Assembly: GCF_000143415.4 (NCBI RefSeq)
Contig: NW_003314271.1
Span: 2,919,729 to 2,983,728, forward strand
Reading direction: 5' to 3'
Length of the DNA stretch: 64,000 nt
From: Selaginella moellendorffii
Taxonomy: Eukaryota > Plantae > Lycopodiophyta
In this document: piece by piece, positions 1 to 64,000 of the stretch
Layout of the letters: every line of letters starts with the position of its first letter
Numbering within the stretch: position 1 is the stretch's first letter
Position numbers and translations under genes: made by a program
The notes under the pieces: generated by a model
Database searches by the model: none
What the model was told of the DNA's origin: nothing
Seen by the model: only the letters and a program-made list of their open reading frames with translations

Positions 1-103
1 TAAATCTAGCTTTACTCTAATCGGATTCGCAACCATCACCGCCAAGATCACGACCGCAACAACATCGTAAGAAGAACCACTCACCACCAATCGACGTCCA
101 TCA

Positions 104-454
104 ATGGCTTCTCTCAGCCGGGGGGTGTCGATCAGGAGGCAGGGATCGTCGGGGCGGAGCTGGGCCGACTCGCTGGGCCTCAACAACACGGTGGAGCCGG
201 CGCAGAGATTTAGCAGTAGCAACACCAGGGGCGGCAAGGGCGATGGGATCACCAAGAAGACGATCATGGTTCCGGACAGCGACGACGATCACCAAGGCCA
301 CCACCATCGCAGCAGTGCAAAGTCGTCGACGGTGATGAACAGGAGTGGCAGCCACAGGGAGGAGCAGCGGCGAAAGTCTTCGTCTTGTTCGTTGTCCAGG
401 GGTGGTGGTGTAATCGGTTGGCTCAAGAACAGGTTTCGAAGGGTGAGATTTTGA
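104..454 (+). CDS. Small RRQGSSG-motif protein (MAPK substrate MASS/At1g80180-like), copy 1
   Basis: 116-aa ORF MASLSRGVSIRRQGSSGRSW resembles the N-terminal RRQGSSG-x-x-W motif of that plant family; close paralog at 45574-45876. Confidence 0.75.
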   Translation: MASLSRGVSIRRQGSSGRSWADSLGLNNTVEPAQRFSSSNTRGGKGDGITKKTIMVPDSDDDHQGHHHRSSAKSSTVMNRSGSHREEQRRKSSSCSLSRGGGVIGWLKNRFRRVRF

Positions 455-530
455 GAGATTCTTCATCTTCCTTTTCTTGCTTGATACGAGGAAATGTAAC
501 TTGCTAAGCCAAATTATACCATTTTGGCAA

Positions 531-886
531 GATTTATTATTTTTGGTTTGCTTAAGCAAACTTATAAGGGATGGTAGTGAATATACCTAGAATATGCTTG
601 GATATTTTAGGATATTTTACCATCTAACGGTTGGTATTCATTTAGATTAATCTGGTATTTATAATTTATAAACATGTTTATAATTTATAAACTTTCCTAA
701 ACCCTTTCTAGTATATTCTTTTCTATTCTATCATCTAATGGTTGATATGCAATAAGATTAATCTTGTGTTTATAAATTACAAACATGCTTATAATTATAA
801 ACTTTATTTGATCAATTAGATTAATAAGTAATAATAAAATTACCATTAAGCAAACCAAGCTTTGCTACATGCAACGCATAGCAATT
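531..886 (+). repeat. AT-rich ~350-bp repeat, left arm of an inverted pair (partner 44123-44483)
   Basis: Aligns by eye to the reverse complement of 44123-44483; internal ~110-bp subrepeat (catctaa..ataaactt at ~621 and ~732); hairpin at inner end. Confidence 0.8.
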
Positions 887-1451
887 TTTTTCATCTTTTA
901 TAATTAAAAAGAACTTTTCATATGAAAACATTTAAGGTCAATATTTTATATCCTTTTAGTTTAAAATGTTACATGTGAAGATTGATGTTTACACGGGATT
1001 AATAATTGCTAAAATGCAAAGAGATATATAAAATTATATATGTTACAATAAGTTGTGAGGGCCAAGTGTACAGCTACGATATTAATATTAGTGTAGTGGG
1101 ATTTTGATAGCTGTTAGATTGGTTTCAATCCAAACCATTTGCTCCTGTATATAAGCTAGGGTTTTTGGGCTAATTAATATGAACATTTCTATATTCCCTT
1201 TCCATATTCCATGCACTCACATTGGTGGAGGTGAAAGGCACTTTTGATTGTCCCTAGGGAGTGCTTGGATTTCGGATTTTGGTTTGGATTTAGCTTTTGC
1301 ATTGTCTAGATCTAGTTTTTTCCATTTCTTTTCTTTTGTTCTTTTCTTTCAAGATTTTGGTTTAGATCTAGCTTTTTGCATTGTCTAGATCTACCATTTC
1401 CTTCCAGCTTTTTGTCATTTATCTTCTTTTGCTCTTTCTTCGTTTGTCTTC

Positions 1452-2309
1452 ATGGCAGATAAGCAATTTCCTCCTTTGACTCTGGAGCAGCAATTGGTAC
1501 AATTGCTTGATGCTATGCGCTTGCAATTGAACAACCAAACTCAGTTGATGGTGGCGTTCACGGCACATGGTACAACTCCTCCTACTCTTGGTGCCAATCT
1601 TCACGTTCGGCTAGAGTTCTTTTGCGGGAATCTTGGGGATGATGTGTACCATTGGTTCGATCACTTCACGATGATTGCCACATATCATTCTTGGGATGAT
1701 GCTCGACGTTTGCATGAGTTTCCCACGTGTCTTCAAGGGACGGCGTTGCAGTGGTATAATGGTTTGAGTGCAGCCACTCGTGGGGATTGGAGTGTTCTCC
1801 CGGATGTCTTCAAACGTGCCTTCGGACATACCGACGACTGTGACGATGCCTTCCAACAATTGCATCGTCTTTGCCAAGTGCCATCTGAGTCGGTGATGCA
1901 ATTTGGTGTTCATTTTCGAAGTCTTTTGCTTCGTGCGGAGACAAATATGTTAGAGCGGATCAAGCTAGGAATGTTGTGGCTAACACTTCGTCAAGATCTT
2001 GTCGAACTTGTGCATACACTTGCTCCCGCCACCCTTGATGATGCTCTTCGCTTGGCACAATGTTATGAGACGTCGCTTCTTCCACTTCTCGCTGCACGTC
2101 CTTCATTTCCACTTCCTGTGGGTCATAATCCTGTTCCAATGGAGGTTGATGATGTTGCTGCTCGAGTCCAAGGCCAAGGGCGAGGACGTGGTCATGGCCG
2201 TGATGTTCACTACTGGGTATGTGATGAAGTTGGTCATACTTATCGGCGTTGTCGGCCTTTTCCGGATTGGCAACCTCCATTTCCTGGGTGGAGACCTTGG
2301 CATCAGTAA
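1452..2309 (+). CDS. gag: Family A Gag (premature stop at 2307; frame continues to ~2384)
   Basis: Retrotransposon gag-like sequence, PVPMEVD motif, degenerate zinc knuckle (CDEVGHTYRRC). Confidence 0.8.
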   Translation: MADKQFPPLTLEQQLVQLLDAMRLQLNNQTQLMVAFTAHGTTPPTLGANLHVRLEFFCGNLGDDVYHWFDHFTMIATYHSWDDARRLHEFPTCLQGTALQWYNGLSAATRGDWSVLPDVFKRAFGHTDDCDDAFQQLHRLCQVPSESVMQFGVHFRSLLLRAETNMLERIKLGMLWLTLRQDLVELVHTLAPATLDDALRLAQCYETSLLPLLAARPSFPLPVGHNPVPMEVDDVAARVQGQGRGRGHGRDVHYWVCDEVGHTYRRCRPFPDWQPPFPGWRPWHQ

Positions 2310-2410
2310 CGTCCCATTGGTGCTACTGCAGTGGAAGATTTGGACACCGAGATGCATCTGGGAAACGAGGAGTCGTGTGAGTAACGGAGGGACCTTGCAC
2401 GAATAAGTTA

Positions 2411-5400
2411 GTGACCCTTTCATCTTTCTTTCGGGAGTATCATCAAGGGGTTCACTCGGCACCAGTTCATCCAATGTTTACTTTTGTCTTTATAACAAGA
2501 GGTCTCTTATTATTCTCTCCGTGTTGGTTGATACAGGTTCGAGTTTATCTTCTATTGCTCGACCTGTTGCCACACGTTGTTGTCTACAGTTGCGTCATGC
2601 GGCGGAACCAATTTTCATTCTTTATGGCAACGGCTATACTCATGCATGTGTACGAGATGAGGCAGACTTGGTTATGCGTCTGGGCGATCTTGAGCTTGAG
2701 TTGCAATCGTTGCGGGTGGTGCCGAGTCAAGCTTTTGACCTCATTCTTGGTATGGATTGGTTGCAGCGCAATCATGCCAAGTGTGACTTTGAGGCTTCTC
2801 CCCCTTGTCTCATACTTCTTTATGTTTTATTTATTCCTTTCACTTCCATACCTCTTCATCCCTCTACTTCTACCTCTGCTTCCATTACTTTTGTTCCCCC
2901 ACTATTTCCTACTGTGTTTCCATCTTGTTCTACTCTTCCTTTTTCTGATCCCTCCGACGATTTTTGTGTTGCAGTAGTTGATCGGCTCATGAAGGAGTAT
3001 TCTGATCTCTTTGACTTTGACCTATCATCTGGAGCCAAGATTGCCACATGTCATCCGATTCCAACTGGGGATGCTTGTCCAATCAAGGTTCCTGTTCGTT
3101 GTCGGTCACCAAAGGAGATCAAGATTTTACGTGCAAATGTCAAGGAGATGTTGGAGAAGGGTGTTATTCGGAAGTCGTGGAATCCTTGGGCATGTGAACC
3201 TCATCTTGTGACGAAGCCTGATGGGAGTATTCGTTTCTGCGTTGACTATCATCTGTTAAATGACGTAATGATTCCGGATGTTTACCCTCTTCCTCACACT
3301 GCTAATCTCTTGGATCGTCTGGGGCGAAGTCGTTGGTTCACCAAGCTAGATCTTGCTTCTGGGTACTGGCAAGTACCGATGGCCGAAGAAAATATTCCTA
3401 AGATTGCTTTTTGTACACCATTTGGTTTGTACGAGTTCTTGGTGATGCCATTTGGTTTGAATAATGCTCCAGCAACTTTTCAACGAATGATGGACGAGGT
3501 TCTTTGCGATATGCCGGAGGTGACTGCTGACTTCATTGATGATGTCTTGATCCATTCGGAGGGGACGTGGGAGGAGCATGTTCATGATGTTTGTAAAGTG
3601 TTGAATCGGCTACGCGATGTTGGTTTAAAGCTAAAGCGGCCAAAGTGTGTGTTTGGATCCAAGGACACAACTTATCTTGGGTACCGTATTTCTCGTGATT
3701 GTTTGCAAGTTGATCCTAATAAACTTGTGGCCGTTCTAAAGTTCCCTACTCCGAAGTGTGTGAATGATGTGCAGCGCTTCTTGGGCAAGGTGCAGTATCT
3801 CCGGCGTTTTGTGGATCATCTTTTTGATTGCACTACACCATTGCGAGCGTTGCTAAAGTCATTAACGTCATCTTTCATTTGGTCTCCGGATTGTGAGCAG
3901 GCGTTCGGGGATCTCAAAGAGTTATTGACAACTCCTCCGGTTTTGACATATCCTGACTACACTCGACCTTTTATTTTGCGCGTGGATGGTTCTGACATTG
4001 GTCTTGGAGGTGTGTTAATGCAAGAGAGCTCGAGTGTGCTTGGTCAGCGCTATCCCATTGCATATATAAGCCGTACATTACAACCAACGGAGGTGAACTA
4101 CTCCACGACAGAGAAGGAGTGTTTAGCAGCAGTTTGGGGTTTCGAGAAACTTCATGCATATCTACATGGTTCTTGGACGTTACTTGAAGGTGACCATGCT
4201 ACTATTATTTCGTTATTAAAGTGGAAGAACCTAGTTGGTCATACTGCTCAGTGGGCTTTGAAGCTTCAGATATATGATTTTGATGTTGTTCATCGCCCAG
4301 GGAGTTCTATGGCTGATGCTAATGCCCTTTCTCGAGATCCTCTTCCTTCTTCACTCTCTTCTCATGTTTCTGACGAGCCTATCATTCCAGCATCTGTGGA
4401 TTTTCTAGACGAGGATTCTGTGCCGTCGGCAGTTGCTATACTTGATGTTCAGTGTCCACAAGGTGCAGAGCAAGATCTACCTTCGCTTGATGAGGTTTGC
4501 GAGGCTCAAAAGATTGAGCTATGGATTCGAAGGCTTCGAGATGGGTTTGAGAATCCTGCATCACTTGCTGATGACTTGCCTTTCCGGCATTTACATTCTC
4601 AATATCGTCTTGAAAATGGCCTTCTTTATTTTGTGGGGACAGATCCTGATGATCATTTATGGCTGGTGGTGCCTTCTATCTTTATTCTGCAGTTTCTCCA
4701 TGCCTACCATGATTCTCCTGTTTTAGGTGGGCATATGGGACATCGTCGTGTAATCGAGAAGCTACATAGGTCTTTCTATTGGCCGGAGATGCAACGTGAT
4801 ATTATCCGGTATGTGCGTAGCTGCGTTTGGTGCCAAGCTTGTAATACTCCCCCTTGTGTTGCGGAAGGACGGTTAGAGTCAATTGCAATTTCCCGTCCGT
4901 TTGAGTTAGTGGCATTTGATCTTATGGGACCTTTTCCATAGTCGACTGCTGGCAATGAGTATATTATTATTGCTTTTGACTATTTGACTCGTTGGGTGGA
5001 AGTTGGTGCTCTTGCTAGCGCCTCTGCAACTGCTGTTGGATGCTTCCTCCTCAATCAAGTGGTGTTCCAACATTCTTGTCAAGAGCGAATTCTTTCAGAT
5101 AATGGTCCCACATTTATGGCTGAGGCATTTCATGTTTTGACATCTCGGCTAGGGATTCGCCACACTTTCACGAGTGCATATCATCCAGAATCAGACGGTC
5201 TGATGCAACGGCTCGTTCATACGTTCAAGGGGATGATTGTGAAGTATGTGAACTTTCAGCATTAGGATTGGGATGGTTATTTGCCGTCCCTTCAGTATGC
5301 ATATGTCACTGAGGTGCTTCACCAGAGTTCTACGATCAGAGTTCTATTGGTGCTTCACCATATAAACTCCTATATGGTCATGATCCAATATTACCAACGG

Positions 5401-5861
5401 AGCTGGGTTTACCTTCGCGATTGCCACGAGCTGCAGATGCTAGGTCATGAGATCAATATTTGACAAGCATTCTTCCATTTGTCCAAGTGGAGTCTGCCGA
5501 ACACTTAGGCCGCATACAAGTGGGACAACAACGGCGCTACAACTCTCATCATCGTCCACCTGTGGAGTACAAAGTGGATGATTAGGTGTTAGTCAGTTTT
5601 CCCTATCTTATGGTACGTGGTTTATCTAAGGGGCTCCTTGCACAGTGGAAAGAACCATATCGGGTGTTGCGGCAAGTTGGACCACAAGTTTATGAGGTTC
5701 GGCATGACGTCCAGCAGGCCGATCCTCTAGAGATTGTGCATGTGCAGCAGTTGAAATGCTTCATACAAAGGGATCATGAGCGGTTAATACCATCTACAGA
5801 TCCGCCGATGCCTCCTCCTGATGTTCCTCCAGATCCCGGCCTGTCTACAAGAGAACCCTGA
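2411..5861 (+). pseudogene. pol: Family A pol (PR-RT-RH-INT) with frameshifts and stops
   Basis: LVDTGSS protease, LDLASGYWQ and FIDDVLI RT, RNase H, H-H-C-C, SDNGPTF and AYHPESDG integrase motifs spread over ORFs 2521-4941, 4984-5265, 5586-5861. Confidence 0.9.
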
Positions 5862-8800
5862 TGGTTTTCCATTATTCTGAGAGGAGGGGATGATGTGAGG
5901 GCCAAGTGTACGGCTACGATGCCGTATACTAATATTAGTATAGTGGGATTTTGGTACCTGTCAGATTGATTTCAATCTAGACCACTCGCTTCTGTATATG
6001 AGCTAGGGTTTTTGGGTTAATTGATATACACATTTCTATATTCCTTTTCCATATTCCATGCACTCACAAAGTAAAATTTATTTTTTCTTTAGAAGACTCA
6101 AATATAATATAATATACATATAGGATTAATAATTGGTAAAATGCAAAGACATAAGTAAAATTATATATACTACGATAAATAAAATTTGTTATTTGCTTTA
6201 TATAAGACTCAAATATAATATAACTTATTAAATGTATTTCTTAAATGCTGACATACTAACATTATAATTATAAAGATGGTGTGAGTGCATAGAATATAGA
6301 AATGGAATATAGAAATGTGTATATTAATTAGCCTAAAAACCTTAATTTATATACAGAAACAAGTGGTTTAGATTGAAACAAATCTGACAATTATTGAAAT
6401 CCCACTATATTAATATTAGTATATAGCATTGTAGCTGTACACTTGAACTATATATTATCCCCTCCTCTTGGAATAATGGAAGACCATCAAGGTTCTCTTC
6501 TGAATAAGTTGGGATCTTAAAGAATATTAGGAGGCATTAGTGTATTTATAGATGGTGCCAATTGTTCCTGATTTCTTTATATAAAGCATTTCTCTTATTG
6601 TACATGTATAATTCTGGAGGATCAGCTTGTTAGATGTCATGCCAAACCTCATAAACCTCATAAACTGAGGGGGTTCTGAAAGTATAGCAGGGATAGTGAA
6701 GTACAGAAACTAGTCTCGAAGGAACTCTCCAATGGGGCTTTTAAACTGACTTAAGGTTGAGACTTAAGCTTAGAGGCCTTGGATGGGAGTGAGTATGGAC
6801 TCGGGTGGTGCTGGAGGGGCCACCCAGGGAAGTGTTCAAGAGCAACTTCCACTCCTGGAAAGAAAACTGTCTGCAGTGCTTTTGGCTCATGTAGAGTGGT
6901 GCCCCACTTGAGTCCCTTGTGGCTCATTAGTCTTCACCCTTCCTAAGGGCTTAAGCCTTCCCTTTGGGATGGAAGTGGGGGAATAGGAATACCTATACTG
7001 GGCTATTAAGTCACAGTATTTCCCCTCGGTGTCGCAAAGCAAGTGTTGCACTCAAGGCTTAGGATTTAAAGGGTCCTATGATCAAGTTTTGTTGTACCAA
7101 GGGATGTTAAAAACCTAGACGCTTGGTGTGCTTGGTTATTTGTGTTTGCGAGGAGTGTAGCTGAACCTTAAATCAAGTCTAACCTAAGGAGGGAGATTGA
7201 GAGAGAATTTGGGAATCCGTGAATGGATAGTTAATGCTTTATTGCTTGTGTAGTGAGTTGTTGAGACCAAGTAGGACAAGGTAAGAGTTGGTACAATAGG
7301 TGGGAAACTTAGAGAGAGAACTTAACTAAGGCCAAGGCCGTAATAGTTGGATAAACAAGGTAAGTTAGCAAATTGAAAAGAAAAAATTTATGGCTTATAA
7401 TTTGGTATCGAAGCTTTTCCCTCAGTTTTAGTGAAGGATAGAGGCAAATTGCTAAGAGATAGTTAAGGCAGGGCATAATAGAACCAAGGTAGAAATGGAA
7501 TCTCTTTCAGAGCTAGAGCCTCAAGTTATGGATGAAGAATCCTTGCATGAGGAAGACTTTAATAAGGAAACGTTTAAACCTGAGTTCAGTGGTGAGGTTT
7601 GGTTGTCTAAGGCTCGATTAAATGTTCTAGAAGGACAATTGGCATAGACCAATGCCCTGCTAGAAACCCTTGTATATAAACTAAAGTGTGATGAGAAGTA
7701 GAAGGAAAAACAAAAGACTACAGATGTTAGCAGCATAGAAGACATGGACCCTTTAGCAAGGATTGAGGCAAAATAAAAAAAATTGAATAAACCAAAGTGG
7801 AATCAGTCCCTTAAGAAATTCCTAAGTACAAACCAAAGCCCCCACCAATTTTTAAGAGAGTGAATGACTATAAAGTGGTGGAGGATTGGTTTTACAATAT
7901 AGAAAATTACTTCTAAGTGTTAAAATTACCAAGCTCGAAAAAGGTCCCATGTGCTAAACCATACTTGGCAGGTGGAGAACAACAAAGGCTAACAAGGGAC
8001 TAGTAACCACTTGGGAAATGATGAAGGTAAGGATCAATGCAATTTATATTCTTCCAAATGCTACTTTGCACTTAAGGGATGAGTTGAGTAGACTGAAGTA
8101 GATAGAAACCATTCAAAAGTATGTGAATGTGTTCATAGTGAAGAGGATCCTTGCCACGGACATGGGCGACATGAATGTGTTACATGCCTTCATATTAAGT
8201 TTATAGATCTGGGCTCGAGACAAGGTGATGCATTAGAACCTGACCAACTACAAAGAAGAATTGAATGTAGCTATCCGCAAAAGGGGAACACAATGGGGTC
8301 AGGGTCCACATTTAGCAAAGGAGCCAAACCAAGAGGGATATATGGTAAAGGGAAATTCAAAATAAGTTTTTCTAAAAATGAATCCTTAAGGTTTCGGAAA
8401 GGTAGATTTAGTGACAGTGAATAAATATGTGAGGGAGTCAAGTGAAAAGGGACAAACCCACTGATAAAAAGGTTAAGTCCACTAGTAGCGTGGGAAATAA
8501 CATATGCTTCAAATGTGGTGAAGCATGACAGTTTTCGAGAGAATATCCCTACTCGAAGAAGGCTAGAGTGAATATAGCCATTAAGTTAAGTTAAATCCAA
8601 ACTAAGGTATGTGATTCATTCCCTAGCTCAAAGTTACTCATTACACAAGCAACTTTGGTAAAGGGTCATTCATGATATCTACTAGCTCTCTAAGGGAAGC
8701 TTATAGATAGCTTTGTTAAGATTCTTAATAACACAAGTGTTTAGGATAATTTTGTGGCTGTAGACATAATCTGGCAAGCTTGACTAACGGTGCAGTGGTT

Positions 8801-9842
8801 AAGTGAACAAAGGGCTATAGAGTTTGTTCAAGGTAGCTAAAACATCGATGAGGTACTTTGACAAACAAGAGTTGAAGTAGGGACATGGAAAGTAGATATG
8901 GATTTCACCGTGTTAGACATGACGGGATTTGATGTAATTTTCGGGATGGATTGGTTCAATTAATTTTTGATAGTTGTGCATGGACAAGGTAGGAACCTTG
9001 TGGTATTGGTAAATGCTCGAGGAGAACGATCCAGGGTAGAGGCATAAGATCTAAAGATAAGGCAAAGTAAGGCCAAAGACTCCTACTTAAATCTGGTGTC
9101 TATAAGAGGATAACTCATTAAAAGAACCAAGGCAACATTTTTGTGCTTACTCTCAATGAAGAGTGATAAAAAGACAAGAACAGAAAAAATACTTTTGGTG
9201 ATCCAATGGGTGTTAAACCAATTTTGAGATACTATACCGGCGGATTACCCCTCGCATGACCGATAGAATATAAGGTCGAGTTGGTCGAAGGTTCTAAAGT
9301 AGTGATTTGTCCCCCTTATCAGTTGAATGAAAAGAAACTTGAGGAGCTCAAACACCAACTTGAGGAGTTGTGCAAAAAGGGTATGTTAAATTGAGCAAGT
9401 CACCATATGGGGCACTAGTGTTATTTGTGAAAAAGAAATATAGGTGTCAAGACCCTTGACAAGATCAAGATTGGAAAATGCAAAAAGACAAAGAGAAAAG
9501 CTAGTGGAAACAAAGAAAAGGCCTTAGACTGGCGTTGATTCAGATTGTGGAGAAATGGAACAAGGCTAACCTATATATACTATAGGTTGATGAAGCTCCA
9601 CCACTCTTGGATCGAGGACGGCCTAAATATAGCTGAGGTTGAGGAGGCACCACATCATCATCAGGAATGTGGCTCGAAACTCAGGAATCGGGAAGTGTCT
9701 CGAGAGTTAGGAATAGGAAAGTGTCTCGAGAGTCAGGAATAGGGAAGTGTCTCGAGAGTCAGGAATGTGGTCTGCAGGTCAGGAATCTGGCGAGAGTCAG
9801 GAATGTGGCAAGAATTGGGGGATTCCTGACAGCACCCCCTCC

Positions 9843-12800
9843 TCAAGAACGAGTGGAACGAGGATGTGAACGAGAACGAAGAGGAGGATGAGATGAGCGG
9901 CGAGGGATGGGAGATGGAGAAAAAGAATGAGGACTGGGACGAGAAGGATAGCGGCGGTGGAAGTCCTGAACAAGGTCAGGAGAATGAAGCAGGTTGTCTA
10001 CAAGTTCCCAAGTGCGTTCCTTAGGTCCGTAACCCTTCCAGTCCACCAGATAGTAGAGTTTAGACCGTGAAATCTTGGAATCAAGGATGTCCTGAACCTC
10101 GTACTCAGACCCATCCTCGAGCTGCACTGGTGGAGGTGGAGGAATGACCCGATTTGGAATAGGACTGGGAATATAAGGCTCAAGGAGAGAGGAGTGAAAA
10201 ACGGGGTGAATTTGATATGAGGAGGGAAGTGCAAGGCGATAAGTGATAGGATTAATGATGGCAGTGATAGGGAAAGGACCAAGGCGTTTGAAATCGAGTT
10301 TTGGACAGGGCCTGGAGGTGGAGATATTTCGCCTGAGGAGCCAGACTTTATCCCCGATATTGTAAGGGGGACAATCCTGACGATGGACATTGGCAAATGT
10401 TGTGTGAGATTCCTGAGCACGATGGAGGTGGAAGGAGATGGAGTTGTGGATTTCCTGGAGGTTGGAGATAAATGCCTCAAAGCGGGGATTTGAATGAGAG
10501 GATTCAGATGGAGAAGGAAGTGAGAGATTGAATCGGGGATTTCGGCCAGAGTTCGCAAAGAAGGGGGAAACTCGAAGAGAGGAGTGAACAGAGTTGTTAT
10601 AGGAGAACTCAGCAAGAGGAAGGATATCGAACCAGTTATCCTGATGATAGTTGATGAAGCACCTCAAGAATTGTTCCAACGTCTGAATCGTTCGCTCGGA
10701 CTGCCCATCAGTTTGAGGATGATATGCCGAAGAGAGGTTGGCCTTCACTCCAAGCAGCTGCAAAAACTGTTGCCAGAAATGAGAGATGAACTGAGGCCCC
10801 CGATCCGAAACCACATCTGTAGGAATTCCATGAAGTCGGAAAATTTCCCTGAATACCAGTTTTGCCATGTCCTCGCCCGAAAACTCCTTGGTACATGGCA
10901 AGAAGTGCGCCATCTTTGTGAAGCGATCCACCACGACTAAAATGCTGTTGAAGCCTCCAGAACTCGGAAGATCACTCAAGAAATCCATGGAGATGGATTC
11001 CCAAGGACCTGAAGGGACCGGAAGGGAACGAAGCAAACTTGAAGGAAGGTGGCGAGGTACCTTATTCCGGGCACAAGTGTCACAGGAGGTAACAAAAGCT
11101 TTGATGTAGTCGTCCATGTGAGGCCACCAAAAGTCCCATGCAACTAGCTCATAGGTTTTCGCAATGCCGAAGTGACCAGCAGTCAGGCTATCGTGGCACG
11201 CCATCAGGACCAACCTTCGAGCATCACCTTCAGGAACGTAAAGCTGCTCCCCATGGTACAATAAGCCATCTAAGAACTTGAACTCGTCAAATCGCCGGCA
11301 GTCGGGAGTCACTGGGTGTCCAGCCTGAAGATGGGGGAAAATATCGCTAGCAAGATCATCGGATTGAAGATCGTTTCTGATTGCATCCATCAAGGAGGAG
11401 TCCTGAGGGGCTAGGGAAATTGCCATAACTTGAAGCCGATCAGGACCGAGGATAACTTGATCCTTTTGATTGAAGGCAGGATTACCAGGCCTGAGACTGA
11501 GATAGGAGCGCCTTGAAAGAGCATCAGGAAGGCCTTGAAACTTTCCAGGTCTGTACTTGATAACAAAGTCAAACCGACTCAGGAATTGTGCCCACCTTGC
11601 TTGACGACGGCTTAAAACTCGGGAAGTGGCAAAGTACTCGAGATTTTTGTGATCCGTCCAGACTGTTGTTTGATGGCTCGCCCCCTCCAAGAAACGGTGC
11701 CACTCTCCAAAGGAATCCACGATGGCAAGGAGCTCCTTGTCGTGGATTTCGTAATTGATCTCCGCAGGCTAGAATTTCCAAGAATGGAAAGCGACCGGAT
11801 GAAGTTCGTGATCCGCTCCGAGTTGAGACAGCACAGCACCAATGGCAAAGTCGGAGGCGTCAGCCTCGATGAAGAAAGGTTGTGAGGAATCAGCATGGAT
11901 CAAGACAGGAGCAGAACTGAAGGCCGCCTTGAGTGTGTCGAAGGCCTGCTGGGTAGCAGCAGACCAAGAGAAGGGAACATCCTTGCGAGTGAGATGTGTG
12001 AGAGGAAGGACAATGTCAGAGTAGTGATCAATGAATTTGCGGTAGAAGTTGGCAAAGCCAAGGAAAACCTGAACGTCCGACATTGATTGTGGAGGCTCCC
12101 ATTCGAGAATAGTCTTGACTTTGGCAGGATCCATTGTGATACCCTCAGGAGTGACAATGTACCCAAGGAACTCCACAGACTGCTGATCAAAGGAACATTT
12201 CTCAAGCTTCGCGTATAGGCCGTGTTCTCGCAGCTTCGCTAGCACCTTGCGAACATGTTTGTCATGCTCCTCTTGAGTTTTTGAGTAGATGAGGATGTCA
12301 TCGAGATAGACGATCACCATCTGATCAAGAAACTCCCGAAAGACGTCGTTCGCCATGTGTTGGAAAACTGCTGGAGCATTTGTCAAGCCAAATGGCATGA
12401 CAGTGTACTCGAAGTGGCCATAGCGGGTTCGGAACGCAGTCTTCCATTCATCACCAGGCCGGATCCGGATCAGGTTGTATGCTCCACGGAGGTCGATCTT
12501 GGTGAAGAAGCGGGCACCACCGAGGCGTTCTAACAGGTCCGAGATCAGGGGCAGCGGATAACGGTTCCGAACAGTCACCTTGTTCAAACCTCGGTAGTCG
12601 ATGACTAGCCGCAAGCTCCCATCCTTCTTCTTGACAAAGAAGACAGGCGCTCCAGTCGGGGACTGCGAATGCTGAATGTAGCACGAGGCAAGGTTCTCAT
12701 CCACGTACTCTTTGAGGGCCTTAAGCTTGGACGGGGATAACCCATAGATAGGTCCCCACGGAGGTGACGCTCCTTCCTGTAAATCAATGGGACAATCATA

Positions 12801-13601
12801 AGGCCGATGAACAGGCAGTACACTAGTTTTTTTCTTGTCAAACACATCCCCAAAATCATGATACTTCTCAGGAAGACTGATAGGAGAAACATGCAAAGCA
12901 AAAAGAAAAAGAGGTTCTGCATGAAGGAGTTCTTTCATAGTGATTGTGGAGATAGGAGGAGGCATACGACTAAATGGAATGATGAGACGAGGATACGGTC
13001 CAGTGTAAGATGGAAGAGAGGAAAAAGAAGAGGGTGAAAACTTTATAGAGTCAGGAACAGAACCCCAATTTGAGTTTAGGGAACTTTTCCTGATGCGGAC
13101 TCGATGAACAGCAGGGGAAGCCGTGGGAGAGATGAGCTGTAATTCCTTCCAACAGATCTGAGGCTGATGTAGTTGGAACCAAGGAAGACCGAGCACCACA
13201 GAGGAGGACTTGCTGTTGATGATGTTGAAGGCGATATCGGTGACGGTGGACCCGATGTGTACTCGAACGGGCAACGTTTCCCTAAGTCCAGAAGATGGAG
13301 ACACAAAATGCCCGCCGATGCCTTCAACCCTCAAATCCCGTATGGTAGGAGAAAGAGGAACGTGATGTCGGGCAGCAAAGTCCGTGTCCATGAAGCAAGA
13401 AGTTGCACCCGAGTCCAGTAATGCCAGAGCCTTGAGTCCTGATTGTCCGGTGAAAGAAAGGAGACATGGGACGCGGAAGTTGCGGGAATTGGTGGTGGCT
13501 TTGATGAAAGGTGGTGAGGAGCTTGATAAAGAAGAAAAGTGATTTTTATTCGGGGAGTCCAAACAGACAGCTCCTACTCTGTTTGGACAGGGTCGTTTCC
13601 C
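9843..13601 (-). CDS. pol: Tcn1-like Pol (PR-RT-RH-INT-chromodomain), -1 frameshifted from gag, one internal TAG at 11769
   Basis: LLDSGAT, YLDDILI, EADASDFA, SDRGPQF, HPQTDGQSE, LGPF, EYEVQDIL..YLVDWKGY chromodomain. Confidence 0.92.
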
Positions 13602-14530
13602 GACTGCAATAGAGGTGGACTTTGAGGCAGAGTGAACTCGAGCAGTCGAGGAGGCTTCTTGGGACATACAGCTGCTTTGTGATTAGGATCAGCATAATAG
13701 AGGCAAAGATTATGAGATATTCGACGTTGCTTCTCAGCAGGACTTAACTTCCCTCTAATGAGTCGGGGAGTACCAGAAATATCCATCGGAACCGGAGCAG
13801 TAGGTTCAGGAGTATGCCCCGAAGACTCAAGCTGGGATTCCTGAGTTTGGGACGGAAAAACAGCGGCGCGGCGACTTTCCTGACGACGTTCAAAGAGACG
13901 ATTGTCACATCGAACAGCTTTGTTGATGGCATCCGACAGGTCCTTGGGATCCTCCATGGTGAGCAGCAAATCCTTGAAACCGTTGTTGAGGCCGAAACGA
14001 AATTGGTCAATCAGGGCCCGCTCATCCCACTGAGTGTCCAAAGCAAGGAGTTGGAACTCTGCAGCGTAGATCGAGGCAGGACAAGACCCCTGAGAGAGAC
14101 GTCTCATCTTTGTGGTAGCAGCCCGAACCCGATCCGTCTCGCCAAAACATGCTTCGAGCTTCTCTTTGAACAATTGAAGATCCATCAGCTCTGGAACCAC
14201 GACCCCTTTCATGCTCTTCTCCAGAAGAGGAGAAAACCATGACAAACCTGCACCTTCGAGCAACGTCCCAATCGCGCCGATTTGAGACTCGGGAGTGTGA
14301 AGTGCGAAGATCAACTCCATCTGGTTCAGGAATCCGCGAAGCTCCGAACGCTTGCCTGAAAATTTCGCCGGGAAGCTCACCTTCGGTTCAGGAACTTTGC
14401 TGGATCCTTGAGCCGAAAGTGAAGCAAGCTCCTGCTGCATGCGAAGAAGGGTTGCCTTCAGCTCGGTATTCTCAGACTGGATTTTTGCAAGGACTTCAGC
14501 AAAGAAATCAGGATGGCTTGGAGACTCCAT
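13574..14530 (-). CDS. gag: Tcn1-like Gag
   Basis: MESPSHP.. start, PAKFSGKRSELRGF, PVPMDI, zinc knuckle CLYYADPNHKAAVC. Confidence 0.85.
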   Translation of the reverse strand: MESPSHPDFFAEVLAKIQSENTELKATLLRMQQELASLSAQGSSKVPEPKVSFPAKFSGKRSELRGFLNQMELIFALHTPESQIGAIGTLLEGAGLSWFSPLLEKSMKGVVVPELMDLQLFKEKLEACFGETDRVRAATTKMRRLSQGSCPASIYAAEFQLLALDTQWDERALIDQFRFGLNNGFKDLLLTMEDPKDLSDAINKAVRCDNRLFERRQESRRAAVFPSQTQESQLESSGHTPEPTAPVPMDISGTPRLIRGKLSPAEKQRRISHNLCLYYADPNHKAAVCPKKPPRLLEFTLPQSPPLLQSGNDPVQTE

Positions 14531-17502
14531 TGGCAAGAAGAAAGGAAAAAGGGGGAAAAAAAGGCAAAGGTAATCAAACAATCAAAACGAGCTAAATCAA
14601 AAAACGAAAAAACACAATCTGAATCAAACTGTCAAGACCCTTGACAAGATCAAGATTGGAAAATGCAAAAAGACAAAGAGAAAAGCTAGTGGAAACAAAG
14701 AAAAGGCCTTAGACTGGCGTTGATTCAGATTGTGGAGAAATGGAACAAGGCTAACCTATATATACTATAGGTTGATGAAGCTCCACCACTCTTGGATCGA
14801 GGACGACCTAAATATAGCTGAGGTCGAGGAGGCACCACATCATCATCAGGAATGTGGCTCGAGACTCAGGAATCGGGAAGTGTCTCGAGAGTCAGGAATA
14901 GGAAAGTGTCTCGAGAGTCAGGAATAGGGAAGTGTCTCGAGAGTCAGGAATGTGGTCTGCAGGTCAGGAATCCGGCGAGAGTCAGGAATGTGGCAAGAAT
15001 TGGGGGATTCCTGACAATAGGTCTCTACGTATATGCATAGACTATTGGTTGCTTAACAAGTATATAAAAAAAACAAGTACCCTTTACTAAAGATTGAAGA
15101 CTTATTTGATAAGTTAGGAAAGGCAAAATACTTTTCGAGGATTGACCTAAGGTCAAGATACTACCAGATCAGTGTAATAGAGGAAAATGTTGAAAAGACA
15201 ACCAGTCAAATAAGGTATGGAAATTTTGAGTTTCTAGTGATGCCCTTTGGGTTGTGCAATGCATTAGTGACGTTCTCGACATTGATGAACCACATTTTTG
15301 TACCTTATCTGGATGATTTGTGGTCGTGTACATTAACGACATTTTGATCTATATCGAGATGCTAAAGGAGCATGTCAAACACTTAATAAAGGTGTCTGAG
15401 AAACTAAAGGAATATAAGCTATATACTAAAAAGAGCAAATATGACTTTGCTCAACAAAAAGTAAAGTTTCTCGAGCATGTGGTGGGCAAGGATGGGCTTA
15501 AGGTGGAGTTTGAGAAGGTTTAAGTGATCCAAAAATGGGAACGACCATTAAATGTATACGAGTTAAGAACATTCTTGGGGCTATGCAACTATTACCGAAA
15601 ATTTATGAAACACTATTCGAGAGTAGCCTTACCTTTAATTGAAAACAAGAAAAAGGAAAATGGCATGGATAGTAACATGTGAGGTGGTATTTGTCCACTT
15701 CAAAAGGAAGGTGAGAAAAGCTCCCGTATTGGCGTTACCAAATGTTAGTAAAAACTTTGAGGTAAAAATGGACGCTTTAAACTTTGCGTTGGGCACAATT
15801 TTGAAACAAAACAACCATCCTGTAGCATTCTTCTCAAAGAACTTGAACAATGCTCAGCGAAAGTGACTTGAATATGAGAAGGAATTGTTTGCAATGGTAA
15901 GGGTGCTTAAGGAGTGGCAACAATACTTTGGGAGACACTTCAAAATTTATATGGATAATATGGCAATAAATTGTTTTTTGTCATAGCCCAATTTGAGAGG
16001 AAAACAGGGTTAATGGGCCAATGCTTTGGTCGAGTTCGACTGCAAGATTCTATATAAACTTAGGAAGCATAACATCATAGTAGATGCTCTAAGTCAAAAA
16101 GCAAGTTTGAAGTTAGCAATAACAACCTTTTGGGATTATGTATGGATAATATATAAGAATGATGGTTTAGCAAAACAAGTGTTGTTAAGGAACCAAGAAG
16201 CGTATGATGCTCACTAAAGAGGTGAGCCGCCCACGAAAAAGAAGACAAGTTATGCAAAATACAATAGACTTATCTATTATAAACATACGAAGATGTATGT
16301 TCCACAAGGGGAACTAAGGAAAGTAACCTTAGAAGAGTGTTATGATGGATTTTTAGTGGGATATGGTAGAGTGCCTAAAACAATGGGCTTACTCAAGAGA
16401 AAATATCACTAACCAAACATGGCTAAGGACATTCAAGAATATGTAAAGATATGTCTAACATATTAGCAAGTCAAAGCTGTGACTTAGGCTAGTGGGAGCT
16501 TGATAAAAAGCCTTCCAACTCCAGATCATTCGTGGAAATGTCTTACAATGGACTTCATGACAGGATTCCCCTCAAGTGAAGGGTTTGATGGGATATTTGT
16601 GGTAGTGGATTGGTTTTCAAAGATGACACAGTTCATATCTACCATAACAAAAGTGGATATAAAAGGTGTAGCGAAGCTATTCTTTGAACAAGTGGTTTGA
16701 GTGTAGTGAAGGCTAGAAGAGATTATCTCAGATCGAGATAAGATTTTCACTAGTAGGTTTTGGAGAACTCTCATGCAACAATATTGCATCAAGTTGAAAT
16801 TTAATACAGCCTATCATAAATATGTATTTGGTATTAAGTCAAGTTTGATGGCAATAACACTTCTTAATAGATGGACAAATAGAAAGGGTGAATAAGCAGC
16901 TGAAGGATTATTTGTGATGTTATGTGCTATAACAACTCACCACATTCGAGTATTAGGGTGAGTTTATAGGAAGTCATTAAGTTATTGAAGTTATTGAAGG
17001 TCTTGTGAAACTTAGAGAGTTCCTTCAAGACTAGTTCCTGAACTTTACTATCCCTACTATACTTTTGAAACCCTTTACAACCCCCCTAGAGACATGAAAC
17101 TAGGGCTTAGGGGCCTTAGGTAGGACTCGAGTGGTGCTAGAGGGGCCACCCAAGGAAGTGCTAAGTGAGGACCAATGAACTACAAGGTACTCAAGTGGGA
17201 CACCACTCCACATGAGATAAAAGCATTGCAGATGGTTTCCCTTTTAGAAGTGGGAGTTGCTTTTGTTCCTAGGGGCTTGGGCCTTCCCTTCAGGAAGTCG
17301 GGGAATAGGGGTACCCATACTGGGCCATTAAGCCATGGGTTTCCCCCTAATGTCCCAAAGCAAGTGTTGCACCCAAGGCTTGAGATTTAGAGGGTCCTAT
17401 AATCAAGTCTTGTTGTACCAAGGGATGTTAAAAACTTAGACTTGGTGTGCTTAGTTGCTTGTGCTTGTGGGGAGTGTAATCAAACATTAAGTCAAGTCTA
17501 AT

Positions 17503-17664
17503 TGTAGCACATATGATCATGGGATGAGATTTGGATATACTGTCACCATGGGTCCTTGGAACCTTGGGGAATAAATTGGGATAAAATAGCCACTAAGGGC
17601 TCTCTCATCAAGCAATTGCCCTTTTTCTAGTTGGCTTAAGGGGAGAGAAATAAAGTGCACTACA
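17503..17664 (+). mobile_element. Solo LTR of TRIM family T
   Basis: Reverse complement of the 19053-19214 LTR; TSD CTAAT (17498-17502/17665-17669). Confidence 0.9.
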
Positions 17665-18199
17665 CTAATCCAGAAAGGGGGATTATGAGAGAATTTGAAA
17701 ATGGATGGATGGTTAACGCTCTGTTGCTTGTGCAATGAATTGCTAAAATCAAGTAAAACCAAGTAGGAGTTAGTACAATATGTGGGAACCTTAGTGAGGG
17801 AATTTAATTGAAGCCAAGGCCATGGTGGTTGGATATATGAGGTAAGTTAACAAATTGGAAAGAAAAAATTTATAGCTTACACATCTCCCATAGGAAGTAG
17901 AGTTGAAGGACGTGTAGCAAAATGTGGAAGAGGTAATATCTCATAACATTGTGCCAAGTGAAGAGCATCATCAAAGTGTGAGACACAAATCCCTAAGCCC
18001 CAAAGTGAAGCCGAAAGGGTGCCATGTGGTAGTGGCCGAAACAAAAGCCAAACGAGCATAACATGTTTGAACTAAAAGCTCCAACTTGAAAGGTCAAGAG
18101 CAGGAGTGAAACTCCCAACAAAGTGCTCAAGGAACGAGCATGAAGCGAGCAATAAGAGAGTTTCTTAAAAAGGGACATAAGAGGACCAACACATGACAC

Positions 18200-18525
18200 A
18201 TGGTGGAGTCTGAGATAGACCCAAGATGGAGTTTGAGATGGACCGAGATGGAGTCTAAGATGGACTCGAGATGGAGTCTGAGATGGAGTCTGAGATGGAG
18301 ACCGAGATGGAGTTCGAGATGGGCTAGAGATGGAGTCCGAGATGGACCTGAGATGAAATCCAAGATGAAGTCTGAGATGGAGTCCGAGAAGGACCTGAGA
18401 TGGAGTCCGACGTTGAGACCGAGATTGAGACCAAGACCAAAATCGGGAACGAGACTGAGACCGAGGCCAAGGCCGAGACCGAGCTCGACATCGAGTCTGA
18501 ATCCGAGTCTGAGTCCGAGTCCGAG
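18200..18525 (+). repeat. 12-bp (GAGATGGAGTCC) and 6-bp (GAGACC/GAGTCC) tandem arrays in family D LTR
   Basis: Also at ~33760-34062, 36415-36996 and 42305-42603; related TCGGAC arrays in family C LTRs (~24320-24550, 30690-30915). Confidence 0.9.
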
Positions 18526-19052
18526 GGTGAAAGCCCAAAGGGTTCATCTCCCAGACCTGGGGGATTTGGTGAGCTCCAAAAGTATAGTAAGGAGAGGACT
18601 CCAGTGGAGCCAATTTGGCCAGGAAAGGCTAGTTTGGCCCAGGAAGGCTATATGCAGTGTTAGGTGATGGGATAACCACTGGGAAGTCTAAGGCTAGAGT
18701 GAATATGGACCAATAAGCGGGGTAGTTTGGTGAAGTGTTCAAGAGCCGGCTCTAGTTCCCTCGAGAGATCAAATGGCTAATGCTCCCAGTCCAAGTGTGG
18801 GTGGCACTACCTACTTGGATACCTGGTGTGGCTCAACGGAACCTCGCTCTAAGCCCATGGCTAAAGCACCCAAAGGTGGAAGGTGGGGAGAGTACCCATG
18901 AGGCTTATGTAGGGCCATAGCATTCCGAAATGTGGTCCTAATGTCCTAGACTATGGAAAGGAAGAAGAATGGTCCTCCGGTGTAGTGACCAATGATACAG
19001 TCATGTGATGAGGAAGTCCCAGAGGACAGTGGGACTTAGTAGTCGAGCCTGT

Positions 19053-20045
19053 TGTAGCGCACCTTATCTCTCTCCCCTTAAGCCAACTGGAAAAGGGGTA
19101 ATTGTTTGATGAGAGAGCCTTTAGTGGCTATTTTATCCCCATTTATCCCCTAAAGTTCCAAGGATCCACGGTGACAGTATATCCAAATCTCATCCCATGA
19201 TCACATGCGCTACACTCACCCCCCCTTTATAGATGTCAATGTCCTCATTGACTATTGATTAACAACCCCTACTGAGCCAAGGGGAACCAACACCTCCATT
19301 TCCGCACTAAATCTACTAGTCCTTCTATTGTGTAGACTAGTTATTCCATGTGAAGCAACTAGTCATCCACCCGTACCGCAGTCCCACGTTCCAAGGATCC
19401 ACGATGACAGTATATCCAAATCTCATCCCATGATCACATACGCTACACTCACCCCCCCTTTAAAGATGTCAATATCCTCATTGACTATTGATTAACAACC
19501 TCCAAATCTCATCCCATGATCACATACGCTACACTCACCCCCCCTTTAAAGATGTCAATATCCTCATTGACTATTGATTAACAACCCCTACTGAGACAAG
19601 GGGAACCAACACCTCCATTTCCGCACTAAATCTACCAGTCCTTCCATTGTGTAGACTAATTATTCCATGTGAGGCAACTAGTCATCCACCCGTACCGCAG
19701 TCCCACGATGGATACCTTCGTCTGTGGATACTCCACACAAGAGGAAGGACGTATGCATGGATGCCCAATACGTATGATTTCAAATTTTAGGGCTAGGAAT
19801 ATACCTTGCTCAAGGGTATATTATATTTTTAAGTAGCCACTAATCAATGGGAATCGAACCCGTGCCATTTGCTCCGATACCAACTGTAGCGCACCTTATC
19901 TCTCTTCCTTTAAGCCAACTGGAAAAGGGGCAATTGCTTAATGAGAGAGCCCTTAGTGGTTATTTATCCCCATTTATCCCCCAATGTTCGAAGGATCCAT
20001 GGTGACAATATATCCAAATCTCATCCCATGATCACATACGCTACA
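19053..20045 (-). mobile_element. TRIM family T (non-coding) with internal partial duplications
   Basis: ~161-bp LTRs 19053-19214 and 19885-20045, PBS-Met (rc GCTCCGATACCA 19871-19882), PPT rc CTCACCCCCCTTT after 19214, TSD CCTGT (19048-19052/20046-20050). Confidence 0.92.
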
Positions 20046-22110
20046 CCTGTGGACTTTATCCTAGTGGCAGTGTTGGTGAACACAACCATGGACAGAAAAG
20101 GGACTTGGTGGGGACTGTAAAAGAGATATTGGGAAAGGCTGTTCCCTATGTCTACGGGCATCTTAAGGATGCTAAGGAGTGGACCTAGGATGGCCACTCA
20201 TGGATGGATGGCCTAGTCTTTGAAAGATGAGACTGCGATGTTGGTGGTGTTGGACCATTGGCGTGACCAAGGTGAATGGGCATGGCCTTAGCGTAACAGG
20301 TTGGTATGTTGGTGGTACCTTGGGGTGTCAGTTATGGGATCAAACACATAGAGCACTTGGACCAAGTGCAATGGTTGAATGGCATGGATGCCATTCTTGG
20401 GGCTAGCAAGTCCCTAATTTTAGAATAGGATTTACGGAGGTTGTGAGTGAGACTCCTCCAAGTGGTCAAAATTGTGGTTAAGTGATTAAAGTAGAATGGA
20501 AAATTTAGTCGCTTACAATTTGGTATCAGAGTTGTTCCTTAGTCTGACTTTTATTGGTGCTCAAGTATATCACCACTACTATTGGTATCAGAAGGTCTTA
20601 GGAGTGGGCCTAGTTGGGAAGACATGGCTCTCCACTACAGTTCATGTGTGAACTTGTAGATGAGGTGGTGGATAGAAAAGGGCCAATAATGAAATGACTT
20701 TGGATCTTGGAAACAATATAAGGTTTTCCTTAGAGAGTGATCCAGATAAGTGTTTGATTTAGCAAACTGGCTAATGTAGTTGTGATAAACAACTGTAGTT
20801 GGGATCACGAGAAAGATATGGACTCCAAAACAATAAAGAAGTCACAAGATTATCCTCATATAGTTGAGGCTAGTGCTCATGAATTTGAGACCGAAATTAA
20901 TAACTGTGAAAGGTCAAATATGAATAAAGACACGAGTCCTTGAAATGGTAGCTGGGGTTACCTTATGTAAATGCTAGAACAAAAACCCAAGGAGTTGGGG
21001 GTGTACTTAGAGGATGAGTTGGTATTCTCATTATAGAGATGGATAGTCTGAAGGGGCAAAGGTAGCCCACAGAGAATGGAAAATAATTAAGTGTTAGAGT
21101 AACACTTGCAAAGATGGTCTTTATGAGTAAAACATGAATACATAAAATTGTATTCTAGCAAGCTGACACCTCAAAAATAAGACTTTACAGATCATTAAAT
21201 TAGCAAAGTCCAAAAAAGCTAAATGATTCAAGTAGAGTCAATAAAGGATTAGTAAAAGCATTTGGACTAAGGTGTGTTGTGCCCCATGAAGAATAGGGAG
21301 GATCATAAGATCCAAGTATGAGAACAGTGAGTATTTCATTGGTGGCAGAATGTGCCATACTAAAGTCATGGAAAAGGTGTTTCCAGAAAAAAACAACTTT
21401 GATACAAAGTTGTGTGTAAATTCTATGGTGCAGTGTTAATGGGTAGTTGGCATGAGAAAGAATTGTATCGGATTTGGCAAGGACTTAGACACAAGTAAGA
21501 AGTGTCATAAAGATAGTCTCGTAGAGCCGATGGTGTGGAGACATTGAATGTGCCAAAGCGTGATACCTTGAGGTTAAGTCAGTAGGTTCATGAGAACCCC
21601 TTCCCAAAGGAATCCTAATGAAAATGGGAATGGCATAGCCTAAGCTGGAAAACATGCAGTTGAAGTGTGGTGACCCAAGTAATGATGGAGGTGTGGAAGC
21701 ATTAACAATGAGTTGTAGGACTTGACAACTATGAGGCAAATAAGCAAAAGGTGCAAAATAATTAGTTAAATTGGTAGAAAGTAACTACCCAAGACTTCTG
21801 GGACAAGGAAGTTAGATATATCTTTATGGGGAATAAATTGCTTATATTGCGATATAGTAAATCAATGTCGTAGAGGGAATGCGCATTATCAAAGAAGGCC
21901 ATCATTGGGACACTCAAACACTTTAAAACACCAAGAAGTGGTGTTTGGTGTCATGGAGGCATTAAATAAGGCATAAGGGACTAAGTCCCTAGCAAATGAT
22001 AGATAGGAGGTGCTATCCAAATGTCTAAGGTTGTGGAGATGGGAGAAGTTCGTGTACCCAAATTGGACAAAGCCAAAAAACGATTTTAGCAAGGTTAGTG
22101 ATGGGCATAT

Positions 22111-23214
22111 TATCACGAATGTGACCAAGTATTGAAAGTTACTTGTCAGTTAGTCCTTATGGACACTCTTTCCTTACTGCCATGATAGCAGGAGGTCGGT
22201 ATTGCTAATTCCCTTTATCAGCCCCTTTTGTTCAAGTGTTAGTAAATTGGGTTTAGCACCTATATTTAGTCAAATGGACATGAGGTAGAAACTCATATGT
22301 GTTTCTAGTTGAGCATACTCGGCCTAGCTCTTAGTTCTCTTTTGCTCTGTCTTGCACTGGCTTGATAAGAACCCTCATATATTGAAACTAGTCCCTCAAT
22401 ATCGCTGGATGATAGCTTACCATGTCAACCAAACACCTTTGCTATCATGCCCTTTGTGTTGGTCTCATTTCGGTCCCAAATGCTATTTATGGAAAATGTC
22501 TAGATTTACTCATTTGGCATATCCACGAAATGTAGAGATTGGCCTAAACACAATGGTGTTCGTCCTGTGTCCAAATTTGCATTCTAGCGTCATTCCATAT
22601 TTAGTAAGTTTCGAGTTTGTCCCAGAGACTAACTCCTGATACTAAGGGAAGCTTGGGGTGAAAGCCCAAAGCGTGTGTTCCTCGGGGGGGGGGGCTATGG
22701 GGGGTTCTAAATGTATAGTAGGGATAGTGGGTAGGTCGGGCATAGTCTAGCTCCCGCTTACGTGTCTATTTTTGTTTTGCATCCGACTTGGGTCTAAGCC
22801 CAACTTCCATTCCATGCTAGCTGGTGGAGTACCCATATTCTCACGTTAGGCCACCGGTATGCTGAAATAGCGCCAGACTCCGTTTGGCTCCATTTTGCAT
22901 GCTGGTCCTAGCATTGGGATGCTGAATACTCTAGGACTGTTCCAAATCACTCCGTGCCCCTGTCCCTTTACTCCTTGTGCTATATGCTCAGGAGTTGCTC
23001 TGTGGTTCAGTTATGTCACTCCTTGGCTCCATGCTTGGGAGTTTGGCACCATTCCTTCGTTCAGTGGCCCAAGGCCTTGAACCTTGGGTTCCACACCACT
23101 GTCCTATAGACTCGTGGTATATGACACAGGCACATAAAGGGTTAGGTTCTACTTCATGGTGTTATCCTATGGTAAATCACTATAGGATAAAAGGTAAAAA
23201 CCACGTGCGCTATA
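22111..23214. mobile_element. Probable eroded solo LTR (family E) inside family D internal region
   Basis: ~1.1 kb absent from the second D copy; ends TATCACG..CGCTATA (possibly TG..CA mutated); possible TSD CATAT/TATAT; carries the GGGTGAAAGCCCAAAGCG block shared with C/D LTRs. Confidence 0.55.
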
Positions 23215-23269
23215 TATATAAAGTCCCATAAGTAGCAACTTTAATCCCGGTGTGTGGGATTACAAGGTG

Positions 23270-23502
23270 AGCATACCCAGATTGAGGAACCACTTCCTAA
23301 GATATTGGGTAGATTCATCCCTAAGAATATTTGCTGAGCATACCCAGATTGAGGAACCACTTCCTAGGATATTGGGTAGATTCATCCTTAAGAATATTTG
23401 CTAAGGCATAGTAGAAAGTGCAAAGCTATCCTCCTAGGATATTGGGTAGATTCATCCCTAAGAATATTTGCTGAGCATACCCAGATTGAGGAACCACTTC
23501 CT
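23270..23502 (+). repeat. Local ~66-bp tandem duplications in family D internal region
   Basis: GAGCATACCCAGATTGAGGAACCACTTCCT occurs three times with shared downstream sequence; single copy in the other D element (~39570-39635). Confidence 0.85.
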
Positions 23503-25417
23503 TGTAAGCCACAAATTTTTCCTTTCCAATTTGCCAGCTTACCTCGTCTATCCGACCAACTCTGCCTTGGCTTGTGCTAAGTTCCCTTGCCAAGGTTCCC
23601 GCCTATGGTACCAGCTCCTACTTGGTCCTACTTGGTCCTACTTGGTTTCAGCTACTCACTGCACGAGCAACGGAGTGTTAGCCATCCATCTACGGATTCC
23701 CAAATCTCTCCCAATCCCCCTCTCCAGGTTAGATTGGACTTAAGGTTCGGCTACACTCCCCGCAGGCACAAGCAGCCAAGCACACCAAGCCTCCAGATTC
23801 CTAACGCCCCTTGGTACCACAAGACTTGATCATGGGACCCTCTAAATCCCAAGTCTTGGGTGCAGCACTTGCTTCGGGATGTCGAGGCGAAACACCGTGG
23901 CCTAACGGCCCGGTATGGGTACCTCTACCCCCCCACTTCCATCCCAAAGGGAAGGCCCAAGCCCCTAGGAAGGGCGAGGACCAATGAGCCACAAGGTACT
24001 CAAGTGGGGCACCACTCCACATGAGCCAGGAGCACCGCGCAGTCGGTTTCCCTTTCGGGAGTGGGAGCTGCTCTTGAGCACTTCCCTGGGTGGCCCCTCC
24101 GACACCACTCAAGCCCATGCTCACTCCCACCCAAGGCCCCTTGGCCCCAGTCTCAACCTCAAGTCAGTTTGGAAGCACCACTGGAGAGTTCCTTCAAGAC
24201 TGGTTCTTGGACCTCACTATCCCTACTATACTTTTGGAACCCCCTGCAGCCCCCCCCGGGAGACACACGCTTTGGGCTTTCACCCCTTGACCCGTATTAG
24301 TATTTGGACTTAGTCTCTGGCTCGATCTCGGACCCGATTTCGGATCCGACTTCGGATTCGGTCTCGGACCCGATCTCGGACCCGACCTCGGACTCGGTCT
24401 CGGACCCGATTTCGGATCTGATTTCGGATCTCGGACTCCGTCTCGAACTCGGACTTGAACTCGGTCCCCGAGTCGGTCTTGGACTCGATTCCGGACTCTA
24501 TCTCGAACTCGGTCCTAGAGTCGGTCTTGGACTCAATCTTCGACTTGGTCCCATCCGATGAACTCTTTGTCATTTTGGTCATGCTTTTGGGGTTCCTTTA
24601 GCCTATGACACCTCGGCGAGTTGGTTCCTTACAACTCCACCACCTATAGAAGAAGTTCGATGCCCACATTGAACGTCTCGTTTTATCCTACGACTTGTTG
24701 ACCATGTCTCTGGGGGCATCCCCCCACTTAGCGGTGTGCCTAAGTTAGCCTCCCCGGCCAGGAGCCCATGACAACGGAATATAGGTGTCCCTATACCCCT
24801 CACCTCACCACGCCCTAGTATGGGGTCGGGACTTGAACCCAGCCTTGCTTTACTAAGGGGTTGGGACTCAAACCCAACCTCCATAGAATACGTCTACAGA
24901 TTCGACATCCCCGCGGGGAGTCGGGCGTAGTGCTCTACGCCTGGTCGACTTATCCAACCTATGCTAATTAGCTTACCTTCGGCACGCCTTCGAGTCCCAA
25001 CATATGACACTTGCTCAACTTTGCAAATTGATATTTTAATTGAACTTTGCATAAGTACATAGAGTTCTGCCTTGCAGAAATTCCTCCACTAGATCTCGCA
25101 CGTTCGCTAGGTTCTCCTCCGGTTCCCATGTTGCTTTGCAGTGTGGAAATCCTTTCCACTTCACATGGAACTCTCTCACCTCGCGTCTTTGTCGCTTGCT
25201 CTTGCGCGCATTGAGGATGGCCTCGACTTCATATTCCTCTTCCCCTTGGATAACCTCAAGTAAAGGTCTCACTTGGTCCTTGCGAAGTGGATCCTCAAAG
25301 TACGGCTTGAGTAAGTTCACGTGGAACACTGGGTGCATCTTCCCCATCTCTCGAGGAAGTCGGAGTCAGTAAGCCACTTTACTGATTCGTGCCTCAATCT
25401 CGTAAGGCCCCGCAAAC

Positions 25418-25469
25418 CTGCTTAAGGAACTCAAGATCAATTCATTTACAGGAATACATGCATCTTTAC
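25418..25469 (-). other. Putative 52-nt spliceosomal intron 2 in family C integrase
   Basis: CAAAG|GTAAAG..TTAAGCAG|GTTT; removal restores KLTQRFAGPYE and the frame into the chromodomain. Confidence 0.8.
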
Positions 25470-25887
25470 CTTTGGGTCAACTTTCGGCTGATCCCACTTG
25501 GTAGTCTGAGGTTCTTGGTGTTCAGCCACACCTTCTCCCCAGCTTGGAACTCTACATCCCGACGCTTGTGGTTCGCGTATTTGGTTTGCCTTTGTTGAGC
25601 CCGTTCCAAGGAATCCCTCACTAGATTCCAAATGTTGAGTCTTTCCGCCGTGAATGCCTCCACTGCGGGCAACTTTCCATGATACTCGGCCACGCCGAGT
25701 TCCATAGGACTTTCAATAGCTCGCCCATTGATGACTTCCTATGGACTCACCCCGATACTCGAATGTGGTGAGTTGTTATAACACATTTCCGCAAGTCCCA
25801 AATGACTTACCCAATCGGTTTGGTCTCCCGAGACATAGCATTGCAAATAATCCTCCAGTTGCCTATTCACCCTTTCCGTTTGTCCGT

Positions 25888-25933
25888 CTGTCAAGAAGTG
25901 TTAGTGCCAACAACTTGACTTAATACCCCATAC
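25888..25933 (-). other. Putative 46-nt spliceosomal intron 1 in family C integrase
   Basis: ACAG|GTATGG..CACTAAC..TTGACAG|AC; removal restores YHPQTDGQTERVN; homolog at 16824-16870. Confidence 0.8.
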
Positions 25934-28900
25934 CTGTCTGCGGGTGATAGGCTGTGCTGAATTTCAACTTGGTGCGATACTATTTTAGGAGAGTCCTCCA
26001 GAACCTACTGGTGAAGATCTTATCTCGATCTGAGATGATCTCTTCCGGTCTTCCCCGCACTCGAACCACTTGTTCAAAGAATAGCTTCGCCACACCTTCT
26101 GCATCCACCTCTGTTGTGGTGGGTATAAAATGTGCCATTTTTGAAAATCGGTCCACCACCACAAATATCGCGTCAAACCCCTCGCTTGGGGGGAGTCCCG
26201 TGATGAAGTCCATCGTAAGACATTTCCACGGACGATCTGGAATTGGGATGCTTTGCAACAAGCCCCCACTAGCCTTAGTCACGGCTTTTACCTGCTAACA
26301 TGTTGGACATGTCTTTACATAGTCTTGGACGTCCTTAGCCATATCTGGCCAATGGTACTTCCTCTTGAGTAAGCCCATCGTCTTGGGCACTCCGCCGTGT
26401 CCCGCAAAAGGTCCGTCATGACACTCTTCTAAGGCCACCTTCCTTAGTTCCCCTTCTGGAACATACACCCTCATTTGCTTGTAATAGATGAGTCCGTTGC
26501 GTTCCGCATAGCCCGTTTTCTCTTCCGTTGGCAGCTCACCTCTCTGGTGAGCTTCCCGTGCCTCTAGATTCCTCAGCAACACTTCTTGTGCTAGACCATC
26601 GTTCTCATATGCTGTCTGCACATCATCCCAGAAGGTTGCTGTTGCGCTGGATATTGCCAACCTCAAGCTCGCTTTTCGACTTAGCGCATCCGCCACGATG
26701 TTGCTCTTCCCAGGCTTGTACAGAATCTCGCAATCAAACTCGGCCAAGGCATTGGCCCACCGACCTTGTTTCCCTCTCAGGTCGGGCTGTGACAAGAAGT
26801 GTTTCGTTGCCACATTATCCGTGTAAACCTTGAAGTGTCTCCCAAGGTAGTGTCGCCACTCCTTGAGCGCCTTGACCACTGCAAACAATTCCTTCTCGTG
26901 GGCAGGCCACTTCCGTTGAGCCTTGTCCAACTTCTTCAAGAAGAATGCTACCGGATGGTTGTTTTGCTTCTAAACTGTGCCCAACGCAAAGTCTGAAGCA
27001 TCCGTTTCTACCTCAAACTCCTTACCAAAGTCTGGTAATGCCAATACGGGAGCCTTCCTCAACTTCCCTTTGAGGTGGAGGGATGCTGCCTCGCATTCCG
27101 CTGTCCACACCATCTTCCCTTTTCCTGTTTGGTCCGTTAAGGGCAGGGCTACTCTCGAATAGTGTCTGATAAATTTTTGATAGTAGTTGCATAGCCCCAG
27201 GAATGCCCTCAACTCGTGTACATTCGATGGTCGCTCCCATTCCTGGATCGCTTGGACCTTCTCCGGGTCCACCTTGAGCCTGTCCTAGCCCACCACAAGC
27301 CCGAGAAACTTTACCTCTTGTTGAGCAAAGTCACATTTTCTCTCTTTAGCATACAGTTTGTGTTCCCTTAGTTTCTCAAACACCTTCGCCAAGTGTTCGG
27401 CATGCTCCTCTAGCGTCTCGCTATAGATCAAGATGTCGTCGATATAGACGACCACGAAGTGATCCAGATAGGGTACAAAGATGTGGTTCATCAGCGCCAA
27501 AAACGTTGCCGGCGCATTACATAGCCCGAAGGGCATCACCAGAAACTCAAAGCTCCCATACCTCGTTCGACAGGTTGTCTTCTCAACATCTTCCTCGGCT
27601 ACCCTGATCTGGTAGTATCCTGACCTTAGGTCAATCCTCGAGAAGTATTTTGCCTTTCCCAACCTATCGAACAGGTCCTCAATCCTTGGCAAAGGGTACT
27701 TGTTCTTCTTTGTATACTTGTTGAGCAACCGGTAGTCTATGCACATGCGCATAGATCCATCTTTCTTTTTCACAAATAACACCGGCGCCCCATACGGTGA
27801 CTTGCTCAACCTAACATACCCCTTGTCCACCAACTCCTCTAGTTGGCACTTGAGCTCCTTGAGTTCTTTTTCGTTCAAACGGTAAGGGGGACGAACCACT
27901 GCCTCAGCACCCTCGACCAGCTCAATCTTATGTTCTACTGGTCGTGCTGGGGGCAGCCCCGTCGGTAGCTCCTCTGGCATGGTATCCTGGAATTGGTCCA
28001 ACACCCGCTGGATCACTAAAGGTACTTCTTCCGTTCTTGTCTTTTTGTCACTCTTCACCAAGAGTAAACACAAAAATGCTACCTTAGTTCCTTTAGTGAG
28101 TTGTCCACTCGTGGACACCAGGTTTAAGTAGGAATCTTTGGCTTTGCTTTGCCCTACCTTTAGATTTTGGGCCTCCACCCTAGATCTTCTTCCTTGGGCA
28201 TTCGCCAGTACCACAAGGTTCCTACCTTGTCCATGCAAGGCTACCATGAATCGATTGAACCAATCCATTCCGAAGATCACGTCAAATCCCGCCATGTCCA
28301 ACACGGTGAAATCCATGTCCACCTTCCAAGTCCCCACTTCGACTCTCGCTTGTCGAAGTACCTCATCGGTGCTTTTGCTACCTTGAACAAACTCTATAGT
28401 CCTTGGTTCACCTACCCGCTGCACCGTTAGTCCGGCTTGCCGGACTATGTCTGCAGCCACAAAATTATCCGAAGCACCCGTGTCAATAAGGATCTTAACA
28501 AAGCTACCTTCGAGCTTCCCTCGGAGAGCTAGTAGATGTCGCGAACGACTCTCTACCAAAGTTGCTCGTGTAATGAGTAACTTTGAGCTAGGGACTAGAT
28601 CACATACCTTAGTTTAGATTTCACCCAATTTAATGGCCATATTGGCTCTGGCTTTCTTCGGGTAGGGACATTCCCTCGAAAAGTGTCCCGCTTCGCCACA
28701 GTTGTAACATACGTTGTTTCCCACGCTGCTATACGACTTGACTTTCTTATCCGTGGGTTTGTCTCTTTTCGCTTGACTCCCCCACGTACTCGCTCGCTGG
28801 CCACCAGATTTGCCTTTCCGGAACCCTGAGGACTCATTCTTAAAGAAACTCTTCTTGAATTTCCCTCTGCTAAACGTTCCCCTTGGTTTGGCCCCTTTGC

Positions 28901-31109
28901 TAAACGTGGATCCCGACCCCGTCGTGTTCCCCTTTCGCAGGTTATCGTTGAAATGCACCTTGATAGCCGCATCCAACGCTTCCTTATAGTTGGTCGGGTT
29001 CCACCGCATCACTTCACCGCGAGCCCAGGTTTGCAAACCTGATATGAAGGCATGGAACACATCCATATCCCCCATGTCCGTGACAAGTATCCTCTTTGCC
29101 ATAAACCCATTCACATACTCCTGAATGGTTCTGGTCTGCTTCAGCCTACTCAGCTCGTCCCTTAGATCCAAAGTAGCATTCGGAGAAACGTAAGTTGCAT
29201 GGATCCTCGCCCTCATCATTTCCCAAGTGGCCACCGGTCCTTCGTTTGCCTCTGTCGTTCTCCACCAAGACTTGGCATTATCTACCAAGTATGGTTTTGC
29301 ACATGGGACCTTCTCCAAGCTCGGTAATCGCAACGCTCGGAAGTAGTCCTCCATATCATAAAACCAATCCTCCACCACCTTATAGTCGTTCACTCCCTTG
29401 AAGATTGGTGGGGGCTTTGGTTTGTACTTGGGAACTGCCTGAGGGACTGATTCCACTTCGGTCTGTTCGACCTTGTCTGGTTTTGCCTCAGTCTCTGCCG
29501 AAGGGTCCGCACCTTCTGCGCTGCCAGCATCCGCAGTCTTTCGCTTTTTCTTCCGCTTCTCATCACGCTTTAGCTTGCGTACGAGAGTCTCCCACAGGGC
29601 ATTGGTCTGCGCCAATTGTCCTCTAGAACGTCCAATCGAGCCTTGGATGACCGAACCTCACCACCAGACTCCTATTTGGAAGTTGCCTCACTAGAGTCCT
29701 CCTCATGCAAGGATTCCTCATCCATAGCCTTCTGTTCGACTGGAGGCTCTAGCTCTGGAGGAGGTTCCGTCTCCGCCTGGGTTTGCTTACGTCCTGCCCT
29801 TGCCATCTCCCAGCAATACGCCTCTATCCTTCGCTAGAACTGAGGAAGAGGCTCCGATACCACATTGTAAGCCACAAATTTTTCCTTTCCAATTTGCCAG
29901 CTTACCTCGTCTATCCGACCAACTCTGCCTTGGCTTGTGCTAAGTTCCCTCGCCAAGGTTCCCGCCTATGGTACCAGCTCCTACTTGGTCCTACTTGGTT
30001 TCAGCTACTCACTGCACGAGCAACGGAGTGTTAGCCATCCATCTACGGATTCCCAAATCTCTCCCAATCCCCCTCTCCAGGTTAGACTGGACTTAAGGTT
30101 CGGCTACACTCCCCGCAGGCACAAGCAGCCAAGCACACCAAGCCTCCAGGTTCCTAACACCCCTTGGTACCACAAAACTTGATCATGGGACCCTCTAAAT
30201 CCCAAGTCTTGGGTGCAGCACTTGTTTCGGGATGTCGGGGCGAAACACCGTGGCCTAACGGCCCGGTATGGGTACCTCTACCCCCCCACTTCCATCCCGA
30301 AGGGAAGGCCCAAGCCCCTAGGAAGGGCGAGGACCAATGAGCCACAAGGTACTCAAGTGGGGCACCACTCCACATGAGCCAGGAGCACCGCGCAGTCGGT
30401 TTCCCTTTCGGGAGTGGGAGCTGCTCTTGAGCACTTCCCTGGGTGGCCCCTCCGACACCACTCAAGCCCATGCTCACTCCCACCCAAGGCCCCTCGGCCC
30501 CAGTCTCAACCTCAAGTCAGTTTGGAAGCACCACTGGAGAGTTCCTTCAAGACTGGTTCTTGGACCTCACTATCCCTACTAGTACTTTTGGAACCCCCTG
30601 CAGCCCCCCCCCCCCCCCCCCCCCCCCGGGAGACGCACGCTTTGGGCTTTCACCCTTTGACCCGTATTAGTATTTGGACTTAGTCTCTGGCTCAATCTCG
30701 GACCCGATTTCGGATCCGACTTCGGATTCGGTCTCGGACCCGATCTCGGACCCGACCTCGGATTCGGTCTCGACCCGATTTCGGATCTGATTTCGGATCT
30801 CGGACTCGGTCTCGAACTCGGACTTGAACTCGGTCCCCGAGTCGGTCTCGGACTCGATTCCGGACTCTATCTCGAACTCGGTCCTAGAGTCGGTCTTGGA
30901 CTCGATCTTCGACTTAGTCCCATCCAATGAACTCTTTGTCATTTTGGTCATGCTTTTGGGGTTCCTTTAGCCTACGACACCTCGGCGAGTTGGTTCCTTA
31001 CATTCCTAGGATATTGGGTAGATTCATCCCTAAGAATATTTGCTAAGGCATAGTAGAAAGTGCAAAGCTATCCTCCTAGTCTAGAGGAGAATAACCGAAA
31101 GAAACGTGT

Positions 31110-31301
31110 TACAAGCTTTTGAATTTGGACTTCCCGGAGGTCACCCAGACCAGTACTATTCAAACCCAAGGACGCTTAACCCCAAATATCCCAAGATCCT
31201 TAACCGATTGGAAAAGGGGTGCACTCTTATTCATAGGCCCTTTCCCTCTATATTTGAACCCCATGGACCGTCTTTTGAGTCATTCCCTTTGGTTGCTTAC
31301 A
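31110..31301 (-). mobile_element. Solo LTR of Cassandra TRIM
   Basis: Matches LTR 34323-34516 including the 5S-like segment; imperfect TSD CGTGT/CATGT. Confidence 0.85.
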
Positions 31302-34300
31302 CATGTGAAGCCAGAAGCAAGTAGTAAAGGGATAGAACTAAACCATATTAATCAAAGGGCATAACCAAAGGTGGTTATACAAGTTAGGAGTGGAGAATTA
31401 AGAGGGTCCTTGAGCGTGTTGCTACTAACAACTGTGATATCATGGAGAATCTAAAATATGAAATTATCCATTTTAGACTATATGGCAATTAAAAAGCTTG
31501 CGAAAGGAAAAGCCTTAACAAACTAAAGGACAAAGTTCCTTCAATATTCCCAAAGACAATTCTAGGTAGTTTATTAGGTAGAAAACTAAGTGTAAATGGT
31601 TCATAGAACATGCGAAATCAGAGTGGCACAACAGAAGCGTGGTCTTGGAGCTTGCCATGAGGCAATGCTATTAAAATCGAGGAAGTAGTTCCCGAGTGTT
31701 TAAAGGGATGGCTTTAAATGAAAGTTGATGGTTAAGAACTTTCACACTTATGCATAAACCATGTTACAGTGGTCGGATGACTTACTAAACGAGGTTGGCA
31801 AGTCAGGGGAACAAATACCCTAATTGAAGGTGCTAACTTTAAAAGGGGTGGCCCATGGGGCCAAGCATGGAGGAGTCTATACATGATCACAGATTTGTCA
31901 AGTGAGAGGACTTGGTAGTGTAGATGACCTAGGTTTCTAAGCTGTGATCCGTAACACGCTTTGGGTATAAATTGGCGCACCAGCATGGGGAGTCACGCCA
32001 GGCATCCTGGGTGATGCCATCCGTAGATATATATACGGAGGTTGGGTTTGAGTCCCAATTCTCTAGTGCTTGGGTTCGAGTCCCAAATCACTAGGGCATG
32101 GTGATGGTTTGGAATATAAGGACACTTATATTTCAGTGGTTATAGACTCTCAATGAAGAGATTGGCTTGGGCACATCGCTAAGCAGGGGATGCCTCGGAG
32201 TCGTGATGCATGGTTAGATTGCTTAGAGTGAAAGCTTAGCATATCTAACTTGAACACTTTGGTGCAAATGACACCAAGTACGTGGTGAATGAGATGAGGA
32301 CACCCAGTCTTAGTTGATATGGACCCTTGGCCGGAAGGGCTGACTTGGGTGCACCACTAAGTGTGGGGGATGCCTCCAGGGTCATAGTCAAGAAGTTAAA
32401 GGTCTGGAAGACTTAGTATCTATTGGCAGACTTGTTAAGGTGACAAAGGTTAGATCATGAGGTGATCTTACAACTAAACAAAGACAAAATCTTTGTGAAG
32501 TTAAGGAATAAGGTTCCTAATTCAAAGTGTTGATTTGAACTATTGATGATGGTGAAGTGGAAATAACACCTAAGGGAAATGAGCTATATCAAGGCATTGG
32601 CATAGTGAGTCTGGAGAAAGTAGTCTATATAAGAGACCCATGGAAGGGTCACAAATTTGGGCCGTGGATAAAACCCACAACAAAAAATGCTAAAGAGACA
32701 TACTAGAGGTGAACACCCTCTAGACTTGGCAAAGAAAAATCTTTATTATGGAACCAAAAAAATACCTCAAATGGAGGTAGTGATATTATGTTGTTGAGTG
32801 CAACAATCAAAGGATAAGGGCAAAGACTAGTGGCTAAGGAAAGAGCCATAGGAATTATGGGAAGGAATCCAAATAGCAAGTTAGGCTAGGAACACCAAGG
32901 TGTTGGATGATAACAGATTGTGGAAAAGGCAAAGTGTTTCCAAGGATGAATTCCCAATTGCTCCAATTTGGTAAAAGTGAAAGCTCCAAAGGAGGGAGGG
33001 GTAAGGTAGCCAATTGATAGGGCCATGGAGAGCCCTAGCACAAATTATGATAACTGGAACTTAGTGCTAAAAGTGGCACGAAATAGAAAAGAGGATGATG
33101 GTGCCCTCAAGTAAAGAACTTTCAAGGATAGGGAAGTGGAGTTGCACAATATGTGCAATGCAAGATGTCAAAGACACCTAGAAAATCGACTTTGAGAAGT
33201 TAAAATTAAGAGTTCCAAAAGTGCAAAAGTTATATCGATAAAAATTGAGACTACTTAAGAATGATTGAGATAGAGAAGGTGTCTTTTAGGGGTTTAGTGA
33301 GAACTAAACCAATAAAAAAAGAGAACCACCACAAATGGTCGAACAAATCTTTATGTTGAATAGATTATACTCCTTAGAAGTTGGACAAGGCATGGTGAGC
33401 CTTGGGTGTCAAACCATTGACAAATATTGGCTAGGTGCTAAAGATGGAAAAGGTAATACATGCTAATGTTGCTTTATAAAATGGTTTATCATTCGATGAA
33501 GATATCGAACTTCGTCTATGGGTGGTGAAGTTGTGAGACATAAATCCCTAAGCCCCAAAGTGGAGCCGAAAGAGTGCCACATAGTAGTGGCCGAAGTAAA
33601 AGCCAAACGAGCGTAATACGTTTGGATTAAAAGCTCTGACTTGAAAGGTCGAGAGCGGGAGTGGAACTCCTAATGGAGTGCTTCAGGAACGAGAATGAAG
33701 CAAGTAATAAGAGAGTCTCTAGAAAAGGGACACAAGAGGACTAACACATGACACATGGTGGAGTTCGAGATGGACCCGACATGAAGTCCAAGATGGAGTC
33801 GGAGATGGACTGAGATGGAGTCTAAGATGGACCCAAGATAGAGTCCGAGATGGAGTCTGAGATGGCTCAGATGGAGTCCGAGATGGCCCAAGATGGAGTC
33901 CGAGAAGGACCTGAGATGGAGTCCGATGTCAAGACTAAGACTGAGACCAAGACCGAGACCAAAATTGGGACCAAGACCGAGACCGAGACCGAGGCCAAGG
34001 CTGAGACCGAGCCCAAGCTCAAGTCTGAATCTAAGTCCAAGTCCCAGTCCCAGTCCCAGTCCGAGGGTGAAAGCCCAAAGCGTTCGTCTCCCAGACCCTA
34101 GGGTTTGGTGAGCTCCAAAAGTATAATAGGGGGAGGACTCCAGTGGAGTCAGTTTGGCCAGGAAAGGCTAGTTTGGCCCAGGAAGGCTGTACCCAGGTGT
34201 TGGGTGATGGGATAACCACTGGGAAGTCTAAGGCTAGAGTGAATATGGACCAACAAACGGGGTAGTTTGGTGAAGTGTTCAAGAGCCGGCTCTAGTTCCC

Positions 34301-34322
34301 TCAAGAGATCGAATGGCCAATG

Positions 34323-34911
34323 TGTAAACTCTTGAGTTTAGACTTCCCAGGAGGTCACCTAACCCAGTATTATTCAAACCCAAGGACGCTTAACCCCAAG
34401 TATCCTAAGACCCTTAACCGATTGGAAAAGGGGGTGCACTCTTATTCATGGGCCCTTTCCCTCTATATTTGAACCCCATGGACCATCTCTCAAGTCGTTC
34501 TCTTTGGTTGCTTACAATCCACCACGCTTCCCTACAAGTTCACACCCTCGTGAATGGAAGCTGAGAGCCACAGCTCTCCCGAGAGCCCTGCTCTCTTGAC
34601 ACCCTACCCCTCGAATCGAGCCCAGCGGGAGCAAACTGGACCAGCCATATGTCAATCAATATATCGTGTGATTCCCCTAGTCAACCAATAGAGTCGGACC
34701 CAAGACCCCTCTAATACCAAATGTAAGCTCTTGAGTTTAGACTTCCCGGGAGGTCATCCAGCCCAGTATTATTCACACTTAACCCCAAGTATCCCAAGAC
34801 CCTTAACCCTTAAAGATTGGAAAAGGGGGTGCACTCTTATTCATGGGCTCTTTCCCTCTATATTTGAACCCCATGGACCATCTTTCAAATCGTTCTCTTT
34901 GGTTACTTACA
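34323..34911 (-). mobile_element. Cassandra TRIM (5S rRNA-derived promoter in LTRs)
   Basis: LTRs 34323-34516 and 34722-34911; minus strand GTTAAGCGTCCTTGGG..TAATACTGGGTTAGGTGACCTCCTGGGAAGT resembles 5S rRNA A-box/IE/C-box; PBS-Met; TSD CAATG/CAATA. Confidence 0.9.
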
Positions 34912-35415
34912 CAATACTCACAGTTCAAGTGTGGGTGGCACTACCTACTTGGATACCTGGTGTGGCTCAACGGAACCTCGCTCTAAGCCCATGGCTAAAG
35001 CACCCAAAGGCGGAAGGTGGGGAGAGTACCCATGAGGCTCACGTAGAGCCACAGTGTTCCAAAATGTTGTCCTAATGTCCTAGACTATGAGTGGTCCTTT
35101 GGTGTAGTGACCAATGATACAGTCATGTGGTGAGGAAGTCCCAAAGGACAGTGGGACTTAGTAGTCGGGCCTGTGGACTTTGTCCCAATGGCAGTTTTGG
35201 CGGCCATGGACAGAAAAGGGATTTGGTGGGGACTGTAAAAGAGATATTGGGAAAGGCCATGTTTATGGGCATCTTAAGGATGCTAATGAGTGGACCTAGG
35301 ATGGTCACTCATGGATGGATGGCCTAGTCTTTGAAAGATGAGACTGTGATGCAGGTGGTGTTGGACCAATTATGTGACCAAGGTGAATGGGCATGGCCTT
35401 AGCGTAACGGGCTGG

Positions 35416-38400
35416 TGTAAGCGACTAATTTTTCCATTCTACTTTAGTCACTTAACCACACCTCCGACCACTTGGAGGAGTCTCATTCACAACCTCCATA
35501 AGTCCCATTCCGGACTTGGGGCTTGCTAGCCCCGAGAATGGCATCCATGCCACTCAACCTTTGCACTTGGTCCAAGTGCTCCACGTGTCCGATCCCATGA
35601 CCGACACCCAAAGGTACCACTGACATCTCGGCCCGTTNNNNNNNNNNNNNNNNNNNNNNNNNNNNNNNNNNNNNNNNNNNNNNNNNNNNNNNNNNNNNNN
35701 NNNNNNNNNNNNNNNNNNNNNNNNNNNNNNNNNNNNNNNNNNNNNNNNNNNNNNNNNNNNNNNNNNNNNNNNNNNNNNNNNNNNNNNNNNNNNNNNNNNN
35801 NNNNNNNNNNNNNNNNNNNNNNNNNNNNNNNNNNNNNNNNNNNNNNNNNNNNNNNNNNNNNNNNNNNNNNNNNNNNNNNNNNNNNNNNNACCACTAAGTC
35901 CCATGGTCCTCTAGGACTTCCTCACCACACGACTGTGTCCTTGGTCACTACCCCAGAGGACTGCTCCTCTTCCTTTCCACAGTCTAGGCCTTTGGGACAA
36001 CATTTCGGAACACCGTGGCCTTACGCGAGCCACCTGGGTACTCTCCTTGCCTTTCGACTTTAGGTGCTCTAGCCATGGGCTTAGAGCAAGGTTCCGTTGA
36101 GCCACGCCTGGTATCCAAGTAGGTAGTGCCACCCACACTTGGACTGGGAGCATCGGCCAGTCGATCTCCCGGGAGAACTAGAGCCGGCTCTTGAACACTT
36201 CACCAAGCTACCCCGCTTGTCGGTCCGTATTCACTTTAGTCTTGGACTTCCCAGTGGTCAGTTCATCACCCAACACTGGGTCTGGCCTTCCTGGGCCAAA
36301 CTGGCCTTTCCTGGCCAAACTGGCTCCACTACAGTCCTCCCCCTTACTATACTTTTGGAGCTCACCAAACCCCCCAGGGTCTGGGAGACGAACGCTTTGG
36401 GCTTTCACCCTCTCAGACTCGAACTCGGACTCGGACTCGGACTCGAACTTGGACTCGGACTCAGACTCGGACTCGGACTCGGACTCGGGCTCGGGCTCGG
36501 TCTCAGCCTTGGCCTCGGTCTCGGTCTCGGTCCCGGTCTTGGTCCCGGTCTCGGTCTTGGTCTCGGTCTCGGTCCCGGTCTCGGTCTCGACCTCGGACTC
36601 CATCTCGGACTCCATCTCGGTCCATCTCGGACTCCATCTCGGATCCATCTCGGACTCCGTCTCGGTCCACCTCGGACTCCACCTCGGACTCCATCTCGGG
36701 TCCATCTCGGACTCCATCTCGGGTCCATCTCGGACTCCGTCTCGGTCCATCTCGGACTCCATCTCGGATCCATCTCGGACTCCGTCTCGGTCCACCTCGG
36801 ACTCCACCTCGGACTCCGTCTCGGTCCATCTCGGACTCCATCTCGGATCCATCTCGGACTCCGTCTCGGTCCACCTCGGACTCCACCTCGGACTCCATCT
36901 CGGGTCCATCTCGGACTCCATCTCGGGTCCATCTCGGACTCCGTCTCGGTCCACCTCGGACTCCATCTCGGACTCCATCTCGGACTCCATCTCGGGTCCC
37001 TTTTTGGAGCCTTGCTTATTGCTCACTTTGTGCTCGCTCCTTGAGCACTTTGTTGGGAGTTCCACTCCCGCTCTCGACCTTTCAAGTCGGAGCTTTTAGT
37101 CCAAACGTGTTACGCTCGTTTGGCTTTCACTTCAGCCACTACCACGTGGCACCCTTTCCAGCTCCACTTTGGGGCCTAGGGATTTTGTGTCTCACAACTC
37201 CACCACCCATAGACGAAGTTCGATGTCCTCATCGAACGGTAAACCATTTTATAAAGTAACTCCCGCATGTGTTACCATTCCCATCCTTGGCACCTAGCCA
37301 ATATTTGTCAATGGTTTGACATTGAAGGCTCACCATGCCTTCTCCATATTCGTCAATGGTTTGACACCAAAGGCTCACCATGCCTTGCCCATCCTCTAAG
37401 GAGGATAGTCTCTCCAACTTAGAGACTCACTTGACCACCTAGGGTGGTTTGCTCCTTTTTATTGGTTCAGTTCTCGCCAAACCCGTTAGAGACACCCTCT
37501 CTAACTCAATTCCACTACTCATTCTTGAGTAGTCACAGATTCCATTGATCTACCTTTACACTTTGGAACGTTTACTCTTGACTTTTTGGAATCAATTTCC
37601 TAGGTGTCTCTGACACCTTGCCTTGCACATTTTGTGCAACTCCACTTCCCCTCCTAGGAAGTTCTCTACTCGAGGGCACCCTCATCCTCTTTCCTATTTT
37701 TGTGCCACCATTGGCATTACGTTCCATTTATCATTATTTGTGCTAGGGTTGTCCACGGCCCTATCTTTTGGCTACTTAGTTGCTCCCTCACTTAGAGCCT
37801 TTCCTTTACCCAATTGGAGCACTTGGGAATCCATCCTTGGAAGTCCACTTCTTTCTCCGCAATCTGTTAGCATCAAACACATTAGTGTTCCTTGGCTAAC
37901 TTTGCCACTTGGATTCTTTCCAATGGATTCCACGGCCCTATCTTGGGCACTCGTCTTTTGCTTCTATCCTTGGATTGTTGCACCAAGCAACATAGGATTG
38001 CTACCTCCATTTTTGAGGTTTCCTTTCGATTCCATAGCAAACACTTTGCTTTTGCCAAGTCCAGAGGGTGTTCACCCCTAGTACGTCTCTTTAACATTTT
38101 CTGTCGTGGGCTCTATCCACGGCCCAACTTTTTGAGACCCTCCCTTGGATCTTTTATAGAGACTACTTTCCTTGGACTTACTATGCCATAACATTGACAT
38201 AGCTCATTTCCCTTAGGTGTTCTTCCCACTTGGTCACCTCAACCAAACCACACCTTTATCAATAGTTCAAATCAACACTTTGAACTAGGAATCATATTCC
38301 ATAACCCAAACAAAGACTTTGTCCTTGTTTAGCCCCAAGATCACCTAGTGATCTTATCTTGACCCCTTAATAGGTCTATCAATAGGGACTAGGTCTTCCA

Positions 38401-41400
38401 GACCCTTCTGAGTTGTTGATTATGACCCCGGGGGCATCCCCCACACTTGGTGGTGCACCCAAGCCAGCCCTTCCGGCCAAGGATCCATAGCAACTGAGAC
38501 TGGGTGTCCCCATCTCATTCACCACGTCCTTGGTGCCCTTTGCACCAAAGTGTTCAAGTTAGATATGCCGAGCTTTCACTCTAAACAATCTAACCGTGCA
38601 TCACGACTCCGAGGCACCCTCGCTTGGCGGTGTGCCCAAACCAGTCTCCACACTGAGAGTCCATGACCACCGAAAAATGAGTGTCCTCATATCCCAAACC
38701 ATCACCACGCCCTAGTGAGTTGGGACTCGAACCCAAGCACTAGAGGGTCGGGACTCGAACCCAACCTCCGTATATGCATCTACGGATGGCATCACCCAGG
38801 ATGCCTTGCGTGACTCCCCACGCCGGTGCACCAACTTATACTCAAAGCGCGCTATAGATCACAGCTTAGGAACCTAGTTCCTCCACATTGCCAAGTCCTC
38901 TCACTTGACAAGTCTGTGATCCTGCATGGACTCCTCCATGCTTGGCCCCATGGCCCACCCTTTTTGAAGTTATCACCTTCAACTAGGGTATTTGTTCCCC
39001 TGACTTGCCAATTTCACTTTGGCAAGTCCTCCGACCACTGTAACATGGTTCCTGCACAAGCGTGAAAGCCCTTGATCATCGACTTTCATTCAAAGCCCTC
39101 TCTTTGAACACTCAGGAACTACTTCCCTAACCTTGATAGCCTTGTCTCATGGCAAGCTTCAAGACCACGCTTCTGCTGCGCCACTCTGATTTTGCGCGTG
39201 CTTTGAACCATTTACACTTGGCCTTTCTAGGTACTAAGCTACCTAAAATCATCTTTGGGAACCTTGAAGGGACTCTGTCCCTTAGCTTGCTAAGGCCTCC
39301 CTTTTTGCAAGCTTTCCAATTACCATATAGTCTAACATGGACAATTCCATATTTTAGACTCTCCATGGCATCACGATTGCTAGCGGCAACACCCTCGAGC
39401 CCCCACTTGATTCTCCACTCCCAGCTGGCATAACCAACCTTGGTTATGCCCTTCGATTCCTATGGTTTGGTTCTATCCCCTTACTACTTGCTTTTGGCTT
39501 CACACCTTTCCTTTGGTCATTCTCCTCCAGACCAGGAGGATAGCTTTGCACTTTGTATCATGCTTTAGCAAGTATTCTTAGAGATGAACCTACCCGATAG
39601 CCTAGGGAGTGGTTCCTCAATCCAAGTATGCTCACCCTATAATCCCACACACCGAGATTACGTTGTTGTTTATGAGCATTTACATGCCCATTACTAGCCT
39701 TGCCAAAATTCCATTTTTGGCTTTGTCCAATTCAAGTAGATAGTCTTCTCCTGTCTCCGCCACCTTGGGCATTTGGATAGCACCTTCTATCCATCATTCG
39801 CTAGAGACTTAATCCTTTGGGCCTTATCTATTGCCCTCGCGACATCAAACACCACCTTCTGGTGTTCTAGAGTGTTCGGGTGTCCCAATGATGGCTTCCT
39901 TGACAATGAGTATTTCCTTTTATGACATTGACTTACTATATCGCAACATAAGCAACTTATCCCCCGTAAAGGTATATCCAACTTCCCTATGCCATTAAGA
40001 AGGCTTGGGTAGCTACCTTCTACCCGTTTAACCAATTATTTTGTACCTCTCGCTAAGTTGCCTTATAGATGTCAAGTCCTACAACTCATTGCTGGTGCTT
40101 CCACACCTCCATCATTATCTGGGTCACCACACTCCAACTGCATGCTCTGCAGCTTAGGCTATGCCATTCCTATTTCCATTGGGATTCCTTTGGCAAGGGG
40201 TTCTCATGAACCCACCAACATAGCCTCAAGGTATCACACCTTGGCACATTTGGTGTCTCCACACTATCGGCTCCACGAGCCTACCTCTATGACACTTTTT
40301 CTTTGTGTCTAAGTCTTTGCCAAGACCAATACCGCTCTTTCTCATGCCAACCATCTGTTAGCACGGCACCATAGAGGTCACACACAACTTTGTTTCAAAG
40401 TTGTTTTCTTTTTGGGAACACCTTTCCCACGACTTTAGCATGGCACATTTTGCCATCGATGAGATACCCTCTGTTCTCATCCTTGGATCCTATGATCCCC
40501 CCCATCCTTCGTGGGGTACCACACACTTCAGTCCAAATGCTTCCATCAATCCTTTAGGATTATTCCTTGACTCTATTGGAGTCATCCAGCTTTTTGGACT
40601 TTGTCATCCGACAACCCATGAGGTCCTACCTTTGAGGTGCCAGCTCACTGGAATACAACTTCTTGTATTCAGGTCCTACTCACAAGGACCATCTTTGCAA
40701 GTGTTACTCTGACACTTGATTTGTTCTCTTGGGGCAACCTTTTGCCTCTTAGGACCACTTGTCCATGTGATGAGAATACCAACTCATCCTCTAAGTACAT
40801 CCCCAACTCCTTGGGTTGTTCTAGCATTTATCAAAGGTAACCTCAGCTACCATTTCGAGGACTTGTGTCCTCTCCTATATTTGACCTCCCATGGTCATCA
40901 ATTCCGGTCTCAAAGTTATGAGCTTGGCCTCAACTATATGAGGGTAATCTTATGACTCCTTTATTGTTTTGGAGTCATTATCTTTCCCGTGATCCCAATT
41001 ACAGTTGTTTACCACAACTACGTTAGCCTGTTTGCTGCGTCAAACGCTCATCTAGATCACATCCTCAGCTCTCTGAGGAAACCTTATACCGTTCCCAAGA
41101 TCCCAAAGTCGTTCTATTATTGGCCCTTTTCTATCCATCACATCGTGCCCAAGTTCATGCATGAACTTGAGTGGTGAGCCATGTCCTCTCGACATGCTAC
41201 TCCTCAAGGATAGGCCCACTCCTAGGACCTTCCAATGCCAACATCAATGGTGATATACTTGAGCACCAATAAAAGTCGGACTAAGGAACAGCTCCGATAC
41301 CAAATTGTAAGCGACTAAATTTTCCATTCTACTTTAGTCACTTAACCACACCTCCGACCACTTGGAGGAGTCTCATTCACAACCTCCATCAGTCCAATTC

Positions 41401-42802
41401 AGGACTTGGGACTTGCTAGCCCCAAGAATGGCATCCATGCCACTCAACACTTGCACCTGGTCCAAGTGCTCCACGTGTCCAGTCTCAAGATCGACACCCA
41501 AAGGTACCACTGACATCTCGGCCCGTTATGCTAAGGCCATGCCCATTCACCTTTGCTGCACTAGTGGTCCAATACCACTTGCATCACCATCCCGTCTCTC
41601 CAAGACTGGGCCATCTGTCCACGAGTGGTCATCCTAGATCCACTCCTTAGCATCCTTAGGATGCCCACAGACCTGGGGAATAGCCTTCCCCAAAGTCCCT
41701 TTGTCAGTTCCTACCAAGTCCCTTTCTGCCCCTGGCCGTATTTGCCAACACTGTCACTGGATCGAGGCCCACAGGCCCGACCACTAAGTCCCATGGTCCT
41801 CTAGGACTTCCTCACCACACGATTGTGTCCTTGGTCACTACCCCAGAGGACTGCTCCTCTTACTTTCCACAATCTAGGCCTTTGGGACAACATTTCGGAA
41901 CACCGTGGCCTTATGCGAGCCACCTAGGTACTCTCCCTGCCTTTTGCCTTTAGATGCTCTAGCCATGGGCTTAGAGCGAGGTTCCGTTGAGCCACACCTG
42001 GTATCCAAGTAGGTAGTGCCACCCACACTTGGACTGGGAGCATCGGCCAGTCGATCTCCCGGGGGAACTAGAGCCGGCTCTTGAACACTTCACCAAGCTA
42101 CCCCGCTTGTCGGTCCGTATTCACTTTAGTCTTGGACTTCCCAGTGGTCAGTTCATCACCCAACACTGGGTCTGGCCTTCCTGGGCCAAACTGGCCTTTC
42201 CTGGCCAAACTGGCTCCACTGCAGTCCTCCCCCTTACTATACTTTTAGAGCTCACCAAACCCCCCAGGGTCTGGGAGACGAACGCTTTGGGCTTTCACCC
42301 TCTCAGACTCAAACTCGGACTCGGACTCGGACTCGAACTCGGACTCGGACTCGGACTCGGACTCGGACTCGGACTCGGGCTCGGGCTCGGTCTCAGCCTT
42401 GGCCTCGGTCTCGGTCTCGGTCCCGGTCTTGGTCCCGGTCTCGGTCTCGGTCCCGGTCTCGGTCCCGGTCTCGGTCTCGACCTCGGACTCCATCTTGGGT
42501 CCATCTCGGACTCCATCTCGGGTCCATCTCGGACTCCGTCTCGGTCCACCTCGGACTCCATCTCGGACTCCATCTCGGGTCCATCTCGGACTCCATCTCG
42601 GGTCCCTTTTTGGAGCCTTGCTTATTGCTTGCTTTGTGCTCGCTCCTTAAGCACTTTGTTGGGAGTTCCACTCCCGCTCTCGACCTTTCAAGTCGGAGCT
42701 TTTAGTTTAAACGTGTTACGCTCGTTTGGCTTTCACTTCGGCCACTACCACGTGGCACCCTTTCCAGCTCCACTTTGGGGCCTAGGGATTTTGTGTCTCA
42801 CA
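35416..42802 (-). mobile_element. Second, better preserved family D copy inserted inverted in the 3' LTR of the first
   Basis: LTRs 35416-37196 (contains N gap) and 41306-42802; PBS rc GCTCCGATACCA at 41291-41302; PPT rc ACTCCACCACCC; 4.1-kb internal region without recognisable intact ORF. Confidence 0.9.
35638..35889. other. Assembly gap
   Basis: Run of N. Confidence 0.99.
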
Positions 42803-44122
42803 GTGCAATGGTTAAGTGGCATGGATGTTATTCTTGGGGCTAGCAAGTCCCTAATTCCAAAATAGGATTTACGGAGGTTGTGAGTAAGACTCCTCCAAGT
42901 GGTCAAAGATGTGGTTAAGTGACTAAAGTAGAATGGGAAATTTAGTCTTTTACACAAAGGTGGTTGGATTAAGTGCATGTGCAAAGTGCTGGCTACAACA
43001 TTCTCAACTTGATCCACTCTGACATATTTGACTCCACACAAAGCAAAAGCCTTTGAAACCGAATGCTAAATTACACAGCCTTTGATGAAGACAATGTAAT
43101 TGTTAGAAAGCATAATATGATGCTTTCTAACACATTTCAATTGCAAATGTGTGTTTGAAGATATCTAGAAGAATGCTCTAATCTTTAGGAGTGGCTGTGC
43201 TCAAACCATTATACCATTGTAGTGCTGTCTCTTGGAGATATATGGGAAATTCACACAAATGTTGAGCATCATCCCAAAAATGATATATGGCAATCATTGT
43301 GAAGTGATCGAATCAATGGTACACATCATCCCTAGGATTCCCATGAAAGACATCCAGTTGAACTCGAGGACATCAAGCAATTGCATCAATTGCTACTCTA
43401 GAATCAAAGGAAAAAGAGGCTACTACTCTACCATAAAGATGAACAAAAAGGAAAGAGCAAAAAAAAAAAGTTGAGAAAAACTACAAGAAAAGGGGGATCT
43501 AGATAATCAAAAGCTAGATCTAAAACAAAATTCCAAATCCAAGTACTTCTTAGAGATAATCAAAATTACCCTTCATCTCCACTTATGTGAATGTATGATA
43601 TGGAAATAGAATACAGAAATGTGTATATTAATTAACTAGAAAACACTAGTTTATAGACATATGCAAATGGTCTGGATTGAAACAAATTTGACATCTACCA
43701 AATCCCATTATGCTAATATTAGTATACAGCATTGTAATTGCACATCTTGTATTACAAAGTAATAGATATATATTTAATAAAAACTAAGTTATCATAGTAA
43801 ATTTTATATGAGTAGTAAAACTACATCTTATTTTAATGAAATTTTAGAGTTTGATTATCTTTAAAATTAAATATAAAGTTTTGTTTTGTTTGTATTCTTT
43901 TATTTATTACTAAACAAATGAAACCTATTCTTTTTTATTTATTCTTAGCTAAGTGCACTCTATTATTTATATTAAATTATCAATATATAAATTAAATTAG
44001 GATTTTATTTTTGATAAAAAAATTTTTATATAAGTATTTCTTATCTTAATTTTCATATTTTTATATTATGGTCATAAAAAACATTTACAATAATACTATA
44101 AAATTTAATTTATAATTCTAAT

Positions 44123-44483
44123 AATTTGCTACATGTTGCATGTAGCAATGCTTAGTTTACTTAATAGTGGTGTTATTCCTACTTATTAATGCAATTGATC
44201 AAATAAAGTTTATAATTATAAGCATGTTTGTAATTTATAAACACAAGATTAATCTTATTGCATATCAACTTTTAGATGGTAGAATAAAAAAGAATAAATG
44301 GTTAAAGAAATTTTATAAATTAAAAATATGTTTATAAATTATAAATACAAAATTAATCTAAATGAATAACAACCTTTAGATGGTGGAATATCATAGAATA
44401 TCCAAGAATATTCTTTGTATATCCACTACCATCTCAGTACCCTTACAGATTTGTTTAAGCAAATAAAAAATTTGATACAATCA
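44123..44483 (-). repeat. AT-rich ~350-bp repeat, right arm of inverted pair
   Basis: Reverse complement of 531-886; perfect hairpin TTGCTACATG-TTG-CATGTAGCAA at 44126-44148. Confidence 0.8.
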
Positions 44484-45292
44484 TATATATTTATAAGTAA
44501 AGTCTACTTTTGGGATATTATATACAATATAAAAATAATTTTGTAGAAGAAGGGTTTTATCCATATATTTGTGCTTACAGAATATTATTTTTAAAGGTTA
44601 CTATTGTTCTCTCCAATACAATGAATGACATTTTTTTTAGTAAATTTTAAAAATTTAAACCATTTATTAAATTTATAATTAATTAGATATATATAAATCA
44701 ATTGTCAATCTAAAATTACATAAAGAAATTCATCATGGTCATAAAAATCTAATTTCAAAATTGTGTTTATTGTGAATTGGTTATACTAGGTTAGCCCCTT
44801 CACATAATTTGTTATAAGAAAAAATTAAACCACTTTTTATCTTAGTTTCTATTTTAATTATATTTCTTTTACATTTTTCTCTTCAATTCGAATCTTGTGT
44901 CCCATGTTTACTGCGGCAAAAGACCTACTTTACCTCTTAGGCAATCGCGACCGGGTAAAGCGGCGAGCGCTGATCGATTCTTTCTCCGCGGCGAGACACG
45001 AGCAAGGGAGCATTCAATTGATCGCAACGAGGTGGGTTTTAGATTTGGGCGCTAGTCTTGTCTTGTGCGTCAACGCAACGGCGATGGCAGCGATTGTCGG
45101 TACCGTGGGGCCGATTTAACTCGCGCTCCAGCGGCTCAGACCTCTCTTTCCTTGTCAGGGACCGCGGGACTTCCTCTCCTTGTGCTTTGCTTAAATTTCT
45201 CTCCTCCTTTGTCGAGTTGGGTGTTCTTTCGTTTTTTTTCCGAGAGACAAGCAGCGTTCGTAGTGAATCTACTAGGTATGGTTTCTTCTTTG

Positions 45293-45295
<3 letters not shown>

Positions 45296-45323
<28 letters not shown>
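45296..45323 (+). repeat. (CT)n microsatellite in probable 5'UTR intron
   Basis: CT run between donor-like GTATGG (~45276) and acceptor CAG (~45464). Confidence 0.85.
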
Positions 45324-45573
45324 GCTCCCTCCCTCCCTTTTTCTTGTGCTTACTGGCTTCTGGGAGAGAATTGAAATGCTTTCTCCTGGTCGGTTTGTTC
45401 TTCCTCGGAGTTTGAGTTGCGATTGATTTTATCCTTTTGCTGAGTTTTCTTTCGCATTCGCAGGCCAGCACCAAGATCACGAACTCGACTCCACCGCAAC
45501 GCCACCTCAGGCAGTGAATTCTCTCCCCGCAGCTGTGGATCACCACCAGGAATCAACGTCGCCGTCGTCGGTG

Positions 45574-45876
45574 ATGGCTTCTCTCAGCCGGGGGGTGTCG
45601 ATCAGGAGGCAGGGGTCGTCGGGCCGGAGCTGGGCCGACACGCTGGGACTTAACAACCCGGTGGAGCCGGCGCAGAGATTTAGCAGTAGCAACACCAGGG
45701 GCGGAAAGGGCGATGGGATCACCAAGAAGACGATCATGGCCCCGGACAGCGACGACGATCGCCACCGCCAGCACCACCATCGCACCAGTGCAAAGTCCTC
45801 GGCAAAGTCTTCGTCGTCGAGGGGAGGCGGTGTTTTCAGCTGGCTCAAGAACAGGTTTCGAAAGGCGAGATCTTGA
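45574..45876 (+). CDS. Small RRQGSSG-motif protein (MASS/At1g80180-like), copy 2
   Basis: 100 aa, near-identical N-terminal 60 aa to copy 1, shared C-terminal WLKNRFR. Confidence 0.78.
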   Translation: MASLSRGVSIRRQGSSGRSWADTLGLNNPVEPAQRFSSSNTRGGKGDGITKKTIMAPDSDDDRHRQHHHRTSAKSSAKSSSSRGGGVFSWLKNRFRKARS

Positions 45877-46272
45877 GCCTTCTCTTCTTTTCCTCTTTCT
45901 TTTCTCTCTTTTTTTCTCTCGACGCACGGGTGGCGAGGACGGGGAAACGATTGAGTGCTCACAACCTGCGATCCAATCCTTAGAAACGTAGAGCTTCTCT
46001 CTCTTTTACTTTCTAGACCTTCTTTTCCCTTGTGCTTTTGGGCATCATATTTTGTCAAGCTTTGATGTACATGGCGATGATACGATACGACACGACTTTG
46101 TTCGATTCCTTTGACTTTTTCGATCTCTCTCACGCGGCGGCCACACGCATTTGTTTCTGCATGCAAGTGTTTACTCGCAAGTTGCAAGGGCTGAATTCGT
46201 CTCTGACAGATAAAAGTGGGAGCTTGACACATAGATCACCAGCAAAATAGTGGTTTAGAAAAACAGGAAACT

Positions 46273-46354
46273 CGTGGACGGCAGGATTCGAACCTGCGCG
46301 GGCAAAGCCCACATGATTTCGAGTCATGCCCGATAACCACTCCGGCACATCCAC
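46273..46354 (-). tRNA. tRNA-Ser(CGA)
   Basis: GTGGATGTGCCGGAGTGGTT..CATGA-CTCGAAA-TCATG..long variable arm..GGTTCGAATCC; downstream oligo-T. Confidence 0.97.
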
Positions 46355-46602
46355 CTTAAACACACAACCCGAGTTTATTTCCACACCTTTAGGCTTTAAG
46401 CACGGAAAGAGTGACCGGCCGAAGAACATACGCCTCTCCCGTTCCATCGAGAAACTTACGAGCTCTTTATCCTCTTTGTCTCTCTTGAAAGCTGGGGAGG
46501 GATAGAGCTCTGCCTGGAGCTTGAAAGGATTTGCTCGCTACTCCACCAGTCCAGGCCCTGCGAGTTGTGATTGCTGAAAGCTTTCCTGCGCACCACCCCC
46601 CC

Positions 46603-49600
46603 CTACCAGTTCTCCAGCCACTGCGGCGCAGCGCTCGACTCTTCGGATGTAGCCGAGGGACTGATGAGCAGATGATGGCTGTCGTCCGCCCGTGACGTCT
46701 TCAATGCCGACTGGAGCCGACTTAACACCTCGAAAGGCACGTCCGTGCGGCACTCGAGCAGCGCCTCCCAGTCGAGGCCGGCGAACCACGGCTGGGCCTT
46801 GATCTCCTCCATGCCTCGGCTGCCGAGCCTCTGGGAGACGTCCACGACCAGCAGCTGGAGATATAAACACAAAGAAGTTACTGGCTGATCATCTGTGGCT
46901 TGGAATAAATGAATCAATGAATACCTTGTCGATCAAGTCAACGAGTTCGCCGCTGAAAGTGGAAGGGAAGACTAGCTGCCTACCGGCAATCTTGCTGTAA
47001 ATATCCAGCTCGCTGTCTCGCCACGATCCGAACGGCAGCTCGTTTTGTACCATGTAATACAAGAGCACTCCCAAAGCCCACCTGAAAGAAATATCATACA
47101 CATTTGCCGAGAAAAAGCATGAAAAAACAACGGTTGTTCTTACCAGTCAGCACCAAAGCCGTGACCTTGACCTCTGATAATCTCGGGGGCGAGAAAATCA
47201 GCCATGCCGCAGATAGTGTAAGCTCGTTCGTCTAACAGCTTTTTGCCAAACCGAAAATCAGCAAGCTGCACGTCACCATGACAGAAAATAAATTGGTAAG
47301 ATACACAAGGAAAAAGAGAGGAGAGTTAGTCACCTGTAGTCGTCCTTTTCTATCCAGCATAAGCATATCTGGAGATACTCCACGGTAAACAACTCCATCC
47401 TGGACTCGAAGCAATGAATCAATGGAAAAGAATTTCCAACAAGAAATCAAAATGTACCTTATGCATAGAGTCAATCGCCATGGCGACAGAGGCACCAATA
47501 AACCGGGCCGAGTCTTCCGAGAGTGGCGTGTTCAATATCAGGGACAGCGGCCCCCCCAACGCGCAATTGAGAAGCATTGCAGCGTACCTCTCATCCGCAG
47601 AAGTGCATACCACTTGCGGCACGTACAAAGACGGGCTTAAGTCTTGAAACAGAAACTTTTCCTGCAGCACTTGAGACTCCCTTCCGAGTGCTTTGATAAC
47701 TTCCAAGGGATAACGCTTCATGCTAAAAACCTGTCCTGCTCTTCAAAGAGAGACAACGCATGAAGTAAAAGGAACAAAAAAAAAAACAAGGACTGTAGCA
47801 TTACCTGTTTTCTTTAAACTAACCAGCCCAACCTCGCAGCAATCTGTCGTGTATACAGTTTCTTGCCATTCCTGCATGTGGAAGTCGTAGTTTTAAATTG
47901 CAAAAGCTGTAGACTCGTACAAACTTACCAAGTCTCCTAAATCACTAGTTATCGACAGAGTGTCCAGCTTTGCAGATTGCTGCTTTCTCAAAGAGAGTAT
48001 CTTCTCCCGCAGCCTGAAAACGTAAATGTTAGAGCGCGGACAAACGGAGCAGAGAGAGCACCATACTTCATGTTGTCTTCGATGACTCGGTCCAGCTGGC
48101 CAACAGCTTTCTCGAGAGTTTCCCTGCTTATAGCCCAGCACTCAACATCACCAACTGCAACTGCGGTCAAAGAACGTGAAGGCTCACCCCGTAGCACCCA
48201 TTCGCCAAAGTAATCCCCCTCACCCTTTCTATCGGTCAGATTTTCTAAAGCTCCATGGTGCTTTACATCAACAAAACCCTTCCGTAAGAGATAAAAAGTA
48301 GAGACTTCAGCGCCCTGCGTAAGAAAACAAACGACTCAGTATCTCGTTGGTTACACCTAATGCCACTGTACCTTTTGTGCTATCACTGCCCCGTCCCGAA
48401 AGCTAACTTCCGATAATGAATCGGCGAGACGGACAAGCTGCGCTATATTCAACGTCGCAAGGACTTCTACAGCCCGCAGATGTTTCAGTGCGGATCTTCG
48501 AGTGTTCATCGACAGTAAACCTCTAAATGCTTCTCGACCAAGCATCCACAGTGTACCTTCGGTAACAGCGCGAATAGACGCCTGACGGGGCTTATTATAC
48601 CTGCATAAGCATCCAAAGTGTTGAGTAAAAAATATGAAATGCTCGAGAAAGCGACTTACATCAATGCCAGCTCTCCAAAACAAGGGCTATTGTAAGCAGT
48701 GTACTGGTTCACAATTGTTCCCAAGTCATCTTCGCTTTGATTTTCATCCTGCACGTTGGCCGGTTATGCCAGAATTGTTTTATCGCGTTTAACTTTTACC
48801 TGAGCCACCAACACGTCAAACTTGCCGCTTTCAACGATGTAGAAGTGATCGTCTTCGGCCCCCTGTTGATAGAAGCATTTCTCGTAAACACTCTATGATT
48901 ACGGGATGATCTACCTGACGAATTATAATCTTTCCAGGTTGAACTTGTACTTTCTCAAAACAATTGTACAGCGTTTCCCATTGTTTCTCTGTGAGATTGT
49001 GAAAGAGAAAGTTGCCCTGTAAAGCATGCTTGATTCGCGCCTGAAGTCTTAACCAGAGTCAAGCTTTTACACCAGCTTACAAATAAGACGAGCAAACCTT
49101 CTCTTCATCGGTTTTTATCTGCTGCTCAGACGGCGGCACCCATTCTGTTTGATGCTCTAGAGAAGCTTCAATTGCTCGCAGCTTTGCAGCAGACACTTCA
49201 TGGCTCGCTGGACGCACCTGCTCTGCGGGTTCACTGTAATCCCGCGGCTTAAACGGGAGCTCCGCACCTTTACAGTGGAAAACCGCATTTTGATTGTGAT
49301 TCTCCTGCGACAGAAGAAGAGAAGTCATAAATGCACACACAAATAAAGTAAGCTTGTACCTCTTCCAAGCCGTCAATGTTCACAACAATGATTGTGATAT
49401 CATCAGTACGGGTCTCATACTGCAACCATAAACGGTATGATTCAGCTACAATCGCCGCACATGCATCACGTGGATCCTTGTGTTTCGCTACCTGAAAATC
49501 CGAATGCCATTAGATTAAGGATGCTAGTCTCCAACCATCACTACAGCTTACCATGTCGACAACATCCTGGCTTGAGAGGAACTCAAACACGCCATCGCTT

Positions 49601-50577
49601 GCGAGGACGAAGAACGGATGCGTACCATTGATCTCGAAAGATGCCACCTCCGGCACGGCAATCACTCCAATCCGTTCAGCAACTGTGTCACCTATGCTTC
49701 TTGTAAAAGCTGTCCCCGGGTACATTCCATTTGCCACCCACAAGCGGGGAGGATCCCCATCGTCGTCCTCCTCCCCACCCCAGCACTGTAAAGCAGGACT
49801 CTTCAGGCCCTCAAGTTGGTCCAGTGTGAGCACTCTAGCTCCACACGTTTTGACCCTTTCGCACTCATCAGTCCTGAAAGGAGTCTGGTCACTTGAAAGA
49901 TCTACCGCAGTCAGCTTACCGTTGATCCTCTCAGCAAGCACGGCTCTGGAATCACCAACATTTGCAACGTACAGAGTCTTCCCCCGGACGAGAACTGTTA
50001 TAGCCGTGGTACCACTCATGGAGTCGTCAACCTGAGAGCGGTGGAGCTGGAGATTCGTGGTGATAAAAGCCGACTGATAGGCCTGGACAACGTCCGCGGT
50101 GAAGCAGCCATGCTTGAGCAGATTCTCACACAAGTGCTTCTTCGCGAACTGCGAGCACTCAGCACCAAACTCGCCGTGGCCATCAAACACGCCGAAAAAA
50201 TGGTCGTTGGGATTCTTCCCGAAGTGAGTATGTACACAAAAACTGTCTTGGTTGGCCTTGTCCAAAGCCTCCGGATAGTAGCCCCTCTGCGAGAGGAACG
50301 AGAACCGGAGCTCGAAATTGCCATCTGGAACCTGCGTAATCTTACAGCCACTGGCAGGAAGATACTGACTAGAGAGCCTTGCTAGCCTCGGCAGCCCAAT
50401 GTCCGCATCAGAAACTCCCAGCTTATCCCCACCATCATCACTCAAATCCCCGCTCAAGTCATCCACCATCACGAAGTCCTCCTTGGGAGCCTTAGAGCTG
50501 TTAAAGTTCGCGAGGAGGCCGGAATTGGCATTCCCGAATGCTCCGGAGCTACTATCTTTCCCACAAACGCAACCCAT
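46603..50577 (-). CDS. PP2C / cyclic-nucleotide-binding / kinase-domain protein (At2g20050-like), multi-exon
   Basis: MGCVCG N-terminus; PP2C motifs [22 protein letters not shown]; two cNMP domains (FGELALM, YFGEW); AGC-like kinase exons ([19 protein letters not shown]). Confidence 0.93.
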
Positions 50578-51694
50578 GGACTACGTGCTGTCTCATAGCA
50601 ACCTGTGATGATCCAATCCCTGCGACCAATTCCCACTCATCTGCTCTGTCCCAGAGAACTGGAAAACTAAATCCTCCTGTTCTATCCTGATCCTCCCAAT
50701 CCTGTGTTCTAAGTGTTCTAGATTCCCAAACCCACCAAACTTCTGCGCTGTGCTTCTTCGTCGAAGAAGCCACGGAAAAAGATTGGATGATGCTTGTAGC
50801 CTGTGCGCTCTTCCCCGAGGAAAGCTGTCCATATATTTTATCTCCCTCCCAACTTGACTTTGGCGAAGGATTCTTTAATCGCCCCCAGCCATTGCAAGCT
50901 AAAATCTAAAATTTAGATCTCCAATTTGTGTACCTGGCTCTGTCACGAGGGGGACAGCATTGTTTCTGGCAAAAAGAGAGGCCGCGCTAGCGACGTTGGA
51001 CCCCGCACAAGCAACAAAACACGCGATGCCAGCGCTCCGGGGATAAAAGAAATCGCCTGCCTCCAAAATCCACAGCCGGAGCGTCAGCATTTATGCGCGG
51101 TAGCCCGAGAATGCGGGCAGGAAGACGTACCGGATGAAATCCCCGCGCCGCCGCCGACGCCGTCGCCGCCGCCGCGCCGCGGAATGTAGAGCGCCTCGCC
51201 GCTCCCGATTCCAAGAGCTAGCACCGGGGCGTCGGATCGAGCTCGCTGGCGCTCGCCATTCCCAAACCCTTCTCGAATAAGGAATAGCGCGCACAAAACT
51301 TCACTACCTAGAATACGTTCCAAGTGTGGATAGATCCTAATCGCACCGCCCGATGGAGCGGGATTACGTAATGGAATGTGTAGCCATTGCAATCTCCCGC
51401 GTCCACGTGGCGGGATCGTAGCGGTCACTTTGGCGGGTCCAGAAAACGTAGGAAAAAACGAGCGAGCTACCGTACACTTAAAACGAGGCGCGGATAAATC
51501 CGAGCAGCGCGACAAAGAACGAACGTCCTTTTCGTAATTTTTCCTTTGGGCTGCCGATCACAGTGGACAAATAATTTACCTAGTTCCTCACGCTCGTTTC
51601 TCTCCTTTCCAATAATCGAGCTTTAAAGCTCTCTCTGCAAGTTCAAAGCTCTCAAAGTCTTCTAGCAAAAAGAAAGAAGGAACAAAGAAAAGAA

Positions 51695-53534
51695 ATGGAA
51701 GCACTGACCTTGAGCTGGATTCTAGCAATGGCTGCTTTGTGTGTTTTCCTGGCGCTCGTCTGGAGATTAAGGCTGCCACCATCCATGAATTTGCCACCGG
51801 GACGAATGGGCTGGCCTCTCGTCGGCGAGACTCTAGAGTATCTCGCAACCAGGCCGATCGGAGTGCCTCAGCCTTTTATTGCGAAAAGAGTCGCACGGTC
51901 TGTTGCTGGATTTGAGGAACTTTGTTCTTTAGCGTCCTGAAAAGAGGAAAGCTTTGTCTTGCAGGTACGGGAGTATCTTCAAGACGCACCTGTTCGGGTG
52001 TCCCACGATCGTGACGACTGATCCGGACTTTAACAGGTTTGTCCTCGCCAACGAAGGGAAATTGTTCCAGAGCTCCTATCCCGCTGGCGTTGATCGCGTC
52101 CTCGGCAAGTTCTCGATGGTGCAGGCCAGCGGCGAGCTCCACAAGAGGATGCGAGCTTTGACGGTGAGCTTCATGCAAGCCCAGAGTCTCAAGGACAATT
52201 TCCTGCAAACAATTCAAGCGCGAGTGATCAGTCTCTTGTCAACTTGGGAGGGACGAGTTGTTAAGATCCAGGACGAAGCACAATCGGTAAGAATGAATAG
52301 AAGGATCCAGGCTTTGACGATCGCTTACTCTGTGATCAGCTGTCATTCGACTGTATTGTTGGTCACGTCCTGGGCATGGATCCTGGAGCAGAGAACACAA
52401 AAACCATAAAGGAGGACTTTTTCAACTTGGTGTACGGTTTGACAATACCTTTGAGAATCCCGGGAACTCGGTACTGGACAGCCATGAAGGTTCAGTTGGA
52501 TCCTGTTGAATGAAGAATCTTGTACTATTTTGGAGTGACAGGGACGGCAAAACATCGTGAGGCTCGTCGAGCAAATGGTCGCGGAGAGAACGACAAAGCC
52601 TTGCACAGCTCGCAAAGATTTCCTTCAACAATTGCTACAGGATGACAATGGAAAGAATCTCACCTTGGAACAGATAAGCGACTTCATCGTGTTCATGCTC
52701 TTTGCAGCACACGATACAACAGCGACAGCAATGACCATGGCGATCAAATACCTTCTGGCTAATCCACAAGCGCTAAATCAGCTGCAGGTACGCTGCTCAT
52801 ATTTAGCATCAATATCCTGCAAACCATACATTTAGGAAGAACACCTTGAGATTCGAAGGAACAAAAGGAGTCCAGACGAACCACTAGAATGGAATGATTA
52901 CCTTCAAATGACCTTCACTCAACACGTAAGTCGCACAGTCCGAAGCTGTTTTTAACTGTAGAGATTAGCAGGTTATAAACGAGACACTGAGGCTCACTAA
53001 CGTGCTAACATCTGCCCATAGGATAGCTCTGCAAGACGTTCAAACTGAAGGTGAGAGCCCAGACAGAATATAAATTTGGTCTTACTTCCTGAGCGTGAAC
53101 TTCATAGAAGGATATGTGATACCGAAGGGCTGGAAAGTGGTTTCCAGCTGGACCACGATACATCTCAATCCAAAACTTTACGCAGAACCATTAGAGTTCA
53201 ACCCCTGGCGCTGGAAGGTAAACACAAAACTTAACCTGAAGCAGGCTCATAACTTTGCTGCAGACTCAAAGCGTTAAGTACTTCACTCCTTTTAGTGGCG
53301 GCCCAAGATTTTGTACCGGATCTGAGCTAGCTAGACTGGAGATCGCGCTTTTGCTGCATTTTATCATAACCAAATACTCGTAAGAAACAGGAAAACTACA
53401 TTTAAGAAACGCTAACAAACCTGCTCTTTTCTAGGTTGCACCCTGCTGAAGACGACGAAGCTGTTTATTTTGGAACTGTGAAAATGCGGAAAGGTCTCCC
53501 TGTTACTGTCACCAAACTCTCACAGATTCTATAG
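51695..53534 (+). CDS. Cytochrome P450, CYP85 clan (CYP90/720/724-like), multi-exon
   Basis: TM anchor, LPPGRMGWPLVGET, FAAHDTT, ETLR, FNPWRW, FSGGPRFCTG heme motif. Confidence 0.93.
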
Positions 53535-53849
53535 CTTTCTACAAAAAAAACCGAGCGATAGTTAGTGTCAAAGCAAAATGAAACCACACTTACACATCAG
53601 ATTAGACTTCTTCGGACAAATAATAAGAGACGTTAGCATGTTAAAACGCGTAGAAAAGAAACTAGCGACAGTGCTTCATGGCTATAACTTGAACGTCAAC
53701 CAAATTAAAACTTGCTCAAAACTTGTAAGGAACCCAAGCTTGGATTCTCTCAAGACAAAAAATCTCTCTTGCTGGGAGAACTGAGAGACGACCCTGGTTT
53801 CTTGTGAATTTACAAGAACTAGAAACCAAAAGAACCTGGAAAGGAAGCG

Positions 53850-54674
53850 TCAGTCCTCATCGTCAATTGCCAAGTTCAAGGTGTGCATCCTAAAGCCTGC
53901 TTTTTCCATTGTATCTACGATCTCCGACGCAACATTTGTTGCCTGGATGATTGTCTTCTTAGTGAGCTGAAAATGGAGGGTTGGGAACCCGGTGAGGCTT
54001 TCGAGCGATATAAAAAACAAAAAAAGAGAGAAGAAGCCCCGCTTACCGAAATGGACGTCAAACCTTCAAATGTAGTTATCCTCACATCACTGACGTCTTC
54101 CATTGCCTGGCACGAGAAGAGAAAAATATAAGCAAAGATTGTAAATGGAGATCGAAGATGGCATACCTCTAAAGAGCTTTGGACGATTGGAATCGATACG
54201 TCGGGCATGGAGCCTTCGGCCTGTGTGCCACAAGACACCTCCCGTGAAAACTTTAAGAACAAACTCTACAAACCTTGAGCATCATGACGAGCTTCTCTGC
54301 TTCCGTTTGTTCTTCTTGCGCTGCTCCCCCAGACTCCTCTTCTTTCGCTGTCTCTGGCTCAACCTACATTCGCCAGGATCTTCAAACAATCCAGGCCTCA
54401 CGACAAAGTGCAAAGATCTGACCTGTGAATCGTCCGGGGCCGCCACAGGCGCATCCGAATCGACCGCCGCCTCTGTGGATTCAGCGAAGACGCGAAAGAT
54501 CCTCCAATGCGGCGTCGGTCCTCTGGGCGCGCGCATCCGCCATTGCTGATGGAGATGAGACTGATGATGCCGGAGAGACAAGCAGGCGCCGCTAACACAC
54601 CCTAGGGTTTGGACCTGGCAAGAAGAAGCGGGAGAAGGCGCAAGGAGAGGACGAGGCACTAGAGCGGCCGCCAT
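53850..54674 (-). CDS. Plastid-targeted HMA-like domain protein (At5g14910-like), multi-exon
   Basis: Transit-peptide-like N-terminus; QAEGSM..IP, LTKKTIIQATNVASEIVDTMEKAGFRMHTLNL C-terminus recalled as similar to that family. Confidence 0.65.
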
Positions 54675-54720
54675 AGCCGGGGAAAATGTATAGCCGGGGA
54701 AAATGCTTGCTCTAAAATCT

Positions 54721-54729
54721 GCCACGTGG
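54721..54729. promoter_or_regulatory. G-box (GCCACGTGG) upstream of plastid HMA-like gene
   Basis: Consensus G-box ~50 bp upstream of ATG; function untested. Confidence 0.35.
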
Positions 54730-54924
54730 AACCTCTAACCTAAACCCATATTCAATTTTCAAAAACCGCATATTCCATACCCGGGAAAAACCACGCTTTG
54801 TTTATTAGCATCGCAGTACGCCGCGAGAACAGTGCCTTGGGAAATGGAAATGGTGAATATAAGTCCATGGATACATGATCATAGATTTCCATGCGAAAGC
54901 TTGAGAGAGCTTGAGACTTACTGA

Positions 54925-56537
54925 TCAAGAAGCCTTTGATTTTGCTTTGGAGATATCTCTTCCATAAAGACCAGCGATCCCAGCTGCCGGATCATTTTGT
55001 TTTACCAGAGATTCGCCAACCAAAACCTGAGAAGAAAAGTCTGAGAATCAATACAAGAAAAGCTATCTAGCTATGGTACGCACCGCGCGGACTCCAGCTT
55101 TTTGAACGACTGCTATGTCTTCTGGAGTAAAGAGCCCGGATTCTCCCACCACCTAGCACAGAGAAAGGTTTTGTAGATGTTTTCTGTGAGAATTCCCAAG
55201 CATTCCCAAGGAAATAGACTAACCATGATTCCCAAAGCATGGATTATATCCATCCTTGCGGTGGTGAGGAGTTTCACGGTGTTGTTAATGTCCACTTTGA
55301 AAGTTTCTGCGTGTTTCTTCCCTCACAGTTAGATTGCTGGCAACTCGAATCACGCTTACCAAGATTTCTATTGTTGATACCAATGAGCTCTATTCCAGGT
55401 AGCTCCAAAACACGGTCCATCTCTGTTCCATTGTGAACCTAGAAAAAACCCGAGTGAAGATCCAGGTGTGAGCCAGCTTTCTCACCTCAACCAGAGCCGA
55501 CATGCCGTTTTGTTTCACAACTCTCATCAAGGAACGTAACTCGTCGTCGGTTAAGACAGACGCGATCAAAAGAACCGCGTCGGCTCCCTTTGCACGAGCG
55601 TAATATATTTGCCATGGATCAATGATAAACTCCTTACACAACAGGGGACACTACAAGGAAAATTATCAGCAAACAAAAATAAAAAAACGTTCAAAGTCAA
55701 GTAGTATTTCTTGCCTGAACTTGAGCTGCCCGAATCAAGCTTAAGTTCTCGAAGCTCCCCTGAAAATCTCAATATAAATCTCATGTTAAGCAAATCATAA
55801 ACGCTAGCATGCCTGGAAATATTTTGAGTCCGTGAGCACGCTCAAGCAAGAAGCTCCGCCATTCTCGTATGCCTTTGCAATACGAACCTGAAACAAGAAG
55901 AGAACTTAATACTTCAGAAACGAGAAAATGAAGAAAAATTCCACCAAGAAAACTATACCGGATCGAAGTCGGGTTGAATCACACCTCGACTTGGAGAAGC
56001 CTTCTTCACCTCAGCAATCAACGCCGGGAGTCCAGTTTCAGCTGCTCGATCTTTCAAGACTTTCACAAAGTCTCGAGCCGGTCCATCGATCAGAGGAAAC
56101 TTTTCTTTCATCTCATACAATGGCAGCTTTTTCTTCATCTGTAAAGGAAAAAATCTATAGTGATCCATCCACAAAAGAATAAGAGAAAGAAAAACAACTT
56201 GCCTCGGCAACCTCTGTCTCTTTGTACCAAATAATCTCTTCCAGAATGTTGCGCGGCTTCTCATCTCCATCCTTGAGCACGTAGCCGCTGGGAGCAAGCC
56301 TGCGAATCGAAATGCGCTGCCTCGCTAGATCCCTTTGCTTCTGCTCGAAAGCCGACCACGCATCGCTGCTTCTCTACAAGACAAATCCATCAATAGATAG
56401 AAAAAATGTAGGCGCCCGGGCCTCGATCGATCGATTATTCGGCTTACCACGCAGCTGATCCGCAATCTTGGACGGACGCCATGGATCCAGTCGAGGCGAT
56501 TGGCACTGGCGCTCTCTTTGAATCCTAAGCAAGCCAT
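54925..56537 (-). CDS. IGPS: Indole-3-glycerol phosphate synthase, plastidic, multi-exon
   Basis: [55 protein letters not shown] motifs. Confidence 0.96.
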
Positions 56538-56774
56538 AAACCCTACGAGGATATTCTAAGAGGATGACTTGACTCTTGTTGACTCCCGTCCCGTCAACGG
56601 TCAAGCGTCTCCCGGACGATATTGCCGTGTAGACGAGGGTTCGATCATAGTCCTCTGGGCTCCAGGCAAGGTAGGCTATTTCTTCCGCAACGATCATTCT
56701 TTTGCGACGATCGTCTTGTGTAGATCCGCGGCTGGGCCGCATTTCAGCGTAATCCGCTGGATCGGCAGGGAAAT

Positions 56775-58863
56775 ATGAGGATTTTCGAGCTCGCGGCCAC
56801 TCTCCTGCCGGCACTGTTCGCGGTGATCCTCGCGTTTTCTCTTCCGGGCGCCGCGGAAATCTTCTTTGAGGAGCGATTCGACGGTATGGCAGCAGCATTG
56901 CTCGAAATGTTTCATAAATTTTGGTGAATCCCTTATTCTCCTCGCTGACCCTGACACACTGTGTGTGGCGTGGTCTCGTGTGTGTTCTTCCAGATGGATG
57001 GGAGCATAGCTGGGTGCAATCCGATTGGAAGCGCTCGGATGGTCTAGCCGGGAACTGGCGGCACACGGCCGGGAAATGGCACGGTGATCCTGATGACAAG
57101 GGTACGCATTCTTCCATGTAAGCTTGCGCTTGATCTAAGGGTGGTGATATTTCCGTTTGGTTTTCACAGGTATCCAGACATATCCAGATTCTCGTTACTT
57201 CGCTATCTCGGCTCAGTTCCCGGTGCTCAATACGAAAGGAAAGACGCTTGTGATTCAGTACTCCGTCAAGCACGAACAAAAGATCGAGTGTGGCGGGGGA
57301 TACATCAAGTTGCTCAGTGGCTACATGAATCAAAAGCGATTTAGTGGAGATACACCTTACAGGTTGAGATTATAGAGTTGAATTCCTCTCTAACGTTTTT
57401 CTCTCTTCCTTTTTCTTTGCAGCATAATGTTTGGTCCCGACATTTGTGGAACTCAAACAAAGAAGATCCACACGATTTTGCAGTATAAGAGCCAGAACTA
57501 TCCGATTCGGAAGGAAGTCCCTTGCGAGACGGACCAGCTCACTCACGTTTACACGTTGATAATTCGTCCAGACGCGACTTACAGCATCCTCGTCGACAAC
57601 AGAGAGAGGGATTCGGGCAGTCTCTATACCGACTGGGATATGCTACCTCCAAAGCGGATCAAAGATCCAAACGCTAAAAAGGTTGGTGTGACTTTCGTTT
57701 TTAAATTTGTTACGCTTTGCTCTTTGCATTTTTTCAGCCTGCCGATTGGGAGGATAAAGAGTATATTGTGGATCCAGATGACAAAAAGCCAGAGGTATTT
57801 ATTCTTCTTCTCGCGATCTTGAGAATATATGCTTGGTTGTAATGCAGGGGTACGACTCCATTCCAGCAGAAATTCCAGACCCAGACTCGACAAAGGTTTT
57901 AATTTCCTTGCAATTTTTTTTTTGATCCTTGTCTTTTGGTTTCAACAGCCTGACAACTGGGATGAAGATGAACATGGAGTATGGAAAGTACCAAACGTGC
58001 CTAATCCTGCTTATAGAGGACCATGGAAACCGAAGGTATTATCTTTCTTTTTCCCCCTGAAATGCGTTTATTGAAGCCATTCATTTCAGAAAATAAAAAA
58101 TCCCAACTATAAAGGAAAATGGTCGCCATTGGCTGACAATCCAGGTATTCTCTCGTCTTGACTTTATTGTTCTTATTGCTGTTCATTCGGCAGAATTTGA
58201 GGACGATCCCGACTTGTATGTGTTTCCGAATCTCAAGTACATCGGTATAGAACTTTGGCAGGTAAAAGCACAATTATCTCATTTAACGAAGGAACGCTAA
58301 GCGCATTGACAGGTGAAATCCGGAACTCTCTTCGACAATATCCTTGTATGTGATGATCCTGAATATGCCCGATCGGTGGCAGAAGCTACGTGGGGTGCCA
58401 ACAAGGATGTAAGTTATCACACTCATGATTCTCCTTAAACTTGCTGCATTTTGCAGTTGGAGAAAGAGGCTTTTGATGAATCTGAGAAGCGGAGACAGGA
58501 ACAAGAGGAGGTACAGACTTTTGCATCATCGTAGATGACGGTTTTACATCGTGAATCTAGAAAGAGGCGGCGGCGCACAGAGCTGAAAGGGACCGTAGAA
58601 GATCGAGACACGACGACGACTACCACTACAGGCGCAAGGAGCGCATGAGGGATCGGATGAGAAGAAGACATCGATTGGTTCGTAGTGATTCTTTTCCTTT
58701 CCGTGTGGTGCTCTACATTTACACGTCGTGGTTTTGCTTTTTTCCATTTCCTGGCCGCAGGATGATGACGACGATGATTATCATGTGAGCATCTTCTTTC
58801 TCGCAAAAGGCTCCTATTCAACCTTGCTAACGTTGTTGTCATTTCGTGCAGGATGAACTGTAA
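56775..58863 (+). CDS. CRT3: Calreticulin, CRT3-like, multi-exon
   Basis: Signal peptide + [32 protein letters not shown]-domain repeats, Arg-rich tail, HDEL split by last intron. Confidence 0.93.
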
Positions 58864-60392
58864 GAGGCTGGCCGGCACTTTCCTCTTTTCAGAGGTGCTG
58901 GTTTGAAATGTGCTTGGAGAATGAATGGACACGGGATGGGTGAATGGACAGACCATCGCGAAGTTGAGCTTTTCATTACTCTCGTCCCACTCCTCCAACA
59001 TCTACGTCGTTGTGATGCAAGCCAAAGCCGCGCCTTGGTGAGCAAGAGTGACGTCTCAACCCCGAAGTAAACGCGCTGTGAGCTTTCCACACTTAGGCGT
59101 GATGCTGAGGCACTAACTGTTACATTTTTCTAGGAGGCGTCGCTGTCGATGCCACGATTGGATGCTCCTCTGTGAGCCTTACGGAAGCGGCCGCGGGATA
59201 AGAGAGATCGGTTTTTCCAAACTCACGCAAAGATTTAAACAGGTGCGTTTCCTTCCCTTTCAGAGCTTTTGTCTTTAAGTTTCGAGACAGGGATTGTTTT
59301 GTTTTAATGCTTCGATGCGTCAGTTTGATCCGCTGCTGGCCTAGCAACCTTGCAAGCAAGCAACAGTGCTTGTTTCTTCCCTTGTTCGTCGTGTTTGGTG
59401 ACTCGAAGAAGAGAGAAAAAAAGAAAAACTTGGCTCTCTGGGCTTGTATGCTTGTGGCTTTGCTTGCTCGGTTGGGTTCGTAGGTAGCTGTATGGTTGAA
59501 GCATTCATTGTTTTGAGTTTAAAGTCTTCTCTTTGTGGATTCCTTTCGTGGCGAGATATAGTCTCGAAGCTCTCGGTGGACGCAAAAACTATAAACTATG
59601 GAGAAATCTCTAAAGAACAGTGTGCTTGATACTCCTTGGTTTGTGCCGGATTGAAAAGATTGGAATTTGGCTTGCTTTGCTTGGAAGTGGTGGTGGTGCT
59701 TGTGTCCATTGATTGCTACGGGGGAGAGCATTGCATTGCTTCCGCGAATAATTGCCTGGAGTAAAGCTTCTCTCGTGGACGGCTGGGATCTCTTGCCGCC
59801 TATCCGACGGTAACGATCGCGAGCGCTATTTTACGGCAGTTTTGAGGTTAACTATTACGGGCATATTCTATTTTATTTTATTTTGGTGTTGGCGTACGAA
59901 GGCGCGGGTTTAACAATGTATGGGTGGGAATAAAAGAAAGAATGAAAGACGCCAAAAAAGAAGGTGAGAGAGAAGAGGAGCGTCTCGAGTGACCCGGCCA
60001 GGGCACCGCGCGAGGGATTGGATGGAGTGCTCGGCTATGGCGCTGCTGGTTGGGGACATCGTCGCCGGTGAAATACGATTCTAGGTCTCCTCCTCTCTCT
60101 CTCCCTCCCTCCCTTTGCTCGCAATCGCCTGTCGCGGAAGATACAAGGAAGATTTTCCATCCGCCGCCAGTACGAAAGATTTGATGCATCGGTGTGGCAA
60201 ATGTGAGGGATCGTCTCACTCTACACGGCAGGGATGATGGAAGCTCACGGATTGCGCGTGGAGGATCTTGTCGGCTAGAGGTAAAATCATCTCTGTGTTT
60301 TTCTTTTTCTCGTTTTTTTTTTTTTTCCTTCTTTGATGATCTCGCGTTTGTTTCAGGAGCTACAATTCCCTTGAGTTAGAACACCGGAAAGA

Positions 60393-62242
60393 ATGGAGAG
60401 GTCAAGGCAGCAAAGGCGATGGAATACAGGGCAATTGATGAAGAGCTTGGATGAATCGCAATTACCAAGGTCTGTAGAGCCCAGTAGTAGCCATGGGAGG
60501 AACCTCGCATCAAGGCTGGGAATGACGGAGGTCTCGTGCTTTCCCAGCTCCCGATCAAGACGAGCGTCCAACAGGATGGAGTTTCTTAGAGACAACACAG
60601 CGGGGTCATCGAACTCACGGAGGAGGATGGAAACGAGCAAGATAAACTCCGAGCGGGGGAAAGGAATTCGCATCATAAACAACGAACTGGCCCGTGAAAG
60701 AGAAGATCTCGCGGCCGCCAGCCTTTCCGACGAGGACGACCAAGTCTTTGATCTGTCGCTGCTGGAAGGAGCCTCCTACCCCAACGTTTTGGGGGCAGGG
60801 ACGAGCATGAGAAGCTTGAGTTGCAAGCGAAAGAGCTCTTCGTTTGTTCGCGGCAGCACAAGCACTGGAAGTGGCGGCTCCGGCAAGGCAAAGATGGCGG
60901 AAGAGCAAGCTCTAAGAAACCAAAGAGGACTTCATAACTTGCGAAGGTCGTCAACTTCGATAGACGGGCAGAGGCTAAAGGTTTCCAGGAGGAATGCCGA
61001 TGCTCCAGAAGGCGGGGCCTCCTCTTCCTCGTCGCCTTTGCGTTTGTCAAGAGACTCAACCGCGCCGGACTACGATCGGTTACTAAGTTCCGCGAGCTCA
61101 CTCACAAGAAGGCCGGCTGGTGGCACTGTCGACACGCGTGGCCGGAGTCGTAATTATGATCCAAGCAGCTCGGCCGAAACGGTCCCGAGGAGCGTGAGGA
61201 GTGCGCTGCATCCTCCGGAACGATCGACATTTGCGAGAAGGGATTCCAGAGAAACGCCGGAATCGAGCAGCCAGGCCTTCACAAAACGGAACATTTCGAA
61301 CTGCTTTGGAAGCGGTCGAAGATCGCCATCTCCGAGGCCGATTGGTGGCCATGAGAGAGGCTCCCGCCACCTTGCTGCTTCGAGCTCGAATCCAGTGCAA
61401 GCTCCGCCATCCTCGTTGCTCTCGGCGGCATTGGAAGCAGCGGCGACGCCGTCGTCCTCGAGCTCGTTTCGCCAACAAGGTGGCCAAGTTTCCTCGAGCG
61501 GTGACAACAATCAGTGGTCGACACCAACAATGGCTTCTGGGTGGGAGTACCATCGTCCCCGGCTCATGGCGGAAGGCCTCGCGAAGGTAAAAAAAGAGAA
61601 AGCTTCCTCTGTTGATCACTTCTTCGGGAACTTGCTATCCAGATCCTATTGGCGTTGGAGCGGGTTGAAAACGACGAGGAGTTGACGCATGAGGTGAGGG
61701 AAAGCTGTTTTTGGCAGCCTAGGTTCTATAGGCCTAAGATGATTTTTTGCAGCAGCTGTTGATGCTGGAAGCCACCGTCTTGTTTGGCGGGATGGCGGTC
61801 CACGATCGCCACAGTGACTGGAGGATGGACGTCGATAACATGACCTACGAAGTAAGCTCCGAGTTTTCACAAAAAGGAAGTTCTAAACTGGAAGAAATTC
61901 GGCTCGCAGGAGCTCCTCGCCCTCGAAGAGAAGATGGGAAGCGTAAGCATTGGAGTGAGCGAGGAGAGGATAGCTCATGGATTGCAAAAGTGTCGATTCA
62001 GTACGCTGTTTGCCGGGTGCGGGCAGGATGGCGAGCTCAAGTGTAGCATCTGCCAGGTGAAAAAAACTGCGATTCTGGAACAGGAGATCTAAACGTTTGG
62101 CTCTCGCTTCCAGGAGGAGTATCGCAATGGCGAGCAGCTGGGGCGGATCGAGTGTGGTCACAAGTTCCACATCGGTTGTATCAAGCAGTGGCTTGGACAC
62201 AAGAACTTATGCCCGATCTGCAAGGCCACGGCAGTGTCGTGA
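60393..62242 (+). CDS. RING-H2 E3 ubiquitin ligase (MBR/CTL-like), multi-exon
   Basis: Low-complexity N-terminus, DRHSDWRMDVDNMTYEELLALEE, CSICQEE..CGHKFHIGCIKQWL..CPIC. Confidence 0.9.
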
Positions 62243-62489
62243 TCTCGTGCACGTCAACTTGTGAGTTTCACGTCCTTGTTCTTTCATTCCACACACATCC
62301 TAGTTTTTAGAAAGAATAAACTCTAGACTTTTCTTTCAATGGCATCTTAAAGCAGGAATTCTCGAGACTATCTTTGTTTTCCAAAGTCAATAATAGACTT
62401 TAAAGGCGAGAGAAACTCCATGGAAACTACCCAGGCTTCGTTTCGCCATCCAAAGATTGCATTGGGCCGTCCAGAGAAATATCTTTGCA

Positions 62490-62717
62490 GGAGCTTCTCG
62501 CGCTTTACTAAAGTGTGGAAGTTCTCGGGATGGCGAGCTCAAATGTAGCATCTGCCAACTTTGACTAAGAGTTTGAGGCATTGTTTTCCAGGAGGAATTT
62601 CGCAATGGCGAGGATCTGGGCGAGATCGATTGCGGTCACAAGTTCCACGTAAACTGTATCAAGCAGTGGCTTGGACGCAAGAACTTGTGTCCAATCTGCA
62701 AAGTCACAGCAATGTGA
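62490..62717 (+). other. Tandem duplicate of the last two RING-gene exons; terminal exon intact
   Basis: 62490-62558 decayed penultimate exon; 62592-62717 EEFRNGEDLGEIDCGHKFHVNCIKQWLGRKNLCPICKVTAM* with CAG acceptor. Confidence 0.8.
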
Positions 62718-63200
62718 CAAGAGAAAGTTCGTGGAATCCAACCGTTATGCTAGTAGTCTTTCCATTTCGCTTTCATGGATCGCTCAGGACGAACGGTGGC
62801 GATTTGGCCAGGCGAGGAAACTTCTAAAGATTCGTAGCAAGCATCCAGGCAAGTTGGAGCGTATAGTCTACGTAGGGGGTGGGCACGGATACGTAGACGT
62901 GGCGAGAGATCCATCGCACGCGCGTGACCGCGAGAGCGAGAGATCACTCGTCCTCCACGCAAGTCGCGAGACGCCAGGCGCAAATAATGGCTGTGTCAGG
63001 CGGACACGACACAGTAGAATCTCCTCCCTCCGAAACAATCCAAGCATTGTGGAAGAACCACTTTGAGTTAGCTTGAGAAACACCCATATAATCTCTTCCT
63101 CTCCTCGACAGCTCTCTTCTTTGTAGATCTTGGAGCGCGAGCGAGAGAGCGATTACTTCTTCTTCTCGATCGTCTTCTTCTTTGTGATAGTTTCTTGGCA

Positions 63201-64000
63201 ATGGAGATCCACTCGCGGATGTGCGTGGCCAAGGCCGTCCCCGCCACCGCCCCTCCGCTGGTCCTCCTCACGCCGCTCGACCTCTTCCACACCAGCCAGA
63301 TGCCCATCGTCCTCTTCTACGAGAACGCCCCCGCCGGAGCAGCCGCGCGCATCGAGTCGGGGCTCGCAACCGTGCTGGATCACTACCCGGAGCTGGCGGG
63401 GCGGATCGGGCGCGACGAGCAGGGCCGCCACTGCATCCATCTCAACAACGAAGGCGCGATCTTCGTCGAGGTGGTGTGCTCCTCCGAGCTGGCTCCCTTC
63501 CTGGACAAGCGCGGCAACGACGTCAAGGATCTCGTCGGCTCGTCGACGCTGGAGCTGGGCGATGGGATGAACCGCGTGCCGCTCATCATCCAGGTGACGC
63601 GCTTCGCTTGCGGGGGGCTGGCCCTCAGCTGGGAGGGACACCACCGCGTGTGCGATGGCTCCGCCCACACGCAGTTCTTGCTCAACTGGGCATCTGCTGC
63701 AAGAACCGGATCCCTCACTCCAGGATTCGTCCCGCTCATCCACGACCGATCTTTCTTGTCTCCCAGGGACCCCCCGGTCGTGGAGGATCCACTAGTGGAG
63801 TTCGTCCACAAGCCCATGTCGCGCACCACCGTCCCGGGGCAAGAGGTCCTCACTCTCACGGAAAACTTGACGAGCAAGCAGATCTCCCACCTCAAATCTC
63901 TCTGCGGAAACAAATACACCACCTACGAGACTTTGAGCGCGCACTTCTGGAGGTGCATGACCGCGGCCAGGGACTTTGAAGACCGGAGCACTCTGGTCGG
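63201..64000 (+). CDS. BAHD acyltransferase (runs off window)
   Basis: MEIHSRM.. LTPLD, HYPELAGRI, QVTRFACGG, HRVCDG (HxxxDG); open to window end so absent from the ORF track. Confidence 0.92.
   Translation, partial: MEIHSRMCVAKAVPATAPPLVLLTPLDLFHTSQMPIVLFYENAPAGAAARIESGLATVLDHYPELAGRIGRDEQGRHCIHLNNEGAIFVEVVCSSELAPFLDKRGNDVKDLVGSSTLELGDGMNRVPLIIQVTRFACGGLALSWEGHHRVCDGSAHTQFLLNWASAARTGSLTPGFVPLIHDRSFLSPRDPPVVEDPLVEFVHKPMSRTTVPGQEVLTLTENLTSKQISHLKSLCGNKYTTYETLSAHFWRCMTAARDFEDRSTLV

Follow-up and report, generated by a model that had tools for sequence, protein, structure and literature searches.

Two GT..AG inserts in the integrase region of a Selaginella moellendorffii chromovirus are likely to be spliceosomal introns retained in genomic copies

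Plant LTR retrotransposons are generally without introns, the exceptions being Ogre and EVADE, according to a 2025 review (PMC12786077). Reverse transcription of a spliced RNA erases its introns. An LTR element that keeps an intron must therefore separate the RNA that is translated from the RNA that is copied. Ogre is so far the accepted plant case of an intron that has to be spliced to make Pol. In this Ty3/gypsy element of the Tat lineage, found in pea and Medicago, the polyprotein region of genomic copies contains a stably maintained spliceosomal intron (PMC6317226; Ustyantsev et al. 2015, PMC4408406). Penelope-like elements are likewise exceptional among retroelements in retaining spliceosomal introns in genomic copies (PMC4209133). 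We analysed a window of 64,000 nucleotides from S. moellendorffii, in which the integrase region of a chromovirus is interrupted by two inserts of 46 and 52 nt. Both inserts are likely to be genuine U2-type spliceosomal introns, heritable in a high-copy chromovirus family, whose spliced mRNA would encode the full integrase and whose unspliced RNA would serve as the replication template. No prior report of introns inside the integrase of an LTR element was found in the literature searched; the coverage of that search was incomplete, and its outcome is no proof of novelty.

As listed in Table 1, both inserts are enclosed by a complete Ty3/gypsy LTR retrotransposon on the minus strand, here called copy A, which was delimited by self-BLAST of the window and by Pfam. 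The order of its Pfam domains is Retrotrans_gag, zinc knuckle, aspartic protease, RVT_1, RNase H, IN H2C2 finger, rve core, SH3-like Tf2-1 and chromodomain. Because this order ends in a chromodomain (Chromo E = 7.5e-16; SH3_Tf2-1 was also matched), copy A is assigned to the chromoviruses of Ty3/gypsy, and it meets the criteria for that group: LTRs, a target duplication and the gag-PR-RT-RH-IN order with a C-terminal chromodomain. The 5-bp target duplication, the TG..CA LTRs and the primer site show that copy A is a bona fide, normal integration. The primer-binding site, TGGTATCGGAGC, is one which we take to be of the initiator tRNA-Met type; this resemblance rests on general knowledge, and the match was not computed. 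The 3′ LTR is preceded by AGGTGGTGGAG, at the place where a purine-rich tract would be expected.

Table 1. Coordinates of the intron-bearing element, of its older relative and of neighbouring features in the window (position 1 is the first letter of the 64,000-nt stretch; a slash marks an exon-intron border).
Feature	Position	Strand	Basis or remarks
5′ LTR of copy A, TG..CA	29866-31002	-	self-BLAST pairing with 23502-24633; ends read directly
Primer-binding site of copy A, TGGTATCGGAGC	29851-29862	-	3 nt inside from the 5′ LTR
Exon 1: gag, zinc knuckle, protease, RT, RNase H, IN zinc finger, IN core to HPQT; 5 in-frame stops; start codon unresolved	25934-29657	-	translation, Pfam
Candidate alternative intron, 157 nt, AAG/GTATGT..GCAG/AC, over the protease active site	28451-28607	-	X18 contig end; tentative
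Intron 1: 46 nt, phase 1, CAG/GTATGG..CTAAC..GACAG/AC, 41% GC	25888-25933	-	sequence; exact skip in X19 contig; kept in copy B
Exon 2: remaining IN core (DGQTERVN...) and IN C-terminal region to KLTQ(R)	25470-25887	-	frame tracking, conceptual splicing
Intron 2: 52 nt, phase 2, AAG/GTAAAG..AAGCAG/GT, 35% GC	25418-25469	-	sequence; X19 contig skip
Exon 3: GPY/F (SH3-like) module, chromodomain, polyprotein stop	25036-25417	-	Pfam, frame tracking
3′ LTR of copy A, TG..CA	23503-24633	-	self-BLAST pairing with 29865-31002; ends read directly
Target-site duplication of copy A, AGGAA, 5 bp	upstream 31003-31007, downstream 23498-23502	-	flanks read
Copy B, older decayed family member, split by the nested Tcn1-like element	~6668-17881	+	self-comparison of the window
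Intron 1 in copy B, 47 nt, GT..AG	16824-16870	+	counterpart of intron 1 of copy A
Tcn1-like chromovirus, nested in copy B, apparently intact	9445-15016	-	LTRs 387 bp, TSD ATAGG
Host PP2C phosphatase gene (Pfam PP2C 5.6e-37)	49300-50577	-	frame continues across two GT..AG gaps

The two LTRs of copy A differ by 19 substitutions at 1121 aligned sites (1.7%) and by four indels. Since the divergence is this low and 18 of the 19 substitutions are transitions, copy A is fairly young and has been decaying mainly through changes of the C-to-T type. It is nevertheless clearly dead: nine in-frame stop codons lie within 28616-25369 on the minus strand, five of them in exon 1. That nine stops accompany LTRs differing by only 1.7% is a side observation; the TAA stop at 28614-28616 is CAA in one contig of run X18, one of the sequencing runs described below. 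The stops may reflect C-to-T decay, or possibly descent from an already defective template that was mobilised in trans. No intact, stop-free copy of the family was seen within the window. Copy A sits in a tandem repeat of about 70 bp, its flanks at 23268-23502 and 31003-31079 being 94-99% alike, and units related to this repeat occur near 39500-39690. The LTRs of the family contain a degenerate short-period repeat (24300-24560 and 30670-30920 in copy A), with similar arrays at 36340-36990 and 42230-42600.

Reading frames were followed by three-frame translation of the minus strand and by piece-by-piece frame tracking. In copy A a single reading frame runs from about 29657 down to 25935 and then shifts at the 46-nt insert and again at the 52-nt insert; no further change of frame precedes the polyprotein stop at 25036-25038. 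Exactly two frame changes thus occur across about 4.6 kb of coding sequence, both of them at GT..AG inserts. Both inserts meet the criteria for U2-type introns on GT..AG borders, exon-side consensus and a branch-like motif; in intron 1 the CTAAC motif lies about 14 nt from the 3′ end, and in intron 2 the branch motif is weaker. The existence of the two introns in the DNA of copy A, with these signals, is shown directly. Both are AT-richer than the exons of copy A, with GC contents of 41% and 35% against 50%, a composition that suits spliceosomal introns. RNA folding of both intron regions gave no signal of a packaging-type structure (z -0.55 and +0.66).

The position of intron 1 is such that it separates the two catalytic Asp residues of integrase from the catalytic Glu (D,D-35-E). 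After conceptual splicing, junction 1 reads AYHPQT/DGQTERVN, including the catalytic Glu, within AYHPQTDGQTERVN, and junction 2 reads KLTQR/FAGPY, within KLTQRFAGPYEI (X stands at stops in both). Both restored junctions are collinear with the uninterrupted integrase of the neighbouring Tcn1-like element, which reads AYHPQTDGQSERTI and KRLGPFPI at the two positions and has no introns in its integrase. If the RNA is left unspliced, the frame meets a stop after 4 codons at donor 1 (HPQTGMGY, then stop), and at donor 2 the stop is the first codon past the Arg that spans the donor (KLTQR, then stop). Since the catalytic Glu lies directly 3′ of intron 1, the unspliced product is without it.

A first rival explanation is that the inserts are neutral lesions of a dead sublineage, intron-like by chance, and that the element is simply broken. 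In its favour, copy A is dead, with nine in-frame stops, and a 5-nt repeat, GACAG, stands both at the end of exon 1 and at the end of intron 1, where it can be read as the footprint of an insertion. Against it, excision restores both the frame and conserved motifs at each of the two sites. The footprint reading of the repeat was rejected, because an RNA-type contig (see below) excises the insert exactly and the repeat follows for the most part from the CAG/G splice consensus.

The window also gives a view of host introns. The PP2C gene (49510-50577) stays in frame over two GT..AG gaps, of 60 and 55 nt; a CTAAT branch motif is present in one of the two. The element introns are thus close to host introns in size, a comparison that is inferred in so far as the PP2C introns were deduced from frame continuity. 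A preliminary description, made from the sequence alone, had stated that the two inserts are the sole frame changes from gag to the chromodomain, that both are GT..AG and the first has CTAAC, that excision restores HPQT/DGQTERVN and KLTQR/FAGPY, that unspliced RNA stops within a few codons of each donor (4 and 0 codons as counted here), that the Tcn1-like element carries the same motifs uninterrupted (read here as AYHPQTDGQSERTI and KRLGPFPI), and that the inserts are of host-like intron size. Frame tracking, reading of the sequence and conceptual splicing bore out all of these claims, the one on size by inference only (PP2C gaps of 60 and 55 nt); the nine in-frame stops had not been stressed.

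The Tcn1-like element itself is young, with LTRs 98.7% identical and open ORFs of 625, 632 and 335 aa. A third Ty3/gypsy element, at 1452-4941 on the plus strand, has gag, PR, RT, RNase H and an IN zinc finger, with an 806-aa open frame, and is only about 30% identical to the copy A family. Positions 35638-35889 are 252 N, an assembly gap.

A second member of the copy A family, copy B, is present in the window. Identity between it and copy A is 79%, and between its own two LTRs only about 80%, so that its insertion must be much older than that of copy A. Its LTRs are without the part of about 380 bp that holds the short-period repeat in copy A. Since intron 1 is found in both copies, the family must have had it before the insertion of copy B and have kept it up to that of copy A. 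With GT and AG still in place in the old copy, intron 1 has survived many replication cycles. In copy B the region of intron 2 is deleted and only part of exon 2 is retained; within the window, copy A is the sole genomic copy in which intron 2 could be examined.

Four public runs (X1, X18, X19 and X22) were mapped onto positions 24634-29864 (5,231 letters). X22 is the sole true raw RNA-seq run among them, and the RNA label of X19 and X18 is a guess made by the tool. In X19, one contig joins 25811-25887 to 25934-26050, with exactly the 46 nt of intron 1 missing. Another contig joins 25084-25415 to 25468-25869, with 52 nt missing, which equals 25418-25469 given a 2-nt GT ambiguity. These spliced contigs are of low depth (7.3 and 3.1), and the evidence for splicing rests on the two of them, from a single run. 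X19 covers 15 of 30 bins at a depth of 2-8; X1 has 58,685 pieces with a summed depth near 900,000. The fact that X19 is sparse on a family of very high copy number indicates that it behaves as RNA, not as genomic DNA. A contig of X18 is unspliced across intron 1 (25463-26072), for which genomic RNA and DNA contamination are both possible. X22 gave only 12 reads, none at a junction, and is uninformative; it provides no evidence against splicing. The spliced contigs of X19 together with the unspliced contig of X18 would be compatible with partial splicing, but the latter may stem from DNA carry-over, and the raw reads are too few.

The DNA-type run, X1, has a depth of 200,000-270,000 inside intron 1. 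Among its best-supported joints, all at a depth of 335 or less, no joint skips either intron; some X1 joints remained uncounted, and rare DNA copies without introns are therefore still possible. The small indels listed for X1 are confined to intron 1 (25910-25913), to two sites behind the polyprotein stop (25027, 25033) and to one ahead of gag (29621); this pattern is to be expected if the replicating lineage keeps its exons in frame, exons 2 and 3 among them. Retention in DNA is thus shown in a young insertion, in an old insertion and in bulk contigs, and exact removal is shown in RNA-type data. The inserts thereby satisfy the criterion of precise removal from RNA while being kept in DNA (copies A and B and the X1 contigs), with the caveat that the RNA label of X19 is a guess, though one backed by its thin, shallow coverage of so abundant a family.

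With these data the lesion explanation can be set aside almost completely. In the RNA-type contigs both inserts are cut out with single-base precision, and intron 1 occurs in a copy of very different age and at a depth of at least 200,000 in the DNA-type run. RNA reads across both junctions had been proposed in the preliminary description as a check, and the outcome was positive, the X19 contigs skipping 46 and 52 nt. The same description held that its reading would fail if spliced reads were absent, if GT/AG were not conserved across copies and if young intact copies lacked the inserts. None of these conditions was fulfilled: spliced contigs exist, the GT/AG of intron 1 is kept in copy B, and the young copy A carries both inserts.

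A second rival explanation accepts the introns as real and derives the spliced contigs from a few transcribed, intron-less "processed" copies. The intron-bearing majority would then be non-autonomous and would depend for its movement on integrase supplied by those copies or by other chromoviruses. Three points speak for it. The incomplete count of X1 joints leaves rare intron-less DNA copies possible; the stops of copy A exceed what its young LTRs predict, which hints at mobilisation in trans; and an apparently intact chromovirus with an uninterrupted integrase lies in the same window. On the other side, an intron-less copy would itself arise by splicing at these very sites, so that this rival calls into question only how the family works today, while the introns themselves are still taken as genuine. 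The best-supported X1 joints show no skipping of an intron, none of the listed indels falls in exons 2 or 3, a sign that their frame is maintained in the replicating lineage, and the integrase pieces of the neighbouring Tcn1-like element are only 37-50% identical to those of the copy A family. We consider this explanation unlikely.

One further splice, in the Gag-protease region, is only tentatively indicated. The match of an X18 contig ends at 28452 and is followed by 28 unmatched letters, 20 of which match the bases just upstream of a donor, AAG/GTATGT (28608/28607). Excision of the candidate intron would leave Gag plus one codon, then a stop. Its donor, its acceptor and the downstream stop are all kept in copy B. 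It may be an alternative intron for a Gag-only mRNA, a possibility that depends on a single contig end.

The preferred reading, that the two integrase introns are spliceosomal and used by the element, leads to the following mechanism, the most likely one. The host spliceosome would remove both introns from some transcripts. Only the spliced mRNA would encode a full-length integrase, complete with the last residue of the catalytic triad, GPY/F module and chromodomain. The unspliced RNA would encode Gag-PR-RT-RH and an integrase truncated before the catalytic Glu, and it would be the molecule that is packaged and reverse-transcribed. Both introns are still there in new genomic copies, which requires unspliced RNA to be the form that is packaged and copied; and if the packaged RNA is unspliced, integrase made from spliced messages would have to act on the cDNA of other molecules, that is, in trans. 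The interpretation given in the preliminary description, with spliced mRNA for integrase and chromodomain and unspliced RNA as the genome, is supported by the present data. Partial or regulated splicing, the exclusion of spliced RNA from packaging, the dependence of the element on its own integrase and the action in trans are still inferred only.

According to a third rival explanation, splicing is an incidental or defensive response of the host which the element does not use, and replication proceeds with a truncated integrase or without exons 2 and 3. Expression in the raw RNA run is very low (12 reads), and there is no evidence that the spliced mRNA is translated; both points are in favour of this view. 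However, without splicing the frame stops short of the catalytic Glu, and yet copy A has a normal 5-bp target duplication. Exons 2 and 3 of copy A also keep a recognisable IN C-terminal region and chromodomain (Chromo E = 7.5e-16), copy B having only part of exon 2. This third explanation is therefore regarded as very unlikely, more so than that of processed copies.

In a bolder form of the preferred reading, the family would cede control of its integrase to the host spliceosome. Two obligatory mini-introns, perhaps joined by a third, alternative one for a Gag-only mRNA, would sort translated from replicated RNA. An unidentified mechanism would bar spliced RNA from the particles, and in this way the introns would have been passed on through RNA-based copying during the long time between the old and the young insertion. 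We regard this bolder form as about as likely as not. If true, the family would lend itself, as a natural case, to studying by what means retroelements distinguish spliced RNA from unspliced RNA, and whether the presence of introns protects a transposon against RNA silencing.

Relatives of the family were sought in protein databases, and no close family member was found there; a 224-aa piece covering RNase H and integrase gave only distant matches of 46% or less. An exhaustive search of representative proteins with an 89-aa piece of exon 2 likewise found no close member, with partial matches of 62% or less. As the protein databases contain no close member, no census of the family was possible. 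In each of the short distant relatives that were retrieved, the reading continues across the junction-2 site with no intron, so that related chromoviruses do not in general have the introns. Annotation of transposons based on ORFs would score elements of this kind as frameshifted or dead.

Several known systems resemble the one described here in part. In BARE1, a Gag-only mRNA arises through a 104-nt alternative intron directly behind gag, which shifts the frame so that translation ends three codons downstream (Chang et al. 2013, PMC3735527); the candidate 157-nt intron of copy A may be compared to it. Elements of the BARE1, copia and EVADE type are Ty1/copia, however, and their intron is optional coding sequence, whereas the integrase introns of copy A are non-coding and their removal is needed for function. 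In retroviruses, spliced RNAs are messages and the unspliced RNA is the packaged genome, a likeness to the present case. Retroviruses make Gag-Pol, integrase included, from unspliced RNA and use splicing only for env and accessory genes, whereas here a pol product needs splicing. Penelope-like elements, which share the retention of introns, differ in being target-primed, in having a GIY-YIG endonuclease and in being without LTRs or integrase.

The closest likeness in mechanism is to Ogre, in which the unspliced RNA must be the template and the intron breaks the polyprotein frame, so that the downstream Pol domains need splicing; in copy A the stops lie 0-4 codons from the donors. The Ogre intron lies between PR and RT, in an element of the Tat/Ogre lineage, whereas copy A is a chromovirus of a non-seed plant and has two mini-introns (46 and 52 nt) inside integrase, one of them separating the catalytic Asp residues from the Glu. 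The copy A family thus probably works like Ogre, yet it is no Ogre, having a chromodomain and introns inside integrase. Its introns are a compact case for the study of RNA sorting, of packaging selectivity and of whether introns might help an element to escape silencing. Intron-dependent expression of Pol would in this way be widened from Ogre to another lineage, a chromovirus of a non-seed plant, and to another gene, the core and C-terminal part of integrase.
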